From positions 62,001 through 126,000 of the forward strand of contig OZ025698.1 in NCBI GenBank assembly GCA_964019335.1: DNA of 64,000 nucleotides, written 5' to 3'. The DNA is from Diplonema japonicum (lineage: Eukaryota; Protista; Euglenozoa: Diplonemea). Position numbers and translations under genes: made by a program. Positions 1 through 64,000 of the stretch are shown here, piece after piece. The notes beneath the pieces were generated by a model. The model was not told the DNA's origin. It made no database searches and saw nothing but the letters and a program-made list of their open reading frames with translations. Positions within the stretch are counted from its first letter, which is position 1, and each line of letters opens with the position of its first letter.

Positions 1-252
1 CTTATAGCTTTCTTAGTGTCTAAACAACCTTTCCTGTGACAGTATTGTAGATATCGCAGTCACAGCAATGACAATAGGGTGCTCTACTTACTAGCTACTA
101 TCTGAGCTGGGGTCCCACGTTGTTCCGAGGTTCCAAAGATAATAGGGCTTCCGTAGTGAAGAAATTTCTGAAAAGCGAGATTAAAAAAAAAAAAAAAAAA
201 AACTCGATAAAATTTCAGTGTGCATGGGGGTGCTCACTGTTCAGGTAGAAAT

Positions 253-3200
253 TCACACTAATCGGTCACCGTTCTGCGGTTGCTGTCTGGTGCCTGCGGT
301 GGCTGTTTGTCGCGATGAGATGGACGGCATCTGGGCGAGAAACATTGCTTGGAGTCGTAGGTAGGGGGGGGTTTGGCTCGAGGAGAAGAGTGGTCTCCTG
401 TCGTAGCCGTGTGCCGTCGGGCCCCCAAGATGTCGAAGGGTATGCACCCTTGATTTGGCGTTGGCGGGGAAGGCTGACCTTCCACAGCGTGCTGAGCATT
501 TCTGGATGCGACCCAAGATGTATCGCATCCTTGCGGCCTTCTCCGTGAGCAGGTCTTGATCGTCGAGGGGACCTATGAGTGACCGGCGGGTGGTCTGCTC
601 ATAGTCTATGGCGAGTTCCATTGTAGTGACGGAAGTTTTCTTCTTACCATCGTACCATCGTAGGCCTCTTAGCCACTTGAGGACGTTCTTCAGATGAAAG
701 GTCAGGACCGCGCCTGACGCCCCGTTCGCCTTCAGCAACGCTTCCGTCGGAACATCATGTTGCCTCCCTGTCGTTACCTCATCCCAAGGGTTGGAGGTGA
801 GCACTCTCTTGCTTTTTTCCGCTGCTCTGGCGTCACGGACCGTCACTACTTTCAGGAGGTATTGTTGCACCATCCTGGCACGTTCTTTCCCTGCTTTGTC
901 GGCTCCTCTTGGGACTATCCCGTGAAGGGCTGTGGCAGCTGGGAGGCCTTCTCGCTTCACCTCTGCGTATTGCTCGCTTTCCAACACACTCCTTGCCGGC
1001 TCGCACTCCCACAGTGCATGCTCCGTCATGCTGGTCGTTGTCTGGGACCGGTGGTCGCAAACGTCACACGCTAATGCTGGGTTTTCCACACCAGGGCCAT
1101 CCAATTTTCTCCCCCACACCCTCGGGTGAGTCGTGAACACTGCACCACTAATGATGCGCCGCAACCTAAAGGACACCAACGGTCTCCGGGCCTGGAGCTT
1201 TTTCCACCAATAGTTCGTGGACGGGCGCGCCCCTGCCTCCATCCCCACGAAGGTTGATCTCTTCTCGATCAGCCTCTTCGCAACTGCCGGTCTGATGGCT
1301 TGCCTCACTTTGTGAGCCACCGCTGTATCTCCGTGCAGGTCGGCCACAAAGGACCATCCCTTCCCCAGAAAGGGGAGCCATCTGTTCCGCAGGACTCCAA
1401 TCGGACCCATCACCTCATCGTCATCACGGTCCTGGTATAGACCAATGATCTCACCAACACGCTGCCGCAAACGCGGAGAGGCCAGGCTCTCCCGGACCAA
1501 GCTGTTTATCGTTCCGTAGATGACCTTCGACAGCGGATGTGCCGTATGCCCTGGCAGCAGAACGTTCAGTACAGACACGGGGTTTCCCTTCCCGAACTGG
1601 GGGCCCCACAGGGAGACCACTGCCGCTGTACACTTCTTCAGCTGGTCGTCCGAGGGTGCCGCATACGTTGCTCCGTACAGACACGACGGTAGCACAGTGC
1701 TCGTCAACATCGTCGACTTGTTCTCAAACCCTAGTGGCAAAGCTCCGAGACGGGTCAGGCGTCCCTCCGCTGCGTCCAGCTTGTCCAGCCTGTGATTCCC
1801 ATCCATGCTCAGGTTCACGCCAAGTGATTTGATCTCCCTAGTTACCTTGAACGAGGAACCGGTGCATACTAAACTAGGGCCGATCTCGTTTTTCGTCGAG
1901 AATCCCTGCGACTTCTTTCCGTTGAGGCGCATCTCTGTCCGGTCCCCGAACTCGATCACCTTGTTGGTCGCCCTTGTCAGGACCTCCGCTAAACGCGCCA
2001 GGAGGTACACGTCATCCGCGTACGAAAGTGACCAAGCTCCTGGTACTTCCGTCATCACGCACTTCACCATCACCGACACCAAGGCGTTCACCATGATTAC
2101 CGAGATGGGGCACCCTTGCAGGATACCATTCGTCACTCGGAACTCTGAGCCAACACCTGTCGGGAAACGGAATCGCCGCTTCAGGTTCGCATACATAGCT
2201 TTCAAGGGGGTCAGTATCCGCTCGTGCAAACCGAGATCTTGCATCAGGCCAAAAGCTATCTGCTGTGGGACTCTGTCGAAGCACTTGACAAAATCCAACG
2301 CAATGCCGTTGAGAGGGGTGCCTGTCAACAGCGCCTCTTCGAGCTGTGTACTGAGCTCCATCAGAATGCTATCCGTGCCTCTCTTCGGTCTGAAACCATG
2401 CTGAGAGTCGTCGATCCACTTCTCTTGCCACAGCGTGATGTCACGCAGCCTCGCACATGCCCACAGCCGATAGACCGCGCTCGTGACTGTGATCGGCCGA
2501 TGGTTCAGAGGAGTCCTCTCGCCACCCTTCGGGATCAACGTCACCAGCGCTGTCAGGAGTGCTTTCGGCCACTTCCCTGTCGTCTCGACTGCGTTGAACA
2601 GCTCGGCCCAAGCATCCAGCAGTACTACCGGCATGGCACGCAGTTCCGCCATCCTCCATCCATCCACCCCTGGAGCCGTTCTCGTTGACTTCTTGGCCAA
2701 CACCGCCCTCAGATCCTCTCCTGTAAGTGGTCGAAGTTCCATCTTCTGCGACACGATGTACTCCCTGTACCTCGTTCTAAAGGCGTTGTACTGCGGCTCT
2801 CCTCGATCCCCACCGTACAGCTGAAAAATAGGGTCCCACTCCTTGTGCATCATCTTGTCCATCTCTTCAAGATCTGCCGTGAGAACCCCGTCGCCTTCCA
2901 CTGCCTGCGTTGCTGATGCCGTTGTGCCCTTCACGAAGGCGGTCACCCTCTTCCGTTCCTCCTTGAAGTGGGTGTTGATCCTCTCTTCATACTTCCTTTC
3001 ACGCTCGACCCTCGCGTCCTTTGCGATCACTCGCGCCAGAGCGGACAGGTCGTCGTCTAGGCGTTGAAGTTTGATGATAATCGTTTCAAAATTGTCCTTC
3101 ATCAGACCCACCTCGCATCTCGGAAGCTGCGGGAGCTTCGCTAGCACCTTTATAGCATTCGCCCAAGTCCTCAGCAGCTGCTCCGGCATGTTGCTTGCTA

Positions 3201-4245
3201 GTCCCCTGTCGAGCAGATCTTGGACTCCCGCAAGGATGTGCGAGACTTTCCGCTTCACCTCGGCGATGCACTTCTGCCAGCCCACTGCCGCACCTGTCGC
3301 CTCAACCACAGATTTCGCCGACAGGCACTTCTCCTTTGGTTGTCGCGCCACGCTTCTCCCGACGTAGGCCCTCCGTCTCACCGCTGGCAGGTCCCCGATG
3401 CAGCATTCCTCCGAAACGCACGCTAACGTACTATACGCATCGTCAATGTCGCCGTCGCCCAGCTTCTGCGCAAATCCCCCGACCTGTAGCAGCTCAGCAA
3501 CTCGGTCACCATCAGCAGCTTCCATCGGCAACTCCCTCGGGACGAAGTATTTCCTCGTCATGCACTTGAGGGCCGGGATCCGGAGCTGGATTGAGAGGCA
3601 GCGGTGCTCGTTGGTGTAGACTGCGTCGTGTACCCACACCTTCTGTAGGCCTGCCGCCGCGATCGGGTTCAGCAGAACGTAGTCGATACGCGTCTTCGTG
3701 TTGGTGGCCTGCCTGGCAAAGGTGTGGCATGGTTCCACGCCATCCCTCTCGGCTTGCAGCATAGCAGCATCCACCCAATCGCTCCCCACCGCCTGTTGTA
3801 GCACTCCCGACTGTGACACCGCGGTGTTGAAATCGCCTGCCACGATGATCGGTACGTCACCGAGGACGCATCTCATCTTGTTCAGGACCTTATCCAGCAG
3901 AGCCTCCCGCTGGTGCTTGCCGTGACCGCCCGAGTGACAGTAGACTACGATCAGGTGTAACCACATATCTCGACCATCTAGGTTGATCATCGAGTGTACC
4001 CACCTGTTGTCGTCAGCTCTTCCTGCCGTATCTTTTACCAGAGCAGGTCGGCGTCGCTGCACCAGCAGACCCACCCCGCCCCTCTTCGCCTTATCAGGAG
4101 ACGCGAGTCCATCGACCACGATGCCTGGTTGCGGGCTCCCCCACAACGCGCGATACCTACCGTCGTCCTCGACGTGTCTCCCAACCATCTCCTGACCGTG
4201 CTCCGTCAGCTTCACTTCCTGCAGGCATGTCACGTCGCTCCCCAA
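253..4245 (-). mobile_element. Non-LTR retrotransposon ORF (APE endonuclease + reverse transcriptase + C-terminal CCHC), no RNase H seen; probably 5'-truncated within the APE N-terminus
   Basis: APE motifs CLQEVK, AGDFN, RIDYVL. RT motifs APGVDG, HRPITV, QHGFRP, LDFVKCFDRV, GILQGCPIS, YADD. CDVC...HALWEC knuckle. The ORF starts abruptly next to an A/T-rich tract and lacks the first APE motif. Confidence 0.9.
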
Positions 4246-5048
4246 AAAAAAAAAGAAAAGAAAAAAGAAAGAGAGAACGCCAAAGAAACATTATCACATT
4301 GACGCCCCTTGAGGGGGAAGAGGGCGAAGGATAAAAAGAAGAGGAAAAAAGAGAAAAAAAAAGAAATACGGTTTTGTGTACATACTTTACCACCTAAGAG
4401 AAACAGGGGGTATATACCAGCGCGCACAGACAGCTCACTGTGGGCTGATGATGCCGCTCTGTGGTCTTAGGAGGAGTAAAGAAAAGAAAAAAGATAGACC
4501 GAAACAAAAAGCTTTTTCATTTCTAGAGCGGCCTTTAACGCAAAGTTAGCAACGGTTTGGTGCTTGCTATGTTGCAGCCCTGGGAAGAAAATAAAAGCTG
4601 GTGCCCCCCCCCAAAAAGCATTATAAGAAGGCCTGCAGAGAAGGTTAATCTTTAATCAATGAGAATCTTTTAAAAAAATAAGAAGCGAGAAGAAGGGCGA
4701 ACCGTTGTTTTTTGAATCCTTTTCTGGCAATCCTCTTAAAGCTGTTGGGGGGGGGGGGGGGGTGGAATAATAGAGCTTAATAGAAGGCTAGGTGTAAAAA
4801 AAAAAATAAAAGCTGCTGGACAGGTCATTTCCCCTTACCCCAGCAAAAAAAAACTAGTTTGGCGCTCCATTTGTTTGTGCGCACGAGCGGAATTTTACCT
4901 AATAAAATAGCTCATTACGCTGCCATCAACTAGTTTTTAGTCTCGACAACAATATTGTTAAAAAGAAAAGAAAAGAAAAAAAAGAAAAAAAAAAAAGAAA
5001 AAAAAAAAAAACATAACTCTCGTGCAGAGCGACACACTCCTCCCCATC

Positions 5049-5769
5049 TCAACATTTATTACATCTACTCCTGCGCGGTTTCTGTGGCATGTCGATGAGC
5101 TTCTACGGTATTTTTTTTCTTCTTTATATAAAATTAAAAAAAAGGGGGGGTACCCTTAAGGGAACCCTTCTCCCCCTTACATACCACAGTTCCCGACTCG
5201 TTCATAGGGGACAGAGGCATGTTGGTGTCATTGGAGATAATCTGCCTTGTGAGCTTCTCGAAGGCGGGTTTTACGTTCCGGTTCTGGAGAGCAGAGGAGG
5301 CGTACCAAGCGAGGAAGCCGTTCTCGGCACAGAAGGTATCCATTTCCTCTTTGGAGAGGTGGAGGGGACCGAGGTCTGTCTTATTGGCCAGCAGTACGCA
5401 GGGGATGGGGGACCCGTCGGGGAGATGCACTTTATTGTCGACATCGCGCTTCCACTTCGTCACTGCCTCGAAGGTCTTCTTGTCGGTGACATCGAAGACA
5501 ATGACAGCCCCCACGGCAGCCTGGTAGTAGACTCTCGTCATCTGTGTGAACTTCTCCTGTCCAGCGATGTCCCACATCTGCAGCAACACTCTTGTACCCG
5601 CCCCGTAGTCCAGCTGCTTCAAAGCAAAGTCCACCCCCAAGGTCGGCTTCGTCCCTAGATGGAAGATGTTATGGACGTACCTGCGTATCACGCACGTCTT
5701 GCCTGTGCACCCGTCACCTACCACCAGCACCTTGTACTGGCAGTTTATTTCGCTGCTCAGGGCGGGCAT
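5049..5769 (-). CDS. Rab32/38-like small GTPase, two exons (5769-5185, 5102-5049), 82-nt GT-AG intron at 5103-5184
   Basis: Motifs GDGCTGKT, PTLGVDF, WDIAGQE (typical of the Rab32/38 subfamily), NKTD, SAL. Splicing GTG|gtatgt...cgtag|AAG adds KLIDMPQKPRRSRCNKC*, giving the C-terminal cysteines expected for prenylation, which the unspliced ORF lacks. Confidence 0.9.
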
Positions 5770-6163
5770 GCGTTCTTTCTTATTTTCGTGTTGTAAGTGT
5801 AATGCTTTCGTTTTAGTGGCATAGTCCGGAAACATTATAAAAAAAAAAAAAAGAAAACTCGATCTTTTAACATCAAGTTGACACAAAGTCATTCAAAAAA
5901 GAAGAAGAAAAAAAGGGGGGGGTAAGAATGAACACAAAAAAGAGAGAAATGGAATGGGGGGGGGGGGGTGTATTGGGGAAAGGCACCAAAGAACGGTGCC
6001 CTAAGCTGGTGGTATGAGCTCGCTCCATGAAAATGTCAACACCTTTCTTTTTCTACCAAATACAAAGTTGTGCCGGAGGGTCATTGTTGACTTATTCTTC
6101 GGACGAGCTCAAACAAGAATTTATATAATTTCTTTTTCTCTTTCTCTTTTCTTCTTTTATCCT

Positions 6164-6885
6164 TTAAACTAGCAATTCAACAATAGCCGCATGCCCTTTC
6201 GTTTGGGCGTAGTCCAGAGCTGTTTGACCTATGTGGTGTGTTTCCTCTCTACCCATCCCCTTCACATACCAAACCGGTTTTTTACTCCGGGGTCGGCCTT
6301 GTAATCCAAGAGCACTGCGGCAGCTTCCCTCTTGTTGTAGTAAGCTGCGTGGAGGAGTGCTGTGTGGCTGTTGTAACCTTCTGGTTGGTCATCGACACAG
6401 ACAACGCCGCTTTCCAACATTGCGACAAGGCACAACACGAGGTCGCGGCAGGAAGCCAGCAGGAAGAGCTCAGCCATCACCTGCCTGTCGCCGCACAAGC
6501 CTGCGTCGGACATAGCACTGATCACCTCACTGAGCTTCTTGTCAGCCTCGGAGTGCTGGATGTCGGTGACAGTGTGTAGCCGACGCATCGTCCCCACCAA
6601 CTCTTCGGGGCCCTTCTCCCGCCATGAAAGCTCCGCAAGTTTTGCAAACGCCATGTGCCGTTTGCTAATAACTACCTGTACTTCGCTCCCATCTTGAAAC
6701 GGGTGGTCGCCCACAAAATCACTTTCGTTCAGCACCACCCCGTCAAACTTCAGAGAAAAACAAGCCGCGTCTATACCAAGAGCCTTCGCGACCCGCGCCA
6801 TTAGCGCCAGCATCGTCTGACCTGCATCAGCTTCCACATGATGTAACTCTGACCAGGGCTGCTTGCAAAACAGTGACACAGCCAT
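6164..6885 (-). CDS. Ubiquitin-like domain + ankyrin-repeat protein, two exons (6885-6270, 6228-6164), 41-nt GT-AG intron at 6229-6269
   Basis: N-terminal UBL-like segment (FSLKFDGVVLNESD...FQDGSEVQVV). Ankyrin motif TALLHAAYYN...LLDYKADP. Splicing G|gtatgt...catag|GT completes a second repeat GQTALDYAQTKGHAAIVELLV*. Confidence 0.85.
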
Positions 6886-7075
6886 TGTTCTTCCTGAATA
6901 TTTAAAGGATATGAGAAAGCGTTAGAATATCTTAATTAATCCGGTGATTCCCATATGGTCGCGTTTTCCAATTGCCTCGAGGTCAGGCGTGTTCGGACCA
7001 TGGTGCCCAAAGGGGTTAAAAAGCTCCGGACTCAGATAGTTACAAAAGAATATTGCCATGTACATAACTGATGCT

Positions 7076-8515
7076 TCAGTGACCTTGGGCGATTCTCCTC
7101 ACGCGCCTCTCTAGGGACAGGGGCAACAATTGTGTGACCACTACTTCAGAATCGAACCCACGGAGTCGAAGCGAGTTCCTGCTGGCCACAATAGCGTCAG
7201 GCAGATGTCCTACAGTCTGCATCACTTCATTCGTCACAGCGACAGCTCCACACGCACAGACACTCTCCACTCTAGCTGCTTTGTTCACAGTGGGCCCGAA
7301 GAAATCATTCCTACCCACCAACTGGTTCATCTCTACCTGTACCATACCACAGTGCATCCCGATACGAAGAGGCATTCCGTCCAGACCATCCTCGCCGCTG
7401 CTGTTCACTACATCAACGAATCTCTCCTCCCATGTGGTCTCCGTAAGCATCTCCAGTAAATGCAGCCCGAACCCTACGCCCTCCGTCGCACGTTCGAAAG
7501 CCAGCATGAAAGCATCACCGATTGTCTTCACCTCGTAGCCATTGAACAGAGAGTAACACTCTCGTACCAACCTGTTGTGCAGTCTAAGACCATCTCGCAT
7601 TGCTTCAGCGTCCCCTTCCCACAGTCTACCTGAATGCACAATGTCCGTAAAGAGTATTGTCCTTAAACAATTGCGGGGGAGGGAGGGCACAGTCAGAATC
7701 TCCTGCCTCGAAATGAAATCAGGCAAGAAAGGCCGGTACGACTGTAGGCCGGAGAGAAGCCTATGGAAACTCTCAAGGAGCGGGGCAGGAAGTGCACAGT
7801 CAGGAGCTTCCATCACGTCCCGTGCAGCATCGAGATCGTAGGCAGAGAAGGAGAAAGCAACATGAGCAGCAGCTCCGAGCGCATCACTAGCCTGATAGTT
7901 CTCCCTGCTGACTCGGTGCTTCGTGCAGAAGAACGTAAGGACGAGGAAGGCTACCTGCGTGACAAGCAAAATGGCGGAAGAAAAAGGGTCTCGAGTGCAC
8001 GGCAGGGCCGTGCACCTTGCCTCCTGACGGCGTTCCTCTTGCGAGGGTAGAAAGGAAAGATCGAAGACTCCAAGGCGGAACCAGCCTTCCACTGCCAGCA
8101 CAACGAGCCACAGCAGGAGCAGAGCAACTAAGTTCCGTGTAATTCTGTCCCCCATATCCACTACAAGACACACATCTATGAGTGCAAAGTACCCAGGCCA
8201 AAGAATAGACCTTCCAAACACCGCCTGCTCGTAGTCAAGAAGGATCAAAGCGGCAGCATAGCCGTACATAGCGCTTTCCACCGCCCACCCTCGCAACTCG
8301 CGCTCTAATATGACTTGCATCACGGAGAGGACTCCGGCCCCAACCCCAATCCCACTACCGCTCACAACGAGCGCAGAAGTAGGGTTCCTCATGAGCTGCA
8401 GCGAAAACAGCACCACGGCAGCTATCCCAGCAGACAGCATCACCTTCTTCTGCAACAGCACGAATGAAGTGTCCCAAGACTCCATCGGGAGGCACCGCCC
8501 CAGAGATGCGAGCAT
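7076..8515 (-). CDS. Multi-pass membrane class III nucleotidyl (adenylyl) cyclase
   Basis: About 5-6 hydrophobic helices, then a catalytic domain with ILFTDIVHS, YEVKTIGDAFM (Lys points to ATP specificity), LRIGMHCG, DFFGPTVNKAARVES. Confidence 0.9.
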   Translation of the reverse strand: MLASLGRCLPMESWDTSFVLLQKKVMLSAGIAAVVLFSLQLMRNPTSALVVSGSGIGVGAGVLSVMQVILERELRGWAVESAMYGYAAALILLDYEQAVFGRSILWPGYFALIDVCLVVDMGDRITRNLVALLLLWLVVLAVEGWFRLGVFDLSFLPSQEERRQEARCTALPCTRDPFSSAILLVTQVAFLVLTFFCTKHRVSRENYQASDALGAAAHVAFSFSAYDLDAARDVMEAPDCALPAPLLESFHRLLSGLQSYRPFLPDFISRQEILTVPSLPRNCLRTILFTDIVHSGRLWEGDAEAMRDGLRLHNRLVRECYSLFNGYEVKTIGDAFMLAFERATEGVGFGLHLLEMLTETTWEERFVDVVNSSGEDGLDGMPLRIGMHCGMVQVEMNQLVGRNDFFGPTVNKAARVESVCACGAVAVTNEVMQTVGHLPDAIVASRNSLRLRGFDSEVVVTQLLPLSLERRVRRIAQGH

Positions 8516-8807
8516 GTTTCAATATTTATCGACTGAAACCCGAACTAACGCCCTTGTGTTATGCTGGGTACAAGAAGAAAAAAAAAGAGGGGGAAGCAGT
8601 TCCCAGAAGTTAAAAACATGTTTGTAAGTACGAACGTTGTGAAAGTTGCTCAATGGAAGATGCTCATGAACCACTGGTAAGAGCAAAACATGAAAAAAGA
8701 GCCCTGCTCCTCTCGTACTCCATCGTCAAGAGACTGATTGATTCACGTGAACGCTATATCGCAAGGAGCGGCAGAGATACAAAAGTTCGTGAGTATAACA
8801 ATGGGGG

Positions 8808-10883
8808 CTAAACAGCAAGCGGCTTATCGCGGTTAATTGGCTTCCGTTCATCGTCGACATCTTCTTTGGGGCTTAGCTCATGCACGGGCTCTTCGGACAC
8901 AGAGAGCACAGAATTCCTCCGGCAGCGAAGGAAGGCAAGAATAGAGAAGAGGATAGCTGCCACGCCCACGACACCGAACCACCATAACGATGTAGAGGTG
9001 TCGTCATCCTCTTGTTGTGCGAGCGTGGCAGTGTCAGTCGCACGGCCAACGTGTAGAATGTCGGTCCTCTGCTCACGGATAACGAAAAGGAGGCTGCCTG
9101 ATGCCACCAGGGTGATGAAGATTCCCTCATCGAGAGGGAACCCAAGAGGGTAGAGCTTAATAGATCCCCGCGGCTCATATCCATCAATGTAGTACACACG
9201 GTCCTGTATACCAGTAACAAAGAAGATCAGATCACTTGTCACCACAGGATGCGTAACCGTCTTGATGCCCGAAGGCATGTCGCGTGCCACAACAAATACA
9301 GGGCGCGAGGGGTCGGAGATATCATACACAACATACGCCTCCTCCCATAGGAACACAAACAGCATGTTGTCACCCGCAACTGCAAAAGACGCTACCATGC
9401 GGCTCACGGCAAATTGTGACATCCGCACCCACGTCGCATTGTCTGAATGGTACTTCGCGATCGACACACTGTGTGCGTAGGTTACGTTGTCCTCCCCCGT
9501 GAAGAGAAGGTTATCTGTAAAGCTCCTAACAGGGATATAAGTTCCCTTCCTTGCGGAGAGGGAGGCGAGGCTCACTCTCGAGGTGTCTGTGATATTCAGC
9601 CGCATGTCATAGTTCCAGTTGTTTTGTGAGAGTGTAAAGTATAGCTGGTGGGTGGGCCCTACGCCGGAAACGAAAATCTGACCTTCCATCGAGTCGTTCT
9701 GGTACCCTCCGATGTGTGTGATAGCTGCGCCCGTTGGTTCGTAGATGTCGAAGTAGTTATCCTTACCCTCATCGGGGCCCGAGATGATATTGTTGCCATC
9801 TACCCACCGCAGGTTGTTGAACTCACGGTGGATGCCGGCAAAGGTAGGCGCACGTGGGCTGCTGATGTCGTACACTTCCCATGCGAAGTCAAACAGATAA
9901 ACGAAAATAAGATCCCCCACCGGGACCATGCGGGAAGTGCACCATGACTGGGCTGTGCCGATGGCGTGGAGGGATTCTGTAGTTTCGTACGCAATAATGC
10001 CGCACCTCCATGGTGCCGTGTACAGGGTAGCACCGATAACCTGGATAGCAACACTGCCACTTCGAACCTCGGTAGCTGCCACAGCGACGGAAGTAGTGAT
10101 GTTGTAAGCAAGAAGGCTGCTCGAGCTGATGTAAGCTAATGTCCCGTCAGCAGACACAGCTGTCTTTTTAAAGTTCCATTCTGTCACGGCAGACAGCATA
10201 GCCACCTTGCTGAACCTCATAACAGGGAGTTGTGGAGGGTTATCTGAGGTGATATTGGGGGGTTGTATCTCCTTGTTACCCAGAACCACCACTGCCCTGT
10301 CGTTGGCCGCTAGCATGCATGCACTGGCAACCCAGTCACCTATGAGCCTTGGGGCCGACGGGTCGCCTCCTACATCGTATATCTCTATCGCAACTCTGTC
10401 CACGAGGCTTAGATTCTGTGCAAATAAAATGCCGCCGCTCTGCACGCCATGGCAGTTGCATGTAATTGCTGTAGGAAGCTTCACAGGGTGCGTGGGGTCC
10501 GTCAGATTATAGGGAAGGAACGCTGTTCCATTGTTCAGCAACGCTGCCTTGCTGTCTATGAACAGGAGTTGCTTCACCGCCGCCTCTTGCACGGTGCCGA
10601 CAACAGTCATGTTACGGCTTAAAACAAGAACGAAAGTCGGGGTTGCAACAAGGAGCACACTGGTGTGCACTTCAACAAGTTCTGCAGACGGGATGTAGGT
10701 CGTACCCGCCACAACACCCGTGGGCATGCTCATGTCAAGCATTCGAATTTCGCCTGTCATCAACACAGCATAGCAAAACCCATCCCAACAAGCCATGTCT
10801 CTCACTCCGGAAAGAGATTCCATTGCAGCTTCATGCCTGCCTAGTGTTGTGCTTGCTGCGGCTAACAAGACAATTGATATCAT
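8808..10883 (-). CDS. Type I membrane/surface protein with LVIVD-like (beta-propeller) repeats
   Basis: Signal peptide; repeats YNLTDPTHP, YDVGGDPSAP, YDISSPRAP, YDISDPSRP; C-terminal TM helix WWFGVVGVAAILFSILAFL followed by RCRR. Confidence 0.75.
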   Translation of the reverse strand: MISIVLLAAASTTLGRHEAAMESLSGVRDMACWDGFCYAVLMTGEIRMLDMSMPTGVVAGTTYIPSAELVEVHTSVLLVATPTFVLVLSRNMTVVGTVQEAAVKQLLFIDSKAALLNNGTAFLPYNLTDPTHPVKLPTAITCNCHGVQSGGILFAQNLSLVDRVAIEIYDVGGDPSAPRLIGDWVASACMLAANDRAVVVLGNKEIQPPNITSDNPPQLPVMRFSKVAMLSAVTEWNFKKTAVSADGTLAYISSSSLLAYNITTSVAVAATEVRSGSVAIQVIGATLYTAPWRCGIIAYETTESLHAIGTAQSWCTSRMVPVGDLIFVYLFDFAWEVYDISSPRAPTFAGIHREFNNLRWVDGNNIISGPDEGKDNYFDIYEPTGAAITHIGGYQNDSMEGQIFVSGVGPTHQLYFTLSQNNWNYDMRLNITDTSRVSLASLSARKGTYIPVRSFTDNLLFTGEDNVTYAHSVSIAKYHSDNATWVRMSQFAVSRMVASFAVAGDNMLFVFLWEEAYVVYDISDPSRPVFVVARDMPSGIKTVTHPVVTSDLIFFVTGIQDRVYYIDGYEPRGSIKLYPLGFPLDEGIFITLVASGSLLFVIREQRTDILHVGRATDTATLAQQEDDDTSTSLWWFGVVGVAAILFSILAFLRCRRNSVLSVSEEPVHELSPKEDVDDERKPINRDKPLAV

Positions 10884-11000
10884 TTACCTGTTTCGAGATA
10901 AGTTAGTGTTTGTCAGGCGTCACTGAGGCGGAAGGAGCGGAAAGGGTCTCGAAGAGATGACGATGGGAAAACAACCAAAGCAAAAAAGGGAGGGGGGACA

Positions 11001-11200
11001 NNNNNNNNNNNNNNNNNNNNNNNNNNNNNNNNNNNNNNNNNNNNNNNNNNNNNNNNNNNNNNNNNNNNNNNNNNNNNNNNNNNNNNNNNNNNNNNNNNNN
11101 NNNNNNNNNNNNNNNNNNNNNNNNNNNNNNNNNNNNNNNNNNNNNNNNNNNNNNNNNNNNNNNNNNNNNNNNNNNNNNNNNNNNNNNNNNNNNNNNNNNN
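11001..11200. other. Assembly gap (200 N)
   Basis: Run of N. Confidence 1.
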
Positions 11201-13030
11201 ATGTGGATGGCACTAAAGGGGTGTGCAAGGAACTCAGAGGTGGGGTACCACAGGGGACGGTACTAGCCCCACTTCTATTTACTATATACAGCAGCGACCT
11301 GGCTGAGATGCTGGAGAAGAGGGGTATCGAGACGTGCACCTACGCAGACGACATCCTGATAGTGATAGACGGAAAGAAGGACAAGGAAGTGGAAGAGAAG
11401 GCACAAAGCGTCGTCAGAATGGTAGAAAAATGGGCAGAAAAGTGGACGATGAAGCTGACACGACACGGCAGCGAGATTCATCACGGGCCTCCCGAGGAAA
11501 ATATCGAAGAACATTGCCCTGGTGGAAGCTGGTTTGAAGGGTGTAGAAACGGAAGTCAAAACAGATTCGATGATGCTTTACGAGGAGTACATGAGGAAGC
11601 CGGACACAGTAGGATACGTAGCATCGCAGACTGGGGTGAACGACACGCTCACCTGGGCGGGGAAGATGAGACAAGAAGCTTCCTCTCAGGGACACCAGAA
11701 AGGCAGGGTACACCGGTTGGACCCAGTGATTTCAGAGAGAAGATGATGGTACCCCCCTGGGAGGACTTGAAGTTAGACCTAAGGCCGACACTGGTAGAGA
11801 AGAGCAGACGGACCGACGACAAACAGCGCAGGCTAGAAGTGGCAAGAAAGACAATGGAAAGGATCCCCAGAGACGTAGATTTCTACACCGATGGCTCGTC
11901 CCCAAACAACAGAAGAGGAGGCAGTGCTGCAGTGATGAAGACGAAGAAGAAGGACGTCGTGCTCAAAGGGACGGCGGGCGAGTACTGCAGTTCCTACAGA
12001 GCAGAGACAAGGGCCATGAACTTGGGACTCATAATGGGTGTGGAATTGATGAAGGCAAACGCCCACAGAAGGAAGGCCTTGAGAATGTTGTACCTCTCAG
12101 ACTCGCAGTCGCTCATCAGGTCCATGCAGAAGGGACCGCAAGAAGCGAAAGGTGAGGAAGAAATGAGGATATGGCACTGGATCAGACTTCTCAGCGAAGG
12201 GAACGTGGAAGTGATATTCCAGTACATCCCAGCGCATGTAGGAATAGAAGGAAACGAGGAGGCTGACAAGGCGGCGGCAGAGGCGGCGGAAGAACACACT
12301 GAGAAAGGGGACCACGTTCAGGTCACTGACTTCAGGACGGCAAAAGCTCACATAAGAAGGAGGATCCTTGTGGAGAAAAGGGAGATCTGGGAAGAGAGCG
12401 GTGCTGACAAGAAGTACAGAGAGGTAACAGGAGGAAGGTACCACACCCTCAAGCGACTGTCCTCCAGGAAAGGGGAAGTCCAGCTCATGCGTCTGAGAGC
12501 AGGGCAGTCAGAACTGACAAGGGGCTACCTGCTGGCCAGAGGGAGGCAGGGCAGGGAGGTACCGTGTAGTTTCTGCGGACAAGTGCAGGACATCTCGCAT
12601 CTACTGGCCGAGTGCGAGCAGACCGAAGCGGACAGGAGACGGATCCTAGGAGACCACTCGATCGAGAAGCTCCTCACCGACGAATCCCACCTAGTGGAAG
12701 CCTTCCTCTACGAGGTCGGATTGTTAAAGTGAGAATAGAAATGATTAATGAAATGATTTGAATGGGATAAAAAAAAAAAAAAAAAAAAAAAAGATAAGAA
12801 AAAGGAAGAAGGGGAATATAAAGAGTATTCAATTTTTTATGCACGACGGGACATAAAACAAAGGATGGAAATGAAAAAAAAAAAGAAAAAAAAAAAGAAG
12901 AAGCGAATAACATGCAAGGGAACAAGAATATGAAAAACAAAAGTGAACAAAGGTTGGGTTAACGAGAAAAAAAAAAAAAAGAAAAAAAAGAAGAAAAAAA
13001 AAAAAAAGACAAGAAAAAAAAAAAAAAAAA
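11201..13030 (+). mobile_element. Partial non-LTR element (3' part of RT, internal deletion, RNase H, CCHC; ORF ends 12732) with long A-rich tail
   Basis: GVPQGTVLAP, YADD; RT thumb region missing or scrambled near 11460-11740; FYTDGS, SSYRAE, SDSQS, YIPAHVGIEGNEEADKAA; CSFC...HLLAEC; A-rich 12769-13030. Confidence 0.85.
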
Positions 13031-13539
13031 GTGTCACACGTTTTTTGGACCAGGAAAATTAAAAAAAAAGTTCAAAAATTAATAAAAATACAAAGGGGAT
13101 GAAGAGTTGAATGGCCGTAGGGTGCTCAAAAACGACCATGTCAAAATGGGTTGTGCACGGGGGGGTGTAAATTGAGCATCTTGGGACAAAAAAGGCAGCA
13201 TCAGGACCCCTCAGATGTCTCAGACCGAGAGAAGTGCCTTTTTGCGGGTGGAATATCGGCCTCGAAATCGTCAAGAGGCCTTTTTGGGGTGACGGAAGAG
13301 TGGTACGAAAAAAGCACTTATTTGGACAGAGGTGTTGGTTTCAGGTGTAGCATTTGTAGATTGTGCGTTTTGTGCATCCTTTCAACCTGCAGACCCTAGA
13401 GGTGCCCCCTTTGAGTGGCTAGCGGTCACGTTTGGTGTAATCTGGGGTATCGGGGGTGTGTGCTCCACTAGTTGGGTGCCGGGAGTGATGTTTTTGCAAC
13501 GCTGGACCCATCAATCAGGCTCTCTCGAAAGCGCTCTTT

Positions 13540-14230
13540 AAAAGCAGCCAGGGTTGTGTATCTCTTTGGCATCCCTGAACCATATTTTATTTGAAGTGCA
13601 TGGCAGTTAACTATTGTCACTTCTAGGGCCCACCAGAAGAGTCCGCACGAAATGCAAGCCCCTCACAGTTTTTTCACAGGGCTTCGGCCAGACCCACAGT
13701 CGAAAAGTAGCTATCGCAAACTACCGTGTTGTCATTTCCCCGGAAAGGCTCCGTTAACCCCAGCACCGCCTTTTCCACAACACTGAAATTTTCAAGTGCG
13801 TGCCCCTCGATTTTGGTGGCGTGAAAACGCAAAAGATAACCCGTGCTCACGCAGTTTAGGCAGTAGATTTTTATGCCATATCTTTTACGCTTGAGAGGAC
13901 AGTAGACCCGCAGCCCCCCAATTGCCCCGTGAAGGTACGAGTGTCTCGTCAATGCTTAAATATTTTCCTGGCACTGCTGCTTTTGCCCACTTGTCACCAA
14001 TTCTGCCCAGAAACCCTCGTATCTTCACAACACGTCACCGTTTGACCCTTCTGTGTGAGTGAAGTGGAGGCTACTTTTGATTTCCTGGTAGCGTCTCCTG
14101 GGCTTCGTGTTACTGAAAAGGGGGATTTTCATGGTCCTGTGGACCAATACGACTGCTGATTCTGGGCACGCCGTAAACCCATCGCAATGCTCAATCCCAA
14201 CGATTCTAAAGCTACAGTTTCTGTACTTTA
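13540..14230 (-). pseudogene. piggyBac-like transposase relic, 3' part (stops and frameshifts)
   Basis: RRRYQEIKSSLHF and YCPLKRKRYGIKIYCLNCVSTGYLLRF...VVCDSYFSTVGLAEAL resemble conserved piggyBac (DDE_Tnp_1_7) segments. Confidence 0.75.
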
Positions 14231-14266
14231 TTGTGGGTGGACTGATAAACAAAAAACAAAGAAAAA

Positions 14267-15871
14267 ATGAATCAGACCAACGCGGACGCCTCCACGGGGC
14301 ACTCACCGGACAGCCAGCACAAGATGCTGGTGGACGAAGAAGCCGCATCCACCAAGATCAGAGTCAGGGGGGAGACAAATAAAAAGACGGAGGAGGGGGA
14401 GACGAATGAAAAGCAGCAGCGGCACTACCGTTGGGTCATGGGGCTCCTATGTGAGAAGCTGACGACTGCCGAAGCAACACAAATCCTGTCCCAGACAGGT
14501 ACAAAGACGAGCGGCCCGACACCGACGATCGTGAATGTGGGTCACTCATCCCTTCTCCTTATCAGCACAACCGAATCCTCTTTACCACCACTTCTCGAAA
14601 AAATAGAAGTGGACGGCAAAGCCGTCCAGGTACTCCCGGACATAAAGGTCTACGACCCATGGGAGATCGAAGCTCGGAAGAAGAAGAAGACGAAAAGTCT
14701 AAAGGGACTGTCGCGGTACACAGCCGCAGAATTTCTCCACCATTATGGTGTGCAGAAGGGTTGGAGCAAATACCAACTCGCCCTGAAGGACCGACAGGCG
14801 CACAGGGGAAAGGTGGAAGAGAGAAGAAGGAAGAAGGAGCAGGAAGTCCCGGACAGCGTACGACAAGAACTGGAACAAGTAAAGATCCAATGCATGCAGC
14901 TACAACAGCAACAACAACAGCAACACCAGCACATGCAGCACACCCCAGCACAAGCCGCAGACACAACTGCAGCCATCGAGCAGATGAAAGCCGAGCTGAC
15001 GAGACAACAGAAGGCGACGGATCTAACCGGAGTGCTGCAGGAAATTGCAACGTTGAAGGCACAGCAACAACAGCAAGCACATCGACAAGCCCAACAACAA
15101 AAGCAAACGCAGGACCATGACCAAAAGCTGCAGAACATGACAGGGTTACTGCAGGAGGTGGCACAGATTAAGACTGCCCAGACAGAACAAGGCGCAGTTT
15201 TAGAAAAACAACAACACCACCACCAACAACAACTTTTGGAATGGCAGCAGAGGCAGGAAAAACAGAAGGAGGCGTGGCAACAAGAACAAGAGCAAAGACA
15301 GGGCAAACAGCAACAGCTCTGGCAAGAACAACAAGAGGAATGGCAAGGAAGGCAACAGCAGCTCAGGCAAGAACAACAAGAGCAAGGATGGCAACAGCAA
15401 AACAGGAAAGAGCAGCAGGAGTGGCAGAGAGGGTTGGAGGAAAGGATGGTGTCGATACTAACGAAAATATCAGCAACAGAACCGGCACCAGCACATACCA
15501 AAAGTCCAAACAACAACCAGCCTCAGCAGACAGTCTCAACAGACCCAACAGCCACTCAAATTGACAAGACCCAACAGCTGCAACAGCAACAGCGACCGCC
15601 CCAAGAGCCGACACAAACAAGAAGGGAACCCGAAGAGGTACCAGGGAAGACAACCCAAAAGTTCGTACGATCACGGTCAAGCGAAAGGCCGCCACAGATG
15701 AAGAACCCCAAAGAGGGGGTAAATCATGACAAACAGGCAGAGGGGAGGAAGGAACTGGGGAAGAAGGTGGCCGGGAACAGGAGAGCACAGGCACAGAATG
15801 AGAGAAGGTCTCAAACACCAGAGACTGTCCAGGTGCACGTGCTCGAAGAGACCCCAACAAGGGGAATATGA
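14267..15871 (+). CDS. Family D ORF1, Gln-rich coiled-coil protein; its UGA is in frame with ORF2
   Basis: 534-aa ORF upstream of the APE-RT ORF; N-terminus homologous to the 24155-25471 ORF (MNQTNADAST vs MDQTNADAST). Confidence 0.75.
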   Translation: MNQTNADASTGHSPDSQHKMLVDEEAASTKIRVRGETNKKTEEGETNEKQQRHYRWVMGLLCEKLTTAEATQILSQTGTKTSGPTPTIVNVGHSSLLLISTTESSLPPLLEKIEVDGKAVQVLPDIKVYDPWEIEARKKKKTKSLKGLSRYTAAEFLHHYGVQKGWSKYQLALKDRQAHRGKVEERRRKKEQEVPDSVRQELEQVKIQCMQLQQQQQQQHQHMQHTPAQAADTTAAIEQMKAELTRQQKATDLTGVLQEIATLKAQQQQQAHRQAQQQKQTQDHDQKLQNMTGLLQEVAQIKTAQTEQGAVLEKQQHHHQQQLLEWQQRQEKQKEAWQQEQEQRQGKQQQLWQEQQEEWQGRQQQLRQEQQEQGWQQQNRKEQQEWQRGLEERMVSILTKISATEPAPAHTKSPNNNQPQQTVSTDPTATQIDKTQQLQQQQRPPQEPTQTRREPEEVPGKTTQKFVRSRSSERPPQMKNPKEGVNHDKQAEGRKELGKKVAGNRRAQAQNERRSQTPETVQVHVLEETPTRGI

Positions 15872-18800
15872 AACGCGGGCCATCCCCCATCAACCCCAAC
15901 AGAACACTCCACAAACCAGTCCACCCCCCAACGAAAAACCACTTGTCATGCAGCGTCAAGCGCGGACAATAAGAATGAAGCATCAAGTCAAAGAACATCA
16001 ACAACGTCAAAAACAACAGTCTCACAACCAAAACCATCACACACAAAAACATCGACAACAACATCATCAATCCCCCGCCTAGCAGCACCAAGCGCAGACG
16101 AGGAGGGAACAGGGCAAAGCCCCCCACAAACAACAACACGACCGACACTCACACAAGAGCAACAGCTCCAAAGAACACCCACACCGCACACTCCACCAGA
16201 AAGATGGAACCCGCCTACGCCATCATCGTATCGCAGACATGCAGAAGTGGCAGCCTTGATAACAGGGTACGGTGAAGAGGAAAGCGAAGAGGAGGAGTAC
16301 GCAGTAGTGTTCGAGGAGTCGGAAAAAGAGAGGAAGAAAAGAGAACGAGCAGAGAAGGTAGCGCTGGTTGCACTGGGAAACAAAAAGGCGCAGGAGCAGC
16401 CGATAACGATTGTCGAAGAGGACGCACAGACACTGAAGGTGGTGACATTCAACTGCAACAGAGGCTGGGGGTCAAGCAGGGAAAGCATCAAACAAGGCCT
16501 GAAGAAACACCAGATCGATGTATTATGCCTGCAAGAGGTGAACATGAAGAGGACAATTGAAATAGGAGGCTACAACACCTTCCAACAACCCCGCACAGTT
16601 CCAAGACAAAAAGGAAAGGCTGCGGAAGGAGGCGGAGTAGCCATTTTGGTGCGGAAGGGAATACCGACAAGGCAAGGAGAGACATACAGCGGAAAGGTCA
16701 CTGAAAAGATCTCCGTGCATGTCAGTCAGAAAGCAGGGCCCGAAATCCATATAGTGAACATTTACCGCCCCCCGATAGGCGGTGGTGATGATACGCGAAA
16801 GGAAGACTTCGTGGTGGGAGACCTGCAAGAAGGAGAGAACGTTCTGACAATGGGAGACATCAACCTACACCACGAGGCGTGGAGCGCGTTCGCAGCGCAG
16901 AGCGAGGGCGGCAGGAAGGTGATGACATGGGTCGCGGAAACGGAAAGGATAATTTGGAACGACCCACGCAAACCAACCTGGCAAAGAAATATACAACGCT
17001 CCAGCCCAGACATCGTGATCGGGCAGCCAAGGTGGCCGAGAAAATGGAAGCTGCTGGAAGGCTGGGTATCGGATCACCGACCAGTCATGACAGAAGTCCC
17101 ATACGAGAAAACCACAGAGCAAAAAGCAGCACGAAAGGTACTACAATGGCAGTGGCGAAAAGCAGACTGGACAAAGTACACATTAGACCTTGAACACAGA
17201 GCTCCCAAGGTGGAAAGGTGCAAAGACCCCAAAGAAGCGATAGCACGACTCACCGGACACATAAGAAGAGCATCCCGAGAAAACATCCCCCGCATCCCAC
17301 AGAGACCAAGAGAAGAAAGAGAGCTGTGGTGGACCGAAGAGATACGAAAACTGCGAGACGAGGAAAACACCCTGAAACAAAAGCTCGGAGAACATGGAGG
17401 GAGCGAAGAAGAAGGGGAAGAACTGCAGAGACTGGGGTGCAAGCTACGGGAACTGATGAAGAGTGAAAGGGAAACGGCTTGGTTGGAGGTGACAAAGAAG
17501 CTGGGGAACGTGGGAGGAATAGGGCCGGTGTTCCGAATGGTTAGGGCAATGGACGGAAGAGCATCCAAGACCAACACCGACGTACCCTTAGTCGTGAAGA
17601 ATGACGTTATCCACAAAAAAGCAAAGAAGGCTGAGATCCTAGGGGAGTACTTTGCATCCATAAGCAAGTCAACCCAAGGACACGGCTACAACCCCGACCA
17701 CAAACAAAGTGATCACGACGCCTCCGAAGTACCTTTCAACATTGAAGAACTGAACAACGCTCTCGGTGAAATAAAAACGCACAAGAGCCCCGGCAAATAT
17801 GGTTTGCACAATGAGATGCTGAAGCAACTGGGTCCGAAAGCGAAAAAAACACTCCTACATGTAATCAACCTATCATGGCAAGGAGGCTGTGTCCCACAAA
17901 GCTGGCGAGATGCACTCACAAAGCCCTTTCCCAAACCGATGAAGGACCTCACGGACCCCAGCAGCTATCGTCCCATCGACCTCACCAGCAACCTGTGCAA
18001 GCTCGCTGAGAGGATGATAAAGGCAAGACTCAACTACTTACTGGAAGATCCGACATCGAACGTGCACAAGCTCTGCAACACACAAGCCGGATTTCAAGCA
18101 GGCCGAACAACAATAGAACAGATTGCAGCACTCACACAGAGGCTTAAGGACGGTCAAAAAAAGAAGAAAGTCTCCTACACCATATTCCTCGACTTCGAGA
18201 AAGCATTCGACACGGTGCAAAAAGCAAAGCTAATGGAGAAGCTGACGGCCATGAAGCTCCCACCGCTGTACTTGAACTGGATAGGCGCCTTCCTACAGAA
18301 TAGACAGGCAGCAGTAAATCTGGAAGGAGAGACAAGCGACAACCGTGAGAAGGAAGAAGGCGTACCGCAGGGAACGGTGCTCTCACCGCTGCTGTTCCTG
18401 TTCTACGTGGACAACATAGCGAAAGCCCTTGAGGAGGAAGGACAAAGGGTCTTCGCATCGCTGTACGCGGACGACATGACAGCTGTGATCACCGCAGACA
18501 ACCACGCAGAAGCACAGAAAAAGGCGCAAAAGGTACTGGACACCATAGACACGTGGGCCAAAGAGTGGGGTCTGAAGCTGTCCCGCAAAAAGACGTGCTT
18601 CATGAAGACGGGCGGAAAGGAGAAGGGCGCACTGTACTTCATGGATGGCACGCAAAAAACGGAAGTGAAATATGAGAAGAATCCCATGTTCCTGGGGGTG
18701 AGGTTCGACGAAGAAGTGAACTTCAAGGCGCACGTTGAATATGTGATCACCCGACTTGAGGAAAGAATCAAGGTGATGCGAGCGCTGGCAGGCACGGAGT

Positions 18801-20165
18801 GGGGGAGTATGGCGTCCACCCTCAGGGCGCTGTATCTGACGTACGCACTGCCAGTAGTGACATATGCGCTTGGGGTGTACGGACCAACGCTGATAAAGGG
18901 AGAGATCAAGAACCTGCAATTGGTGCACAACGAAGCGGCCAGATGTATCACCGGATGCAAGCGTACAACCCCCGTCGAAGTACTGCTGAGGGTAGCCCGG
19001 CTCTGGCCAATCGAAGACATGATAGGATATGAGACATCCACATGGTACGAACGGTTCCAGAGGATGGAAGGCACCAGCGGGCACCAGGCAGCTCAAGGAG
19101 AAGGAAAGGAAGAGCGATCATGGCTACACGAGGCTCGAAAACGAGAAAAAAGCCTGAAGATGGAGCAACACCCGCGAGCGCCGCTGCACAGAAAGGCAGC
19201 CATCCCACCGTGGGAGTGGAACACGCTGGAGAGGCTGGTCATCGTGACAGAAGGCGAAGGGGTAAAGAGGCTAGAAGTAGCGAAACAAAAAACAGCAGCC
19301 CTTGAGGTAGTCGCAAAGCTACCGAAAGCCGACATCACTGTCTACACCGATGGGTCAGTCGAGGAAGGCAAGGGCGGTGCGGGTGTTGTGATAGAAAGAA
19401 CAGAGGGAGCGACGGCCGAGATAAGCGCAGGCGTCGGCGACCTATGCGACATGTGCGTAATCAACACAGCGCTTGCGAGGCTCGTGAAGGAGGACACGCA
19501 AGGGATGCAGATCAACCTGCTGACAGACTCTATGGCGTGTCTGCTGAAATTAAGACAAGGACCCGCAAGGCAACAAGAAGACATGGTGGTCGAGGCATGG
19601 CACAACATACACGCACTGACAACGAGAGGAAACCACCTCACATGCTGCTTTATCCCAGGCCACTGCGGGATAGAAGGAAACGAGAAGGCAGACCAACTCG
19701 CCAGCAACGGCAGAGACAAAGAAACAACACAGAAGATAAGCATGGGTGCGGCAAAGAACCACCTAAGAAAAGCTGGGAAGCGGGGAATATTAGCAGGATT
19801 GAACAAGGAAAAGACATAATAAGTGGGCAGGAAACACAGAAGCACCAAAGAAGATGGAAGGGCTGAACAGGAAAGAGGAAGTGCTGATCAACCAGCTAAA
19901 GACCGGGCACCATGACCTGCTAAAGGTGGGTTACGCCGAGCAGCGAATTTGCGTGAAGTGCGGCCCCAACACGAAGCGAACCCTCCAACATCTCTTCCTA
20001 GACTGTCCGTCATCCAAAGCAAGCAGGGACAAACACTTCGACACCCTGACGCTGAGACACATCCTTGTGGAGAACCCACGAAAAGCAATCCAATACCTCG
20101 AAGACACCGGGGACCTGCCCCCCTCCGCAACAACTCCACAACAACCAACTAACCTGCCGAAGTAG
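15872..20165 (+). pseudogene. Family D ORF2 (APE-RT-RNase H-CCHC), frameshifted near 19810 and missing the RNase H SxRAE motif
   Basis: Frame is open from 15872. VVTFNCN, CLQEV, MGDIN, SDHRP, YRPIDL, LDFEKAFD, GVPQG, YADD, VYTDGS, FIPGHCGIEGNEKAD. The C-terminus (LKTGH, CVKC...HLFLDC) continues in another frame (19854-20165). Confidence 0.8.
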
Positions 20166-20358
20166 CAAGCCAATCAGAAGGCGGCTGAGGCACTAAAGAT
20201 TCATTCAGAATCCCGAGATCCCATCCCTGATCCCCAATCCTGTTTCTCGCAGAAGCAGAGAGCACAACCCCCCACCACAGCAGCCGACGAGACAGACGCA
20301 GCAGTGAAAATAAAAAAGCCCCCCTGAACAAGTTTTACCCCACCCCTATAACGTGATA

Positions 20359-20397
<39 letters not shown>

Positions 20398-20448
20398 ACT
20401 GAGGTCCGGCACCCACAGTAGCCAAAAAAAAAAAAAAAAAAAAAAAAA

Positions 20449-21120
20449 GTGTAAAGTGCCAAACAACCAGCAAAGCTTGTGGAATGAGAACACCAGTACG
20501 GTCATGAGTACTCGGGCAACCGGGTGAGCGTCTCGAGACACTTCCAACCCACCTAGTGGGTACGGCCTTAGCAAGTCGAAAAGGAAGTGGAATTTAAAAA
20601 AAAAAAAAGAATCCGAGTAAGCGGTGGAGTCTTGGGTCGAAGTTTTATCAATCTCAGCGTCCTTTTGCTTGTTTGTCTCTTCTTGGATGACGTCTGTGAG
20701 CTTCCTATAAAAGAACCGAAGGAATAACCATTTTGCGTCGTCAGGTTTCTGCGTACCACGGGACAGCTTTTTTTCTCCCCACTGGCCTATTTTATGGTCT
20801 CTATGGGTACCAACTCCCTTACCCATGAAGGTTGGACCTCGTCCGTAGCTGTTTTGGCTTTACCTTTGCGTTTTTTGGGAACAATTTGGACACAGTATGC
20901 ACACCCGTTATTTTGCGTTTTTAGCCTATCTACTCGGATTTGGGACCCACTTGGTGGGTGGATAACAAGGTTAAGTGACGCAGCGCAGCATGAAATGCAG
21001 TTGAAAATAACTCCTCATTATAGTCGTTCTTGGAGATCCAGGGGTCGAGTGGCCGAAAAAGTACTTAGAGAAAAAAACGATTTTTCAAAACGACAAATAT
21101 TTGCGCCTTGGAGTGTTATG

Positions 21121-21126
<6 letters not shown>
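20449..21126 (-). mobile_element. piggyBac-like element 5' end with TTAA|CCC terminus and transposase N-terminal relic
   Basis: Plus strand reads ...gtgttatGGG-TTAA (TTAA at 21123-21126). Minus-strand FLRFFYRKLTDVIQEETNK resembles the piggyBac 'LFF..E....I...TN' segment. Confidence 0.65.
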
Positions 21127-21158
<32 letters not shown>

Positions 21159-21823
21159 AAAAAGAAAAAAAAGGAATAAATAGTGCTTCGAACAATCCTC
21201 CCTTCACTCCCCTCCCCTAGTGTATTTTCGTTCCCTGCCAAAAAACCCCTCCCTCCTTTTAAGGCGGTACAGTGTATTGAAAAGAGAAAAAAGAATAAAA
21301 ATAAAAAAGAAAAAGAAAAAAAAAAAAAAAAAAAAAAAAAAAACTATATAAATAAACAACAGAAAGAAAGAAAAACTATTCAGGCCCCAACGACAAACAA
21401 AAACCGGCATGGGGACGGCTCGGGGCCGGTCGAAGGCAAGAGTCGCCCCGAAATCCTTAAGACGATCCTTCCTATTGAGGGGGATGCGCTACCAGGGGAA
21501 AGGAAAAAAGGTGGCCATGGGCAGGACAGTCGAAGGAATATACTAGGGGGCCAAGAGGCAGACTGACTGCGCCATAGGCGATACAAAAGGAGTAGATTTT
21601 GACCAAGAATGAATGGAACAATGGAATATCTGAAAGGAAGTATACACACACTCCCCTTACTGAATACCGTCTTGCTTCACCCTGTGATTTGCCAGGCACA
21701 ATTATGTCACCCTGTGCAACACAGACTTTTGATGTTTCAAACCTCTTTATCTTCTCTCCACCTTTTGTCTCCCCCACTGGCAGTGTAACAAATATTATTA
21801 TTATTATTAAAAAAAAACAGGTG

Positions 21824-24094
21824 TGCTTCAAGAAGCGGACGTGGAGGAGTACAGGGCGAAGGTGTCTTGACTTCTTGTCGCTGGACATCATCATGATACA
21901 GGAGACGCACCTGAGGGAAGGGCACGACACGCCACACCTGCCTGGGTACAGGTCATACAGGAGGGATCGGTTGACACCGGTGACTGACGGCACTGCGACG
22001 AGGGGTGGTGGTATTGTCACGTATGTCCGCGACGATCTTGCCTCGGAGGAGGTTCCGCACGTACTCCCGGCTGGGGACTGTGTCACTGAGAGACTGGATG
22101 TGAGGATCTCCTGCGAGAAGCGTGAGCCGATCACTCTCTCCAACGTTTACCTTACACCGGTAAGCGCGAGCAGAGGCACGAGGGACCCTGAGTACCTGCG
22201 GCCTGGCAGCCTTCCCATGGGGAAGAACACAGTCATAGCGGGTGACTTCAATGCTCACCACAGCTCCTGGGACGCCACGGTGACGACGCCGAACGAGAGG
22301 GGGAACGTGGTCAGGGACTGGCTGGACACCCACGGGTACTCCGTCTACAACGACCGCAACGAACCGACGAGGGACTCGTCACGACACGTTCTGGACCGGT
22401 TCACAGGGAGACGGTCAAGCTGAAGCAAGCGAACAGGCTGGGGTGTGGGTGGCTGCGCTCTGGCTACCAAGCACTGCGTCGATGCGGGTTGGAACCAAAG
22501 GTGCACTTCGAGTACCTGTCGGCTACGCCCCTGGCGGCCCCGTGGCAGACAGGCATGGTCGACTTCAGGACTGACCTCCCCGGCGGGGTCACGCGATCGT
22601 CGCCAGACGCGGACAGGCGGAAGGCGGCCGAGGCTGCTCTTGCGGCTCTCCCCCCGGGCATCCATGCCTACACGGATGGCTCGGTTGTACAGGTCGGACA
22701 GAAGGCGAAAGGTGGCTCTGGGGTTTATCTGCAGCTGCCTCCCCCCCTGACCCCTGTGTCTGTGTGCCATGGCGTCAACGACTTCTGTTCATCTTTTCGG
22801 GCAGAGGGCATGGCTGTGAAAACGGCGCTGGATATGGTGGCTACCCTCCGAAAAACACACCCTTCGCTGGCGAAGTCCCCGCTGTCGATCTGCACCGACT
22901 CCCTCTCCCTCGTCGAGCAGCTGCGAGCTGGCCCAACGCGACAGAGGGAGAAGCTCGACCACCAGACGTGGAGCCGGCTGGTGACCGCGGCGCGCACGCA
23001 GGGGACACCGGTGGTCCTCCAGTTTGTGCCCTCCCACTGTGGGGTGGACGGGAACGAGAAGGCTGACGCTCTGGCCGTGGAGGGAACGAAGCGGAAGCAG
23101 GACAGGCCCTCCCTTGACTACCGATCAGTGAGGGCCCTGGTGCGACGGTGGGTGGTGCGGAGGTCCGCGGAGCTCATAACATCCCTCGCCCACAACTACG
23201 CGGTGGCGACCGAGCTTCGGTCCGCGCACTTCCCCCTTGGCTTCCCCAGACAAGCTGAAACGGTCATCTCGCGGCTGCGGATTGGTCACTCGGCTCTCTT
23301 CTTCGGCTTCCTGCAGACTGCTGGCCCGAACAGGAAGCACAAGGGTGTGCTCCGGTGCCCAGCCTGCCACGCAGCACCGATGTCCAGGGAGCATGTTGTC
23401 GGTGGGTGCCCTGTGATCGGGAGGGGGGCGATCGACACTCCTGCTGGTACTCCCTCCCTAGCCTTCTCCCTGTCGAGACGCGTGACCCAGATCTACGACC
23501 TCGTTGTTGAGTCTGGCCTGCTCGCCTGGTCACGCTCCGGACTGTTCACCTCGCCATCATCCCTGGCGTCTACAGACGTCACTGCACCTTCAAACGTACC
23601 GCCCCCTCCTCCGGTCTCTCTTGACGCCGGTCCCGCGGCCCCCGTGCTGCGCTAAGGGATCGCCCCGCGTGTGTGTAAAGTGAAATGTTGTGTTTTCCAC
23701 TTTCCTTTCCCTTCCTTTCCCTTCCTTCCCCTTCCTCTCACTGTTTCCCATTTCCCCTTTTTTTAATGATTCGCTCAATAGGAGCAATACCTCCCTGGGG
23801 GGCTTTCCGCCGGAGGTTCCAGCCAAAGAAGGACATCCAGCTGGAAGGTAGGCCCCCGTTTTTCTCTCACTTGACTGAGGGAATAATGTAATTCAGCCCT
23901 CTTCGGCTGTCCCAAAGCAGAGCACGGGTTGGTGGGGGACCAGGGCTCCTCCTGCTTGCAGAAGCCTGGTCCTTTGCCCTCCCTATTTCCCCATGGTTTC
24001 CCTTCACCTTTTTTTTTCCCCTTTTCTCAGGTGTTGCTCTCCATGGCGGCCCTGCATTGGTATTTTGAAAAAAAAAAAAAGAAAAAGAAAAAAA
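21824..24094 (+). mobile_element. Rearranged, internally deleted family A copy (no ORF1, no RT core) with intact RNase H, 3' UTR and poly(A)
   Basis: Three non-colinear segments matching about 34963-35007, 34076-34604 and 36812-38482 of copy A1. Confidence 0.9.
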
Positions 24095-24154
24095 TAGGTG
24101 GGGGGTCTGCGACACATTAAAAACAAATTTAAAAAAAAAAAAAAAATTACAAAA

Positions 24155-25471
24155 ATGGACCAGACCAACGCGGACGCCTCCACGAGGCCCCCACTGGACA
24201 GCTTGCAGATGCAAGTCGACGAAGCAGCCGCGGAGGAGGTTCCAGAGATAAATCTGGACCTCGAGAAGAAGGAGGAGAAGGAAGAAGGGAAGGGGCGTCC
24301 AGGGAACTGGGTCATGGGCCCCTTGCCGAAGAAGGTCGACGGGGAGGGAGCGGCAGAGATTCTCGCCGCAACGATAGCAGGAGAGACGGAAAAGGCCGTC
24401 ATCCTAAAAACGGCAAATGCCGTCTTTTTACTTTTCTCCGCCGCCACCCCACCAAAACACACCCAAACGAAGGTGAACGGCCAGATAGCGACGCTACTAC
24501 CTGCCGTCAAGGTGGTGGACCCCCTCGAGGCAAGAGAGGAAAAAAAGTGGAAAGGGAAGGGCGGAAAGAAAACAAAAAAAAGCCGCCTCAACAGGTACTC
24601 GGTAGATGGATTCTTAGCCCACTACGGGGAAAAGACGGGGTGGAGCCTCTACAAGGAGGCTGTCGAGGACTGGAAACAGAGAAGGGCTCCACCTCCTCCT
24701 TCCGCCCTAAAGTCGAGAGATCCTCAACAACAGCAGAGCCCAGAACACTTAAAGGTTCTGGAAGAGCTACGGGGACAGCAGCAGGTGCTGCAACAACAAC
24801 TGCAGATGCAACAGCAACAGCTGCAGCTCCAACACCAGCACCAACAGCAACAACCTCCGGACCAAGACAAAATCCTGGAAATACTGAAGGGGCAGCAGCT
24901 ACAACACCAGCAGCAGCAGCAACAACACCAGGAGCAGGTGCAACAATTCCAGCAGCAGCTACAAAAACAACAACAACAACACCAGGAGCAGGTGCAGCAA
25001 TTCCAACAACAGCTGCAGAATCAGCAGCAGCAGCTACAAAAACAGCAGCAGCAACATCAGGAACAGCTACAGCAACAGCAAGTAGCACACCAGGAGACGG
25101 TGAAGGGTCTCCTGGAGCTGGTAAAACAAAGCCAGCAGCAGCTGAAAAAGGACACCTCGGTAATCCAAAAGACGCTGCACCAGTTATCACTGGGAAAAAA
25201 AAAAAAAAAAACCGCCACAGACCCCGACCAGCCCACGGTAGCCCTGCAGGACCACCCCCTCTCTCTTACGGAGTCGGAGACCGAGCAGGAGGAAACCCCA
25301 TTAGGGGCGAGAAGGAGGAGGGTGCCCGAGATGCTAAAGCATCAATCGTCGAGGGAGACCCCCTACAAAACGCCGGAGGGCAGGGGTTCGGCAGGTACTG
25401 CCGAAAAGACAATCATGTCTACGAACGGGAGGAAGAAAGGCGGGAAAGGTTCCAAAGGTGTAAAGAAATAG
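24155..25471 (+). CDS. Retroelement ORF1-like poly-Gln coiled-coil protein (related to family D ORF1), followed by an A-rich tract
   Basis: Shares WVMG, KV.DP.E, L.RY...FL.HYG...GWS.Y motifs with 14267-15871; ATG at 24155. Confidence 0.7.
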   Translation: MDQTNADASTRPPLDSLQMQVDEAAAEEVPEINLDLEKKEEKEEGKGRPGNWVMGPLPKKVDGEGAAEILAATIAGETEKAVILKTANAVFLLFSAATPPKHTQTKVNGQIATLLPAVKVVDPLEAREEKKWKGKGGKKTKKSRLNRYSVDGFLAHYGEKTGWSLYKEAVEDWKQRRAPPPPSALKSRDPQQQQSPEHLKVLEELRGQQQVLQQQLQMQQQQLQLQHQHQQQQPPDQDKILEILKGQQLQHQQQQQQHQEQVQQFQQQLQKQQQQHQEQVQQFQQQLQNQQQQLQKQQQQHQEQLQQQQVAHQETVKGLLELVKQSQQQLKKDTSVIQKTLHQLSLGKKKKKTATDPDQPTVALQDHPLSLTESETEQEETPLGARRRRVPEMLKHQSSRETPYKTPEGRGSAGTAEKTIMSTNGRKKGGKGSKGVKK

Positions 25472-25800
25472 TGTTAGTAAAAAACAAAAAAAAAAGAAAG
25501 TGTTTTCCCTTCCCTTTACAAATTCACAAAGCCCCACCCCCCCATTACGTCATACCCCATAAAAAAAAAATAAAAAAAATAAAAAAAAAAATAAAAAAAC
25601 AACATAAAAAAAAAAAAAATTAAAAAAAAAAACAAACAAAAAAAAAAAAAAAAAAACATAAAGAACATAAACGAGCTAAAAAAAAAAAAAAAAACAACAA
25701 CAAAAAAAAAAAAGAAAAACCAAAAGAAAAAAAGTTGTCAAAAGAAAAAAGGAGGACAACAACAGCAACAAAAACAACAACAACAACAACAACAACAACA

Positions 25801-28800
25801 AGAGGTCTGCAGAACAACACAAGCACTTTGCACAAGAGAAGTATGTACGACTTGGCTACTTCCCGCGGTCGAATCCTGGCCGGCCCCAACCGAGGGTGTC
25901 CACGGGGGACAAGGCGTTAGTGGTGGCGACGAGAGGTCTGTTAGGGCCGGCCCCCCCCAAGTCGTACAACCCTATCTTCGAAGACCTGAAGGTAGGGGTG
26001 ACCACATAGGCAGTGCGTTGTTCTTGCAGTACCGACCTTCGACGGCCGCTTCAATGAGGAAGAGAAGATCCGGACCACATGGGATGGATATCTTGAGATG
26101 CGGCGACGTCGAACAAAACCCGGGGCCAGCCGTTGGTGGGGTGAGGAACGGGTGGCTCAAGATAGTCTCACTCAACGTAAGGTCCCTCAGAGCTAGGAAG
26201 GCCGAAATAGAGAGGGCTATCGATGAAATGGCGCCGGACATCCTGTGTCTCCAAGAGACACACCTTACATCAGACGATGACATGCATGGATGGTTCGACG
26301 GGTACAAAGCCTTTCGGAGGGACAGGACGAGGCCGAGAAGAAGAGGATTCCCCATTAAGGGCGGCGGCTTGTTGACACTCGTGAAGGAAGGCATCAGCGC
26401 CAGCAGGGTTTCAGCGAAGGAGAGCAGGGACGTGACAGAGAGGCTGGACGTGAAGATCTACCCACCGGGACAGAAAGAGATTCTCCTAGTGAACATTTAC
26501 CTCCCACCGACATCACCGTCAGATCCCAGCGATGACAGACCTGCCATCGACTCATACTTCAACCCGTACTCACTTCCTACTGGAGACAATACCCTGATCA
26601 TGGGGGACTTCAACGCCCATCACCCACTGTGGGATGGAAGGAAGAAAAAAGAAGACCCTATAGGAAGCAAAATCGCAGCGTGGATGGTCGATAAAGGGAT
26701 GAGACCCTGGAACGACAGATATAAGCCCACACTCCTTAACACAAGAGGGACACTATCCTCGCCAGACTTGGTTATAAGCGGACCTGACATGGAATCTACA
26801 TCCTGGACAACCCTAGAGTCATGGGGTTCCGACCACATTCCCATGTCCACAGAAAGGAGATTCTGCTTCAAAAAAGCGGATTGGGCTGGCTTCAGGGATT
26901 ATCTTGAGCACGCCCTAAGGCACCTGCAGAGAACAGGTGACCCCGTGAAATTGAACAAACAGTTCACGAACGCGATCAAAGAAGCCGCCAGGCTCTTCAT
27001 ACCGAGAGGTGGAGCAAGAGGTGGGAAAGCGTGGTGGACAGAAGAACTAACGCAGTTAGTTGCTCAGCGGAACGCTCTGAAAAAGGAGATAATGTCAGAC
27101 ATTGGCATCCCCTCGACTGAACAGTGCGAAAGACTCGGAGAAATCAGCCGACAAGTGCAGGAACAAATCGTCGTAGGAAAGAAAAGAGCGTGGGCTGAGT
27201 ACACGAAGGAATTGTCACAGAAGAAAGACCTGGGGCATGCTTTCAGGACGATAAAGACGCTCGATGGTAGGAAGGGCAAAGAACCTGTGGCGCCGCTGAT
27301 GGCTGGTGAAAGATTACACACCACAGCGACAGAGAAGGCAGACGCACTGGTGGACCACTACGCGGAGGCATTTGCACCGCAACTGAACAAGGACACCAAG
27401 AGAATGCTGGAAAGAGTAGAACGACTAACCAAGGAAAACGGTGGTCGGAATAACAGGACCGAGTGCCCCGATATAAGCATCGACGAATTGAAGTACGCAC
27501 TGAGGCAACTTAAAAAGGGGAAGTCCCCAGGCCCTGACGGTGTGTACAACGAGATGTTAAAGCACCTCGGGGAAACGGCCCTGGACGCGATGCTGCATCT
27601 CTTCAATATGTCGTGGGAGAAGGGTGTAGTTCCGTCGGATTGGAAATACACACACATCGTCCCGCTCTTCAAAGGCAAAGGAAAGCTGAAGAGCGAACCG
27701 GCATCGTACAGGCCGATCTCATTAACCTCGGGAATTTCAAAGACAATGGAGAGGATAGTGAAGATCAGGATCGACTACCACCAAGACGTGGGCAATGTAA
27801 AGAAGGTTCACAAAATGCAGTCAGGTTTCAGGAAGGGGCGTTCCACTGAAGAGAACGTCTTGCAGGTTACAACGAAACTAGATCGCATCAGAGGAGACGA
27901 GTTCTGCGGGGGTCTCCTGCTCTTTGACCTGAAAGGGGCTTTTGATACAGTCTGGCATAAAGGCCTGAACGCAAAGCTGAGATACAGCAAGTACCCGCAG
28001 AGGATAACGAACTGGGTCGCTGCCTTCCTGGACCAAAGGGTTGCAGCCGTCAAGGTGGACGGCAAGATAGGGAAACAAAGGCAGATAAAAGGAGGGGTTC
28101 CACAGGGGACGATCCTGGCTCCGACCCTCTTCTCATTATATATGGACGACCTGTCAGCGATTTTCGCAAAGGAGGGAATTGACGCTGTGATGTACGCAGA
28201 CGACATCGCGGTGGTGGTTCATGAGAAAGATGTTGAGAAACTGAACGAGAAGCTGTCGAGGGTCCTGAGGATCGTGGAGACTTGGTGTTCCTGGAACTCG
28301 ATGGTGATATCAAAAGACAAGACAGAGTTCTTGCCAGTAGCGGGCATCTCATATCCCCAAAGGACCCTAAAAGGGAAGATATCGGCAACCTTTGCGGGGG
28401 GGGAAGAGCTCAGGGTAGTTGAAAAAACAAAGCTGCTCGGAGTCACGTTTGAGGAAGACATGTTTTTCGCCGCACATACGGCAGACGTCTTGAGAAGGGC
28501 GGAAAGCAGAGTCAGGCTACTGAGAAGACTGGCAGGGACGAAGTGGGGTTGCAAGAAAGTGGTAATGAGGGCACTCTACCTCACGTACGTACAGCCAGTT
28601 TTCCGTTACTGTCTGGGGGCGTACGGACCTTTCGTGATAGGCGGGAGGGGCACGTACCACGAAGGAATCCAGAAGCTGCAGTACCGGGCAGCTTTAACGA
28701 TCACAGGATGTGTAGCGACATCAGAGACATTCGCTACACTAAACGAGGCTGGCTTGTGGACACTCGATGCGCTGATCGAACACGACAGTTTACTGCTGTA

Positions 28801-30280
28801 CGAGTCCATCATTAGGAAGGAGAACACAGCTGCCTTTCAAGCTACACAACCCCTGAAGGATCTGACCAGATACGAGGTACTGTTCCCGAAGAAAACATGG
28901 TCAGATCGACAAAGGGAAGCAGCCAGGGCCTACAAGCTCCCAGAGAGAGCGGCAACACCATTCTCAGGTTATGCCTTTGAGAAGAAGTACAGAGTTACAC
29001 CTTGGCAGAGATTCGAGGGTAAACTGATACTGGCCCCCTTCCTCGACATACATGTGAAGAGATCGGACACCAGTGAAGTCAGAAGGAAAGCAACAGAGGA
29101 CACTCTGAACGGGCTTATCGAGAAGCACGGAAAAGCCTTCTGCATGATCTTCACAGACGGGTCATTGAAGGACGGCAGGAACGGAGGAGCTGCTGCGATA
29201 CTGTTGCGAGGGGAGAGAAAAGCTTCGTATGGGGTCAGCGGTGGATCCTATACGTCATCCTACAGGTGCGAGCAAAGGGCCATAGAGCTGGGGCTGCACC
29301 TCGCGACAAACCTCTCGAAGAGAGTGGGCACGAGCCAAGAGATGGTCCTTATTTGCACTGATTCGCAGTCGGTAATAAGGAGGATGTGCCAGGGGCACCT
29401 GTCCGCTGTCTCTGCAGACGAGTACAAACTGTGGCACGAGGTAGCGGGACTTGTAAAGAGAGGCCACAAAGTGGTCATACAGTACGTACCAAGTCACTGC
29501 GGATTCAAATGGAACGAGATGGCGGACAAGAAGGCGAAGGAGACCTGCCGGGCAGTTGCCCACGAACAGAAGACCAGCATAGACATCGTGAAGTCACTGG
29601 TGAGAAAAAAGGTACTGGCGAACCACCTCCTCTTCTGGAAAAAAACGGGTGTCAAGGAGACATACCGAGAGCTTTTCGCAGGGAATTTCGAGAAGTTTGA
29701 AGAGTTAAACAGGGAACAAGAAGTTGCGATCATGAGGCTGAGAGTGGGGAAGAGCCCCCTCATAAGCGGGTATCTACTCAATCCCCCGGCCGATGTGGTC
29801 ACATGCCACCTTTGTTCGATGCCTCAGACGCTGAGCCACCTCCTGAAAGAATGCCAGGACGATGGTAGAGCTGACCAGAGAAGTCAGATCTTCGGTTCCT
29901 CCCTTCCTTCGCTCAAGGCCCTACTGTCAACTGACGCCGGGAAAACCGTACAATTCCTGGAACAGCAGGGCCTGTTGTGACCGACCGTGAGATATAATCC
30001 CCTTTATAAATTATATTATAAACTAAACTTTACTTAAATACTTTTCTCTCAAATTATCCTGAGTTTGAAGCTGTACTGTTGTTATACGACTTCAGACAGC
30101 AATTGTTTCTAACTCAATCTCTCGACTCTGGCTTCACTCCTATCCTTTCTTTTCACCTCCTCCCCAGTGTCTTCCCTTATTTTCCATTACCAGGCCCCTG
30201 ACCCCCGCCCCCAGTGTTATTCAAAATTTTCACTCACCTTTCATATAGAAAGAAAAAAGAAAAAAAAAAAGAAAAAAAGA
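25801..30280 (+). mobile_element. Ingi/L1Tc-like non-LTR element 'family C', single intact ORF with N-terminal 2A motif
   Basis: Structured leader, ORF ending at 29980, pyrimidine-rich 3' UTR, A-tail near 30248-30280. Confidence 0.85.
26054..29980 (+). CDS. Family C polyprotein: 2A (GDVEQNPGP) - APE - RT - RNase H - CCHC
   Basis: Canonical D(V/I)ExNPGP at 26105-26128; CLQETH, MGDFNAHH, SDH, YRPISL, FDLKGAFD, GVPQG, YADD, FTDGS, YVPSHCG, CHLC...HLLKEC. First in-frame ATG is at 26054. Confidence 0.92.
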   Translation: MRKRRSGPHGMDILRCGDVEQNPGPAVGGVRNGWLKIVSLNVRSLRARKAEIERAIDEMAPDILCLQETHLTSDDDMHGWFDGYKAFRRDRTRPRRRGFPIKGGGLLTLVKEGISASRVSAKESRDVTERLDVKIYPPGQKEILLVNIYLPPTSPSDPSDDRPAIDSYFNPYSLPTGDNTLIMGDFNAHHPLWDGRKKKEDPIGSKIAAWMVDKGMRPWNDRYKPTLLNTRGTLSSPDLVISGPDMESTSWTTLESWGSDHIPMSTERRFCFKKADWAGFRDYLEHALRHLQRTGDPVKLNKQFTNAIKEAARLFIPRGGARGGKAWWTEELTQLVAQRNALKKEIMSDIGIPSTEQCERLGEISRQVQEQIVVGKKRAWAEYTKELSQKKDLGHAFRTIKTLDGRKGKEPVAPLMAGERLHTTATEKADALVDHYAEAFAPQLNKDTKRMLERVERLTKENGGRNNRTECPDISIDELKYALRQLKKGKSPGPDGVYNEMLKHLGETALDAMLHLFNMSWEKGVVPSDWKYTHIVPLFKGKGKLKSEPASYRPISLTSGISKTMERIVKIRIDYHQDVGNVKKVHKMQSGFRKGRSTEENVLQVTTKLDRIRGDEFCGGLLLFDLKGAFDTVWHKGLNAKLRYSKYPQRITNWVAAFLDQRVAAVKVDGKIGKQRQIKGGVPQGTILAPTLFSLYMDDLSAIFAKEGIDAVMYADDIAVVVHEKDVEKLNEKLSRVLRIVETWCSWNSMVISKDKTEFLPVAGISYPQRTLKGKISATFAGGEELRVVEKTKLLGVTFEEDMFFAAHTADVLRRAESRVRLLRRLAGTKWGCKKVVMRALYLTYVQPVFRYCLGAYGPFVIGGRGTYHEGIQKLQYRAALTITGCVATSETFATLNEAGLWTLDALIEHDSLLLYESIIRKENTAAFQATQPLKDLTRYEVLFPKKTWSDRQREAARAYKLPERAATPFSGYAFEKKYRVTPWQRFEGKLILAPFLDIHVKRSDTSEVRRKATEDTLNGLIEKHGKAFCMIFTDGSLKDGRNGGAAAILLRGERKASYGVSGGSYTSSYRCEQRAIELGLHLATNLSKRVGTSQEMVLICTDSQSVIRRMCQGHLSAVSADEYKLWHEVAGLVKRGHKVVIQYVPSHCGFKWNEMADKKAKETCRAVAHEQKTSIDIVKSLVRKKVLANHLLFWKKTGVKETYRELFAGNFEKFEELNREQEVAIMRLRVGKSPLISGYLLNPPADVVTCHLCSMPQTLSHLLKECQDDGRADQRSQIFGSSLPSLKALLSTDAGKTVQFLEQQGLL

Positions 30281-30847
30281 AGGACAGATGATTCAAGCTT
30301 CGGTGTACACGATCGAGCTTGATTTGAATTCCTTTATTTTTGAGAAAAAAAAAAAAAAAAGAAAAAAAAAAAAAAAAAGAAGAATATATATAAAAAAAAA
30401 AAAAAAGAACTGTAGAACGAAACTTAATTGAATTGAATTTATTGGCTCCCGAAAGCCCAACAAGTCCAGCAGACGGTGGAGTTTCACAGTCAGCTGGTTA
30501 GTTTTTCACAATTGAAACTCCTCCAAAGTTCTTAAAGTCTGGGAGGTCGTCTCTTGTTACTAGAGGCGGCTAATGCCTCGAGACCCAGGTGCTGCCTGGT
30601 GGGTGGGATCGGTTTTATTTTATTATGAAAAGAGCGTGGTGAGGGGGTCCAAGTAATTTACAACAGGGAGCAGCGGACCAGGACCCCTCGACCAATGGCT
30701 CAGTAACAGAGACTGCTTTTCACGAATCACTTTCAAACACCTCTCTTGGTTTGAAGTGATGTCCCTTTCCCTTTCCCTTTCCCTTGAATGGTTTTCTCTA
30801 CTCCCCTTCGATCCTCCCGCCTGGTAGTGGAATATTTATTATTATTT
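30171..30847 (+). repeat. About 670-bp direct repeat, copy 1 (A-tailed modules and hairpins, ends in (TTA)n)
   Basis: Near-identical to 38508-39174. Confidence 0.95.
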
Positions 30848-30949
30848 AAAAAAAACAGAAAGAAAAGAAAGGAAAGAACAGAAAGAAAAGAAAAGAAAAG
30901 AAAAGAAAAGAAAAGAAAAGAAAAGAAAAGAAAAGAAAAGAAAAGAAAA

Positions 30950-33778
30950 ATGGGCAAGAAGAAAGACAAGCACAAGGAGAAGGCAAAGCCGGAAGGGAAC
31001 GGGGCCAGCACGCAGCTGGCCCAGTCCAAGGCCAGGGAGGAGCGGCGGGTGGAGAGGATGCTCCGCAGCGCTGGAGCAGCCGGGGAGCTGGGGCAGCTCC
31101 TGACGCCGGAGCACCGGGAGAAGATGACGGGGGTGGTCACCGTAATTGACCTCCTCACGCCCGACGCCGCCGCCGCTACAGCCGGCCCAGCGACACCTGT
31201 CGCCTCCACCCCGACCGGCTCCGTCAAAAGGCCGGTTTCGCCTGACGCCAGCGTCGCCACCCCGACCTCCAGCAAAAAAGCTAGGAGGAAGGCCGCCAGA
31301 GCCGCGCGCGCTGACGCTGCCGACGAAGCCGCACACATAGCTGACGCCACACACCCCCTCGAAGCCGCACGCACTGCGGCCGACGTCGAACTCGCGGGAA
31401 TCGCTGCTGATTTGGAAGCTGCACGCGAGTCGGCCGACGTGGTAGCTGCAGAAATAGCTGCTAAGATGAAGGCTGCGCAGGAGGTGGCTGATGCTGCTGT
31501 TGTCAAAATGGCAGCCGAGACGGAAGCTGCTCGCGTGGCTGGTGTGGAGGCTGCTCGCAGAGCAGTCGAGGCTGAGGAGAAGGCTCTGCGCGAGCGGTCT
31601 ACTGCACGACTTGCGGCAGAGGAGAAGGAGGCTGCGCGTGCTGCGGCCGAGATGAAAGCAGCCGAGGAGAAGAAGGCTACAGCCGCAGCCGCTGCAGCCG
31701 AGAAGAAGAAAGCCGCAGCCGCCGCCGCCGCCGAGAAGAAAGCAGCAGCCGCCGCCGCCGCCGAGGAGAAGGCCGCCGCCGAGAAGAAAGCCGCTGCCGC
31801 CGCCGCCGCCGAGAGGAAGGCCGCAGCCGACGCCGCCAGGAAGAAAGCTGCAGCCGCAGCCGCCGCCGCCGAGGAGAAGAAGAAGGTCGCAGCCACCGCC
31901 GCCGCCGAAAAGGAAGCCGCCGCAGCCGCTGCCAAAAAGGAGGAAGCTTTGAGGTTGGCGGCCGCCAAGAAGGCAGATGCCCAGAAGGTCGAGGACGAAG
32001 CAGTCGCGAACGCTTCCGCCAACGCGTCAACAGACCAAGGCACGCTCCTCCTCAGCTCAGACTCTGACACCAGCTCTGGCCCTGAGGAGATGGAGGACGA
32101 CCCTGCCCCTGCCCCTTCCACAACCCCGCGATGGGACCTGGTGCCAGACACATGGGACGCCCCGATCTACACCAACGTGTCCCCCCCGACGGAAACATCC
32201 CGCGCTGTCATTGCGCTCGACGATCCCTCCGAAATGGGGGTCGTGTGCTCCGCGTTACCTACGGCATCCATCACCTTTGTCCTTATGACAGAGGTCCCCG
32301 GTGTCACCACCCCCAGCGAGATTGTCATGGTCTCTGGGTCGCGCGCAGTGAACAGGAGGGTCCACGTCTCCACGTTCGGGCTGGACCCCCCCACCTACAC
32401 CCCGCCTTCCACCTTCAACAGCGGATCGGAGGTCGTCTACGTCTGTGTCAGTGCAGACAGCCTGAAGGAGGCGAAGGCCAGGGTCCTGGAGCTCGCCAAG
32501 GCTCAGGGCGCGGTGGTGGAGGATCGTGCGGTCTTCCGCCCAAGGAAGTTCGGTGAGGAGGAACCGCGGGCGAGGCACTGGACCCACGAGGTGGGACTGC
32601 GCCTGCAAGCAGCACACGTCCACGCCGTCCTGCGCCGGTCCGGGGACGGCTGCTTAATGCGGACGACGGAGAGACGCGGGGGGTACGCTTATGTACCCAT
32701 CGTGGCGGAAGGGAGGGCGGATGCCTATCGGATTGCGGGGACGCTGGGTGGGTTGTCTCTCGGGGTGGCGCACCGTAAGGGATGGACTGTGCGGTGCCTA
32801 CCGGAGACGGAACAGCGGCTCCGGAAGGCCCTCGCAAAACAGCGCACGAAGCGCAAGTTTTTGCTTACCGGGGCCCCGCCGTCCATCACCAGGGCGGCCT
32901 TCGACGAGATGATGGACCACATCGGCTGGAAACCATCCTCCGTCCTGCGACGCACGCAGACGATGTTCCAGGGCACGAGGCAACTCGTGTTCTTCATCGT
33001 CGTCGACAGCCCGCCCCCGAAGTCCAGGACGTGGCTCCTTGGGGGGCGCCTTGTCTGCCTCCGTGATGCGGACGACCACCCGACCGTCAAGCCGCCCCCT
33101 CTCATCAACAGGACGACACCTGCATCTGCACCTGCGCTTGCAACGTCCTCGACCCCGGCACCCACATCTTCTCATGTACCTGCACCTGCGCCTACTACAC
33201 CTGTACCTGACCCGGCACCTGTATCGGCGTCGACACCCTCGGAGACTGGCCCTGCGGTGAAAGCAACTGGGCTTCCTCCCACCAGCCCGTGGGCGTCCAT
33301 ACCGAGCTCGGTGGCTCCCCCCCAGCTCGACACTGTGACGTCCCCTACACCGCCCCGCAACGTGTCTGCGGGAAACAAGGAGGGAGTCCCTTCCGGGTCG
33401 CCTGAGGTCGCCGCTCTCACTGAGCTCGTCGCCACGCTGAAGGAGTCGATCGTCGGGCTGCAGAGGACGATCGACTCTCAGCAGGAGATGATCTCCGATC
33501 TGCGGACGACGCTCCGCCTCCTCCTGCCGCAGGCGGCCACGCTGACGACGGGAACGGCAGTGCCGCGGGACCCTACACCGGGGGCGACGACGACACACGA
33601 CAGTGTCTGGAAAGGGAAGGGGAAGGGGAAGAAGGGGGCTCCTCCTCTCGCTACGACCTCTGAGGCTGCGGTGACGAACCTGGGTACGAGGGGGCGGGCC
33701 AGGTCGTTCGCGGAGACCAAAGATCTCTTCACCAATGGGGTCAAGGGGCGCTCTGCCTCCATGGGTCCATCCAATTGA
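30950..33778 (+). CDS. A1 ORF1 (Ala/Lys/Glu-rich coiled coil, conserved central domain, Pro/Thr/Ser-rich tail); ends in a UGA in frame with ORF2
   Basis: ATG at 30950 after (AAAAG)n; central domain conserved with family B ORF1. Confidence 0.85.
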   Translation: MGKKKDKHKEKAKPEGNGASTQLAQSKAREERRVERMLRSAGAAGELGQLLTPEHREKMTGVVTVIDLLTPDAAAATAGPATPVASTPTGSVKRPVSPDASVATPTSSKKARRKAARAARADAADEAAHIADATHPLEAARTAADVELAGIAADLEAARESADVVAAEIAAKMKAAQEVADAAVVKMAAETEAARVAGVEAARRAVEAEEKALRERSTARLAAEEKEAARAAAEMKAAEEKKATAAAAAAEKKKAAAAAAAEKKAAAAAAAEEKAAAEKKAAAAAAAERKAAADAARKKAAAAAAAAEEKKKVAATAAAEKEAAAAAAKKEEALRLAAAKKADAQKVEDEAVANASANASTDQGTLLLSSDSDTSSGPEEMEDDPAPAPSTTPRWDLVPDTWDAPIYTNVSPPTETSRAVIALDDPSEMGVVCSALPTASITFVLMTEVPGVTTPSEIVMVSGSRAVNRRVHVSTFGLDPPTYTPPSTFNSGSEVVYVCVSADSLKEAKARVLELAKAQGAVVEDRAVFRPRKFGEEEPRARHWTHEVGLRLQAAHVHAVLRRSGDGCLMRTTERRGGYAYVPIVAEGRADAYRIAGTLGGLSLGVAHRKGWTVRCLPETEQRLRKALAKQRTKRKFLLTGAPPSITRAAFDEMMDHIGWKPSSVLRRTQTMFQGTRQLVFFIVVDSPPPKSRTWLLGGRLVCLRDADDHPTVKPPPLINRTTPASAPALATSSTPAPTSSHVPAPAPTTPVPDPAPVSASTPSETGPAVKATGLPPTSPWASIPSSVAPPQLDTVTSPTPPRNVSAGNKEGVPSGSPEVAALTELVATLKESIVGLQRTIDSQQEMISDLRTTLRLLLPQAATLTTGTAVPRDPTPGATTTHDSVWKGKGKGKKGAPPLATTSEAAVTNLGTRGRARSFAETKDLFTNGVKGRSASMGPSN

Positions 33779-36700
33779 AGGGGCCCCGCAGAACAGGGGG
33801 AGCAGCAGATCTACGACCATGCTCCCTCTCCTAGTCTCCCTCGCATCCTCCCCAGGAGACTCCTACCTCTCTGTTTCTTCACCGACTTTTCTGCACTGAT
33901 CCCCACCCTACTCGGGAGGATGTCCGTCAGGGACCTGCTGGGGCTGCTTGGGCTGGTCGAAACAAACCCTGGCCCACCCAAGAAGCTGCCGCCCCCGTCG
34001 CCTAAGGGTCTCAAGGTTGTCTCGTGGAACTGCAACGGCCTCGTTGCGAAATGGACCGTCGTATCTCGCCATGCTGACTTCTTGTCGCTGGACATCATCA
34101 TGATACAGGAGACGCACCTGAGGGAAGGGCACGACACGCCACACCTGCCTGGGTACAGGTCATACAGGAGGGATCGGTTGACACCGGTGACTGACGGCAC
34201 TGCGACGAGGGGTGGTGGTATTGTCACGTATGTCCGCGACGATCTTGCCTCGGAGGAGGTTCCGCACGTACTCCCGGCTGGGGACTGTGTCACTGAGAGA
34301 CTGGATGTGAGGATCTCCTGCGAGAAGCGTGAGCCGATCACTCTCTCCAACGTTTACCTTACACCGGTAAGCGCGAGCAGAGGCACGAGGGACCCTGAGT
34401 ACCTGCGGCCTGGCAGCCTTCCCATGGGGAAGAACACAGTCATAGCGGGTGACTTCAATGCTCACCACAGCTCCTGGGACGCCACGGTGACGACGCCGAA
34501 CGAGAGGGGGAACGTGGTCAGGGACTGGCTGGACACCCACGGGTACTCCGTCTACAACGACCGCAACGAACCGACGAGGGACTCGTCACGACACGTTCTG
34601 GACCTGGTTGTGGGGCGCTGCGCGAAGCTTGAGCCGAAGACGCTGGGCACGTGGGGCTCCGATCATAGTCCCGTATCCTTTCACCTGCCTCTTGAGGACG
34701 TCTACCGTTCGGAGCGCCCCTTCCCCACCTGGAATTTCAAAAAAGCCAGATGGGATGACTACACTGCTGCTGTTGCCCGCCTGCTTGCTGGTGTTGACAC
34801 GGCGGCTCCGATTGACTCTGTCACGAAGGGGTTTACACAAGCCCTTTTGACTGCGGCGAACGACCACATTCCCCTCTGTGGGATGCGACGTGGCCCGACC
34901 CCCTGGTGGACTGCTGAGCTCGAGGACGCCTTCGAAGAGCGGAACACCCTGCGCGAACTCCTGCTTCAAGAGGCGGACGTGGTGGTGGAGGAGTACAGGG
35001 CGAAGGTGAAGGAAGTCAACCGACTCCTTGACGAGACGAAGCGTGAGGCATGGGGAAGGATGGCGGCCGACCTCAGCCGGAGCAAGGACCTCGGGGCTGC
35101 GTTCAGAGCGGTGAAGAAGCTGGACGGCAGGCACCGAAAGACACACCTTCCTGTACTCGAGGGAAGATTTGTGTCGGACAAGGCGAAGGCCGACCGGCTG
35201 GGGGCGCACTTCGCTAAGCTCTACGGCAGGCGTGGTGACGGGAACTCGAAGGACGCCGCTCCTTCTGCAAGCAGACTCGGGTGTCAAGCGTTCACCGTGG
35301 ACGACCTCACCCGCGGCCTGAGAAGGATGAAGACGCGCAGCGCGGCCGGGGAAGACGGAATCTTCTCGGAGATGCTCCTTCACCTTAACTCGGACTCCCT
35401 CGGTGTTCTCCTTCTACTCCTCAATCGCTCCTGGCTGATGGGTGTCGTTCCCGGTGCCTGGAAGAAGGGAGTGATCGTCCCGGTACCGAAACCTGGAAAA
35501 GATGCGACTCTCTTGGCTTCCTACCGGCCGATCTGCCTGACCAGCTGCCTCTGCAAGCTGCTGGAGAGGATGATCGAGGAGAGGCTCACGTTTCTTCTTG
35601 ACGCGGATGGGACGGGAGTCGAGGGACTCCACGACAGCCAGGCTGGTTTCAGACGCGGCCGCTCCACGGAGGAGCAGGTGGCAACCCTCACTGAGTGCAT
35701 GTCGAGGAACAAAGACGATCGACGTCTCTCGGCCGCTCTGCTGTTCGACTTCTCTTCTGCCTTCGACCTGGTGCCCCATGGTGCCCTGCTGGACAAGATG
35801 CGAGGGAAGGGTCTCCCCGAACCCTTCGTGGAGTGGACGCGGTCCTTTCTATGCGGCCGTACTGCTGCGGTCACGATTGGACGGTCGAGGGGGTCGACGA
35901 CGAAGGTGCGACGGGGTGTCCCCCAGGGCTCTGTCTTGGGTCCCATCCTGTACACCATGTACGTCGACGAACTCGCCAGGAGACTGGAGGGACTGGCGGA
36001 CGTCTCGGTGCTCTACGCCGACGACGTGGCGGTTGTGATCTCCTCTGGACAAGGGGACGTGGCTGGGCTGGAGCGGAAGGCGCAGGCAGTGGTGGATGCG
36101 GTTGAGGACTGGTGCAGGGAGCGTGACATGCTGCTGAGCACGTCCAAGACGCAGGCAGTCTGCGTCCCCCCCCAGAAACGTCTCGGGGTCTACTTCACTT
36201 CGTCACGAGTCCCCCTTCAGCCAGGTGCCTTCCAGAACCCACTCTTCGGCCTGGGGGTGAACGCCGATGGCACGATCTCCGGGGACCAGGAGCTGGCGGG
36301 CCTTCAGGTTGTGGAGGCGGGTGGTGTGCGGATCCGCTGCGTGCGGGACATGCATGCAGCCGTGCGACGGCCCGACGTGGACTACGTTGCGGCCCGTCCC
36401 CTGCCTCTGTCTGAACACGCGAGGTACCTTGGGGTAACGGTGGACTCTGGGCTCACGTTCGGTGAACACGCACAGGACATCCTACGGCGGGCCAGCAAAA
36501 GGCTGAGGGTGCTGAAGCTCTTGTCCGGCACGTCCTGGGGCAGCAAGAGGGACACTCTGCGGTCTCTCTACGTTACGTACATCCTCCCGCTGCTGCGCTA
36601 CTGCATGGGGGTCTACTACAGCAGGCTCGATGATGTCGGGAGGAAGGACCTGGCTGGGCTTCACCAGGAGGCGGCGGTGCTGATCACGGGCTGCTGGAGT

Positions 36701-38071
36701 GGCTCCGGAGGGTACAAGCTCCTAGCTGAGGCAGGACTGCTTCCCCTCGAAAGAATGGCTGAGGGTGCTGCGGCGACGATGACGGCGAAGGCCTTCTGCT
36801 GGCAGTCTTCCCCGGTTCACAGGGAGACGGTCAAGCTGAAGCAGGCGAACAGGCTGGGGTGTGGGTGGCTGCGCTCTGGCTACCAAGCACTGCGTCGATG
36901 CGGGTTGGAACCAAAGGTGCACTTCGAGTACCTGTCGGCTACGCCCCTGGCGGCCCCGTGGCAGACAGGCATGGTCGACTTCAGGACTGACCTCCCCGGC
37001 GGGGTCACGCGATCGTCGCCAGACGCGGACAGGCGGAAGGCGGCCGAGGCTGCTCTTGCGGCTCTCCCCCCGGGCATCCATGCCTACACGGATGGCTCGG
37101 TTGTACAGGTCGGACAGAAGGCGAAAGGTGGCTCTGGGGTTTATCTGCAGCTGCCTCCCCCCCTGACCCCTGTGTCTGTGTGCCATGGCGTCAACGACTT
37201 CTGTTCATCTTTTCGGGCAGAGGGCATGGCTGTGAAAACGGCGCTGGATATGGTGGCTACCCTCCGAAAAACACACCCTTCGCTGGCGAAGTCCCCGCTG
37301 TCGATCTGCACCGACTCCCTCTCCCTCGTCGAGCAGCTGCGAGCTGGCCCAACGCGACAGAGGGAGAAGCTCGACCACCAGACGTGGAGCCGGCTGGTGA
37401 CCGCGGCGCGCACGCAGGGGACACCGGTGGTCCTCCAGTTTGTGCCCTCCCACTGTGGGGTGGACGGGAACGAGAAGGCTGACGCTCTGGCCGTGGAGGG
37501 AACGAAGCGGAAGCAGGACAGGCCCTCCCTTGACTACCGATCAGTGAGGGCCCTGGTGCGACGGTGGGTGGTGCGGAGGTCCGCGGAGCTCATAACATCC
37601 CTCGCCCACAACTACGCGGTGGCGACCGAGCTTCGGTCCGCGCACTTCCCCCTTGGCTTCCCCAGACAAGCTGAAACGGTCATCTCGCGGCTGCGGATTG
37701 GTCACTCGGCTCTCTTCTTCGGCTTCCTGCAGACTGCTGGCCCGAACAGGAAGCACAAGGGTGTGCTCCGGTGCCCAGCCTGCCACGCAGCACCGATGTC
37801 CAGGGAGCATGTTGTCGGTGGGTGCCCTGTGATCGGGAGGGGGGCGATCGACACTCCTGCTGGTACTCCCTCCCTAGCCTTCTCCCTGTCGAGACGCGTG
37901 ACCCAGATCTACGACCTCATTGTTGAGTCTGGCCTGCTCGCCTGGTCACGCTCCGGACTGTTCACCTCGCCATCATCCCTGGCGTCTACAGACGTCACTG
38001 CACCTTCAAACGTGCCGCCTCCTCCTCCGGTCTCTCTTGACGCCGGTCCCGCGGCCCCCGTGCTGCGCTAA
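33779..38071 (+). CDS. A1 ORF2: linker + 2A-like LVETNPGP - APE - RT - RNase H - CCHC (first ATG 33920; frame open from the ORF1 stop)
   Basis: VVSWNCNG, MIQETH, AGDFNAHH, SDH, YRPICL, FDFSSAFD, GVPQG, YADD, YTDGS, FVPSHCGVDGNEKAD, CPAC...HVVGGC. Confidence 0.92.
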   Translation, partial: RGPAEQGEQQIYDHAPSPSLPRILPRRLLPLCFFTDFSALIPTLLGRMSVRDLLGLLGLVETNPGPPKKLPPPSPKGLKVVSWNCNGLVAKWTVVSRHADFLSLDIIMIQETHLREGHDTPHLPGYRSYRRDRLTPVTDGTATRGGGIVTYVRDDLASEEVPHVLPAGDCVTERLDVRISCEKREPITLSNVYLTPVSASRGTRDPEYLRPGSLPMGKNTVIAGDFNAHHSSWDATVTTPNERGNVVRDWLDTHGYSVYNDRNEPTRDSSRHVLDLVVGRCAKLEPKTLGTWGSDHSPVSFHLPLEDVYRSERPFPTWNFKKARWDDYTAAVARLLAGVDTAAPIDSVTKGFTQALLTAANDHIPLCGMRRGPTPWWTAELEDAFEERNTLRELLLQEADVVVEEYRAKVKEVNRLLDETKREAWGRMAADLSRSKDLGAAFRAVKKLDGRHRKTHLPVLEGRFVSDKAKADRLGAHFAKLYGRRGDGNSKDAAPSASRLGCQAFTVDDLTRGLRRMKTRSAAGEDGIFSEMLLHLNSDSLGVLLLLLNRSWLMGVVPGAWKKGVIVPVPKPGKDATLLASYRPICLTSCLCKLLERMIEERLTFLLDADGTGVEGLHDSQAGFRRGRSTEEQVATLTECMSRNKDDRRLSAALLFDFSSAFDLVPHGALLDKMRGKGLPEPFVEWTRSFLCGRTAAVTIGRSRGSTTKVRRGVPQGSVLGPILYTMYVDELARRLEGLADVSVLYADDVAVVISSGQGDVAGLERKAQAVVDAVEDWCRERDMLLSTSKTQAVCVPPQKRLGVYFTSSRVPLQPGAFQNPLFGLGVNADGTISGDQELAGLQVVEAGGVRIRCVRDMHAAVRRPDVDYVAARPLPLSEHARYLGVTVDSGLTFGEHAQDILRRASKRLRVLKLLSGTSWGSKRDTLRSLYVTYILPLLRYCMGVYYSRLDDVGRKDLAGLHQEAAVLITGCWSGSGGYKLLAEAGLLPLERMAEGAAATMTAKAFCWQSSPVHRETVKLKQANRLGCGWLRSGYQALRRCGLEPKVHFEYLSATPLAAPWQTGMVDFRTDLPGGVTRSSPDADRRKAAEAALAALPPGIHAYTDGSVVQVGQKAKGGSGVYLQLPPPLTPVSVCHGVNDFCSSFRAEGMAVKTALDMVATLRKTHPSLAKSPLSICTDSLSLVEQLRAGPTRQREKLDHQTWSRLVTAARTQGTPVVLQFVPSHCGVDGNEKADALAVEGTKRKQDRPSLDYRSVRALVRRWVVRRSAELITSLAHNYAVATELRSAHFPLGFPRQAETVISRLRIGHSALFFGFLQTAGPNRKHKGVLRCPACHAAPMSREHVVGGCPVIGRGAIDTPAGTPSLAFSLSRRVTQIYDLIVESGLLAWSRSGLFTSPSSLASTDVTAPSNVPPPPPVSLDAGPAAPVLR

Positions 38072-38507
38072 GGGATCGCCCCGTGTGTGTGTGTTAAATG
38101 GAATGTTGTGTTTCCCACTTTCCTTTCCCTTCCTTCCCCTTCCTCTCACTGTTTCCCATTTCCCCTTTTTTTTCACACTCACCAATGATTCGCTCAATAG
38201 GAGCAATTCCTCCCTGGGGGGCTTTCCGCCGGAGGTTCCAGCCAAAGAAGGACATCCAGCTGGAAGGTAGGCCCCCGTTTTTCTCTCACTTGACTGAGGG
38301 AATAATGTAATTCAGCCCTCTTCGGCTGTCCCAAAGCAGAGCACGGGTTGGTGGGGGACCAGGGCTCCTCCTGCTTGCAGAAGCCTGGTCCTTTGCCCTC
38401 CCTATTTCCCCATGGTTTCCCTTCACCTTTTTTTCCCTTTTCTCAGGTGTTGCTCTCCATGGCGGCCCTGCATTGGTAATTTGAAAAAAAAAAAAAAAAA
38501 AAAAAAC

Positions 38508-38683
38508 CTTCCCTTATTTTCCATTACCAGGCCCCTGTCCCCCGCCCCCAGTGTTATTCAAATTTTTCACTCACCTTTCATATAGAAAGAAAAAAGAAAA
38601 AAAAAAAAAGAAAAAAAAGAAGGACAGATGATTCAAGCTTCGGTGTACACAATCGAGCTTGATTTGAATTCCTTTATTTTGAG

Positions 38684-38715
<32 letters not shown>

Positions 38716-39174
38716 AAAAGAAAAAAAAAAAAAAAAAAAACTGAAGAACGAAACTTAATTGAATTGAATTTATTGGCTCCCGAAAGCCCAACAAGTCCAG
38801 CAGACGGTGGAGTTTCACAGTCAGCTGGTTAATTTTTCACAATTGAAACTCCTCCAAAGTTCTTAAAATCTGGGAGGTCGTCTCTTGTTACTAGAGGCGG
38901 CTAATGCCTCGAGACCCAGGTGCTGCCTGGTGGGTGGGATCGGTTTTATTTTATTATGAAAAGAGCGTGGTGAGGGGGTCCAAGTAATTTACAACAGGGA
39001 GCAGCGGACCAGGACCCCTCGACCAATGGCTCAGTAACAGAGACTGCTTTTCACGAATCACTTTCGAACACCTCTCTTGGTTTGAAGTGATGTCCCTTTC
39101 CCTTTCCCTTGAATGGTTTTCTCTACTCCCCTTCGATCCTCCCGCCTGGTAGTGGAATATTTATTATTATTATT
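38508..39174 (+). repeat. About 670-bp direct repeat, copy 2
   Basis: Near-identical to 30171-30847; differs mainly in A-tract lengths. Confidence 0.95.
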
Positions 39175-39267
39175 AAAAAAAAAACAAAAGAAAAGAAAAG
39201 AAAAGAAAAGAATCATGTATTATTATTAAAAAAAAAACAAAAGAAAAGAAAAGAAAAGAAAAGAATC

Positions 39268-41496
39268 ATGTCGACCTCCAACAAGAAGAAAAAGAGGCCC
39301 GCTCACCACAAGTCCAGGACGGAAGAAATCCTGGAGAAAGCCCGCGGTGAGCGGGTAAAGGACAACGCCGCCGCCAGGGCGAAGCGCACGCGCGAGGAGG
39401 TGGAGAGGAAGCGCGCAGAGGGGGTCACGCCGGTGGTGACACCCTCCCCCGGGCAAGGGAAGAAGGCGGCCAGAAGGGCCAGACAGAAGGCAGCAGCTGC
39501 TGACGCTGCCACCGCCGCCGCTTCGGGCTCCGACGACTCTGTCGTCTTAATTAGCGAGTCGCCGGGCGTTGTCACCTCGTTCACGGTCGACACGCCAGAG
39601 GTCAGGAGGGCGAGGATGAGGACTGCTGCCGCCGACACCACTGCCACTGCTCCTGCACCTGCTGCTGCCAACACCACTGCTCCTGCACCTGCTGCTGCCG
39701 ACTCCCCTGCTCCTGCACCTGCTGCTGCCGACACCACTGCTCCTGCGCCTGCTGCTGCCGACTCCCCTGCTCCTGCGCCTGCTCCAGCCTCTACTGCTGC
39801 CGTGTGGTCTACTGCCGTCCTCACTGCCGCTGCCTGCGACACCGCCCTCCCCATGTCGGACTCTGACACCGACGAGAAGGACACGGCCCCCGCTCCCGCA
39901 CCGGCCCCGGAGCCTCACTGGGATCTGGTCCCCGACACGTGGGACGCCCCCATCTACACCAACACTGCTCCCCCTGAGGAGGTGCCCCGCGCCGTCGTCG
40001 CTCTCGACGACCTCCAGCAGGTGGACGCGATTCGCACTGCGAGGCCCACGGCCTCCCTGACCTTCGTCCTCTTGACGGAGGTTGCCGGTTCGACCACCCC
40101 ATGCACCGTCATCGTACTCGCCGGCCAGCGTGTCGTGCACAAGGCCGTGCACACCTTCTCGGTCGGGTCGAACCCCCCCTCCTACACCCCACTCGCTTCT
40201 TTTGATGGCGGCTCTGAGGTAGTGTACGTCAGCGTGAAAGCTGACAGCGTGAACGCGGCGAAGGCCAGGGTTCGGGACCTCGTCGCGACCCAGGGCGTGG
40301 CGGTGGAGGAGCAGGCGATCTTCCGCCCGAAGAAGATCGACGGGAACGAGCCGCGGGCGCGGCACTGGAGCCACGAGGTGGGCCTGCGGCTCCCGGCGGC
40401 ATCCGTCCATGCGGTACTCCGGGCCTCGGGCGACGGCTGCATGGTCAGGACGACCGAGCGGCGCGGGGGGTACACCTACGTGCCCATCGTAGCGGAGGGG
40501 AGGGCGGAGGCCTTCCAGCTGGCGAAGGCACTGGGCGGGTTGTCCCTGGGGGTGGCCCATCGCAAGGGTTGGACCGTGAGATGCCTGCCGGAGACGGAGC
40601 AGCGTCTGAGGGAGGCCCTCGCCAAGCAGAGGACAAAGCGTCGGTACCTGCTCACCGGAGCCCCGCTGTCTGTTACCAGGGCAGCCTTCGACGGGATGAT
40701 GGACCACATCGGTTGGAAGCCGTCGTCCATCATCCGACGCTCTGACACGGCGTTCCAGGGCACGAGGCAACTCGTGTTCTTCATCGTCGCCGACGCCCCG
40801 CCCCCCAAGGCCAGGACATGGCTCTTCGGCTCTCGTCTCGTTCGACTGCACGACGCGGAAGACCACCCGAGCGTCACGCTCCCGCCCCGCACCAACAAGA
40901 AGGCTCCACCCGCGGCTCGGACGCCGGTTGCGGCAACCACGGCCCAGACGCCGACGCCGGCCCCTGGCCCCACGGTGCAGTCCACAGGGCTGCCGAGCAC
41001 CAATCCGTGGTCATCTCCACCGAGCTCGGTTGCCCCTCCGCCACTTGGCACTGTGACTCCGGTCTCCTCTGCGGCTTCCCCGACCACGACACCTCCCCGT
41101 GACTCCCAGAAGAAGAATCCCGCACCGGAACCAGAGGTCCCGGCGCTCCTCGCGCTGATCCAGTCGATGCAGGCGACCATCGACGGTCTGCAGGCGACGG
41201 TCCGCGACCTCCAGGAGAGGATGGCAGCGTCACTTGGCGCGCCGGCGTCATCTGCAGACGGAGCTGGGCGGACGGCAGTGGCTGGGAAGGGCAAGGGCGG
41301 CAAGGCTGGGTCCAAGGCAGGGACGAAGGGGCACCAGGCGCAGGGCGTAAGCACGCCAGGCCCCTACCCGACATCGACGGAGCAAGGGGGCGGAAGGGGA
41401 CGCGCCCAGTCGCTGGCTGGCGACTCTGCTTCCCCCAACGGGGCCGGCCGTGGACGGGCAGCCTCTGTGGGCCCGGCCCCCGCCCCTGCCAATTGA
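39268..41496 (+). CDS. Family B ORF1 (PAPAAAD repeats + conserved central domain); ends in a UGA in frame with ORF2
   Basis: ATG at 39268; WDLVPDTWDAPIYTN...MMDHIGWKPSS core shared with A ORF1. Confidence 0.85.
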   Translation: MSTSNKKKKRPAHHKSRTEEILEKARGERVKDNAAARAKRTREEVERKRAEGVTPVVTPSPGQGKKAARRARQKAAAADAATAAASGSDDSVVLISESPGVVTSFTVDTPEVRRARMRTAAADTTATAPAPAAANTTAPAPAAADSPAPAPAAADTTAPAPAAADSPAPAPAPASTAAVWSTAVLTAAACDTALPMSDSDTDEKDTAPAPAPAPEPHWDLVPDTWDAPIYTNTAPPEEVPRAVVALDDLQQVDAIRTARPTASLTFVLLTEVAGSTTPCTVIVLAGQRVVHKAVHTFSVGSNPPSYTPLASFDGGSEVVYVSVKADSVNAAKARVRDLVATQGVAVEEQAIFRPKKIDGNEPRARHWSHEVGLRLPAASVHAVLRASGDGCMVRTTERRGGYTYVPIVAEGRAEAFQLAKALGGLSLGVAHRKGWTVRCLPETEQRLREALAKQRTKRRYLLTGAPLSVTRAAFDGMMDHIGWKPSSIIRRSDTAFQGTRQLVFFIVADAPPPKARTWLFGSRLVRLHDAEDHPSVTLPPRTNKKAPPAARTPVAATTAQTPTPAPGPTVQSTGLPSTNPWSSPPSSVAPPPLGTVTPVSSAASPTTTPPRDSQKKNPAPEPEVPALLALIQSMQATIDGLQATVRDLQERMAASLGAPASSADGAGRTAVAGKGKGGKAGSKAGTKGHQAQGVSTPGPYPTSTEQGGGRGRAQSLAGDSASPNGAGRGRAASVGPAPAPAN
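39622..39800 (+). repeat. About 30-bp coding tandem repeat (APAPAAAD(T/S)(T/P))
   Basis: Unit gctgctgccgac(a/t)cc(a/c)ctgctcctgc(a/g)cct, about 5 copies. Confidence 0.85.
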
Positions 41497-44400
41497 AGGG
41501 GTCCCGCTGAGCAGGGGGGGCGTCAGATCGACGACCACGCCCCCTCTCCTGGTCTCCCGCGCATACAGCCGAGGAGACACCTTCCACATCACTTGTACGA
41601 CGTCCTCCCTTCCTTGATCCCTTCCTTACTTGAACGGATGTCGGCCAGGGACCTGCTGGGGCTGCTTGGGCTGGTTGAGACGAACCCCGGTCCACCTAAG
41701 AAGCTCCCACCCCCGAAGCCGAAGGGACTCAGGGTCCTGTCCTGGAACTGCAACGGTCTTGCCGCCAAGTGGTCAACCGTGTCCTACCACGCTGTCCTAC
41801 TGACGCTGGATATCATTATGATCCAGGAGACACACCTTAGGGAGGGGCATGAGACACCATACCTGCCTGGATACACGTCCTACAGGAGGGACCGCACAAC
41901 ACCGGTGACGGACGGCTCTGCGACGAGAGGCGGTGGTGTCATCACGTATGTCCGTGACTGCCTTGCCTCGGAGGAAGCTCCTTTCGTACTCCCTGAAGGT
42001 GACAGTGTCACCGAGCGATTAGACGTGAGGATCTCCTGTGTGAAGCGCGTCCCGGTCACCCTCTCCAACGTGTACCTCACGCCTGTGAGTATAAGCAGAG
42101 GGACAAGGGACCCCGAGTACCTACGGCCGGGCAGCCTACCTGTGGGGAAGAACACGATCGTTGCTGGCGACTTCAACGCACACCACAGCTCTTGGGATGC
42201 CAAGGTGACAACGCCCAACGAAAGGGGGAACGTGGTCAGGGACTGGCTTGACACCCACGGCTACACCGTCTACAACAACCGTGACGAGCCGACGCGGGAC
42301 TCACCGCCACGCGTTCTGGACCTGGTGGTGGGACGTTGTGCGGAACTGGAGCCGAGGACGTTGGGGACGTGGGGCTCTGATCACAGCCCGGTTTCCTTCC
42401 GCCTGCCGCTTGAGGACGCCTACTGCTCGGAGCGACCCTGCCCTACCTGGAACTTCAAAAAGGCCAGGTGGGACGACTTCACCGCGGCCGCCGCTGCCCT
42501 TCTGACCAAGATCGACACGAAGGCCCACATTGACTCCTTCACGAAGGAGGTTACAGAGGCTCTTCTGCATGCAGCTGACGACCACATTCCGCTTTGCGGA
42601 GTGCGACGAGGCCCGACCCCCTGGTGGACGGCCGAACTCGAAGACGCCTTCGAAGAACGGAACGCCCTGCGGGATCGCTTCCTCAAGTCGGCTGAGACTG
42701 AGGACGACAGCGTGGCGGCGGTCTACAAGGCGAAGGTCAAGGAGGTAAACCAACTCATGACCGAGTCGAAGCGCGCGGCCTGGGGTGAGATGGCGGCTGA
42801 CCTCAGTCGGAGCAAGGACCTCGGGTCTGCGTTTAGGGCGGTGAAGAAGCTGGACGGCAGACACCGCAGACCGCACCTTCCCATTCTCGAGGGGAGGTTC
42901 GTGACGGACAAGGCGAAAGCCGACCGCCTGGGGGCTCACTTCGGCAAGCTCTACGGCCAGGGTGGTGATGGGGACGCGGTGGACGTAGCTCCTTCGACGA
43001 ACGTGCTTGGGTGCCACGCCTTTACGGTGTATGATCTCACCCGCGGTCTGGGAAGGATGAAGACACGCAGTGCAGCGGGTGATGATGGCATCTTCGCGGA
43101 GATGCTTCTCCACCTCGACCAACCCTCGCTCGGGGTTCTACTTCTGCTCCTCAATCGCTCATGGCAGGCGGGGATCGTGCCGGGTGCCTGGAAGAAGGGG
43201 GTGATTGTTCCAGTGGCGAAGGCAGGGAAGGACGCCACGTTGCTTGCATCGTACCGTCCCATATGTCTCACTAGCTGTCTTTGTAAGCTGCTTGAGAGGA
43301 TGATAGAGGAGAGGCTTACCTTTCTCCTAGACTCTAGCGCGTCGGGCGTTGAGGGTCTCCACGACAGCCAGGCTGGCTTCAGGAGGGGCCGCTCCACGGA
43401 GGAGCAGGTGGCGTCCCTGACCGGGTGTCTGTCGAGGAACAAAGACAGTCGGCGTCTGTCGGCTGCCCTGCTGTTTGACTTCTCATCTGCGTTTGACCTG
43501 GTTCAGCACGAAGCTCTCTTGGGCATGATGCGGAGGAAAGGGATCCCTGAGCCCTTCGTCGAATGGACGCGCTCCTTCCTCTGCGGTCGTACGGCGGCGG
43601 TCACGGTGGGTCGTTCGCGAGGGTCGACGACGAAGGTGAGGAGAGGGGTGCCCCAAGGGTCTGTGCTGGGACCCGTCCTTTACACCATCTACGTCGACGA
43701 GCTAGCCAGGTTGCTGGTTGGGATGGCGGACCTGTCGGTTCTTTATGCCGACGATGTTGCGGTGGTGGTCTCAGCCGGGCAGGGCGACCTGGCTGGTCTT
43801 GAGCGAGGGGCCCAGGCTGTGATGGACGCGGTTGAGGGCTGGTGTGGGAGACGGGGCATGCTGCTGAGCTCCAGCAAGTCGCAGGCAGTGTGCGTTCCCT
43901 ATCAGAAGCGGCTTAATGTCTACTTCTCTTCGTCGCGTGTCCCGCTTTGCCCGGGGGCCTTCCAGGACCCTGTCCTTAATCTTGGGGTTGGGGTCTGTGG
44001 GACCTTGTCTGGCGTCCGTGAGCTGTCTGGCTTTCGGGTCGTGGAGGCGGGTGGCAAACGGTCCTTCGACATTCCCGCCGCCATCCGGAGGTCCGACATT
44101 GGTTACATGGCGGCTCGCCCCTTGCCTCTATGTGGGTCGGCGAAGTATCTTGGGGTCACTGTAGACTCTGGGCTCACGTTTGACGAGCATGCGGGGGATG
44201 TCCTGAGGCGCGCTGACAAGAGGCTGAGGGTTCTAAGGCTCCTGTCGGGCACGACCTGGGGGTGCAAGAAGGCCACGCTCCGTTCACTGTACCTCACGTA
44301 CGTTCTCCCGCTACTCCGGTACTGCATGGGTGTTTACTTTGCCAGGCTCAGGGACAGCAGGGTGGAGGAGCTTGTTGGGCTCCACCAGAGAGCGGCGGTG

Positions 44401-45804
44401 CTGATCTCGGGTTGTTGGCACGGCTCGGGCACGGCGAAGGTTGTTGCTGAGGCAGGTCTGCTACCCCTCCGACAGATGGCTGAGGGAGCTGCGGCGGTGT
44501 TGACGGCGAAGTCGTTCTGCTGGAGGACCTCCCCGGTTCACCGCGAGGTCCTTGAGCAGAAGCGGATGACCGGTATGGGCAATGGGTGGCTGCGTGCGGG
44601 TATCCTTGCGCTACGACGCTGCGGACTGCAGGGGTGGACGACGCAGGAAGGCTTCAGGAAGTACGACACCTTCGAGCTACTGACTGCCTCGCCCAAAGTA
44701 GCACCGTGGCACGCGTTCCTGGTGGAGTTCAGAACTGCCCTTCCCGGCAGGGTCACGCGTTCGTCGCCGGACGTGGATAAGCGGAAGGCGGCCGTGGAGG
44801 CTCTGGCTGCCCTTCCACCGGGTATCCATGCCTATACGGATGGTTCTGTCGTACGGGACCGCCAGAAGTGGAGGGGCGGTGCCGGGGTCTTCTTGCAGCT
44901 CCCCCGCCCCCACGAACCCGTGTCCGAGAGCTTCGGCGTCAGCAATTTCTGCTCTTCCTTTCGGGCGGAGGGTCTGGCTGTCAAGGTGGCTCTGGACATG
45001 GTGGCCGCGCTCCGGAGCGAGCACACCACGTTGGCAGACAGCCGGCTGTCGATCTGTACCGACTCGCTCTCTCTCCTTGATCAGCTGAGGGCAGGTCCTT
45101 CGCGGCAGAGGGAGAGGCTCGACCACGAGACCTGGGAACTGCTGGTGGCCGCGGCACGTGCACAAGGTGCACCAGTAATTCTCCAGTTTGTGCCGTCCCA
45201 CTGCGGGGTTCCTGGCAACGAGGCGGCAGACAGGCTGGCCGGGGAGGGCACGAAGCGCGAGCTGACTCGCCCCTCTCTCGACTACAGGTCGGTCAGGGCC
45301 CTGGTCCGTCGCCAGATTCAGCAGAGGTCTGCGGTCATTGTCGGGGAGGTGGCCCCGAGGTACGCGAGGGCCACGGGGCTCCGAGCGGCGTGCTTCCCCC
45401 AGTCCCTCCCCAGGCTAGCGGAGACGGTCATCTCGCGGCTGAGGGTAGGGCACTCCGCTCTCTTCTTCGGCTTCCTGCAGGCGGCTGGACCGAACAGGAA
45501 GAAGGCTGAGCTCAGCTGTCCAGCGTGTGGAGCTCGGATGTCCAGGGAGCACGTTGTTGGGGGGTGCGCTGTGGTTGGACGGGGTTCGCTCGACGCTCCC
45601 AATGGACGCCCCTCGCTGGTGGAGTGCCTGTCAAAACGCGTGACGCAGGTATTCACCCTCATCGCCGACTCTGACTTGCTTGACTGGGCCAGATCCGGGG
45701 TCTTCACGTCGCCGTCTGCGGCAACGGCAGGTACCGCTGCCCCTTCGTTCATCCCGCCGGCTGTCTCCCTTGACGCCGGCCCTGCGGCCCCCGTGTTGCG
45801 CTGA
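41497..45804 (+). CDS. Family B ORF2: linker + 2A-like LVETNPGP - APE - RT - RNase H - CCHC (first ATG 41638)
   Basis: Same motifs as A1 ORF2; intact frame. Confidence 0.92.
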   Translation, partial: RGPAEQGGRQIDDHAPSPGLPRIQPRRHLPHHLYDVLPSLIPSLLERMSARDLLGLLGLVETNPGPPKKLPPPKPKGLRVLSWNCNGLAAKWSTVSYHAVLLTLDIIMIQETHLREGHETPYLPGYTSYRRDRTTPVTDGSATRGGGVITYVRDCLASEEAPFVLPEGDSVTERLDVRISCVKRVPVTLSNVYLTPVSISRGTRDPEYLRPGSLPVGKNTIVAGDFNAHHSSWDAKVTTPNERGNVVRDWLDTHGYTVYNNRDEPTRDSPPRVLDLVVGRCAELEPRTLGTWGSDHSPVSFRLPLEDAYCSERPCPTWNFKKARWDDFTAAAAALLTKIDTKAHIDSFTKEVTEALLHAADDHIPLCGVRRGPTPWWTAELEDAFEERNALRDRFLKSAETEDDSVAAVYKAKVKEVNQLMTESKRAAWGEMAADLSRSKDLGSAFRAVKKLDGRHRRPHLPILEGRFVTDKAKADRLGAHFGKLYGQGGDGDAVDVAPSTNVLGCHAFTVYDLTRGLGRMKTRSAAGDDGIFAEMLLHLDQPSLGVLLLLLNRSWQAGIVPGAWKKGVIVPVAKAGKDATLLASYRPICLTSCLCKLLERMIEERLTFLLDSSASGVEGLHDSQAGFRRGRSTEEQVASLTGCLSRNKDSRRLSAALLFDFSSAFDLVQHEALLGMMRRKGIPEPFVEWTRSFLCGRTAAVTVGRSRGSTTKVRRGVPQGSVLGPVLYTIYVDELARLLVGMADLSVLYADDVAVVVSAGQGDLAGLERGAQAVMDAVEGWCGRRGMLLSSSKSQAVCVPYQKRLNVYFSSSRVPLCPGAFQDPVLNLGVGVCGTLSGVRELSGFRVVEAGGKRSFDIPAAIRRSDIGYMAARPLPLCGSAKYLGVTVDSGLTFDEHAGDVLRRADKRLRVLRLLSGTTWGCKKATLRSLYLTYVLPLLRYCMGVYFARLRDSRVEELVGLHQRAAVLISGCWHGSGTAKVVAEAGLLPLRQMAEGAAAVLTAKSFCWRTSPVHREVLEQKRMTGMGNGWLRAGILALRRCGLQGWTTQEGFRKYDTFELLTASPKVAPWHAFLVEFRTALPGRVTRSSPDVDKRKAAVEALAALPPGIHAYTDGSVVRDRQKWRGGAGVFLQLPRPHEPVSESFGVSNFCSSFRAEGLAVKVALDMVAALRSEHTTLADSRLSICTDSLSLLDQLRAGPSRQRERLDHETWELLVAAARAQGAPVILQFVPSHCGVPGNEAADRLAGEGTKRELTRPSLDYRSVRALVRRQIQQRSAVIVGEVAPRYARATGLRAACFPQSLPRLAETVISRLRVGHSALFFGFLQAAGPNRKKAELSCPACGARMSREHVVGGCAVVGRGSLDAPNGRPSLVECLSKRVTQVFTLIADSDLLDWARSGVFTSPSAATAGTAAPSFIPPAVSLDAGPAAPVLR

Positions 45805-46563
45805 AGTGAGTAGGGTGAGATCAACATTTCAATTCTTTTAGTGCTTACGTTCCCTTCCCCTCTCTTCCACTCCCTCTCATCCTTTTCTTTATCATCATCC
45901 GGCGTCTGGCCTTTCTCTTACCAGTATGCCCGTCCCCTTTTAAACTTTTAAATTTTTAAAATTAACATCCTCTTGTTATCGTGTGCCCTGACATTGTAGT
46001 CAAAAACGGATGGCCCGGCCTACTCTGAAGTTGCCCAGATGAGTCCTCTCATCTTCGCACGAACGAGTGTGGTACGGCCATCCCCTCCCCCCGCCAGCCG
46101 GAGTGCAGCGGGGAGAGCAAATGCTTCCCCTATCATCCCCATGCGCACACGCACACTCGCTTCCCCTTTTGATTTTGAGAGATTTTACTCTCACCCTTTC
46201 ATGTTTCGCTCAATGGAGCAAATCCCTCTCGAGGGGGCGACCGGGGCCAGTTCCGGTCACCAGAGGTCCCAGTTGAGAAAAACGACGAACTGGGGTCAAG
46301 GTCCCCGTCCGAGTCACGTAGGTCTACGCGGCTTGGAATTAAAGTAATTCAGCCCTCTTCGGCTGTTCCAAACAGGTGCACGGGTTGGCGGAGTCCACAG
46401 CTCCATCTGATTGCAGAAGAACTGGTCTTCGCCCTCCCTGTAATATTTCCATGCTTCCCTTCACCTTTCCCCTTCCCAGGTGTTGCTCCCCCATGGTGGC
46501 ACCTATTGGTATTTTGAAAAAAAAAAAAAACAGGGCGAAAAAGAAAAGAAAAGAAAAGAAAAA

Positions 46564-47517
46564 ATGGGCAAGAAGAAAGACAAGCACAAGGAGAAGGCAA
46601 AGCCGGAAGGGAACGGGGCCAGCACGCAGCTGGCCCAGTCCAAGGCCAGGGAGGAGCGGCGGGTGGAGAGGATGCTCCGCAGCGCGGGAGCAGCCGGGGA
46701 GCTGGGGCAGCTCCTGACACCGGAGCACCGGGAGAAGATGACGGGGGTGGTCACCGTAATTGACCTCCTCACGCCCGACGCCGCCGCCGCTACAGCCGGC
46801 CCAGCGACACCTGTCGCCTCCACCCCGACCGGCTCCGTCAAAAGGCCGGTTTCGCCTGACGCCAGCGTCGCCACCCCGACCTCCAGCAAAAAAGCTAGGA
46901 GGAAGGCCGCCAGAGCCGCGCGCGCTGACGCTGCCGCCGAAGCCGCACACATAGCTGACGCCACACACCCCCTCGAAGCCGCACGCACTGCGGCCGACGT
47001 CGAACTCGCGGGAATCGCTGCTGATTTGGAAGCTGCACGCGAGTCGGCCGACGTGGTAGCTGCAGAAATAGCAGCTAAGATGAAGGCTGCGCAGGAGGTG
47101 GCTGATGCTGCTGTTGTCAAAATGGCAGCCGAGACGGAAGCTGCACGCGTGGCTGGTGTGGAGGCTGCTCGCAGAGCAGTCGAGGCAGAGGAGAAGGCTC
47201 TGCGCGAGCGGTCTACTGCACGACTTGCGGCAGAGGAGAAGGAGGCTGCGCGTGCTGCGGCCGAGATGAAAGCAGCCGAGGAGAAGAAGGCTACAGCCGC
47301 AGCCGCTGCAGCCGAGAAGAAGAAAGCCGCAGCCGCCGCCGCCGCCGAGAAGAAGGCCGACGCCGAGAAGAAAGCAGCAGCCGCCGCCGCCGCCGAGAAG
47401 AAGGCCGCAGCCGCCGCCGCCGCCGAGGAGAAGGCCGCCGCCGAGAAGAAAGCCGCAGCCGCCGCCGCCGCCGCCGAGAAGAAGGCCGCTGCCGACGCCG
47501 CCAGGAAGAAAGCTGCA

Positions 47518-47548
<31 letters not shown>

Positions 47549-49485
47549 AGAAGGAGACCGCAGCCGCAGCCGCCGCCGCCGAGGAGAAGAAGAAGGTCGC
47601 AGCCACCGCCGCCGCCGAAAAGGAAGCCGCCGCAGCCGCTGCCAAAAAGGAGGAAGCTTTGAGGTTGGCGGCCGCCAAGAAGGCAGATGCCCAGAAGGTC
47701 GAGGACGAAGCAGTCGCGAACGCTTCCGCCAACGCGTCAACAGACCAAGGCACGCTCCTCCTCAGCTCAGACTCTGACACCAGCTCTGGCCCTGAGGAGA
47801 TGGAGGACGACCCTGCCCCTGCCCCTTCCACAACCCCGCGATGGGACCTGGTGCCAGACACATGGGACGCCCCGATCTACACTAACGTGTCCCCCCCGAC
47901 GGAAACATCCCGCGCTGTCATTGCGCTCGACGATCCCTCCGGAATGGGGGTCGTGTGCTCCGCGTTACCTACGGCATCCATCACCTTTGTCCTTATGACA
48001 GAGGTCCCCGGTGTCACCACCCCCAGCGAGATTGTCATGGTCTCTGGGTCGCGCGCAGTGAACAGGAGGGTCCACGTCTCCACGTTCGGGCTGGACCCCC
48101 CCACCTACACCCCGCCTTCCACCTTCAACAGCGGATCGGAGGTCGTCTACGTCTGTGTCAGTGCAGACAGCCTGAAGGAGGCGAAGGCCAGGGTCCTGGA
48201 GCTCGCCAAGGCTCAGGGCGCGGTGGTGGAGGATCGTGCGGTCTTCCGCCCAAGGAAGTTCGGTGAGGAGGAACCGCGGGCGAGGCACTGGACCCACGAG
48301 GTGGGGCTGCGCCTGCAAGCAGCACACGTCCACGCCGTCCTGCGCCGGTCCGGGGACGGGTGCATGATCCGGACGACGGAGAGACGCGGGGGGTACGCTT
48401 ATGTACCCATCGTGGCGGAAGGGAGGGCGGATGCCTTTCGGATTGCGGGGACGCTGGGTGGGTTGTCTCTCGGGGTGGCGCACCGTAAGGGATGGACTGT
48501 GCGGTGCCTACCGGAGACGGAACAGCGGCTCCGGGAAACCCTCGCAAAACTGCGTACGAAGCGCAAGTTTTTGCTCACCGGGGCCCCGCCGTCCATCACC
48601 AGGGCGGCCTTCGATGAAATGATGGACCACATCGGCTGGAAACCATCCTCCGTCCTGCGGCGCACGCAGACGATGTTCCAGGGCACGAGGCAACTCGTGT
48701 TCTTCATCGTCGTCGACAGCCCGCCCCCGAAGTCCAGGACGTGGCTCCTTGGGGGGCGCCTTGTCTGCCTCCGTGATGCGGACGACCACCCGACCGTCAA
48801 GCCGCCCCCTCTCATCAACAGGACGACACCTGCATCTGCACCTGCGCTTGCAACGTCCTCGACCCCGGCACCCACATCTTCTCATGTACCTGCACCTGCG
48901 CCTACACCTGTACCTGACCCGGCACCTGTATCGGCGTCGACACCCTCGGGGACTGACCCTGCGGTGAAAGCAACTGGGCTTCCTCCCACCAGCCCGTGGG
49001 CGTCCATACCGAGCTCGGTGGCTCCCCCCCAGCTCGACACTGTGACGTCCCCTACACCGCCCCGCAACGTGTCTGGGGGAAACAAGGAGGGGGTCCCTTC
49101 CGGGTCGCCTGAGGTCGCCGCTCTCACTGAGCTCGTCGCCACGCTGAAGGAGTCGATCGTCGGGCTGCAGAGGACGATCGACTCTCAGCAGGAGATGATC
49201 TCCGATCTGCGGACGACGCTCCGCCTCCTCCTGCCGCAGGCGGCCACGCTGACGACGGGAACGGCAGTGCCGCGGGACCCTACACCGGGGGCGACGACGA
49301 CACACGACAGTGTATGGAAAGGGAAGGGGAAGGGGAAGAAGGGGGCTCCTCCTCTCGCTACGACCTCTGAGGCTGCGGTGACGAACCTGGGTACGAGGGG
49401 GCGGGCCAGGTCGTTCGCGGAGACCAAAGATCTCTTCACCAATGGGGTCAAGGGGCGCTCTGCCTCCATGGGTCCATCCAATTGA
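46564..49485 (+). CDS. A2 ORF1; ends in a UGA in frame with ORF2
   Basis: Near-identical to A1 ORF1, with a different number of AAAAAEKK repeats. Confidence 0.85.
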
Positions 49486-52400
49486 AGGGGCCCCGCAGAA
49501 CAGGGGGGGCAGCAGATCTACGACCATGCTCCCTCTCCTAGTCTCCCTCGCATCCTCCCCAGGAGACTCCTACCTCTCTGTTTCTTCACCGACTTTTCTG
49601 CACTGATCCCCACCCTACTCGGGAGGATGTCCGTCAGGGACCTGCTGGGGCTGCTTGGGCTGGTCGAAACAAACCCTGGCCCACCCAAGAAGCTGCCGCC
49701 CCCGTCGCCTAAGGGTCTCAAGGTTGTCTCGTGGAACTGCAACGGCCTCGTTGCGAAATGGACCGTCGTATCTCGCCATGCTGACTTCTTGTCGCTGGAC
49801 ATCATCATGATACAGGAGACGCACCTGAGGGAAGGGCACGACACGCCACACCTGCCTGGGTACAGGTCATACAGGAGGGATCGGTTGACACCGGTGACTG
49901 ACGGCACTGCGACGAGGGGTGGTGGTATTGTCACGTATGTCCGCGACGATCTTGCCTCGGAGGAGGTTCCGCACGTACTCCCGGCTGGGGACTGTGTCAC
50001 TGAGAGACTGGATGTGAGGATCTCCTGCGAGAAGCGTGAGCCGATCACTCTCTCCAACGTTTACCTTACACCGGTAAGCGCGAGCAGAGGCACGAGGGAC
50101 CCTGAGTACCTGCGGCCTGGCAGCCTTCCCATGGGGAAGAACACAGTCATAGCGGGTGACTTCAATGCTCATCACAGCTCCTGGGACGCCACGGTGACGA
50201 CGCCGAACGAGAGGGGGAACGTGGTCAGGGACTGGCTGGACACCCACGGGTACACCGTCTACAACGACCGCAACGAACCGACGAGGGACTCGTCACGACA
50301 CGTTCTGGACCTGGTTGTGGGGCGCTGCGCGAAGCTTGAGCCGAAGACGCTGGGCACGTGGGGCTCCGATCATAGTCCCGTATCCTTTCACCTGCCTCTT
50401 GAGGACGTCTACCGTTCGGAGCGCCCCTTCCCCACCTGGAATTTTAAAAAAGCCAGATGGGATGACTACACTGCTGCTGTTGCCCGCCTGCTTGCTGGTG
50501 TTGACACGGCGGATCCGATTGACTCTGTCACGAAGGGGTTTACACAAGCCCTTTTGACTGCGGCGAACGACCACATTCCCCTCTGTGGGATGCGACGTGG
50601 CCCGACCCCCTGGTGGACTGCTGAGCTCGAGGACGCCTTCGAAGAGCGGAACACCCTGCGCGAACTCCTGCTTCAAGAGGCGGACGTGGTGGAGGAGTAC
50701 AGGGCGAAGGTGAAGGAAGTCAACCGACTCCTTGACGAGACGAAGCGTGAGGCATGGGGAAGGATGGCGGCCGACCTCAGCCGGAGCAAGGACCTCGGGG
50801 CTGCGTTCAGAGCGGTGAAGAAGCTGGACGGCAGGCACCGAAAGACACACCTTCCTGTACTCGAGGGAAGATTTGTGTCGGACAAGGCGAAGGCCGACCG
50901 GCTGGGGGCGCACTTCGCTAAGCTCTACGGCAGGCGTGGTGACGGGAACTCGAAGGACGCCGCTCCTTCTGCAAGCAGACTCGGGTGTCAAGCGTTCACC
51001 GTGGACGACCTCACCCGCGGCCTGAGAAGGATGAAGACGCGCAGCGCGGCCGGGGAAGACGGAATCTTCTCGGAGATGCTCCTACACCTGAACTCGGACT
51101 CCCTCGGTGTCCTCCTTCTACTCCTCAATCGCTCCTGGCTGATGGGTGTCGTCCCCGGTGCCTGGAAGAAGGGAGTGATCGTCCCGGTACCGAAACCTGG
51201 AAAAGATGCGACTCTCTTGGCTTCCTACCGGCCGATCTGCCTGACCAGCTGCCTCTGCAAGCTGCTGGAGAGGATGATCGAGGAGAGGCTCACGTTTCTT
51301 CTTGACGCGGACGGGACGGGAGTCGAGGGACTCCACGACAGCCAGGCTGGTTTCAGACGCGGCCGCTCCACGGAGGAGCAGGTGGCAACCCTCACTGAGT
51401 GCATGTCGAGGAACAAAGACGATCGACGTCTCTCGGCCGCTCTGCTGTTCGACTTCTCTTCTGCCTTCGACCTGGTGCCCCATGGTGCCCTGCTGGACAA
51501 GATGCGAGGGAAGGGTCTCCCCGAACCCTTCGTGGAGTGGACGCGGTCCTTTCTATGCGGCCGTACTGCTGCGGTCACGATTGGACGGTCGAGGGGGTCG
51601 ACGACGAAGGTGCGACGGGGTGTCCCCCAGGGCTCTGTCTTGGGTCCCATCCTGTACACCATCTACGTCGACGAACTCGCCAGGAGACTGGAGGGACTGG
51701 CGGACGTCTCGGTGCTCTACGCCGACGACGTGGCGGTTGTGATCTCCTCTGGACAAGGGGACGTGGCTGGGCTGGAGCGGAAGGCGCAGGCAGTGGTGGA
51801 TGCGGTTGAGGACTGGTGCAGGGAGCGTGACATGCTGCTGAGCACGTCCAAGACGCAGGCAGTCTGCGTCCCCCCCCAGAAACGTCTCGGGGTCTACTTC
51901 ACTTCGTCACGAGTCCCCCTTCAGCCAGGTGCCTTCCAGAACCCGCTCTTCGGCCTGGGGGTGAACGCCGATGGCACGATCTCCGGGGACCAGGAGCTGG
52001 CGGGCCTTCAGGTTGTGGAGGCGGGTGGTGTGCGGATCCGCTGCGTGCGGGACATGCATGCAGCCGTGCGACGGCCCGACGTGGACTACGTTGCGGCCCG
52101 TCCCCTGCCTCTGTCTGAACACGCGAGGTACCTTGGGGTTACGGTGGACTCTGGGCTCACGTTCGGTGAACACGCACAGGACATCCTACGGCGGGCCAGC
52201 AAAAGGCTGAGGGTGCTGAAGCTCTTGTCCGGCACGTCCTGGGGCAGCAAGAGGGACACTCTGCGGTCTCTCTACGTTACGTACATCCTCCCGCTGCTGC
52301 GCTACTGCATGGGGGTCTACTACAGCAGGCTCGATGATGTCGGGAGGAAGGACCTGGCTGGGCTTCACCAGGAGGCGGCGGTGCTGATCACGGGCTGCTG

Positions 52401-53775
52401 GAGTGGCTCCGGAGGGTACAAGCTCCTAGCTGAGGCAGGACTGCTTCCCCTCGAAAGAATGGCGGAGGGTGCTGCGGCGACGATGACGGCGAAGGCCTTC
52501 TGCTGGCAGTCTTCCCCGGTTCACAGGGAGACGGTCAAGCTGAAGCAGGCGAACAGGCTGGGGTGTGGGTGGCTGCGCTCTGGCTACCAAGCACTGCGTC
52601 GATGCGGGTTGGAACCAAAGGTGCACTTCGAGTACCTGTCGGCTACGCCCCTGGCGGCCCCGTGGCAGACAGGCATGGTCGACTTCAGGACTGACCTCCC
52701 CGGCGGGGTCACGCGATCGTCGCCAGACGCGGACAGGCGGAAGGCGGCCGAGGCTGCTCTTGCGGCTCTCCCCCCGGGCATCCATGCCTACACGGATGGC
52801 TCGGTTGTACAGGTCGGACAGAAGGCGAAAGGTGGCTCTGGGGTTTATCTGCAGCTGCCTCCCCCCCTGACCCCTGTGTCTGTGTGCCATGGCGTCAACG
52901 ACTTCTGTTCATCTTTTCGGGCAGAGGGCATGGCTGTGAAAACGGCGCTGGATATGGTGGCTACCCTCCGAAAAACACACCCTTCGCTGGCGAAGTCCCC
53001 GCTGTCGATCTGCACCGACTCCCTCTCCCTCGTCGAGCAGCTGCGAGCTGGCCCAACGCGACAGAGGGAGAAGCTCGACCACCAGACGTGGAGCCGGCTG
53101 GTGTCCGCGGCGCGCACGCAGGGGACACCGGTGGTCCTCCAGTTTGTGCCCTCCCACTGTGGGGTGGACGGGAACGAGAAGGCTGACGCTCTGGCCGGGG
53201 AGGGAACGAAGCGGAAGCAGGACAGGCCCTCCCTTGACTACCGATCAGTGAGGGCCCTGGTGCGACGGTGGGTGGTGCGGAGGTCCACGGAGCTCATAAC
53301 ATCCCTCGCCCACAACTACGCGGTGGCGACCGAGCTTCGGTCTGCGCACTTCCCCCTTGGCTTCCCCAGACAAGCTGAAACGGTCATCTCGCGGCTGCGG
53401 ATTGGTCACTCGGCTCTCTTCTTCGGCTTCCTGCAGACTGCTGGCCCGAACAGGAAGCACAAGGGTGTGCTCCGGTGCCCAGCCTGCCACGCAGCACCGA
53501 TGTCCAGGGAGCATGTTGTCGGTGGGTGCCCTGTGATCGGGAGGGGGGCGATCGACACTCCTGCTGGTACTCCCTCCCTAGCGTTCTCCCTGTCGAGACG
53601 CGTGACCCAGATCTACGACCTCATTGTTGAGTCTGGCCTGCTCGCCTGGTCACGCTCCGGACTGTTCACCTCGCCATCATCCCTGGCGTCTACAGACGTC
53701 ACTGCACCTTCAAACGTGCCGCCTCCTCCTCCGGTCTCTCTTGACGCCGGTCCCGCGGCCCCCGTGCTGCGCTAA
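49486..53775 (+). CDS. A2 ORF2: linker + 2A-like motif - APE - RT - RNase H - CCHC (first ATG 49627)
   Basis: Near-identical to A1 ORF2; intact. Confidence 0.92.
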   Translation, partial: RGPAEQGGQQIYDHAPSPSLPRILPRRLLPLCFFTDFSALIPTLLGRMSVRDLLGLLGLVETNPGPPKKLPPPSPKGLKVVSWNCNGLVAKWTVVSRHADFLSLDIIMIQETHLREGHDTPHLPGYRSYRRDRLTPVTDGTATRGGGIVTYVRDDLASEEVPHVLPAGDCVTERLDVRISCEKREPITLSNVYLTPVSASRGTRDPEYLRPGSLPMGKNTVIAGDFNAHHSSWDATVTTPNERGNVVRDWLDTHGYTVYNDRNEPTRDSSRHVLDLVVGRCAKLEPKTLGTWGSDHSPVSFHLPLEDVYRSERPFPTWNFKKARWDDYTAAVARLLAGVDTADPIDSVTKGFTQALLTAANDHIPLCGMRRGPTPWWTAELEDAFEERNTLRELLLQEADVVEEYRAKVKEVNRLLDETKREAWGRMAADLSRSKDLGAAFRAVKKLDGRHRKTHLPVLEGRFVSDKAKADRLGAHFAKLYGRRGDGNSKDAAPSASRLGCQAFTVDDLTRGLRRMKTRSAAGEDGIFSEMLLHLNSDSLGVLLLLLNRSWLMGVVPGAWKKGVIVPVPKPGKDATLLASYRPICLTSCLCKLLERMIEERLTFLLDADGTGVEGLHDSQAGFRRGRSTEEQVATLTECMSRNKDDRRLSAALLFDFSSAFDLVPHGALLDKMRGKGLPEPFVEWTRSFLCGRTAAVTIGRSRGSTTKVRRGVPQGSVLGPILYTIYVDELARRLEGLADVSVLYADDVAVVISSGQGDVAGLERKAQAVVDAVEDWCRERDMLLSTSKTQAVCVPPQKRLGVYFTSSRVPLQPGAFQNPLFGLGVNADGTISGDQELAGLQVVEAGGVRIRCVRDMHAAVRRPDVDYVAARPLPLSEHARYLGVTVDSGLTFGEHAQDILRRASKRLRVLKLLSGTSWGSKRDTLRSLYVTYILPLLRYCMGVYYSRLDDVGRKDLAGLHQEAAVLITGCWSGSGGYKLLAEAGLLPLERMAEGAAATMTAKAFCWQSSPVHRETVKLKQANRLGCGWLRSGYQALRRCGLEPKVHFEYLSATPLAAPWQTGMVDFRTDLPGGVTRSSPDADRRKAAEAALAALPPGIHAYTDGSVVQVGQKAKGGSGVYLQLPPPLTPVSVCHGVNDFCSSFRAEGMAVKTALDMVATLRKTHPSLAKSPLSICTDSLSLVEQLRAGPTRQREKLDHQTWSRLVSAARTQGTPVVLQFVPSHCGVDGNEKADALAGEGTKRKQDRPSLDYRSVRALVRRWVVRRSTELITSLAHNYAVATELRSAHFPLGFPRQAETVISRLRIGHSALFFGFLQTAGPNRKHKGVLRCPACHAAPMSREHVVGGCPVIGRGAIDTPAGTPSLAFSLSRRVTQIYDLIVESGLLAWSRSGLFTSPSSLASTDVTAPSNVPPPPPVSLDAGPAAPVLR

Positions 53776-54222
53776 GGGATCGCCCCGTGTGTGTGTGTTA
53801 AATGGAATGTTGTGTTTCCCACTTTCCTTTCCCTTCCCTTCCTTTCCCTTCCCTTCCCTTCCTTTCCCTTCCTTCTCCTTCCTCTCACTGTTTCCCATTT
53901 CCCCTTTTATTTCACACTCACCAATGATTCGCTCAATAGGAGCAATACCTCCCTGGGGGGCTTTCCGCCGGAGGTTCCAGCCAAAGAAGGACATCCAGCT
54001 GGAAGGTAGGCCCCCGTTTTTCTCTCACTTGACTGAGGGAATAATGTAATTCAGCCCTCTTCGGCTGTCCCAAAGCAGAGCACGGGTTGGTGGGGGACCA
54101 GGGCTCCTCCTGCTTGCAGAAGCCTGGTCCTTTGCCCTCCCTATTTCCCCATGGTTTCCCTTCACCTTTTTTTCCCTTTTCTCAGGTGTTGCTCTCCATG
54201 GCGGCCCTGCATTGGTATTTTG

Positions 54223-54255
<33 letters not shown>

Positions 54256-54258
54256 AGG

Positions 54259-54329
54259 GCGTAAATGGTCTAGTGGTAGAATGGCTCCCTGCCACGGAGT
54301 CGGCCCGGGTTCGATTCCCGGTTTACGCA
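54259..54329 (+). tRNA. tRNA-Gly (GCC)
   Basis: Acceptor stem GCGTAAA/TTTACGC plus A; D-loop TAGTGGTA; anticodon arm GCTCC-CTGCCAC-GGAGT; T arm CCGGG-TTCGATT-CCCGG; T-run terminator immediately downstream. Confidence 0.97.
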
Positions 54330-55619
54330 TATTTTTTGGTTTGGTTGTGTAAAGTCATAATCGTAATGAAAAAATAAATAGTGCTTCTCTCGATGTCAAC
54401 AAAGGTACCTCGCGCTCCTTTCCCGTTCTTGTCCTCCACGTAGGTGACACCACCCTAGGTGTCCGCTGCGTCTACGTTCTTCGCATCCTTGAAGAACGAA
54501 GCGGGTGTTTGGAAGAGGTTCTGTCTGCTCCCCTTGTACGGTGTGCTATTCTTCCCGTTTTCCGTCACCGAGTCGAAATTCGGTCAGCTTTCGCAAAGTA
54601 CTCGATGTTGTACGGGTTCCACTTCGTGAGCGGGGTGAGGTATATCATCTCCAACTGGATGGCGTATCGCCGCTCCCAGCATTTCTTGTAGACGCATTTC
54701 CCTTTTGCCCACACACTTCGCCTCCACGGTCCCTCCGTCCAGCTCTGCCTTGTCCCAGTGAGCGTATTTAGAGCATGCGCCCTGGGACTTCAGCCCTCCG
54801 CATTCCGTTGTGCGATCCTTGTCGCCTGCGATGCTCGTGCCAGCGGAGCTGTCTCATGCGTGGTTTGTGCTGCGAACAGGAAGTCATTGAAGGAACGCTT
54901 CTTCAGTCCGTCCCATCGCGTAGTAGTAGCGGCTGTACTTCGCTGTGTTCAACACCTGGCCTCCTTCGTACTCTCCACATGTCGACCCGAAGGCTGTGTC
55001 CAGTAGGTTTCCGTTAGGACCGTCGAAACCGGGGAGCTGCCCCATCAGCGAAGTCGATGTACTCGTAGTTTCACGTCGAACATCGCACGCTTTGTCTTTC
55101 CTGTCATCTCACGCGTAGCAACAATCTTTGACTGGGTTGTAGGCATTTACGGAAAAAAGAGCAGCCAAAAGTGGGCAAATTGGGAGAAAAAAATAGTCCA
55201 ACTTAGAACTGAGCCGAGGCAAATTGGGCTGAACCTGAGGGAAATCGGCAAACTGAGAGGAAAAAGTCTCCGTTCTGCGTACTCCGTCATGTCCTTCATG
55301 TTCTTCGCCACAGCCACGAGAGACAGCCTCGCCTTTAGGTTCGCTATGTTCTTGTTCACCGTTCATCTCTCCTCCGGAGCACCGTGTTCCAGGGTAGCTG
55401 AAATGGTTTTAAGTTAGAATAGAGAAGCGAAGTAGCCCACGCCAAGCCGAACACGCGGAGACCTCCTTATCTCGCTTACCGCTTGCTGGGCGGGTCCTTG
55501 TGCAGCTTTACTTCCTCCTCTCTCCTGTCGCTGCCTTGCCACTTCTTGCAACGTTGTATTTAAGATATTTTGTTCAACGCCCCTTCCTTTCTTATCGGTT
55601 CTTTCTCGTATACTCGCTG

Positions 55620-56050
55620 TAGTACGGTCACTCCGTGCCTTCCCTTGTCTCTGCTGCCGAAAAAGCGGAAAGTTGTTGCCTTCTTAGATCGGCAGCGGGG
55701 CTCGCCAGCGAAGGCGCGTTATTCGGAGGGCGGCCACCTTCAGCGCCGTTTTCACAGCCAGACGAACAGAAGTCATTGCGAAGCCGTTTTCGACCCAATT
55801 GCATGTCCAGGGCGTGCACTCACTTCCTGCCCTGGTCGCAGCCCCCCTCGACACAGGGGTTGCGATCCCGTGTCTGCTGGTCACGACTCGACGTGGCACT
55901 ACGCATCCCGCCAGGAACAGGGCTTTCTGCTGCAAACCCAAGGGTTCGGGGACAAGTCCTATCCGACCGGCAGCCCTGCTCGCTGACTTTGTGGGGGCCG
56001 GGGCCCTTTATCAGTCGACTGCCCTGCATTCCTACAAGTAGGAACAATTG
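55620..56050 (-). pseudogene. Decayed family A/B-related RNase H-region fragment
   Basis: Minus strand reads ...LAVKTALKVAALR..., with nucleotide similarity to A ORF2 (cagcgccgttttcacagcc, gaacagaagtc) and many indels. Confidence 0.6.
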
Positions 56051-56602
56051 GAAACAACCCTACAATGTAGGAGTGCCAGCCCGGCGTGCTACGAGGGCGA
56101 TAGGCTATGCAAGGCTTCACAGACCTCGCATCCTATGATTTAGTTTCCACCTTTTCCATTTTCTTTCCACTTTTTAAACTTTTTATTCCCTTTCGTGGGA
56201 TTCCTTTTCCTACATGTTTTCGGTCCCGGGTATGACGTTAAACTGCGCCCGCCGACGCGTCTGGACCAGCACTTCCTGGCGACCAGGCCGTCTTTTTTCT
56301 TTTCCTTTTTCACTTCGTTCTGTTATTTTCATTATTCCTTCCGACGATAGACTGATACGAGCCATGGAAGCAACCTCTGCTTAATTCCTGTTACGTGGGA
56401 GGCTCCTCTTGAGGATGTCAGTCACCTTTATTTTTTTATTCGACTCTCTGTTTTCGTATGCAGTATTTATCCTTTTTCGCCTTTTTTATTTTACTTTTTC
56501 GCTTCTTTATTCTAACTTGCAGCATCATTTCAGATGCCTGTGGAGTGATATTTTTTCCTCCTCTCTTTTCACTCTTCGTCATTTTCTTCACTCACTAGGG
56601 GC

Positions 56603-57675
56603 CAAGCCCCATAATTTAACGCGAAAAGCTCATAATTTAACGCGAAATCGCCGTAATTTAACTACTGTAAAACGAAAAACTCCCGGACGGAAAAATGTCC
56701 CCAGTTTTTTTGGTGTCCGGGAGTTTTTCCGTCCGGGAGCTTTTCCTGTAAGGTCGTCAGGGGGCCTGGTCCACTACCACCTACATACTGGCCTGGGCTG
56801 CAAACGGCAACCGCGCGAAGAAACCGCCACCAAACCACTGGGTATCTGGGTCATGTGTTTCGTGTCCGTATTATCCCTGGAAGAAGATACCGTGTGGGCA
56901 TAAAGCTCAAGATAAAACTGATTGATAAAAGGCAAAAAGAAAAGAAAAAAAAGGGGGGGTAGAGCTATCTACTGTGCTACCTTGCCTCCGGGTTTGGCCG
57001 CTGCCTTCTTGCCTGCGGGCTTAGCTGCTGCCTTCTTGCTTGCGGGCTTAGCTGCTGCCTTCTTGCCTGTGGGCTTAGCTGCTGCCTTCTTTCTTGCAGG
57101 CTTAGCTGTTGCCTTCTTGGCGGCCCTCCTGGCGGCAGCGTCATCCAGCCGTTGCTGGGTGAGACTGGCGAGTATCTCCACTGACGAGTCTGAAGAAACG
57201 GAAAAGGTTTCTTCGGTTATCGTCGAGGCGGCGGACACGGTGGTCGTGTCGGAAGATGCATCTACGCCGATGACTTCCACACGTCCATGCTCCATGTCCT
57301 GGGCAAACCTGGCATATAGGCGTATACTCGTCTTCCTCCTCTTCCCAGACCTCCTCCCAGCCCCAGTCCTCTTCCCACTCTTCCTCCCATGTTTTTCCAA
57401 CAGCCAGCACACACGCAACACCGGCGTATGCAGCAAGTACCGAAAACTCCCAAATTGGGCTCCATCCGGGTTCCAGGTAGTGGCCAAAACAGGAAGCCCA
57501 GCTGTTCCTGATCGACTGGCCGGAGACAGCATCCCAGGCTGTTTCGACCCACCTAGGAAAAAACAGGAAAAATGTCCGGGTTTTTTTGGTGTCCGGGAGT
57601 TTTTCCGTCCGGGAATTTTTCCGTCCGACATTATTCGTTTTACAGTAGTTAAATTATGAGATTTTCTGGGGCTTC
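56603..57675. mobile_element. Putative non-autonomous DNA element with imperfect terminal inverted repeats and subterminal GGGAGTTTTTCCGTCC repeats
   Basis: taatttaactactgtaaaacgaa (~56654-56676) is the reverse complement of ttcgttttacagtagttaaatta (~57635-57657); aagcccc/ggggctt at the outer ends; a ~50-bp direct repeat at ~56692 and ~57568. Confidence 0.55.
56969..57294 (-). CDS. Small basic ORF with histone-H1-like KKAAAKP repeats (24-bp tandem repeat)
   Basis: KKATAKPARKKAAAKPTGKKAAAKPASKKAAAKPAGKKAAAKP; start codon and expression uncertain. Confidence 0.35.
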
Positions 57676-57818
57676 AGAGGGAAAAAATGGGTCTTGTCGT
57701 GGAAAGAAATGTGTCGCCCGCATGTGTACGGGGTATTTTGACTATTTTTGGCCCCACTCGGCCCCAGCCCCTTGGAAGGAGTGAAAAAATGTTGTGAGCA
57801 TTTAACCAAACCAAAAAA

Positions 57819-57889
57819 TGCGTAAACCGGGAATCGAACCCGGGCCGACTCCGTGGCAGGGAGCCATTCTACCACTAGACCATTTACGC
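57819..57889 (-). tRNA. tRNA-Gly (GCC), identical to 54259-54329
   Basis: Exact reverse complement of the first copy, followed on the minus strand by the TTTTTT terminator and the same ggtttggtt flank. Confidence 0.97.
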
Positions 57890-57890
57890 C

Positions 57891-59820
57891 TTTTTTTTTT
57901 TTTTTTTTCAAAATACCAATGCAGGGCCGCCATGGAGAGCAACACCTGAGAAAAGGGAAAAAAAAGGTGAAGGGAAACCATGGGGAAATAGGGAGGGCAA
58001 TGGACCAGGCTTCTGCAAGCAGGAGGAGCCCTGGTCCCCCACCAACCCGTGCTCTGCTTTGGGACAGCCGAAGAGGGCTGAATTACATTATTCCCTCAGT
58101 CAAGTGAGAGAAAAACGGGGGCCTACCTTCCAGCTGGATGTCCTTCTTTGGCTGGAACCTCCGGCGGAAAGCCCCCCAGGGAGGTATTGCTCCTATTGAG
58201 CGAATCATTAAAAAAAGGGGAAATGGGAAACAGTGAGAGGAAGGGGAAGGAAGGGAAAGGAAGGGAAAGGAAAGTGGAAAACACAACATTTCACTTTACA
58301 CACACGCGGGGCGATCCCTTAGCGCAGCACGGGGGCCGCGGGACCGGCGTCAAGAGAGACCGGAGGAGGGGGCGGCACGTTTGAAGGTGCAGTGACGTCT
58401 GTAGACGCCAGGGATGATGGCGAGGTGAACAGTCCGGAGCGTGACCAGGCGAGCAGGCCAGACTCAACAACGAGGTCGTAGATCTGGGTTACGCGTCTCG
58501 ACAGGGAGAAGGCTAGGGAGGGAGTACCAGCAGGAGTGTCGATCGCCCCCCTCCCGATCACAGGGCACCCACCGACAACATGCTCCCTGGACATCGGTGC
58601 TGCGTGGCAGGCTGGGCACCGGAGCACACCCTTGTGCTTCCTGTTCGGGCCAGCAGTCTGCAGGAAGCCGAAGAAGAGAGCCGAGTGACCAATCCGCAGC
58701 CGCGAGATGACCGTTTCAGCTTGTCTGGGGAAGCCAAGGGGGAAGTGCGCGGACCGAAGCTCGGTCGCCACCGCGTAGTTGTGGGCGAGGGATGTTATGA
58801 GCTCCGCGGACCTCCGCACCACCCACCGTCGCACCAGGGCCCTCACTGATCGGTAGTCAAGGGAGGGCCTGTCCTGCTTCCGCTTCGTTCCCTCCACGGC
58901 CAGAGCGTCAGCCTTCTCGTTCCCGTCCACCCCACAGTGGGAGGGCACAAACTGGAGGACCACCGGTGTCCCCTGCGTGCGCGCCGCGGTCACCAGCCGG
59001 CTCCACGTCTGGTGGTCGAGCTTCTCCCTCTGTCGCGTTGGGCCAGCTCGCAGCTGCTCGACGAGGGAGAGGGAGTCGGTGCAGATCGACAGCGGGGACT
59101 TCGCCAGCGAAGGGTGTGTTTTTCGGAGGGTAGCCACCATATCCAGCGCCGTTTTCACAGCCATGCCCTCTGCCCGAAAAGATGAACAGAAGTCGTTGAC
59201 GCCATGGCACACAGACACAGGGGTCAGGGGGGGAGGCAGCTGCAGATAAACCCCAGAGCCACCTTTCGCCTTCTGTCCGACCTGTACAACCGAGCCATCC
59301 GTGTAGGCATGGATGCCCGGGGGGAGAGCCGCAAGAGCAGCCTCGGCCGCCTTCCGCCTGTCCGCGTCTGGCGACGATCGCGTGACCCCGCCGGGGAGGT
59401 CAGTCCTGAAGTCGACCATGCCTGTCTGCCACGGGGCCGCCAGGGGCGTAGCCGACAGGTACTCGAAGTGCACCTTTGGTTCCAACCCGCATCGACGCAG
59501 TGCTTGGTAGCCAGAGCGCAGCCACCCACACCCCAGCCTGTTCGCCTGCTTCAGCTTGACCGTCTCCCTGTGAACCGGGGAAGACTGCCAGCAGAAGGCC
59601 TTCGCCGTCATCGTCGCCGCAGCACCCTCAGCCATTCTTTCGAGGGGAAGCAGTCCTGCCTCAGCTAGGAGCTTGTACCCTCCGGAGCCACTCCAGCAGC
59701 CCGTGATCAGCACCGCCGCCTCCTGGTGAAGCCCAGCCAGGTCCTTCCTCCCGACATCATCGAGCCTGCTGTAGTAGACCCCCATGCAGTAGCGCAGCAG
59801 CGGGAGGATGTACGTAACGT
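57891..59820 (-). mobile_element. 5'-truncated family A copy (RT C-terminus, RNase H, CCHC, 3' UTR, poly(A)) abutting the second tRNA-Gly
   Basis: Near-identical to A1 from ~36569 onward; poly(A) ends 1 nt before tRNA +1. Confidence 0.95.
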
Positions 59821-60362
59821 TGTTTTTTTTTTTATAATAATAATAATAAATGAACCACTGACGTGCGAAGCAAAGGCTGGGGGGGGGGACAGAACAGGTG
59901 GACCAAGGGTCTCCCTGTATCTAACGAAAGGGGGAAAGGAAAGGAATGTGATAACCTTGAAACTTCCGCTAAACTATCCATACGTACCGAGGACGGAGGT
60001 GGGGCCGGTTCGTGGGCTCCAGTGTTCGCGACTTCGCCCACCTCCGTGACCCCGGCAGCTCTCCAGCCCGCTTCCCAAGCCAGCACCCTTCGGGCGAACC
60101 TCCGGGTTTTTGAGGAGTGGGGTACCTCGTCCGTGCTCGCCCTCACGAGCGGCACACTGGCACGGAGGCATCCCCTTCAGCCAGCTTTGTTGGGCGGCAG
60201 AGCCTTAGAAAATTCAAAACAAAGGGAAATGATACGGGGGGATGTGTGAAGGGGCGGGGAAAGGTGAAGACAGAAGTTGGGGTGCACGACAGGGTGATAA
60301 TGGGAAACACAGGGGGAGGGGGAGAGGGTTCACTAGTACTTTTTGGTTCACTTTTTTCTGTT

Positions 60363-60398
<36 letters not shown>

Positions 60399-60443
60399 CT
60401 ACGTCCTGCGATTGCGGTCAGCGGCTCGGCGGTCGTGAGAGTC

Positions 60444-63400
60444 TCAGATGAGGTCCATCCTCTTCAGGTAGGAGGCGGTTTCACTCACCCTCATTGTGAG
60501 CATCTCCTTCGTGGTCGTGGGGATGTCATCCCCGAAGATCTCTTCGCGGACCTTGTCTCCAGCTGGGCACCCGATCAGCAGATGGTGTCTGTCCTGGATC
60601 GAATGGCACGAGAGGCAACGTATGTCATTCTGGACGGGTTTCGACAGGAAACCGCAAGTCAGGTGGCTCCTGCCCGTTCGCAGTCTCGTTATCTGTACCT
60701 CATCGTGTCTGCAGGACAGTTCCTTCAAGGGGAGGTACCTCGCGCCGATCTCCTCTCGGTACTTCTTGTCCCGACCCGTCTTCTCCCACGAGGCTGCCCA
60801 GTCGCGGTTCACCGATCTCTTGATGAGGCTCTTTGTGGTCATCAGGTCCGTCGGTCCGTCCGGTGTCGACTCCTTTGCGGCGCGTTTGGCGTGTCGGTCG
60901 GCTTGCTCGTTACCTGGTAGGCCGCAGTGTCCGGGAACGTACTGGATGATGGTGGAGAGGCCTTGGCGGTCAAGCGCGTCCAGCCATTTCCAAGCCAGCA
61001 GTTCCTCCTTCTGCCTCATCTCTCTGTGGCCCTGCATCAGTCTTCTGATCACCGACTGGGAGTCCGAGCACAGCAGCACTACTCCGGTCGTCACACCTTG
61101 TCTCCGGGTATGGTACAGTGTCAATTGCAGCCCCAGGTTCAGCGCTTTCAGTTCGCATCGGTAGGCCGAAGTCACTGCTCCTCCGCTCTTGCGTGCCTGC
61201 TTCGGTGTGTCAGACCCGATCCTTATCACAGCTGCCGAACCGCCGTTCCTGTGTCCGGTGACTGACCCGTCGGTGTAGACGATCGCATCTGGGATGCCGT
61301 GCCTCCTGATCGATTCGAAGGCCGCTCGGAGTTTGAGACTTTTTTCGTCCTTCTTGTGTACCTTGCGGACTAGGTCGGGGTGGAACAGGACTTTGGGTTG
61401 GACCCATGGAGGGAGCTGCAGGTCTGCGCTCTGAGTGACTGAGTGGTGTGGTAGGTCTTCGCGTTCCGGCATCCCGTGACTCTTCGCCAAGTCGAGCGCG
61501 GTGTTTCGCCAGCTTTTCCCGTACCACATCTGACCCCCGGATATCTTTGTTGCCTTCTCCGCTGTTGTCCCCGGTTGACGCTGTGCCTTCTCGTAGAGCA
61601 CCAGGGTGTCGTGTTCCAGCAAGGATTCAATCTCCCAGATGCCCGCCTCTGACCTGGTCACCGTCGCGGAAGTCTTGTCGAAGCATCCCGTTATCAACCT
61701 CGCTGCTGTGTATTGTAGCGAGTCGAACTCGGCCAGAGCAGCATGTCCCACGAAGTTGCCGTAAGCACCGAGACAGTAGCGCAGAACCGGTTGGACGTAC
61801 GTCAGGTACAGCGTCCTTAGGGTGTGCTTGCGGCAGCCCCACCTTGTTCCGGCGAGTTTGCGCAGCAGGCGAAGACGGCTGTTGATCTTTCCCTTCACCT
61901 TCTGCACATGCTCGTGGAAGTTCATGCTTTCGTCGAAGGTGACGCCAAGATATTTAGCCTCGCGTACCACCTTGACTTTCGCCCCACTCGAGGGGAAGCG
62001 GGCGTTGATGAGGTTTGCGAGACTGTCGTGCGAGTTCCAGAACTGTCCCTCTACCGGCATGAACTCTGTCTTTTCCTGGGACAGTTTCATCGAGAACGTC
62101 TCGCACCATCGCTCCGTGAGGCTCACCGCGCGTTGCACCTTCTTGTTCAGCTCGGCAGGACTCCCCGCCTCCAGCACTATCGCTATGTCGTCTGCGTACA
62201 CTACCGCGTCGATTCCAGCCTTCCTGTACAACCTGGCCAGGTCGTTGACGTAGATGGAAAAGAGCTGCGGGGCCAGGATGGTGCCTTGGGGTACGCCCCC
62301 TGTCATTGTCTTCACGCAGCCGTGTTCCCCGTTCACACAGACGGAGGCTTTACGTTGGTCGAGGAAAGAGGTGATCCATTTCACGAGCTTGGGAGGGTAT
62401 CCGTCGCCTATCAGCTTTGCGATCACTCCCTTGTGCCAGACTGTGTCGAAGGCTCCTTTGAAGTCGAACAGCAGGAGACCCCCCAGACCTTGGCTCAGTC
62501 TGACACTTTTGAGCTTTGAGGCGGCGTACAGCACGTTTTCCTCCGTGGACCTCCCTTTCCGGAAACCCGCCTGCGATGTGTGCAATTGCCTTACCCGTCC
62601 TGTGTCCTGCAGGGAGCACATCCTGTCCTTGACTATTCGCTCCAACGTCTTCACGATGTTTGACGTCAGCGCGATCGGCCTGTACGAGGCGGGTTCGGAT
62701 TGGTCTTTGCCCTTTTTCATGAGGGGGATGATGGAAGACCGCCTCCATTCGGCAGGGACGACACCGGTCTGGAGGGATGAGTTGTAGAGGAGGAGTTGAA
62801 CTTCCCTGGCCACCGGTCCCAGGTACTTCAGCATTTCGTTGTAGATGCCGTCTGGGCCCGGAGCCTTGCCCTTCTTCAGCCTTCGCAGCACCGAGTCCAG
62901 CTCGTCCTTCGTTACCAGGGGGAAGTCGTTGTCTGTCCCGGGCTTCGCGTCCTTCTTGATGGTGGTGATCACTTCCTCCGACTTGGCAGTCGTCCTTGGG
63001 GAGCAGGCCCTCGCGTAGTGTTCGACGAGTACACTGGCCTTCTCCCTGTCGGTGGTGGCGATACCGTTTCCTCGTCGGAGCGGGGCTATTGGTGGCTTCT
63101 CGCTGCGACCGTCGAATCTGCGGATGACCGAGAAGGCTTGCGTCAGGTTTCCGTCCTTGGACAACTTCTTGGTGTAGTCGCCCCAGGCAGCCTGCTTCCC
63201 GCTCGTTATCGCCCTGTCCAGCTCAGCCTCCATCGCCGCTAGACGTGCCAGGTCTTCGTCGTTCCCGTCGTGATCCTCGGACAACAGCTTCGCCTTCAGT
63301 GTGCTTCGTCGCCTTGCGAGTGCGTCAATCTCGTCGTTCCACCAAACCTTCCCTTTCTTCTGTCCTTTCCTGGGGACGCACGATTCGGTTGCCGATAGAA

Positions 63401-64000
63401 GAAGTGTGCGAAACTCAGCGTTTAGCCTTATCGGGTCTCTGGCCCTGAGCAGCCTGCTGCACTTTTCTTCCATCGTCTCCCTGTACGCGCTCCTTGCCTC
63501 CTTCCCCCAAGAGTAGAGTACTCTTCTGGTCGGTTGGCTGACTCCCCCTCTCAGACTGAAGAACATCGGAACGTGGTCTGAGCCCATTGCTGGCAACGTC
63601 CTCCAAGAAGATTTGTCGAACTCTGCGCCGCTCATTACCATGTCCGGAGAGGTTGGGTTTCCTGACGGGTTCAGGATCGTGGCTTCGCTGCTCTTGTTCC
63701 ATGTGCTGTAGCCCCATCGCAGCATCCGGCTGTGCAGTATTTCTCCCAGCTTATTCGGTGTGCCCCTTTTGTCCCACATCGTGTGGTGGGCGTTCATGTC
63801 ACCGGCGATGATGGTGTAACTGTCATGAGGCAGCTCTGCCGGGCGGAAATATTTCTCGGGGGGTGGTCTGTCGTCGCCGTCTCTACCCGTTGTCGGAGGC
63901 AGGTACAGGTTGACGAGTCTGTACGGCTTCCGGTTGGGCAGCGAGATCTCTACGTCGAGTCTTTCCGTCACGTCGCTGGGTTTCTGAATAACTTCGATCT
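60444..64000 (-). CDS. Non-LTR element ORF (APE-RT-RNase H-CCHC), related to family C; 5' end lies beyond the window
   Basis: TERLDV, AGDMNAHH, SDH, YRPIAL, FDFKGAFD, GVPQG, YADD, YTDGS, YVPGHCGLPGNEQAD, CLSC...HLLIGC; followed on the minus strand by an A-tail (~60365-60398) and a further module ending in (TTA)n at ~59835. Confidence 0.9.
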   Translation of the reverse strand, partial: IEVIQKPSDVTERLDVEISLPNRKPYRLVNLYLPPTTGRDGDDRPPPEKYFRPAELPHDSYTIIAGDMNAHHTMWDKRGTPNKLGEILHSRMLRWGYSTWNKSSEATILNPSGNPTSPDMVMSGAEFDKSSWRTLPAMGSDHVPMFFSLRGGVSQPTRRVLYSWGKEARSAYRETMEEKCSRLLRARDPIRLNAEFRTLLLSATESCVPRKGQKKGKVWWNDEIDALARRRSTLKAKLLSEDHDGNDEDLARLAAMEAELDRAITSGKQAAWGDYTKKLSKDGNLTQAFSVIRRFDGRSEKPPIAPLRRGNGIATTDREKASVLVEHYARACSPRTTAKSEEVITTIKKDAKPGTDNDFPLVTKDELDSVLRRLKKGKAPGPDGIYNEMLKYLGPVAREVQLLLYNSSLQTGVVPAEWRRSSIIPLMKKGKDQSEPASYRPIALTSNIVKTLERIVKDRMCSLQDTGRVRQLHTSQAGFRKGRSTEENVLYAASKLKSVRLSQGLGGLLLFDFKGAFDTVWHKGVIAKLIGDGYPPKLVKWITSFLDQRKASVCVNGEHGCVKTMTGGVPQGTILAPQLFSIYVNDLARLYRKAGIDAVVYADDIAIVLEAGSPAELNKKVQRAVSLTERWCETFSMKLSQEKTEFMPVEGQFWNSHDSLANLINARFPSSGAKVKVVREAKYLGVTFDESMNFHEHVQKVKGKINSRLRLLRKLAGTRWGCRKHTLRTLYLTYVQPVLRYCLGAYGNFVGHAALAEFDSLQYTAARLITGCFDKTSATVTRSEAGIWEIESLLEHDTLVLYEKAQRQPGTTAEKATKISGGQMWYGKSWRNTALDLAKSHGMPEREDLPHHSVTQSADLQLPPWVQPKVLFHPDLVRKVHKKDEKSLKLRAAFESIRRHGIPDAIVYTDGSVTGHRNGGSAAVIRIGSDTPKQARKSGGAVTSAYRCELKALNLGLQLTLYHTRRQGVTTGVVLLCSDSQSVIRRLMQGHREMRQKEELLAWKWLDALDRQGLSTIIQYVPGHCGLPGNEQADRHAKRAAKESTPDGPTDLMTTKSLIKRSVNRDWAASWEKTGRDKKYREEIGARYLPLKELSCRHDEVQITRLRTGRSHLTCGFLSKPVQNDIRCLSCHSIQDRHHLLIGCPAGDKVREEIFGDDIPTTTKEMLTMRVSETASYLKRMDLI

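Follow-up and report, generated by a model that had tools for sequence, protein, structure and literature searches.

Ingi elements are reported without ORF1, and the presence of a 2A sequence correlates with ORF1 loss (PMC3708506, PMC3894237 and PMC12278014, available parts). How ribosomes on a bicistronic LINE RNA gain access to ORF2 is called an open question (PMC3894237, available part). Stop codon readthrough in a LINE was already predicted for Paramecium tetraurelia non-LTR Group 3 in the accessible text of PMC5405496, and a 3' stem after a spacer is given as typical of readthrough sites, with UGA-CGG and CAA-UYA as leaky contexts (PMC3159437, available part).

The window analysed here is a 64-kb stretch of Diplonema japonicum DNA, the host being identified by an EukProt match of 100%, and contains three full-length LINE copies (A1, A2 and B) that represent two independent subfamilies. 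The APE-RT-RNase H order is common to these copies, ingi/L1Tc and other 2A-bearing APE LINEs (PMC12278014), and a 2A-like motif immediately before the APE, a poly(A) tail and a euglenozoan host are shared with LINEs of the ingi/L1Tc type (PMC3708506, PMC3894237, PMC12278014). Unlike ingi, which is described as having a single ORF (PMC3708506), the D. japonicum LINE has an in-frame ORF1 of 742-942 aa, and it further differs from ingi/L1Tc in carrying Leu for Asp in the motif and in its apparent targeting to tRNA-Gly. A 5' Pr77 signature with an HDV-like ribozyme, as in the ingi/L1Tc clade, was not detected in the scans given below. Elements that have ORF1 together with a 2A have been proposed as intermediates in ORF1 loss, a view for which the present junction is relevant. 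An in-frame stop with a predicted 3' stem is common to this element, MuLV gag-pol, alphavirus nsP3-nsP4 and Drosophila kelch, and a structural gene likewise lies upstream and a polymerase downstream in readthrough systems (PMC3159437). Unlike the sites described there, the present one has a UGA-AGG context, a spacer of 16 nt rather than 6-12 nt, no pseudoknot shown and a non-LTR setting (PMC3159437); release would be by 2A, if any, rather than by a protease. A bicistronic RNA and low ORF2 output are shared with SART1 and human L1; downstream RNA structure matters in SART1, which has an overlapping UAAUG, and the L1 spacer is 63 nt, as against 141 nt here evolving as coding sequence (PMC5972666, PMC10275272, available parts). 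Paramecium Group 3 belongs to a separate ciliate clade, for which the available part of PMC5405496 describes no 2A or linker selection test, whereas the D. japonicum LINE has RNase H, a selected 47-codon linker and a 2A-like motif.

The preliminary description of this DNA had supposed the combination of readthrough and 2A to be undescribed in non-LTR elements. No example of both in one retrotransposon was found in the literature, where supplementary tables of 2A sequences might contain a Leu-type motif; LINE readthrough was predicted earlier, and 2A sequences before the endonuclease are known. No paper on recoding in diplonemid LINEs was found in a search with thin coverage of subscription papers and Repbase reports, and in the literature found LINE readthrough is so far a prediction.

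Copies and junction layout

The sequence AAT-TGA-AGG-GGY-CCC-GCN forms the junction at all three copies, with ORF1 and ORF2 in the same frame around a single UGA, as had been proposed. Downstream of the UGA each copy has 47 codons free of stops (141 nt), then an ATG, the motif GLVETNPGP and the APE domain. The features are as follows.

30950..33778, forward strand: ORF1 of A1, 942 aa, ending at the UGA
33776..33778, forward strand: in-frame UGA of A1, predicted readthrough site
33779..33919, forward strand: linker of A1, 47 codons, under purifying selection in the ORF2 frame
33920..33922, forward strand: first ATG in the A1 ORF2 frame, codon 48, at -18 from the 2A junction
33950..33976, forward strand: 2A-like motif GLVETNPGP of A1, codons 58-66
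33779..38071, forward strand: ORF2 frame of A1, 1430 codons, with APE, RT, RNase H and a C-terminal Cys/His motif
39268..41496, forward strand: ORF1 of B, 742 aa, UGA at 41494-41496
41497..45804, forward strand: linker and ORF2 of B (linker 41497-41637, ATG 41638, GLVETNPGP 41668-41694)
46564..49485, forward strand: ORF1 of A2, UGA at 49483-49485
49486..53775, forward strand: linker and ORF2 of A2 (linker 49486-49626, ATG 49627, GLVETNPGP 49657-49683)

The AGG codon that follows the UGA is one base away from AUG. The DNA identity of A1 and B over ORF2 is 74.6%; A1 and A2 are 97.5% identical, so the linker comparison amounts to one pair of lineages, and the tests below contrast two independent lineages with all copies from one species.

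Selection on the linker

The linker is stop-free and of equal length in A and B, as first described, with no indels in its 141 nt against many in the ORF1 tail and the 3' UTR, and the six synonymous pairs noted earlier are real (codons 2, 4, 5, 14, 15 and 21). A stop-free linker is uninformative by itself, since 44% of permutations were also without a stop. The preliminary description had named a linker dN/dS below 1 as a check in advance, and the value obtained between A1 and B in the ORF2 frame was 0.21 (21 synonymous and 20 non-synonymous differences; Fisher p 3e-5), within the range of ORF2 itself (0.08-0.32). In the other five frames dN/dS was 0.45-1.4 for the same pair, each of these frames being interrupted by a stop in A1 and/or B, and the lowest value, 0.45, belongs to the antisense frame that has third positions in common. 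An antisense ORF as the source of the codon bias was ruled out by stops in all three antisense frames. Identical residues numbered 30 of 47, compared with a permutation mean of 22.5 (p 0.0007).

Selection starts from the first codons 3' of the stop: over codons 1-30 dN/dS is 0.15 and 12 of 18 differences fall at third positions, and with the predicted stems removed the figure for these codons is 8 of 10 (p 0.0013). Codons 31-39 are unconserved (0/9 identical), and codons 40-47 taken alone do not reach significance (permutation p 0.13). First-position synonymous swaps (CTG/TTG, CTA/TTA and AGG/CGG) were also found 5' of the ATG. These comparisons indicate that the linker is selected as protein, in the ORF2 frame only; because of this, of the absence of indels and of the signal outside the stems, it is very likely translated despite the UGA.

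These data bear on the reading in which ORF2 begins at the ATG (33920/41638), on a spliced-leader trans-spliced mRNA or by reinitiation, with the linker kept as RNA structure. SL trans-splicing is general in Euglenozoa (PMC10161547), linker nucleotides 43-141 are 62-75% pyrimidine, and A1 shares AG dinucleotides with B at five sites. The ATG at -18 is also conserved, the relatives P0002, P0051 and element D having Met at -14 from the 2A junction; the EukProt ORF2 protein P0001 is called from the ATG at codon 48. However, neither the third-position bias outside stems nor the synonymous changes at first positions 5' of the ATG are explained by this route, an AG is missing in B between the last pyrimidine tract and the ATG, and no leader-like loose end was seen in the contigs of four runs (run type not stated). 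We consider it quite unlikely.

UGA as a stop codon

UGA is a normal stop in the D. japonicum genome: internal TGA was absent, against 214 TGG, in 13,253 codons of 13 ORFs, which rules out genome-wide reassignment, and ORF2 terminates with TGA in B where A has TAA. For a selenocysteine UGA a SECIS element in the 3' UTR is expected; none of the 16 matches that Rfam gave across the window at E 5 or below was of a SECIS family, a search that divergent elements can escape. The invariance of the UGA, which had been put forward as a check, holds in 3/3 copies and two lineages, and no other letter was seen in the contigs of four sequencing runs, which from 33386 to 33957 displayed neither a variant letter nor a joint over the stop; the run type is not stated, rare forms are dropped from such contigs, and the best-matching run may be the window's own source. 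The D. japonicum protein P0046 in EukProt is 98% identical to A1 ORF1 and ends at the same last residue.

A LINE at 14267-19819 carries an in-frame TGA plus a frameshift near its 3' end, so broken copies do exist. The UGA might be taken for a nonsense mutation in a defunct element with a single ORF, or for a sense codon in the host. This interpretation is largely refuted and extremely improbable, because the same UGA is common to two subfamilies separated by a dS of about 0.9 and recurs in transcriptome proteins and run contigs, the ORFs are otherwise intact (A2 with a target-site duplication), and the 13 ORFs contain none of the internal TGA codons that a sense reading would demand.

A minor cis-spliced RNA would remove the stop through the AG two bases after the UGA (TGAAG/GG) and fuse ORF1 to the linker. 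GT-AG introns are common in Diplonema, the acceptor AG is kept in A1, A2 and B, and selection begins right after it. Against this stand the lack of a joint over the stop in the four-run contigs, the lack of a fused protein among 9 matches in a search covering 786-2503 aa, and the expectation that retrotransposition of a spliced RNA would leave copies free of the stop, of which there are 0/3; splicing of this kind is very unlikely.

Readthrough and RNA structure

An invariant in-frame stop (3/3 copies) with coding selection directly downstream is the pattern by which readthrough is recognised, and readthrough of the UGA is, on the sequence comparisons, the best and most economical account of linker translation upstream of the ATG. 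We judge it slightly more probable than not that ORF2 protein comes from minority readthrough, possibly helped by a predicted hairpin and with 2A-like release as an optional step. Most ribosomes would stop at the UGA and yield ORF1p (942 aa in A1), and a few would insert an amino acid there and continue through the 47-codon linker. Skipping between Gly and the final Pro of GLVETNPGP would then yield two products, an ORF1p lengthened to 1008 aa and a free ORF2p of 1365 aa with Pro as its first residue. Without skipping, ORF1 and ORF2 would stay joined in a fusion of 2373 aa resembling Gag-Pol, or ribosomes could stall at the motif, with less ORF2p made as a result. The following two elements were considered as structural partners of the stop, the first together with its counterpart in B.

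33795..33829, forward strand: predicted 10-bp hairpin of A1, candidate readthrough stimulator, starting 17 nt after the stop (16-nt spacer)
41513-41547, forward strand: hairpin of B, inside the B linker
33928..33957, forward strand: 30-nt block identical in A1 and B, a weak candidate for pairing with bases just after the UGA

In two of the 10 hairpin pairs both bases differ between A1 and B, A2 showing a G-U intermediate, but this covariation is not significant (shuffle control 107/500, 3 sequences). Pair probabilities are 0.6-1.0 in A1 and B and 0.03-0.23 in A2, whose junction prefers a different fold, and no junction segment is more stably folded than its shuffles (z from -1.4 to +0.4). The 30-nt block is the longest identical run in the ORF2 frame between A1 and B (next 26, 26 and 24); as duplex partner of positions +1 to +13 it ranks first in A1 and seventh, in a different register, in B, and a modelled long-range stem between them, unsupported in B in the register of A1, is a weak lead. 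UGA-CUA is another leaky stop context, and the context here, UGA-AGG-GGY, fits neither UGA-CGG/CUA nor CAA-UYA.

The earlier proposal that a leaky UGA leads to ORF2 is partly supported: linker translation 5' of the ATG has good support, but an AUG-independent restart fits the sequence equally. Ribosomes would in that case terminate on reaching the UGA and resume there or immediately downstream (e.g. at AGG), or be loaded in an IRES-like manner. The linker would then form the N-terminus of ORF2p as a distinct peptide, comparable to the peptide ahead of the 2A in L1Tc, with no fusion to ORF1. Such a restart accounts equally well for the linker selection, and in-frame TAA-ATG stop-restart arrangements occur at two metagenome loci (L046 and L077). 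It does not need an in-frame ORF1, which would arise by chance in 1 of 3 cases, AGG is a very poor initiator, and no IRES family scored above its Rfam threshold. Unconventional termination-reinitiation has been proposed for L1, with downstream structure needed in SART1 (PMC5972666, available part), as has a non-AUG start of the IGR-IRES type for LINEs (PMC3894237, available part). On balance a restart appears unlikely.

A direct reporter test of readthrough is possible because the junction is of small size and intact, occurs in a transcriptome assembly and is measurably selected.

The 2A-like motif

GLVETNPGP fits the class A core (G/H)D(V/I)ExNPGP, with the junction before the final Pro, at 8 of 9 positions, Leu replacing Asp, and sits where relatives carry GD(V/I)ExNPGP; element D in the window has a canonical GDVEQNPGP. 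The stretch VETNPGP is identical in A1 and B with a synonymous change in 5 of 7 codons, L-L-G-L at -13 to -10 conforms to the leucine-rich tract of class A 2A, and Leu at -13, -12, -10 and -9 matches the pattern of active peptides (10.64898/2026.06.17.732966). The motif would belong to the single-substitution class X of 10.64898/2026.09.24.754024; in the F2A and P2A scans of that study Asp at -7 was essential, no substitution there being active. The preliminary description was right about the motif and its position before the APE, but had not flagged the Leu in place of the canonical Asp. Because Asp at -7 is Leu here, substitutions abolish F2A and P2A, and Leu occurs at this position in 0/50 motifs of related proteins, the StopGo step is doubtful and weaker than had been claimed, and the chance that GLVETNPGP skips seems somewhat less than even.

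Two serial recoding events, in which a leaky UGA would set the ORF1p:ORF2p ratio and a Leu-type 2A 66 codons later would free ORF2p, are on the unlikely side. If true, they would constitute the first readthrough-plus-StopGo cassette in a retrotransposon, and the 2A core would be a new active one. The element would then also be a living intermediate that links LINEs with two ORFs to the single-ORF, 2A-bearing ingi elements. Skipping by a Leu-type motif would mean a broader 2A core, at the least for euglenozoan ribosomes.

Element class and insertion sites

ORF2 of A1 and B matched PF03372/PF14529 (APE), PF00078 (RT) and PF00075 (RNase H) in Pfam, the APE domain (PF03372) starting at codon 81; an APE endonuclease followed by reverse transcriptase identifies an APE-type LINE. 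A DUF3800-XI match in Rfam over the NPGP codons was rejected as below the gathering score. No Pfam family matched ORF1, whose RRM-like Atlas matches score below 0.9 and are a weak lead, and the predicted model of its core (pLDDT 36) is too low for use; the conserved core has a dN/dS of 0.22 (A1 vs B; 942 and 742 aa). The sole match in the ORF1 search was D. japonicum itself (1), and the IMG/VR search gave no match.

Among the best 80 of 207 metagenome relatives, all distant (21-34% identity), there was no NPGP near the APE start, and none combined a long in-frame ORF1 with an extended AUG-less linker behind it; upstream DNA is missing from many of them. A quick RT tree of 96 of 103 rows (7 dropped by the RT length filter), which includes no labelled ingi sequence, placed A and B in a group of 77 rows (SH-aLRT 99) in which 2A motifs ahead of the APE abound. 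Element C was considered as a second readthrough family and is unconfirmed, having no close relative (3 matches, best 39%); in the gene calls of its nearest relatives a Met lies a short way ahead of the APE domain. The Rfam scan of the window gave only tRNA above threshold and no match to an HDV-like ribozyme, and a descriptor for the latter, run without positive control, found none.

Hallmarks of LINE insertion are seen in five poly(A) ends, in two truncated copies and in the sequence CAGGGCG, which borders A2 on either side as a target duplication. On the positions of two genes, insertion of the element appears to be targeted to tRNA-Gly.

54259..54329, forward strand: tRNA-Gly(GCC) gene, likely insertion target, directly 3' of the A2 poly(A)
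57819..57889, reverse strand: another tRNA-Gly(GCC) gene, immediately beyond the poly(A) of an A copy truncated at its 5' end (59820-57891)

LINE Copies and the ORF1-ORF2 Junction

In this LINE-rich eukaryotic window, one family is present as three full-length, tandemly arranged copies (A1, B and A2, where A and B denote subfamilies), each encoding APE, RT and RNase H domains in ORF2. A1 and A2 share 97.5% identity, B shares 74.6% across ORF2, and ORF1 measures 942 (A1), 742 (B) and about 973 aa (A2). ORF1 and ORF2 share a frame in every copy, with a single TGA between them:

33776-33778, TGA of A1
41494-41496, TGA of B
49483-49485, TGA of A2

The junction AAT-TGA-AGG-GGY-CCC-GCN, the 47 stop-free codons after it (the linker), the first ORF2-frame ATG (ATG48) and the 2A-like motif GLVETNPGP (33950-33976 in A1) were all located where the preliminary description had placed them. 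Over the region searched, the ORF2 protein of copy A matched a EukProt Diplonema japonicum protein at 100% identity, and this diplonemid is accordingly taken as the host; the transcriptome-derived ORF1p, which belongs to the same Trinity gene as ORF2p, ended on the predicted C-terminal residue.

UGA is an ordinary stop in this genome, since 214 TGG and no internal TGA were counted in the 13,253 codons of 13 long ORFs and the ORF2 of B is itself terminated by TGA (TAA at the same point in A); a dead copy or an altered genetic code is extremely improbable. Contigs of 4 of the 23 listed runs, which drop rare forms and include one run that is possibly the window's own source, contained neither an alternative base between 33386 and 33957 nor a joint across the stop, and their loose ends at the linker were of B-type sequence only. 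Splicing in cis to the AG that follows the stop is very unlikely, as this joint was not seen in those contigs and a fused protein was absent among nine protein matches. The junction is real and under selection.

Selection on the Linker

Conservation of the linker as protein (dN/dS < 1), as previously proposed, was borne out by the comparison of A1 with B, the one pair of lineages on which the test rests, yielding a dN/dS of 0.21 (Fisher p 3e-5) and of 0.15 for codons 1-30. The corresponding values were 0.08-0.32 for ORF2 segments, 0.47 for the ORF1 tail, which has many indels, and 0.45-1.4 for the other five linker frames, each interrupted by a stop. Identical residues numbered 30 of 47 versus 22.5 by permutation (p 0.0007). 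Outside the predicted stems, 8 of 10 differences in codons 1-30 fell at third positions (p 0.0013), and first-position swaps among Leu and Arg codons were present 5' of the ATG. Codons 31-39 were unconserved and codons 40-47 taken alone gave a permutation p of 0.13. This pattern indicates that the linker evolves as protein and, because the UGA is present in both lineages, which are ~0.9 synonymous changes per site apart, that coding selection has acted while the stop was in place.

The selected linker and the normal use of UGA as a stop suggest, with moderate confidence, that readthrough into the linker by a minority of ribosomes is the most likely route, in which most ribosomes would terminate at the UGA and the minority would continue. 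An AUG-independent restart just past the stop would account equally well for linker selection but leaves the shared ORF1/ORF2 frame unexplained, and is rather unlikely. The pyrimidine-rich linker and the Met that relatives carry at -14 (relative to the 2A junction) are consistent with an ORF2 start at ATG48 via spliced-leader trans-splicing or reinitiation, a distinctly unlikely route that leaves the selection 5' of the ATG unexplained. Readthrough, should it occur, would resemble gag-pol readthrough in mode of action; reading through the stop that ends ORF1 was proposed earlier for Paramecium Group 3 LINEs (PMC5405496), and the text consulted from the paper on the D. papillatum genome refers to LINE ORFs and not to recoding (PMC10161547).

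RNA Structure near the Stop

A 10-bp hairpin was predicted at 33795-33829, in which A1 and B differ at both bases of two pairs; for one of these pairs, A2 has a G-U intermediate. It was stable in A1 and B, A2 did not prefer the hairpin fold, and covariation among the three sequences was not significant (107/500). Its spacer is 16 nt, whereas known readthrough stems begin 6-12 nt past the stop (PMC3159437). No junction segment folded better than shuffles. A1 and B also share an unchanged block of 30 nt (33928-33957), which slightly exceeds their other identical stretches in length and can pair with bases after the stop, in registers that differ between the two copies. A stimulatory structure is to be regarded as a candidate and not as a result.

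The 2A-Like Motif

GLVETNPGP occupies the place of GD(V/I)ExNPGP in relatives. [NH]PGP was present in 49 of 153 related proteins, and the 50 motifs (one not at the homologous place) carried Asp (39), Gly (7) or in no case Leu at -7. VETNPGP is preserved between A1 and B despite synonymous change in five of seven codons, and Leu at -13, -12, -10 and -9 fits the pattern of active peptides (10.64898/2026.06.17.732966). F2A or P2A lose activity with every substitution of the -7 Asp, although activity is seen in natural 2A variants carrying Gly or Thr at that position (10.64898/2026.09.24.754024); among the 2A-like motifs of LINEs, one with Asp-to-Gln has activity, and many have little or none (PMC3708506). 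Skipping by GLVETNPG/P is judged somewhat less likely than not. If skipping occurs, readthrough would yield an extended ORF1p of 1008 aa plus an ORF2p of 1365 aa that begins at Pro, and otherwise a fusion of 2373 aa. Of the double recoding originally proposed, a leaky UGA and StopGo in series, the readthrough part appears likely and the StopGo part doubtful, given no -7 Leu in 50 related motifs; both acting together is possible but unlikely.

In the nearest relative, a EukProt D. ambulator protein (P0002), the N-terminus is duplicated and contains three degenerate motifs (GDVHKNPGP, HKNPGP and GDVHRHPGP), by which 2A degeneracy is recurrent in diplonemid LINEs.

In domain order and in the position of the 2A the family is like ingi/L1Tc (PMC3708506, PMC12278014), but it possesses an ORF1, which ingi elements are reported to lack (PMC3708506). 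LINEs having ORF1 and 2A, and 2A motifs between fused ORF1/ORF2 domains, are already on record. No retrotransposon combining readthrough with 2A was found in the literature searched, in agreement with the earlier remark that the combination is not known to have been described for non-LTR elements, readthrough alone having been proposed (PMC5405496).

Insertion Sites

Insertions of the family seem to be directed to the 5' end of tRNA-Gly(GCC) genes, where they stack in tandem.

Sites bearing on the apparent tRNA-Gly target
54211-54329, window site
57920-57819, window site
46505-46540, window site
21799, 30840, 39165 and 59842, 5' flanks

Two of five poly(A) ends adjoin tRNA, that of B adjoins CAGGGCG, which recurs at the 3' end of A2, and two adjoin neither. 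A CAGGGCG duplication that takes in the tRNA's first three bases flanks A2, and a TATTATT-A-run-CA 5' flank is common to four copies. A 784-bp flank 5' of A1 (30171-30947) is repeated at 92.6% 5' of B (38508-39265), directly past the A1 poly(A).

Other Elements and Genes

14267-19819, +, LINE family C, second and distant
21820-24094, +, rearranged A copy
24155-25471, +, ORF1, possibly a solo-ORF1 element
25595-29980, +, LINE D
5134-5892, -, Rab-like GTPase (host gene, recognised by eye)
7076-8518, -, membrane adenylate/guanylate cyclase (host gene, PF00211, TGA end)
8808-10883, -, secreted or membrane repeat protein (host gene)

In C, a TGA (15869-15871) separates an in-frame ORF1 and ORF2, the ~187 codons ahead of the APE domain lack an ATG, and a 2A motif is absent. 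C occurs as a single copy, frameshifted near its 3' end (19819), and is a second readthrough family only as a candidate. In the rearranged A copy, a short part of ORF2 precedes a piece of APE fused to the RNase H end, with ~2.2 kb missing. The possible solo ORF1 is 34-36% like that of C and ends in TAG, followed after ~90 nt by an A-rich tail. D carries a canonical GDVEQNPGP ahead of APE, with a long open stretch 5' of the motif; an ORF1 belonging to D itself is not evident. Among distant metagenome LINEs, L046 and L077 have an in-frame stop-start (TAA-ATG), and in L006, L007 and L010 ORF1 overlaps a long open ORF2 frame, forming possible frameshift junctions.

Follow-up and report, generated by a model that had tools for sequence, protein, structure and literature searches.

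How several LINEs came to be stacked against an intact tRNA gene, and whether the short repeat around the innermost of them marks a cut inside that gene, is the question raised by this locus. The window is a 64,000-nt stretch of DNA of the marine protist Diplonema japonicum, in which Rfam finds two tRNAs only. Next to the first of these lies A2, a 7.7-kb full-length APE-RT-RNase H LINE:

46517..46530, + strand: poly(A) tail (A14) of element B, which may partly be duplicated target
46531..46537, + strand: CAGGGCG, 5' copy of the direct repeat, equal to tRNA positions -4 to +3
46538..54254, + strand: A2, with a GAAAA-repeat 5' UTR, ORF1, ORF2, 3' UTR and an A32 tail (54223-54254)
46564..49485, + strand: A2 ORF1, 973 aa, with no Pfam family
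49486..53775, + strand: A2 ORF2, in frame past a single TGA, with a 2A-like motif, APE, RT, RNase H and a C-terminal Cys/His motif
54255..54261, + strand: CAGGGCG, 3' copy, overlapping tRNA nucleotides 1-3
54259..54329, + strand: tRNA-Gly(GCC) gene 1, intact, with a T-run terminator downstream (ARAGORN, Rfam)

A2 is bounded on both sides by (A)n-CAGGGCG, with (A)14 before 46531-46537 and (A)32 before 54255-54261, as an earlier note on this DNA had reported. The terminal GCG of the repeat is nucleotides 1-3 of tRNA-Gly(GCC), the start of which ARAGORN and Rfam both put at 54259. It had been claimed that the target-site duplication of A2 runs to tRNA position +3 and leaves the tRNA intact; this is supported, and the exact repeat is absent from the other A ends. 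That CAGGGCG is instead part of the element's own consensus, the objection foreseen in the earlier note, is not borne out in the window: the motif follows only one of four A-family tails, and GGCG is missing from the 5' end of A1, the second full-length A copy. Since the repeat occurs at neither end of the other A copies, it is very likely, judged from sequence, a target-site duplication. The chance of a given 7-mer at a fixed place is p = 1.2e-4 under the window composition, and that of the last four letters of CAGGGCG alone is p = 6e-3. A2 is a young element. Over region 480-1000 its ORF2 matches a D. japonicum EukProt protein with 100% identity, and its 5' UTR is 26 nt of GAAAA repeats. No ribozyme family was found in its 3' UTR at E up to 5, and a PDB search with the APE domain (A2 residues about 78-300) matched AP endonucleases only. 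The exact A2 (A)n-CAGG junction over 54249-54254 is not among the records listed for public contigs in any of four runs, which counts neither way, as A-rich records can be filtered; a joint skipping A2 is not among the joints listed in public contigs, where repeat rows are left out, and this too counts neither way. No RNA record with the sequence is among the matches listed. With the public contigs neutral, the A2 junctions are read from the window alone.

A2 forms the tRNA-side end of a 40-kb left array of seven head-to-tail insertions from four families, whose ORF2 likeness ranges from 30 to 74%. The other members are:

14197..21817, + strand: element D, outermost, with tail (TTA)n(A)9
14197-14233, + strand: spliced-leader copy at the start of D
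21818..24100, + strand: A0, an A copy with an internal deletion, between CAGGTG (21818-21823) and TAGGTG (24095-24100)
24099..30855, + strand: element C, with ORF1 from 24155, ORF2 at 25595-29980 and tail (TTA)n(A)8
30856..38506, + strand: junction CAG and full-length A1, with an A23 tail and no CAG partner
38507..39184, + strand: one junction C and C', a 5'-truncated copy of the C 3' UTR ending in (TTA)n(A)10
39185..46530, + strand: junction CA and element B, with ORF2 74% identical to that of A2

D is the only full-length element with a broken ORF2, frame-shifted near its end, and it is outermost, as an order in which older copies are pushed away from the tRNA predicts. A1 differs from A2 by 54 substitutions in 7527 aligned bases, and C' from C by 13 in 661. 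Remnant F (11201-12792) was rejected as an array member, with its 1.4 kb spacer and a tail followed by G, and element G (253-4290) was rejected as a relative, having no RNase H. An assembly artefact, or unequal recombination of near-identical copies, as the source of both array and repeat is very improbable. A1 and A2 are more than 99% identical and the window contains a 200-N gap, but every copy has its own substitutions and its own junction, and recombination would not place tRNA nucleotides 1-3 at the 5' end of A2. Moreover, the internal deletion of A0 is also present as a joint in public run X1, and records matching the (A)n-G-tRNA junction of a further A copy, A3, are present in public runs X2 and X4 (assigned by inference from two mismatches).

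A3 belongs to a right array of two insertions, with a fifth family (E), that ends at the second tRNA-Gly:

57819..57889, - strand: tRNA-Gly(GCC) gene 2, identical to gene 1, with about 15 nt of 3' flank in common
57890..59822, - strand: A3, a 5'-truncated A copy, with 5' junction (A)11-CA and 3' junction (A)18-G followed by the tRNA
59823..64000, - strand: element E, running off the window, with tail (TTA)n(A)11

The ORF2 of E is 42% identical to that of C. A3 shows no duplication beyond one A at most. It differs from A0 at 4 of 1666 positions and from A2 at 13 of 1664; being nearer to A0, it indicates that the second tRNA was hit independently. An origin of A3 and tRNA gene 2 as an inverted copy of A2 and tRNA gene 1 was rejected, as A3 groups with A0. 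The two tRNA-Gly genes being identical, with a common 3' flank, the two loci may stem from one duplication.

After the A-run, the junctions read C, CA, CAG or CAGG. A-runs of at least 8 followed by CAG occur at four places in the window, all of them element junctions; CAG follows none of the 53 other runs, and CA follows 4 of them. Summed over six junctions, without that of A2, the prefix match was equalled in 0 of 200,000 draws from runs of at least 8 A and in 29 of 200,000 from runs of at least 6 A, where the junctions inherit letters from each other and at worst represent two independent loci. Three shorter AAAACAGG sites in the window carry no insertion. The remaining 5' junctions are as first described, with CAG at 30856, CA at 39185, CA at 59822-59821 (minus strand) and CAGGTG at 21818, and the 3' partner of A0, TAGGTG, is present at 24095. 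The wider claim of CA(G) at all A and B junctions stands for the 5' side, where five of five begin with CA, but not for the 3' side, where CAG is found only in A2 and B (two of five); A0 has TAGG, A1 a single C followed by C', and A3 (A)18-G followed by the tRNA. A duplication with a 3' partner is present in A2 and probably in A0 but in no other copy, A1 and A3 being without a real one. The proposal of a variable second nick is supported by nested prefixes of 1, 2, 2, 3, 4 and 7 letters. When the A-family targets are rebuilt from both flanks, which is an inference from two related loci, three of three read (A)n-CAGG: CAGG-GCG for A2, CAGG-TG for A0 and CA+GG-CG for A3.

The (TTA)n runs at the junctions belong to LINE families C, C', D and E as their 3' tails and are not host target. 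All four tails end in a short run of 8-11 A plus CA(G), and the A and B tails have 13 to 32 A. These tails would fit an explanation that we consider improbable, in which CA(G) is the fixed 3' end of C, D and E, the sole tRNA targeters, and A and B home to such a tail or carry the donor junction letters in their RNA; the CA(G) of 5' junctions would then be an RNA copy rather than the trace of a second nick. The 5' junctions of A1 and B are duplicated, CAG included in A1 and with a second CA at 39238 in B; the spliced leader at the start of D shows LINE RNA to be copied through to its 5' end; and native paralogues have no CAG. However, a full-length RNA tag could not give the CA of A3 or the C of C', both of them 5'-truncated copies. 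The GGCG at the 5' end of A2 matches the tRNA junction only, and D would need the same terminal letters as C and E, from which it differs by about 70% in ORF2.

A0 is probably an exception. C begins with TGGG, as does D directly after its spliced leader, so the TG on either side of A0 is what a duplicated D|C junction would give. The A0 flanks are thus a probable 6-bp duplication of that junction, and A0 probably inserted away from the tRNA, at a left-over junction within the array, which the earlier note had missed. This duplication carries one mismatch, the extra TG is a 1-in-16 chance, and CAGGTGT also occurs within A's own 3' UTR. The C-to-T change of A0 probably did not arise at the tRNA-side site, because later junctions read CAG and not TAG.

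Three LINE-free tRNA-Gly flanks in public contigs have no A-tract and no CAG, and read TAAG, TAA and GTA before the tRNA. The left flank of D also has no A-tract, and its absence in both places indicates that the tract was made by elements. The D left flank is itself unlike the flanks of the LINE-free paralogues, and an empty allele was not observed. With no A-tract at these flanks, the earlier proposal that the first nick falls within the T-strand of the tract is not established. A nick within the tract is indistinguishable from one at (A)n|C, because the element tail is poly(A), and the 3' junction of A3, which lacks C, places the A3 nick outside the tract. We infer that CAG(G) is the native 5' flank of this tRNA-Gly pair, although the (TTA)n-tailed families may have supplied it as their terminal sequence.

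The best explanation, with a probability of roughly 0.5 as read from the junction sequences, is an endonuclease preference for (A)n|CAGG, seeded by the tRNA 5' flank and renewed by each new tail. On the bottom strand, the A2 endonuclease would cut at (A)n|CAGG or immediately before it, a position four bases upstream of the tRNA; on the top strand, the nick would fall after tRNA position +3. A founder (D on the left) would have inserted at the native CAG(G) flank without an A-tract, and its tail would have created (A)n-CAGG. Elements of several families that came later probably read this sequence through an ORF2 endonuclease common to them and used it to prime reverse transcription. Most insertions would have adjoined the tRNA and pushed older copies outward, with 1 to 7 target letters kept at each 5' junction as set by the position of the second nick, and A0 would have landed at an (A)n-CAGG junction that remained within the array. 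Reuse of one cut site beside tRNA-Gly by the left-array elements is likely. The suggestion that the landing site regenerates itself suits the left array but not A3 on the minus strand, which lost the C, a failure in one of two tRNA-adjacent insertions; renewal would be usual rather than invariable, with A3 cut nearly blunt.

The main rival is Pol III tethering through TFIIIC/TFIIIB, with a cut 1-4 nt upstream of +1 whatever the sequence and CA(G) as the remains of inherited flank, which we regard as possible though doubtful. Such tethering has been proposed for Dictyostelium TRE5-A, and the spacing of NLTR-A suggests it. Both tRNA genes in the window (two of two, at two loci) have an array abutting at -4 and -1 in the same orientation as the tRNA, founder D needed no A-tract, and push-out alone yields nested prefixes. 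Published descriptions offer precedents in Dp_NLTR-A, which has RNase H and lies 2-6 bp upstream of tRNAs (PMC5006619), and in the TRE-TRE tandems and B-box dependence of TRE5-A (PMC5391098). Yet A0 apparently inserted within the array, no closer than 6.7 kb to the tRNA, and the two ORF1 types present here are unrelated, although ORF1 is the presumed tether of TRE5-A. Depth in run X3 is 559-1072 over single contigs of the A body, compared with 224.5 over the tRNA core and some 15-31 over individual flanks, a weak hint that A copies outnumber these tRNA genes, depth being no copy number.

By Pfam, the ORF2 proteins of A2, B, C and D each combine APE, RT and RNase H. The ORF1 proteins of these four families are 438-973 aa long; ORF1 is homologous between A2 and B, with no detectable likeness of A/B to C/D. 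In a midpoint-rooted FastTree tree of 240 sequences, the ORF2 of the five families compared groups with Diplonema and Flectonema proteins in a single clade of 18 tips (support 0.99). With ORF1 types unlike and ORF2 in one clade, the shared determinant would be ORF2. The site had been described for A/B junctions, which missed that families C, D and E share it. A 2A-like motif before the APE, GD(V/I)ExNPGP as given in PMC3708506, is canonical in C (GDVEQNPGP) and variant in A and B (GLVETNPGP); none was found in D, and E is cut by the window edge. Other clades have this motif as well. The nearest named relatives among the matches listed are diplonemid. No named ingi or L1Tc protein is among them (120 + 120), and the tree was built without clade references; the elements are called Ingi-like and not filed as members of the Ingi/L1Tc clade. 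The tRNA 5' pattern gave 0 matches in metagenome contigs, 0 in genome contigs and 2 unrelated viral contigs. Near RT relatives no tRNA was found at any of 80 metagenome loci or 12 viral loci, the only one of 94 loci with tRNAs being a match of the tRNA 5' pattern (L002); among 80 genome-contig loci, one had a tRNA-Thr, which lies 2.5 kb upstream of the RT. The 160 metagenome and genome-contig loci have no more than 38% identity to the clade, and all these RT loci are too far removed to inform on it. In a protein atlas, ORF2 clusters have no useful taxa, and the ORF1 matches, of at most 0.82, are RRM-like, a lead only.

Several known systems resemble this one in the portions of the literature consulted. 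Dp_NLTR-A of Dictyostelium purpureum, inserted 2-6 bp upstream of tRNAs, is likened here by description and not by sequence homology; the text seen of PMC5006619 mentions no target-site duplication for it, whereas the Diplonema duplication extends into the tRNA. The Diplonema elements belong to Euglenozoa, another supergroup than the host of Dp_NLTR-A, and have five families at one site. TRE5-A and TRE3 of D. discoideum are described as APE LINEs associated with tRNA genes; they do not insert into each other but build tandems where a tRNA gene has already been used (PMC5391098, PMC5006619), and a reusable landing site is thus known in principle. TRE5 reportedly inserts about 50 bp upstream, with an ORF2 described as APE and RT only, B box dependence and little sequence constraint; the Diplonema elements differ in their 1-4 nt distance and sequence signature. 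Ingi/L1Tc elements of trypanosomatids, as described in sections of PMC5814959, PMC12278014, PMC3708506 and PMC7563717, share APE-RT-RNase H, a poly(A) tail, duplications and a euglenozoan host, carry before the APE a 2A-like motif of the kind seen here in C and, as a variant, in A and B, and they too form tandem copies at hot spots (RHS genes; L1Tc tandems sharing a 9-nt duplication). However, the Ingi clade is described as lacking ORF1 (PMC3708506), which Diplonema A, B, C and D have, and Ingi/L1Tc carry a 77-nt Pr77 promoter/HDV-like ribozyme and give unspliced transcripts, whereas the Diplonema elements have no 5' UTR of Pr77 length and one copy (D) starts with a spliced leader. These sections of the four papers do not mention tRNA targeting. 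A fixed cut site in or beside multicopy RNA genes is also described for the sequence-specific APE LINEs R1, SART, TRAS and Dewa (tRNA-Leu spacer) and for the DNA transposon Dada (PMC3706591). According to the part of that paper seen, the duplications that Dada leaves in tRNA genes, tRNA-Gly of Perkinsus among them, are of 6-7 bp, but Dada is a DDE transposon that inserts inside the gene, and Dewa targets the spacer of tRNA-Leu arrays. Compared with R1, SART and TRAS, strict specificity is not claimed here, (A)n-CAGG being found in three of three rebuildable A targets from two related loci.

Our literature search found no tRNA-gene targeting by a non-LTR retrotransposon in Euglenozoa, and the portion seen of the supplementary text of PMC10161547 has nothing on LINE targets. 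The general strategy is already known, mainly from dictyostelids (social amoebae), which limits the surprise. If true, the present case would mean that non-LTR retrotransposons came independently, once more, to target tRNA genes, the evidence being two loci. A duplication that copies tRNA nucleotides 1-3 would mean a second-strand nick inside a tRNA gene that is left intact. The graded junctions, of 1 to 7 letters, would record second-nick positions at one site for several endonucleases 30-40% alike, making sequence reading and Pol III tethering distinguishable with short duplexes and a small APE domain. An extension that we hold to be unlikely is that, in a promoterless clade living in multi-family tRNA-Gly arrays, the (A)n-CAG junction is both endonuclease target and splice acceptor; acceptors that are rich in A and end in CAG are reported for D. 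japonicum. If this were true, each new copy would rebuild the landing site and gain a spliced-leader addition site from its upstream neighbour, and target choice would be tied to polycistronic RNA processing.

A2, the full-length APE-RT-RNase H LINE adjoining tRNA-Gly(GCC) gene 1, is flanked by exact copies of CAGGGCG, and the overlap with tRNA nucleotides 1–3 described in the earlier note holds. The 5′ copy at 46531-46537 follows (A)14, and the 3′ copy at 54255-54261 follows (A)32, its final three bases being tRNA nucleotides 1–3. At a fixed place, the chance of CAGGGCG is 1.2e-4 and that of its last four letters 6e-3. The possibility that CAGGGCG is element consensus is ruled out, because the 5′ end of A1, the other full-length A copy, lacks GGCG and the remaining three A tails continue with TAGG, C and G. 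The repeat is very probably a true target-site duplication.

A2 closes a head-to-tail plus-strand array (D, A0, C, A1, C′, B, A2, then tRNA-Gly(GCC)) of LINE copies named by family. A minus-strand mirror array runs E, A3, then tRNA-Gly.

Elements and tRNA genes of the two arrays (plus-strand elements from self-comparison and ORF lists)
14197-21817, plus strand, element D
21824-24094, plus strand, A0, a deleted A copy
24099-30855, plus strand, element C
30859-38506, plus strand, element A1
38508-39184, plus strand, C′, a 5′-truncated copy of the C 3′ UTR
39187-46530, plus strand, element B
46538-54254, plus strand, element A2
54259-54329, plus strand, tRNA-Gly(GCC) gene 1, end of the left array
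59820-57891, minus strand, A3, after E in the mirror array
57889-57819, minus strand, tRNA-Gly gene 2, identical to gene 1, end of the mirror array

ORF2 of A2, B, C and D contains APE, RT and RNase H, and among full-length elements only that of D, the outermost, is broken. ORF2 identities are 74% for A2-B, 32% for A2-C, 30% for A2-D and 42% for C-E; residues 480-1000 of A2 ORF2 are 100% identical to a EukProt protein labelled D. japonicum. The C, D and E families account for the (TTA)n runs, which are their tails. A single TGA lies between in-frame ORF1 and ORF2 in A2 (49483-49488), A1 (33776-33781), B (41494-41499) and D (15869-15874), where ORF2 could start by read-through or by re-initiation at the Met before a 2A-like motif; C has an A-rich spacer instead. 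The putative 2A-like motif is a variant, GLVETNPGP, in A and B (A2 49660-49686, ORF2 residues about 59-67) and canonical, GDVEQNPGP, in C.

Non-LTR elements are known to insert by target-primed reverse transcription (TPRT) and to leave variable duplications (PMC5391098). For A2 this would place the bottom-strand nick at −4 or farther upstream within the A-run, and the top-strand nick after +3. The first nick within the T-strand of the A-tract that was proposed earlier is one possibility, its position being masked by the new tail, itself poly(A). Insertions would recur beside the tRNA and push older copies outward, which would explain the nested junction prefixes. Scored against CAGGGCG (tRNA positions −4 to +3), the upstream junctions match in 4 letters at D|A0, 0 at A0|C (TAGG), 3 at C|A1, 1 at A1|C′ (the A1 tail is followed by a single C, then C′), 2 at C′|B, 7 at B|A2 and 2 at E|A3. 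The insertion of A0 apparently took place at the D|C junction, 6.7 kb or more away from the tRNA, since C itself starts TGGG, as D does after its leader, and later junctions lack the T of A0. The 5′ junctions of A1 (30856-30881, about 23 bp) and B (39167-39270, about 53 bp) are doubled with upstream target letters, as from a repeated template jump.

The remaining junction letters agree with the earlier note. Its common target at all A/B junctions is too wide a claim, since a duplication requires both flanks, and these are present for A2 (exact) and probably A0 (CAGGTG versus TAGGTG) but for no other copy. Its self-renewing landing site is incomplete at one of the two tRNA-adjacent insertions and otherwise stands: the A3 junctions read CA (5′) and (A)18-G (3′), and because its near-blunt cut deprived the tRNA side of its C, renewal there was only partial.

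We favor direct reading of the sequence, seeded by the tRNA flank, at a probability of about 0.5. In its favor, the rebuildable A targets carry (A)n-CAGG in 3/3 cases, A0 apparently went in away from the tRNA, the ORF1 proteins are of two unrelated types, and the ORF2 families group with Diplonema and Flectonema proteins in a single clade (18/240 tips, support 0.99; 275 RT regions retained of 310 proteins, cluster duplicates then removed). Among A-runs of at least 8 outside junctions (n=53, window), C comes next in 9, CA in 4 and CAG in none. Resampling without A2's own junction gives 0/200,000 (A at least 8) and 29/200,000 (A at least 6), figures that overstate independence because junctions inherit letters from one another. 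Against it count the mismatch in the A0 repeat and CAGGTGT inside the A 3′ UTR. Also against sequence reading, CAG is missing from native tRNA-Gly paralogues, three short AAAACAGG sites in the window are unoccupied, and both tRNA-Gly loci may derive from one tRNA duplication. The C ahead of C′ and CA ahead of A3 differ from the source-element sequence at those places. Tethering to Pol III is a possible, less likely explanation, and that CA(G) has a nested or RNA-borne source is quite unlikely.

An artefact is highly improbable. In contigs of public runs the A family is multicopy, the A0 deletion is backed by a joint of 50309 to 52516 in X1, the tRNA 1 3′ flank is backed in 3/4 runs, and records in 2/4 fit the A3 junction, as inferred from two mismatches. 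A0 is built of three A pieces (about 50670-50712, 49782-50316 and 52516-end; window 21824-24094) and, given the joint in X1, may be a multicopy non-autonomous form. The RT loci drawn from public collections are distant relatives, too remote to inform on tRNA association. Eukaryotic LINE ORFs turn up in many prokaryote genome bins of the genome collection, at times on megabase contigs, which probably reflects host contamination.

The left side of D lacks an A-tract, and LINE-free tRNA-Gly 5′ flanks in public contigs end TGTAAG (X1), CCGTAA (X4) and ATGTA (X3). Judged from these sequences, the A-tract is element-made and dispensable for a first insertion. The three flanks share GCCAA-N(6-8)-GTA (before window 54258-54259), possibly an upstream Pol III element.

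D opens with a near-complete spliced leader (14197-14233; 35/37 bases match the leader listed as ‘Euglenozoa 14’ in PMC3795323) and was therefore copied from trans-spliced RNA, unlike unspliced L1Tc transcripts. At about 30 nt, the A and B 5′ UTR is too short to house an internal promoter. In D. japonicum, the most frequent base of the tract ahead of 3′ splice sites is A, and introns end CAG, as measured on cis introns, not trans-splice sites (PMC12621601); the renewed (A)n-CAG junction thus resembles a host acceptor. That it serves as both endonuclease target and splice acceptor is unlikely. In every 3′ UTR (A2 54160-54222, B, C, C′, D, E), a pyrimidine tract and AG, then (G)TG, lie 15-45 nt ahead of the tail and form a possible alternative trans-splice acceptor for the next array element.

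A spacer of 3.5 kb (54330-57818) separates the two tRNA genes, which point toward each other at the convergent switch of the arrays; it contains repeats whose contig depth is high and, on the minus strand, an 80 bp relic of the RNase H region of A (55686-55760). A further minus-strand LINE-type ORF (253-4290) has APE and RT without RNase H, its RT being only about 24% alike to those of the arrays. At 5134-8518 (minus strand) lie what we take by eye to be host genes: a small Rab-like GTPase interrupted by a short intron, a ubiquitin-like/ankyrin-like protein and an adenylate-cyclase-like membrane protein.

The elements are built like Ingi/L1Tc (PMC12278014, PMC5814959, PMC3708506), which likewise occur in tandem at hot spots (PMC7563717). 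They differ from Ingi in having an ORF1 and in lacking Pr77; we call the elements Ingi-like without placing them in the Ingi clade, the likeness being one of build. Searches of the non-subscription literature turned up no account of LINEs that target tRNA genes in diplonemids or elsewhere in Euglenozoa; the D. papillatum genome paper leaves transposon analysis for later (PMC10161547). Dictyostelids offer a precedent, and the evidence comes from two loci of one assembly. The feature, over-generalised in part by the earlier note, is real: its array stacking resembles TRE-TRE tandems (PMC5391098), and in its way of working it is comparable to Dp_NLTR-A (PMC5006619), a non-LTR element that carries RNase H and sits 2-6 bp upstream of tRNAs.
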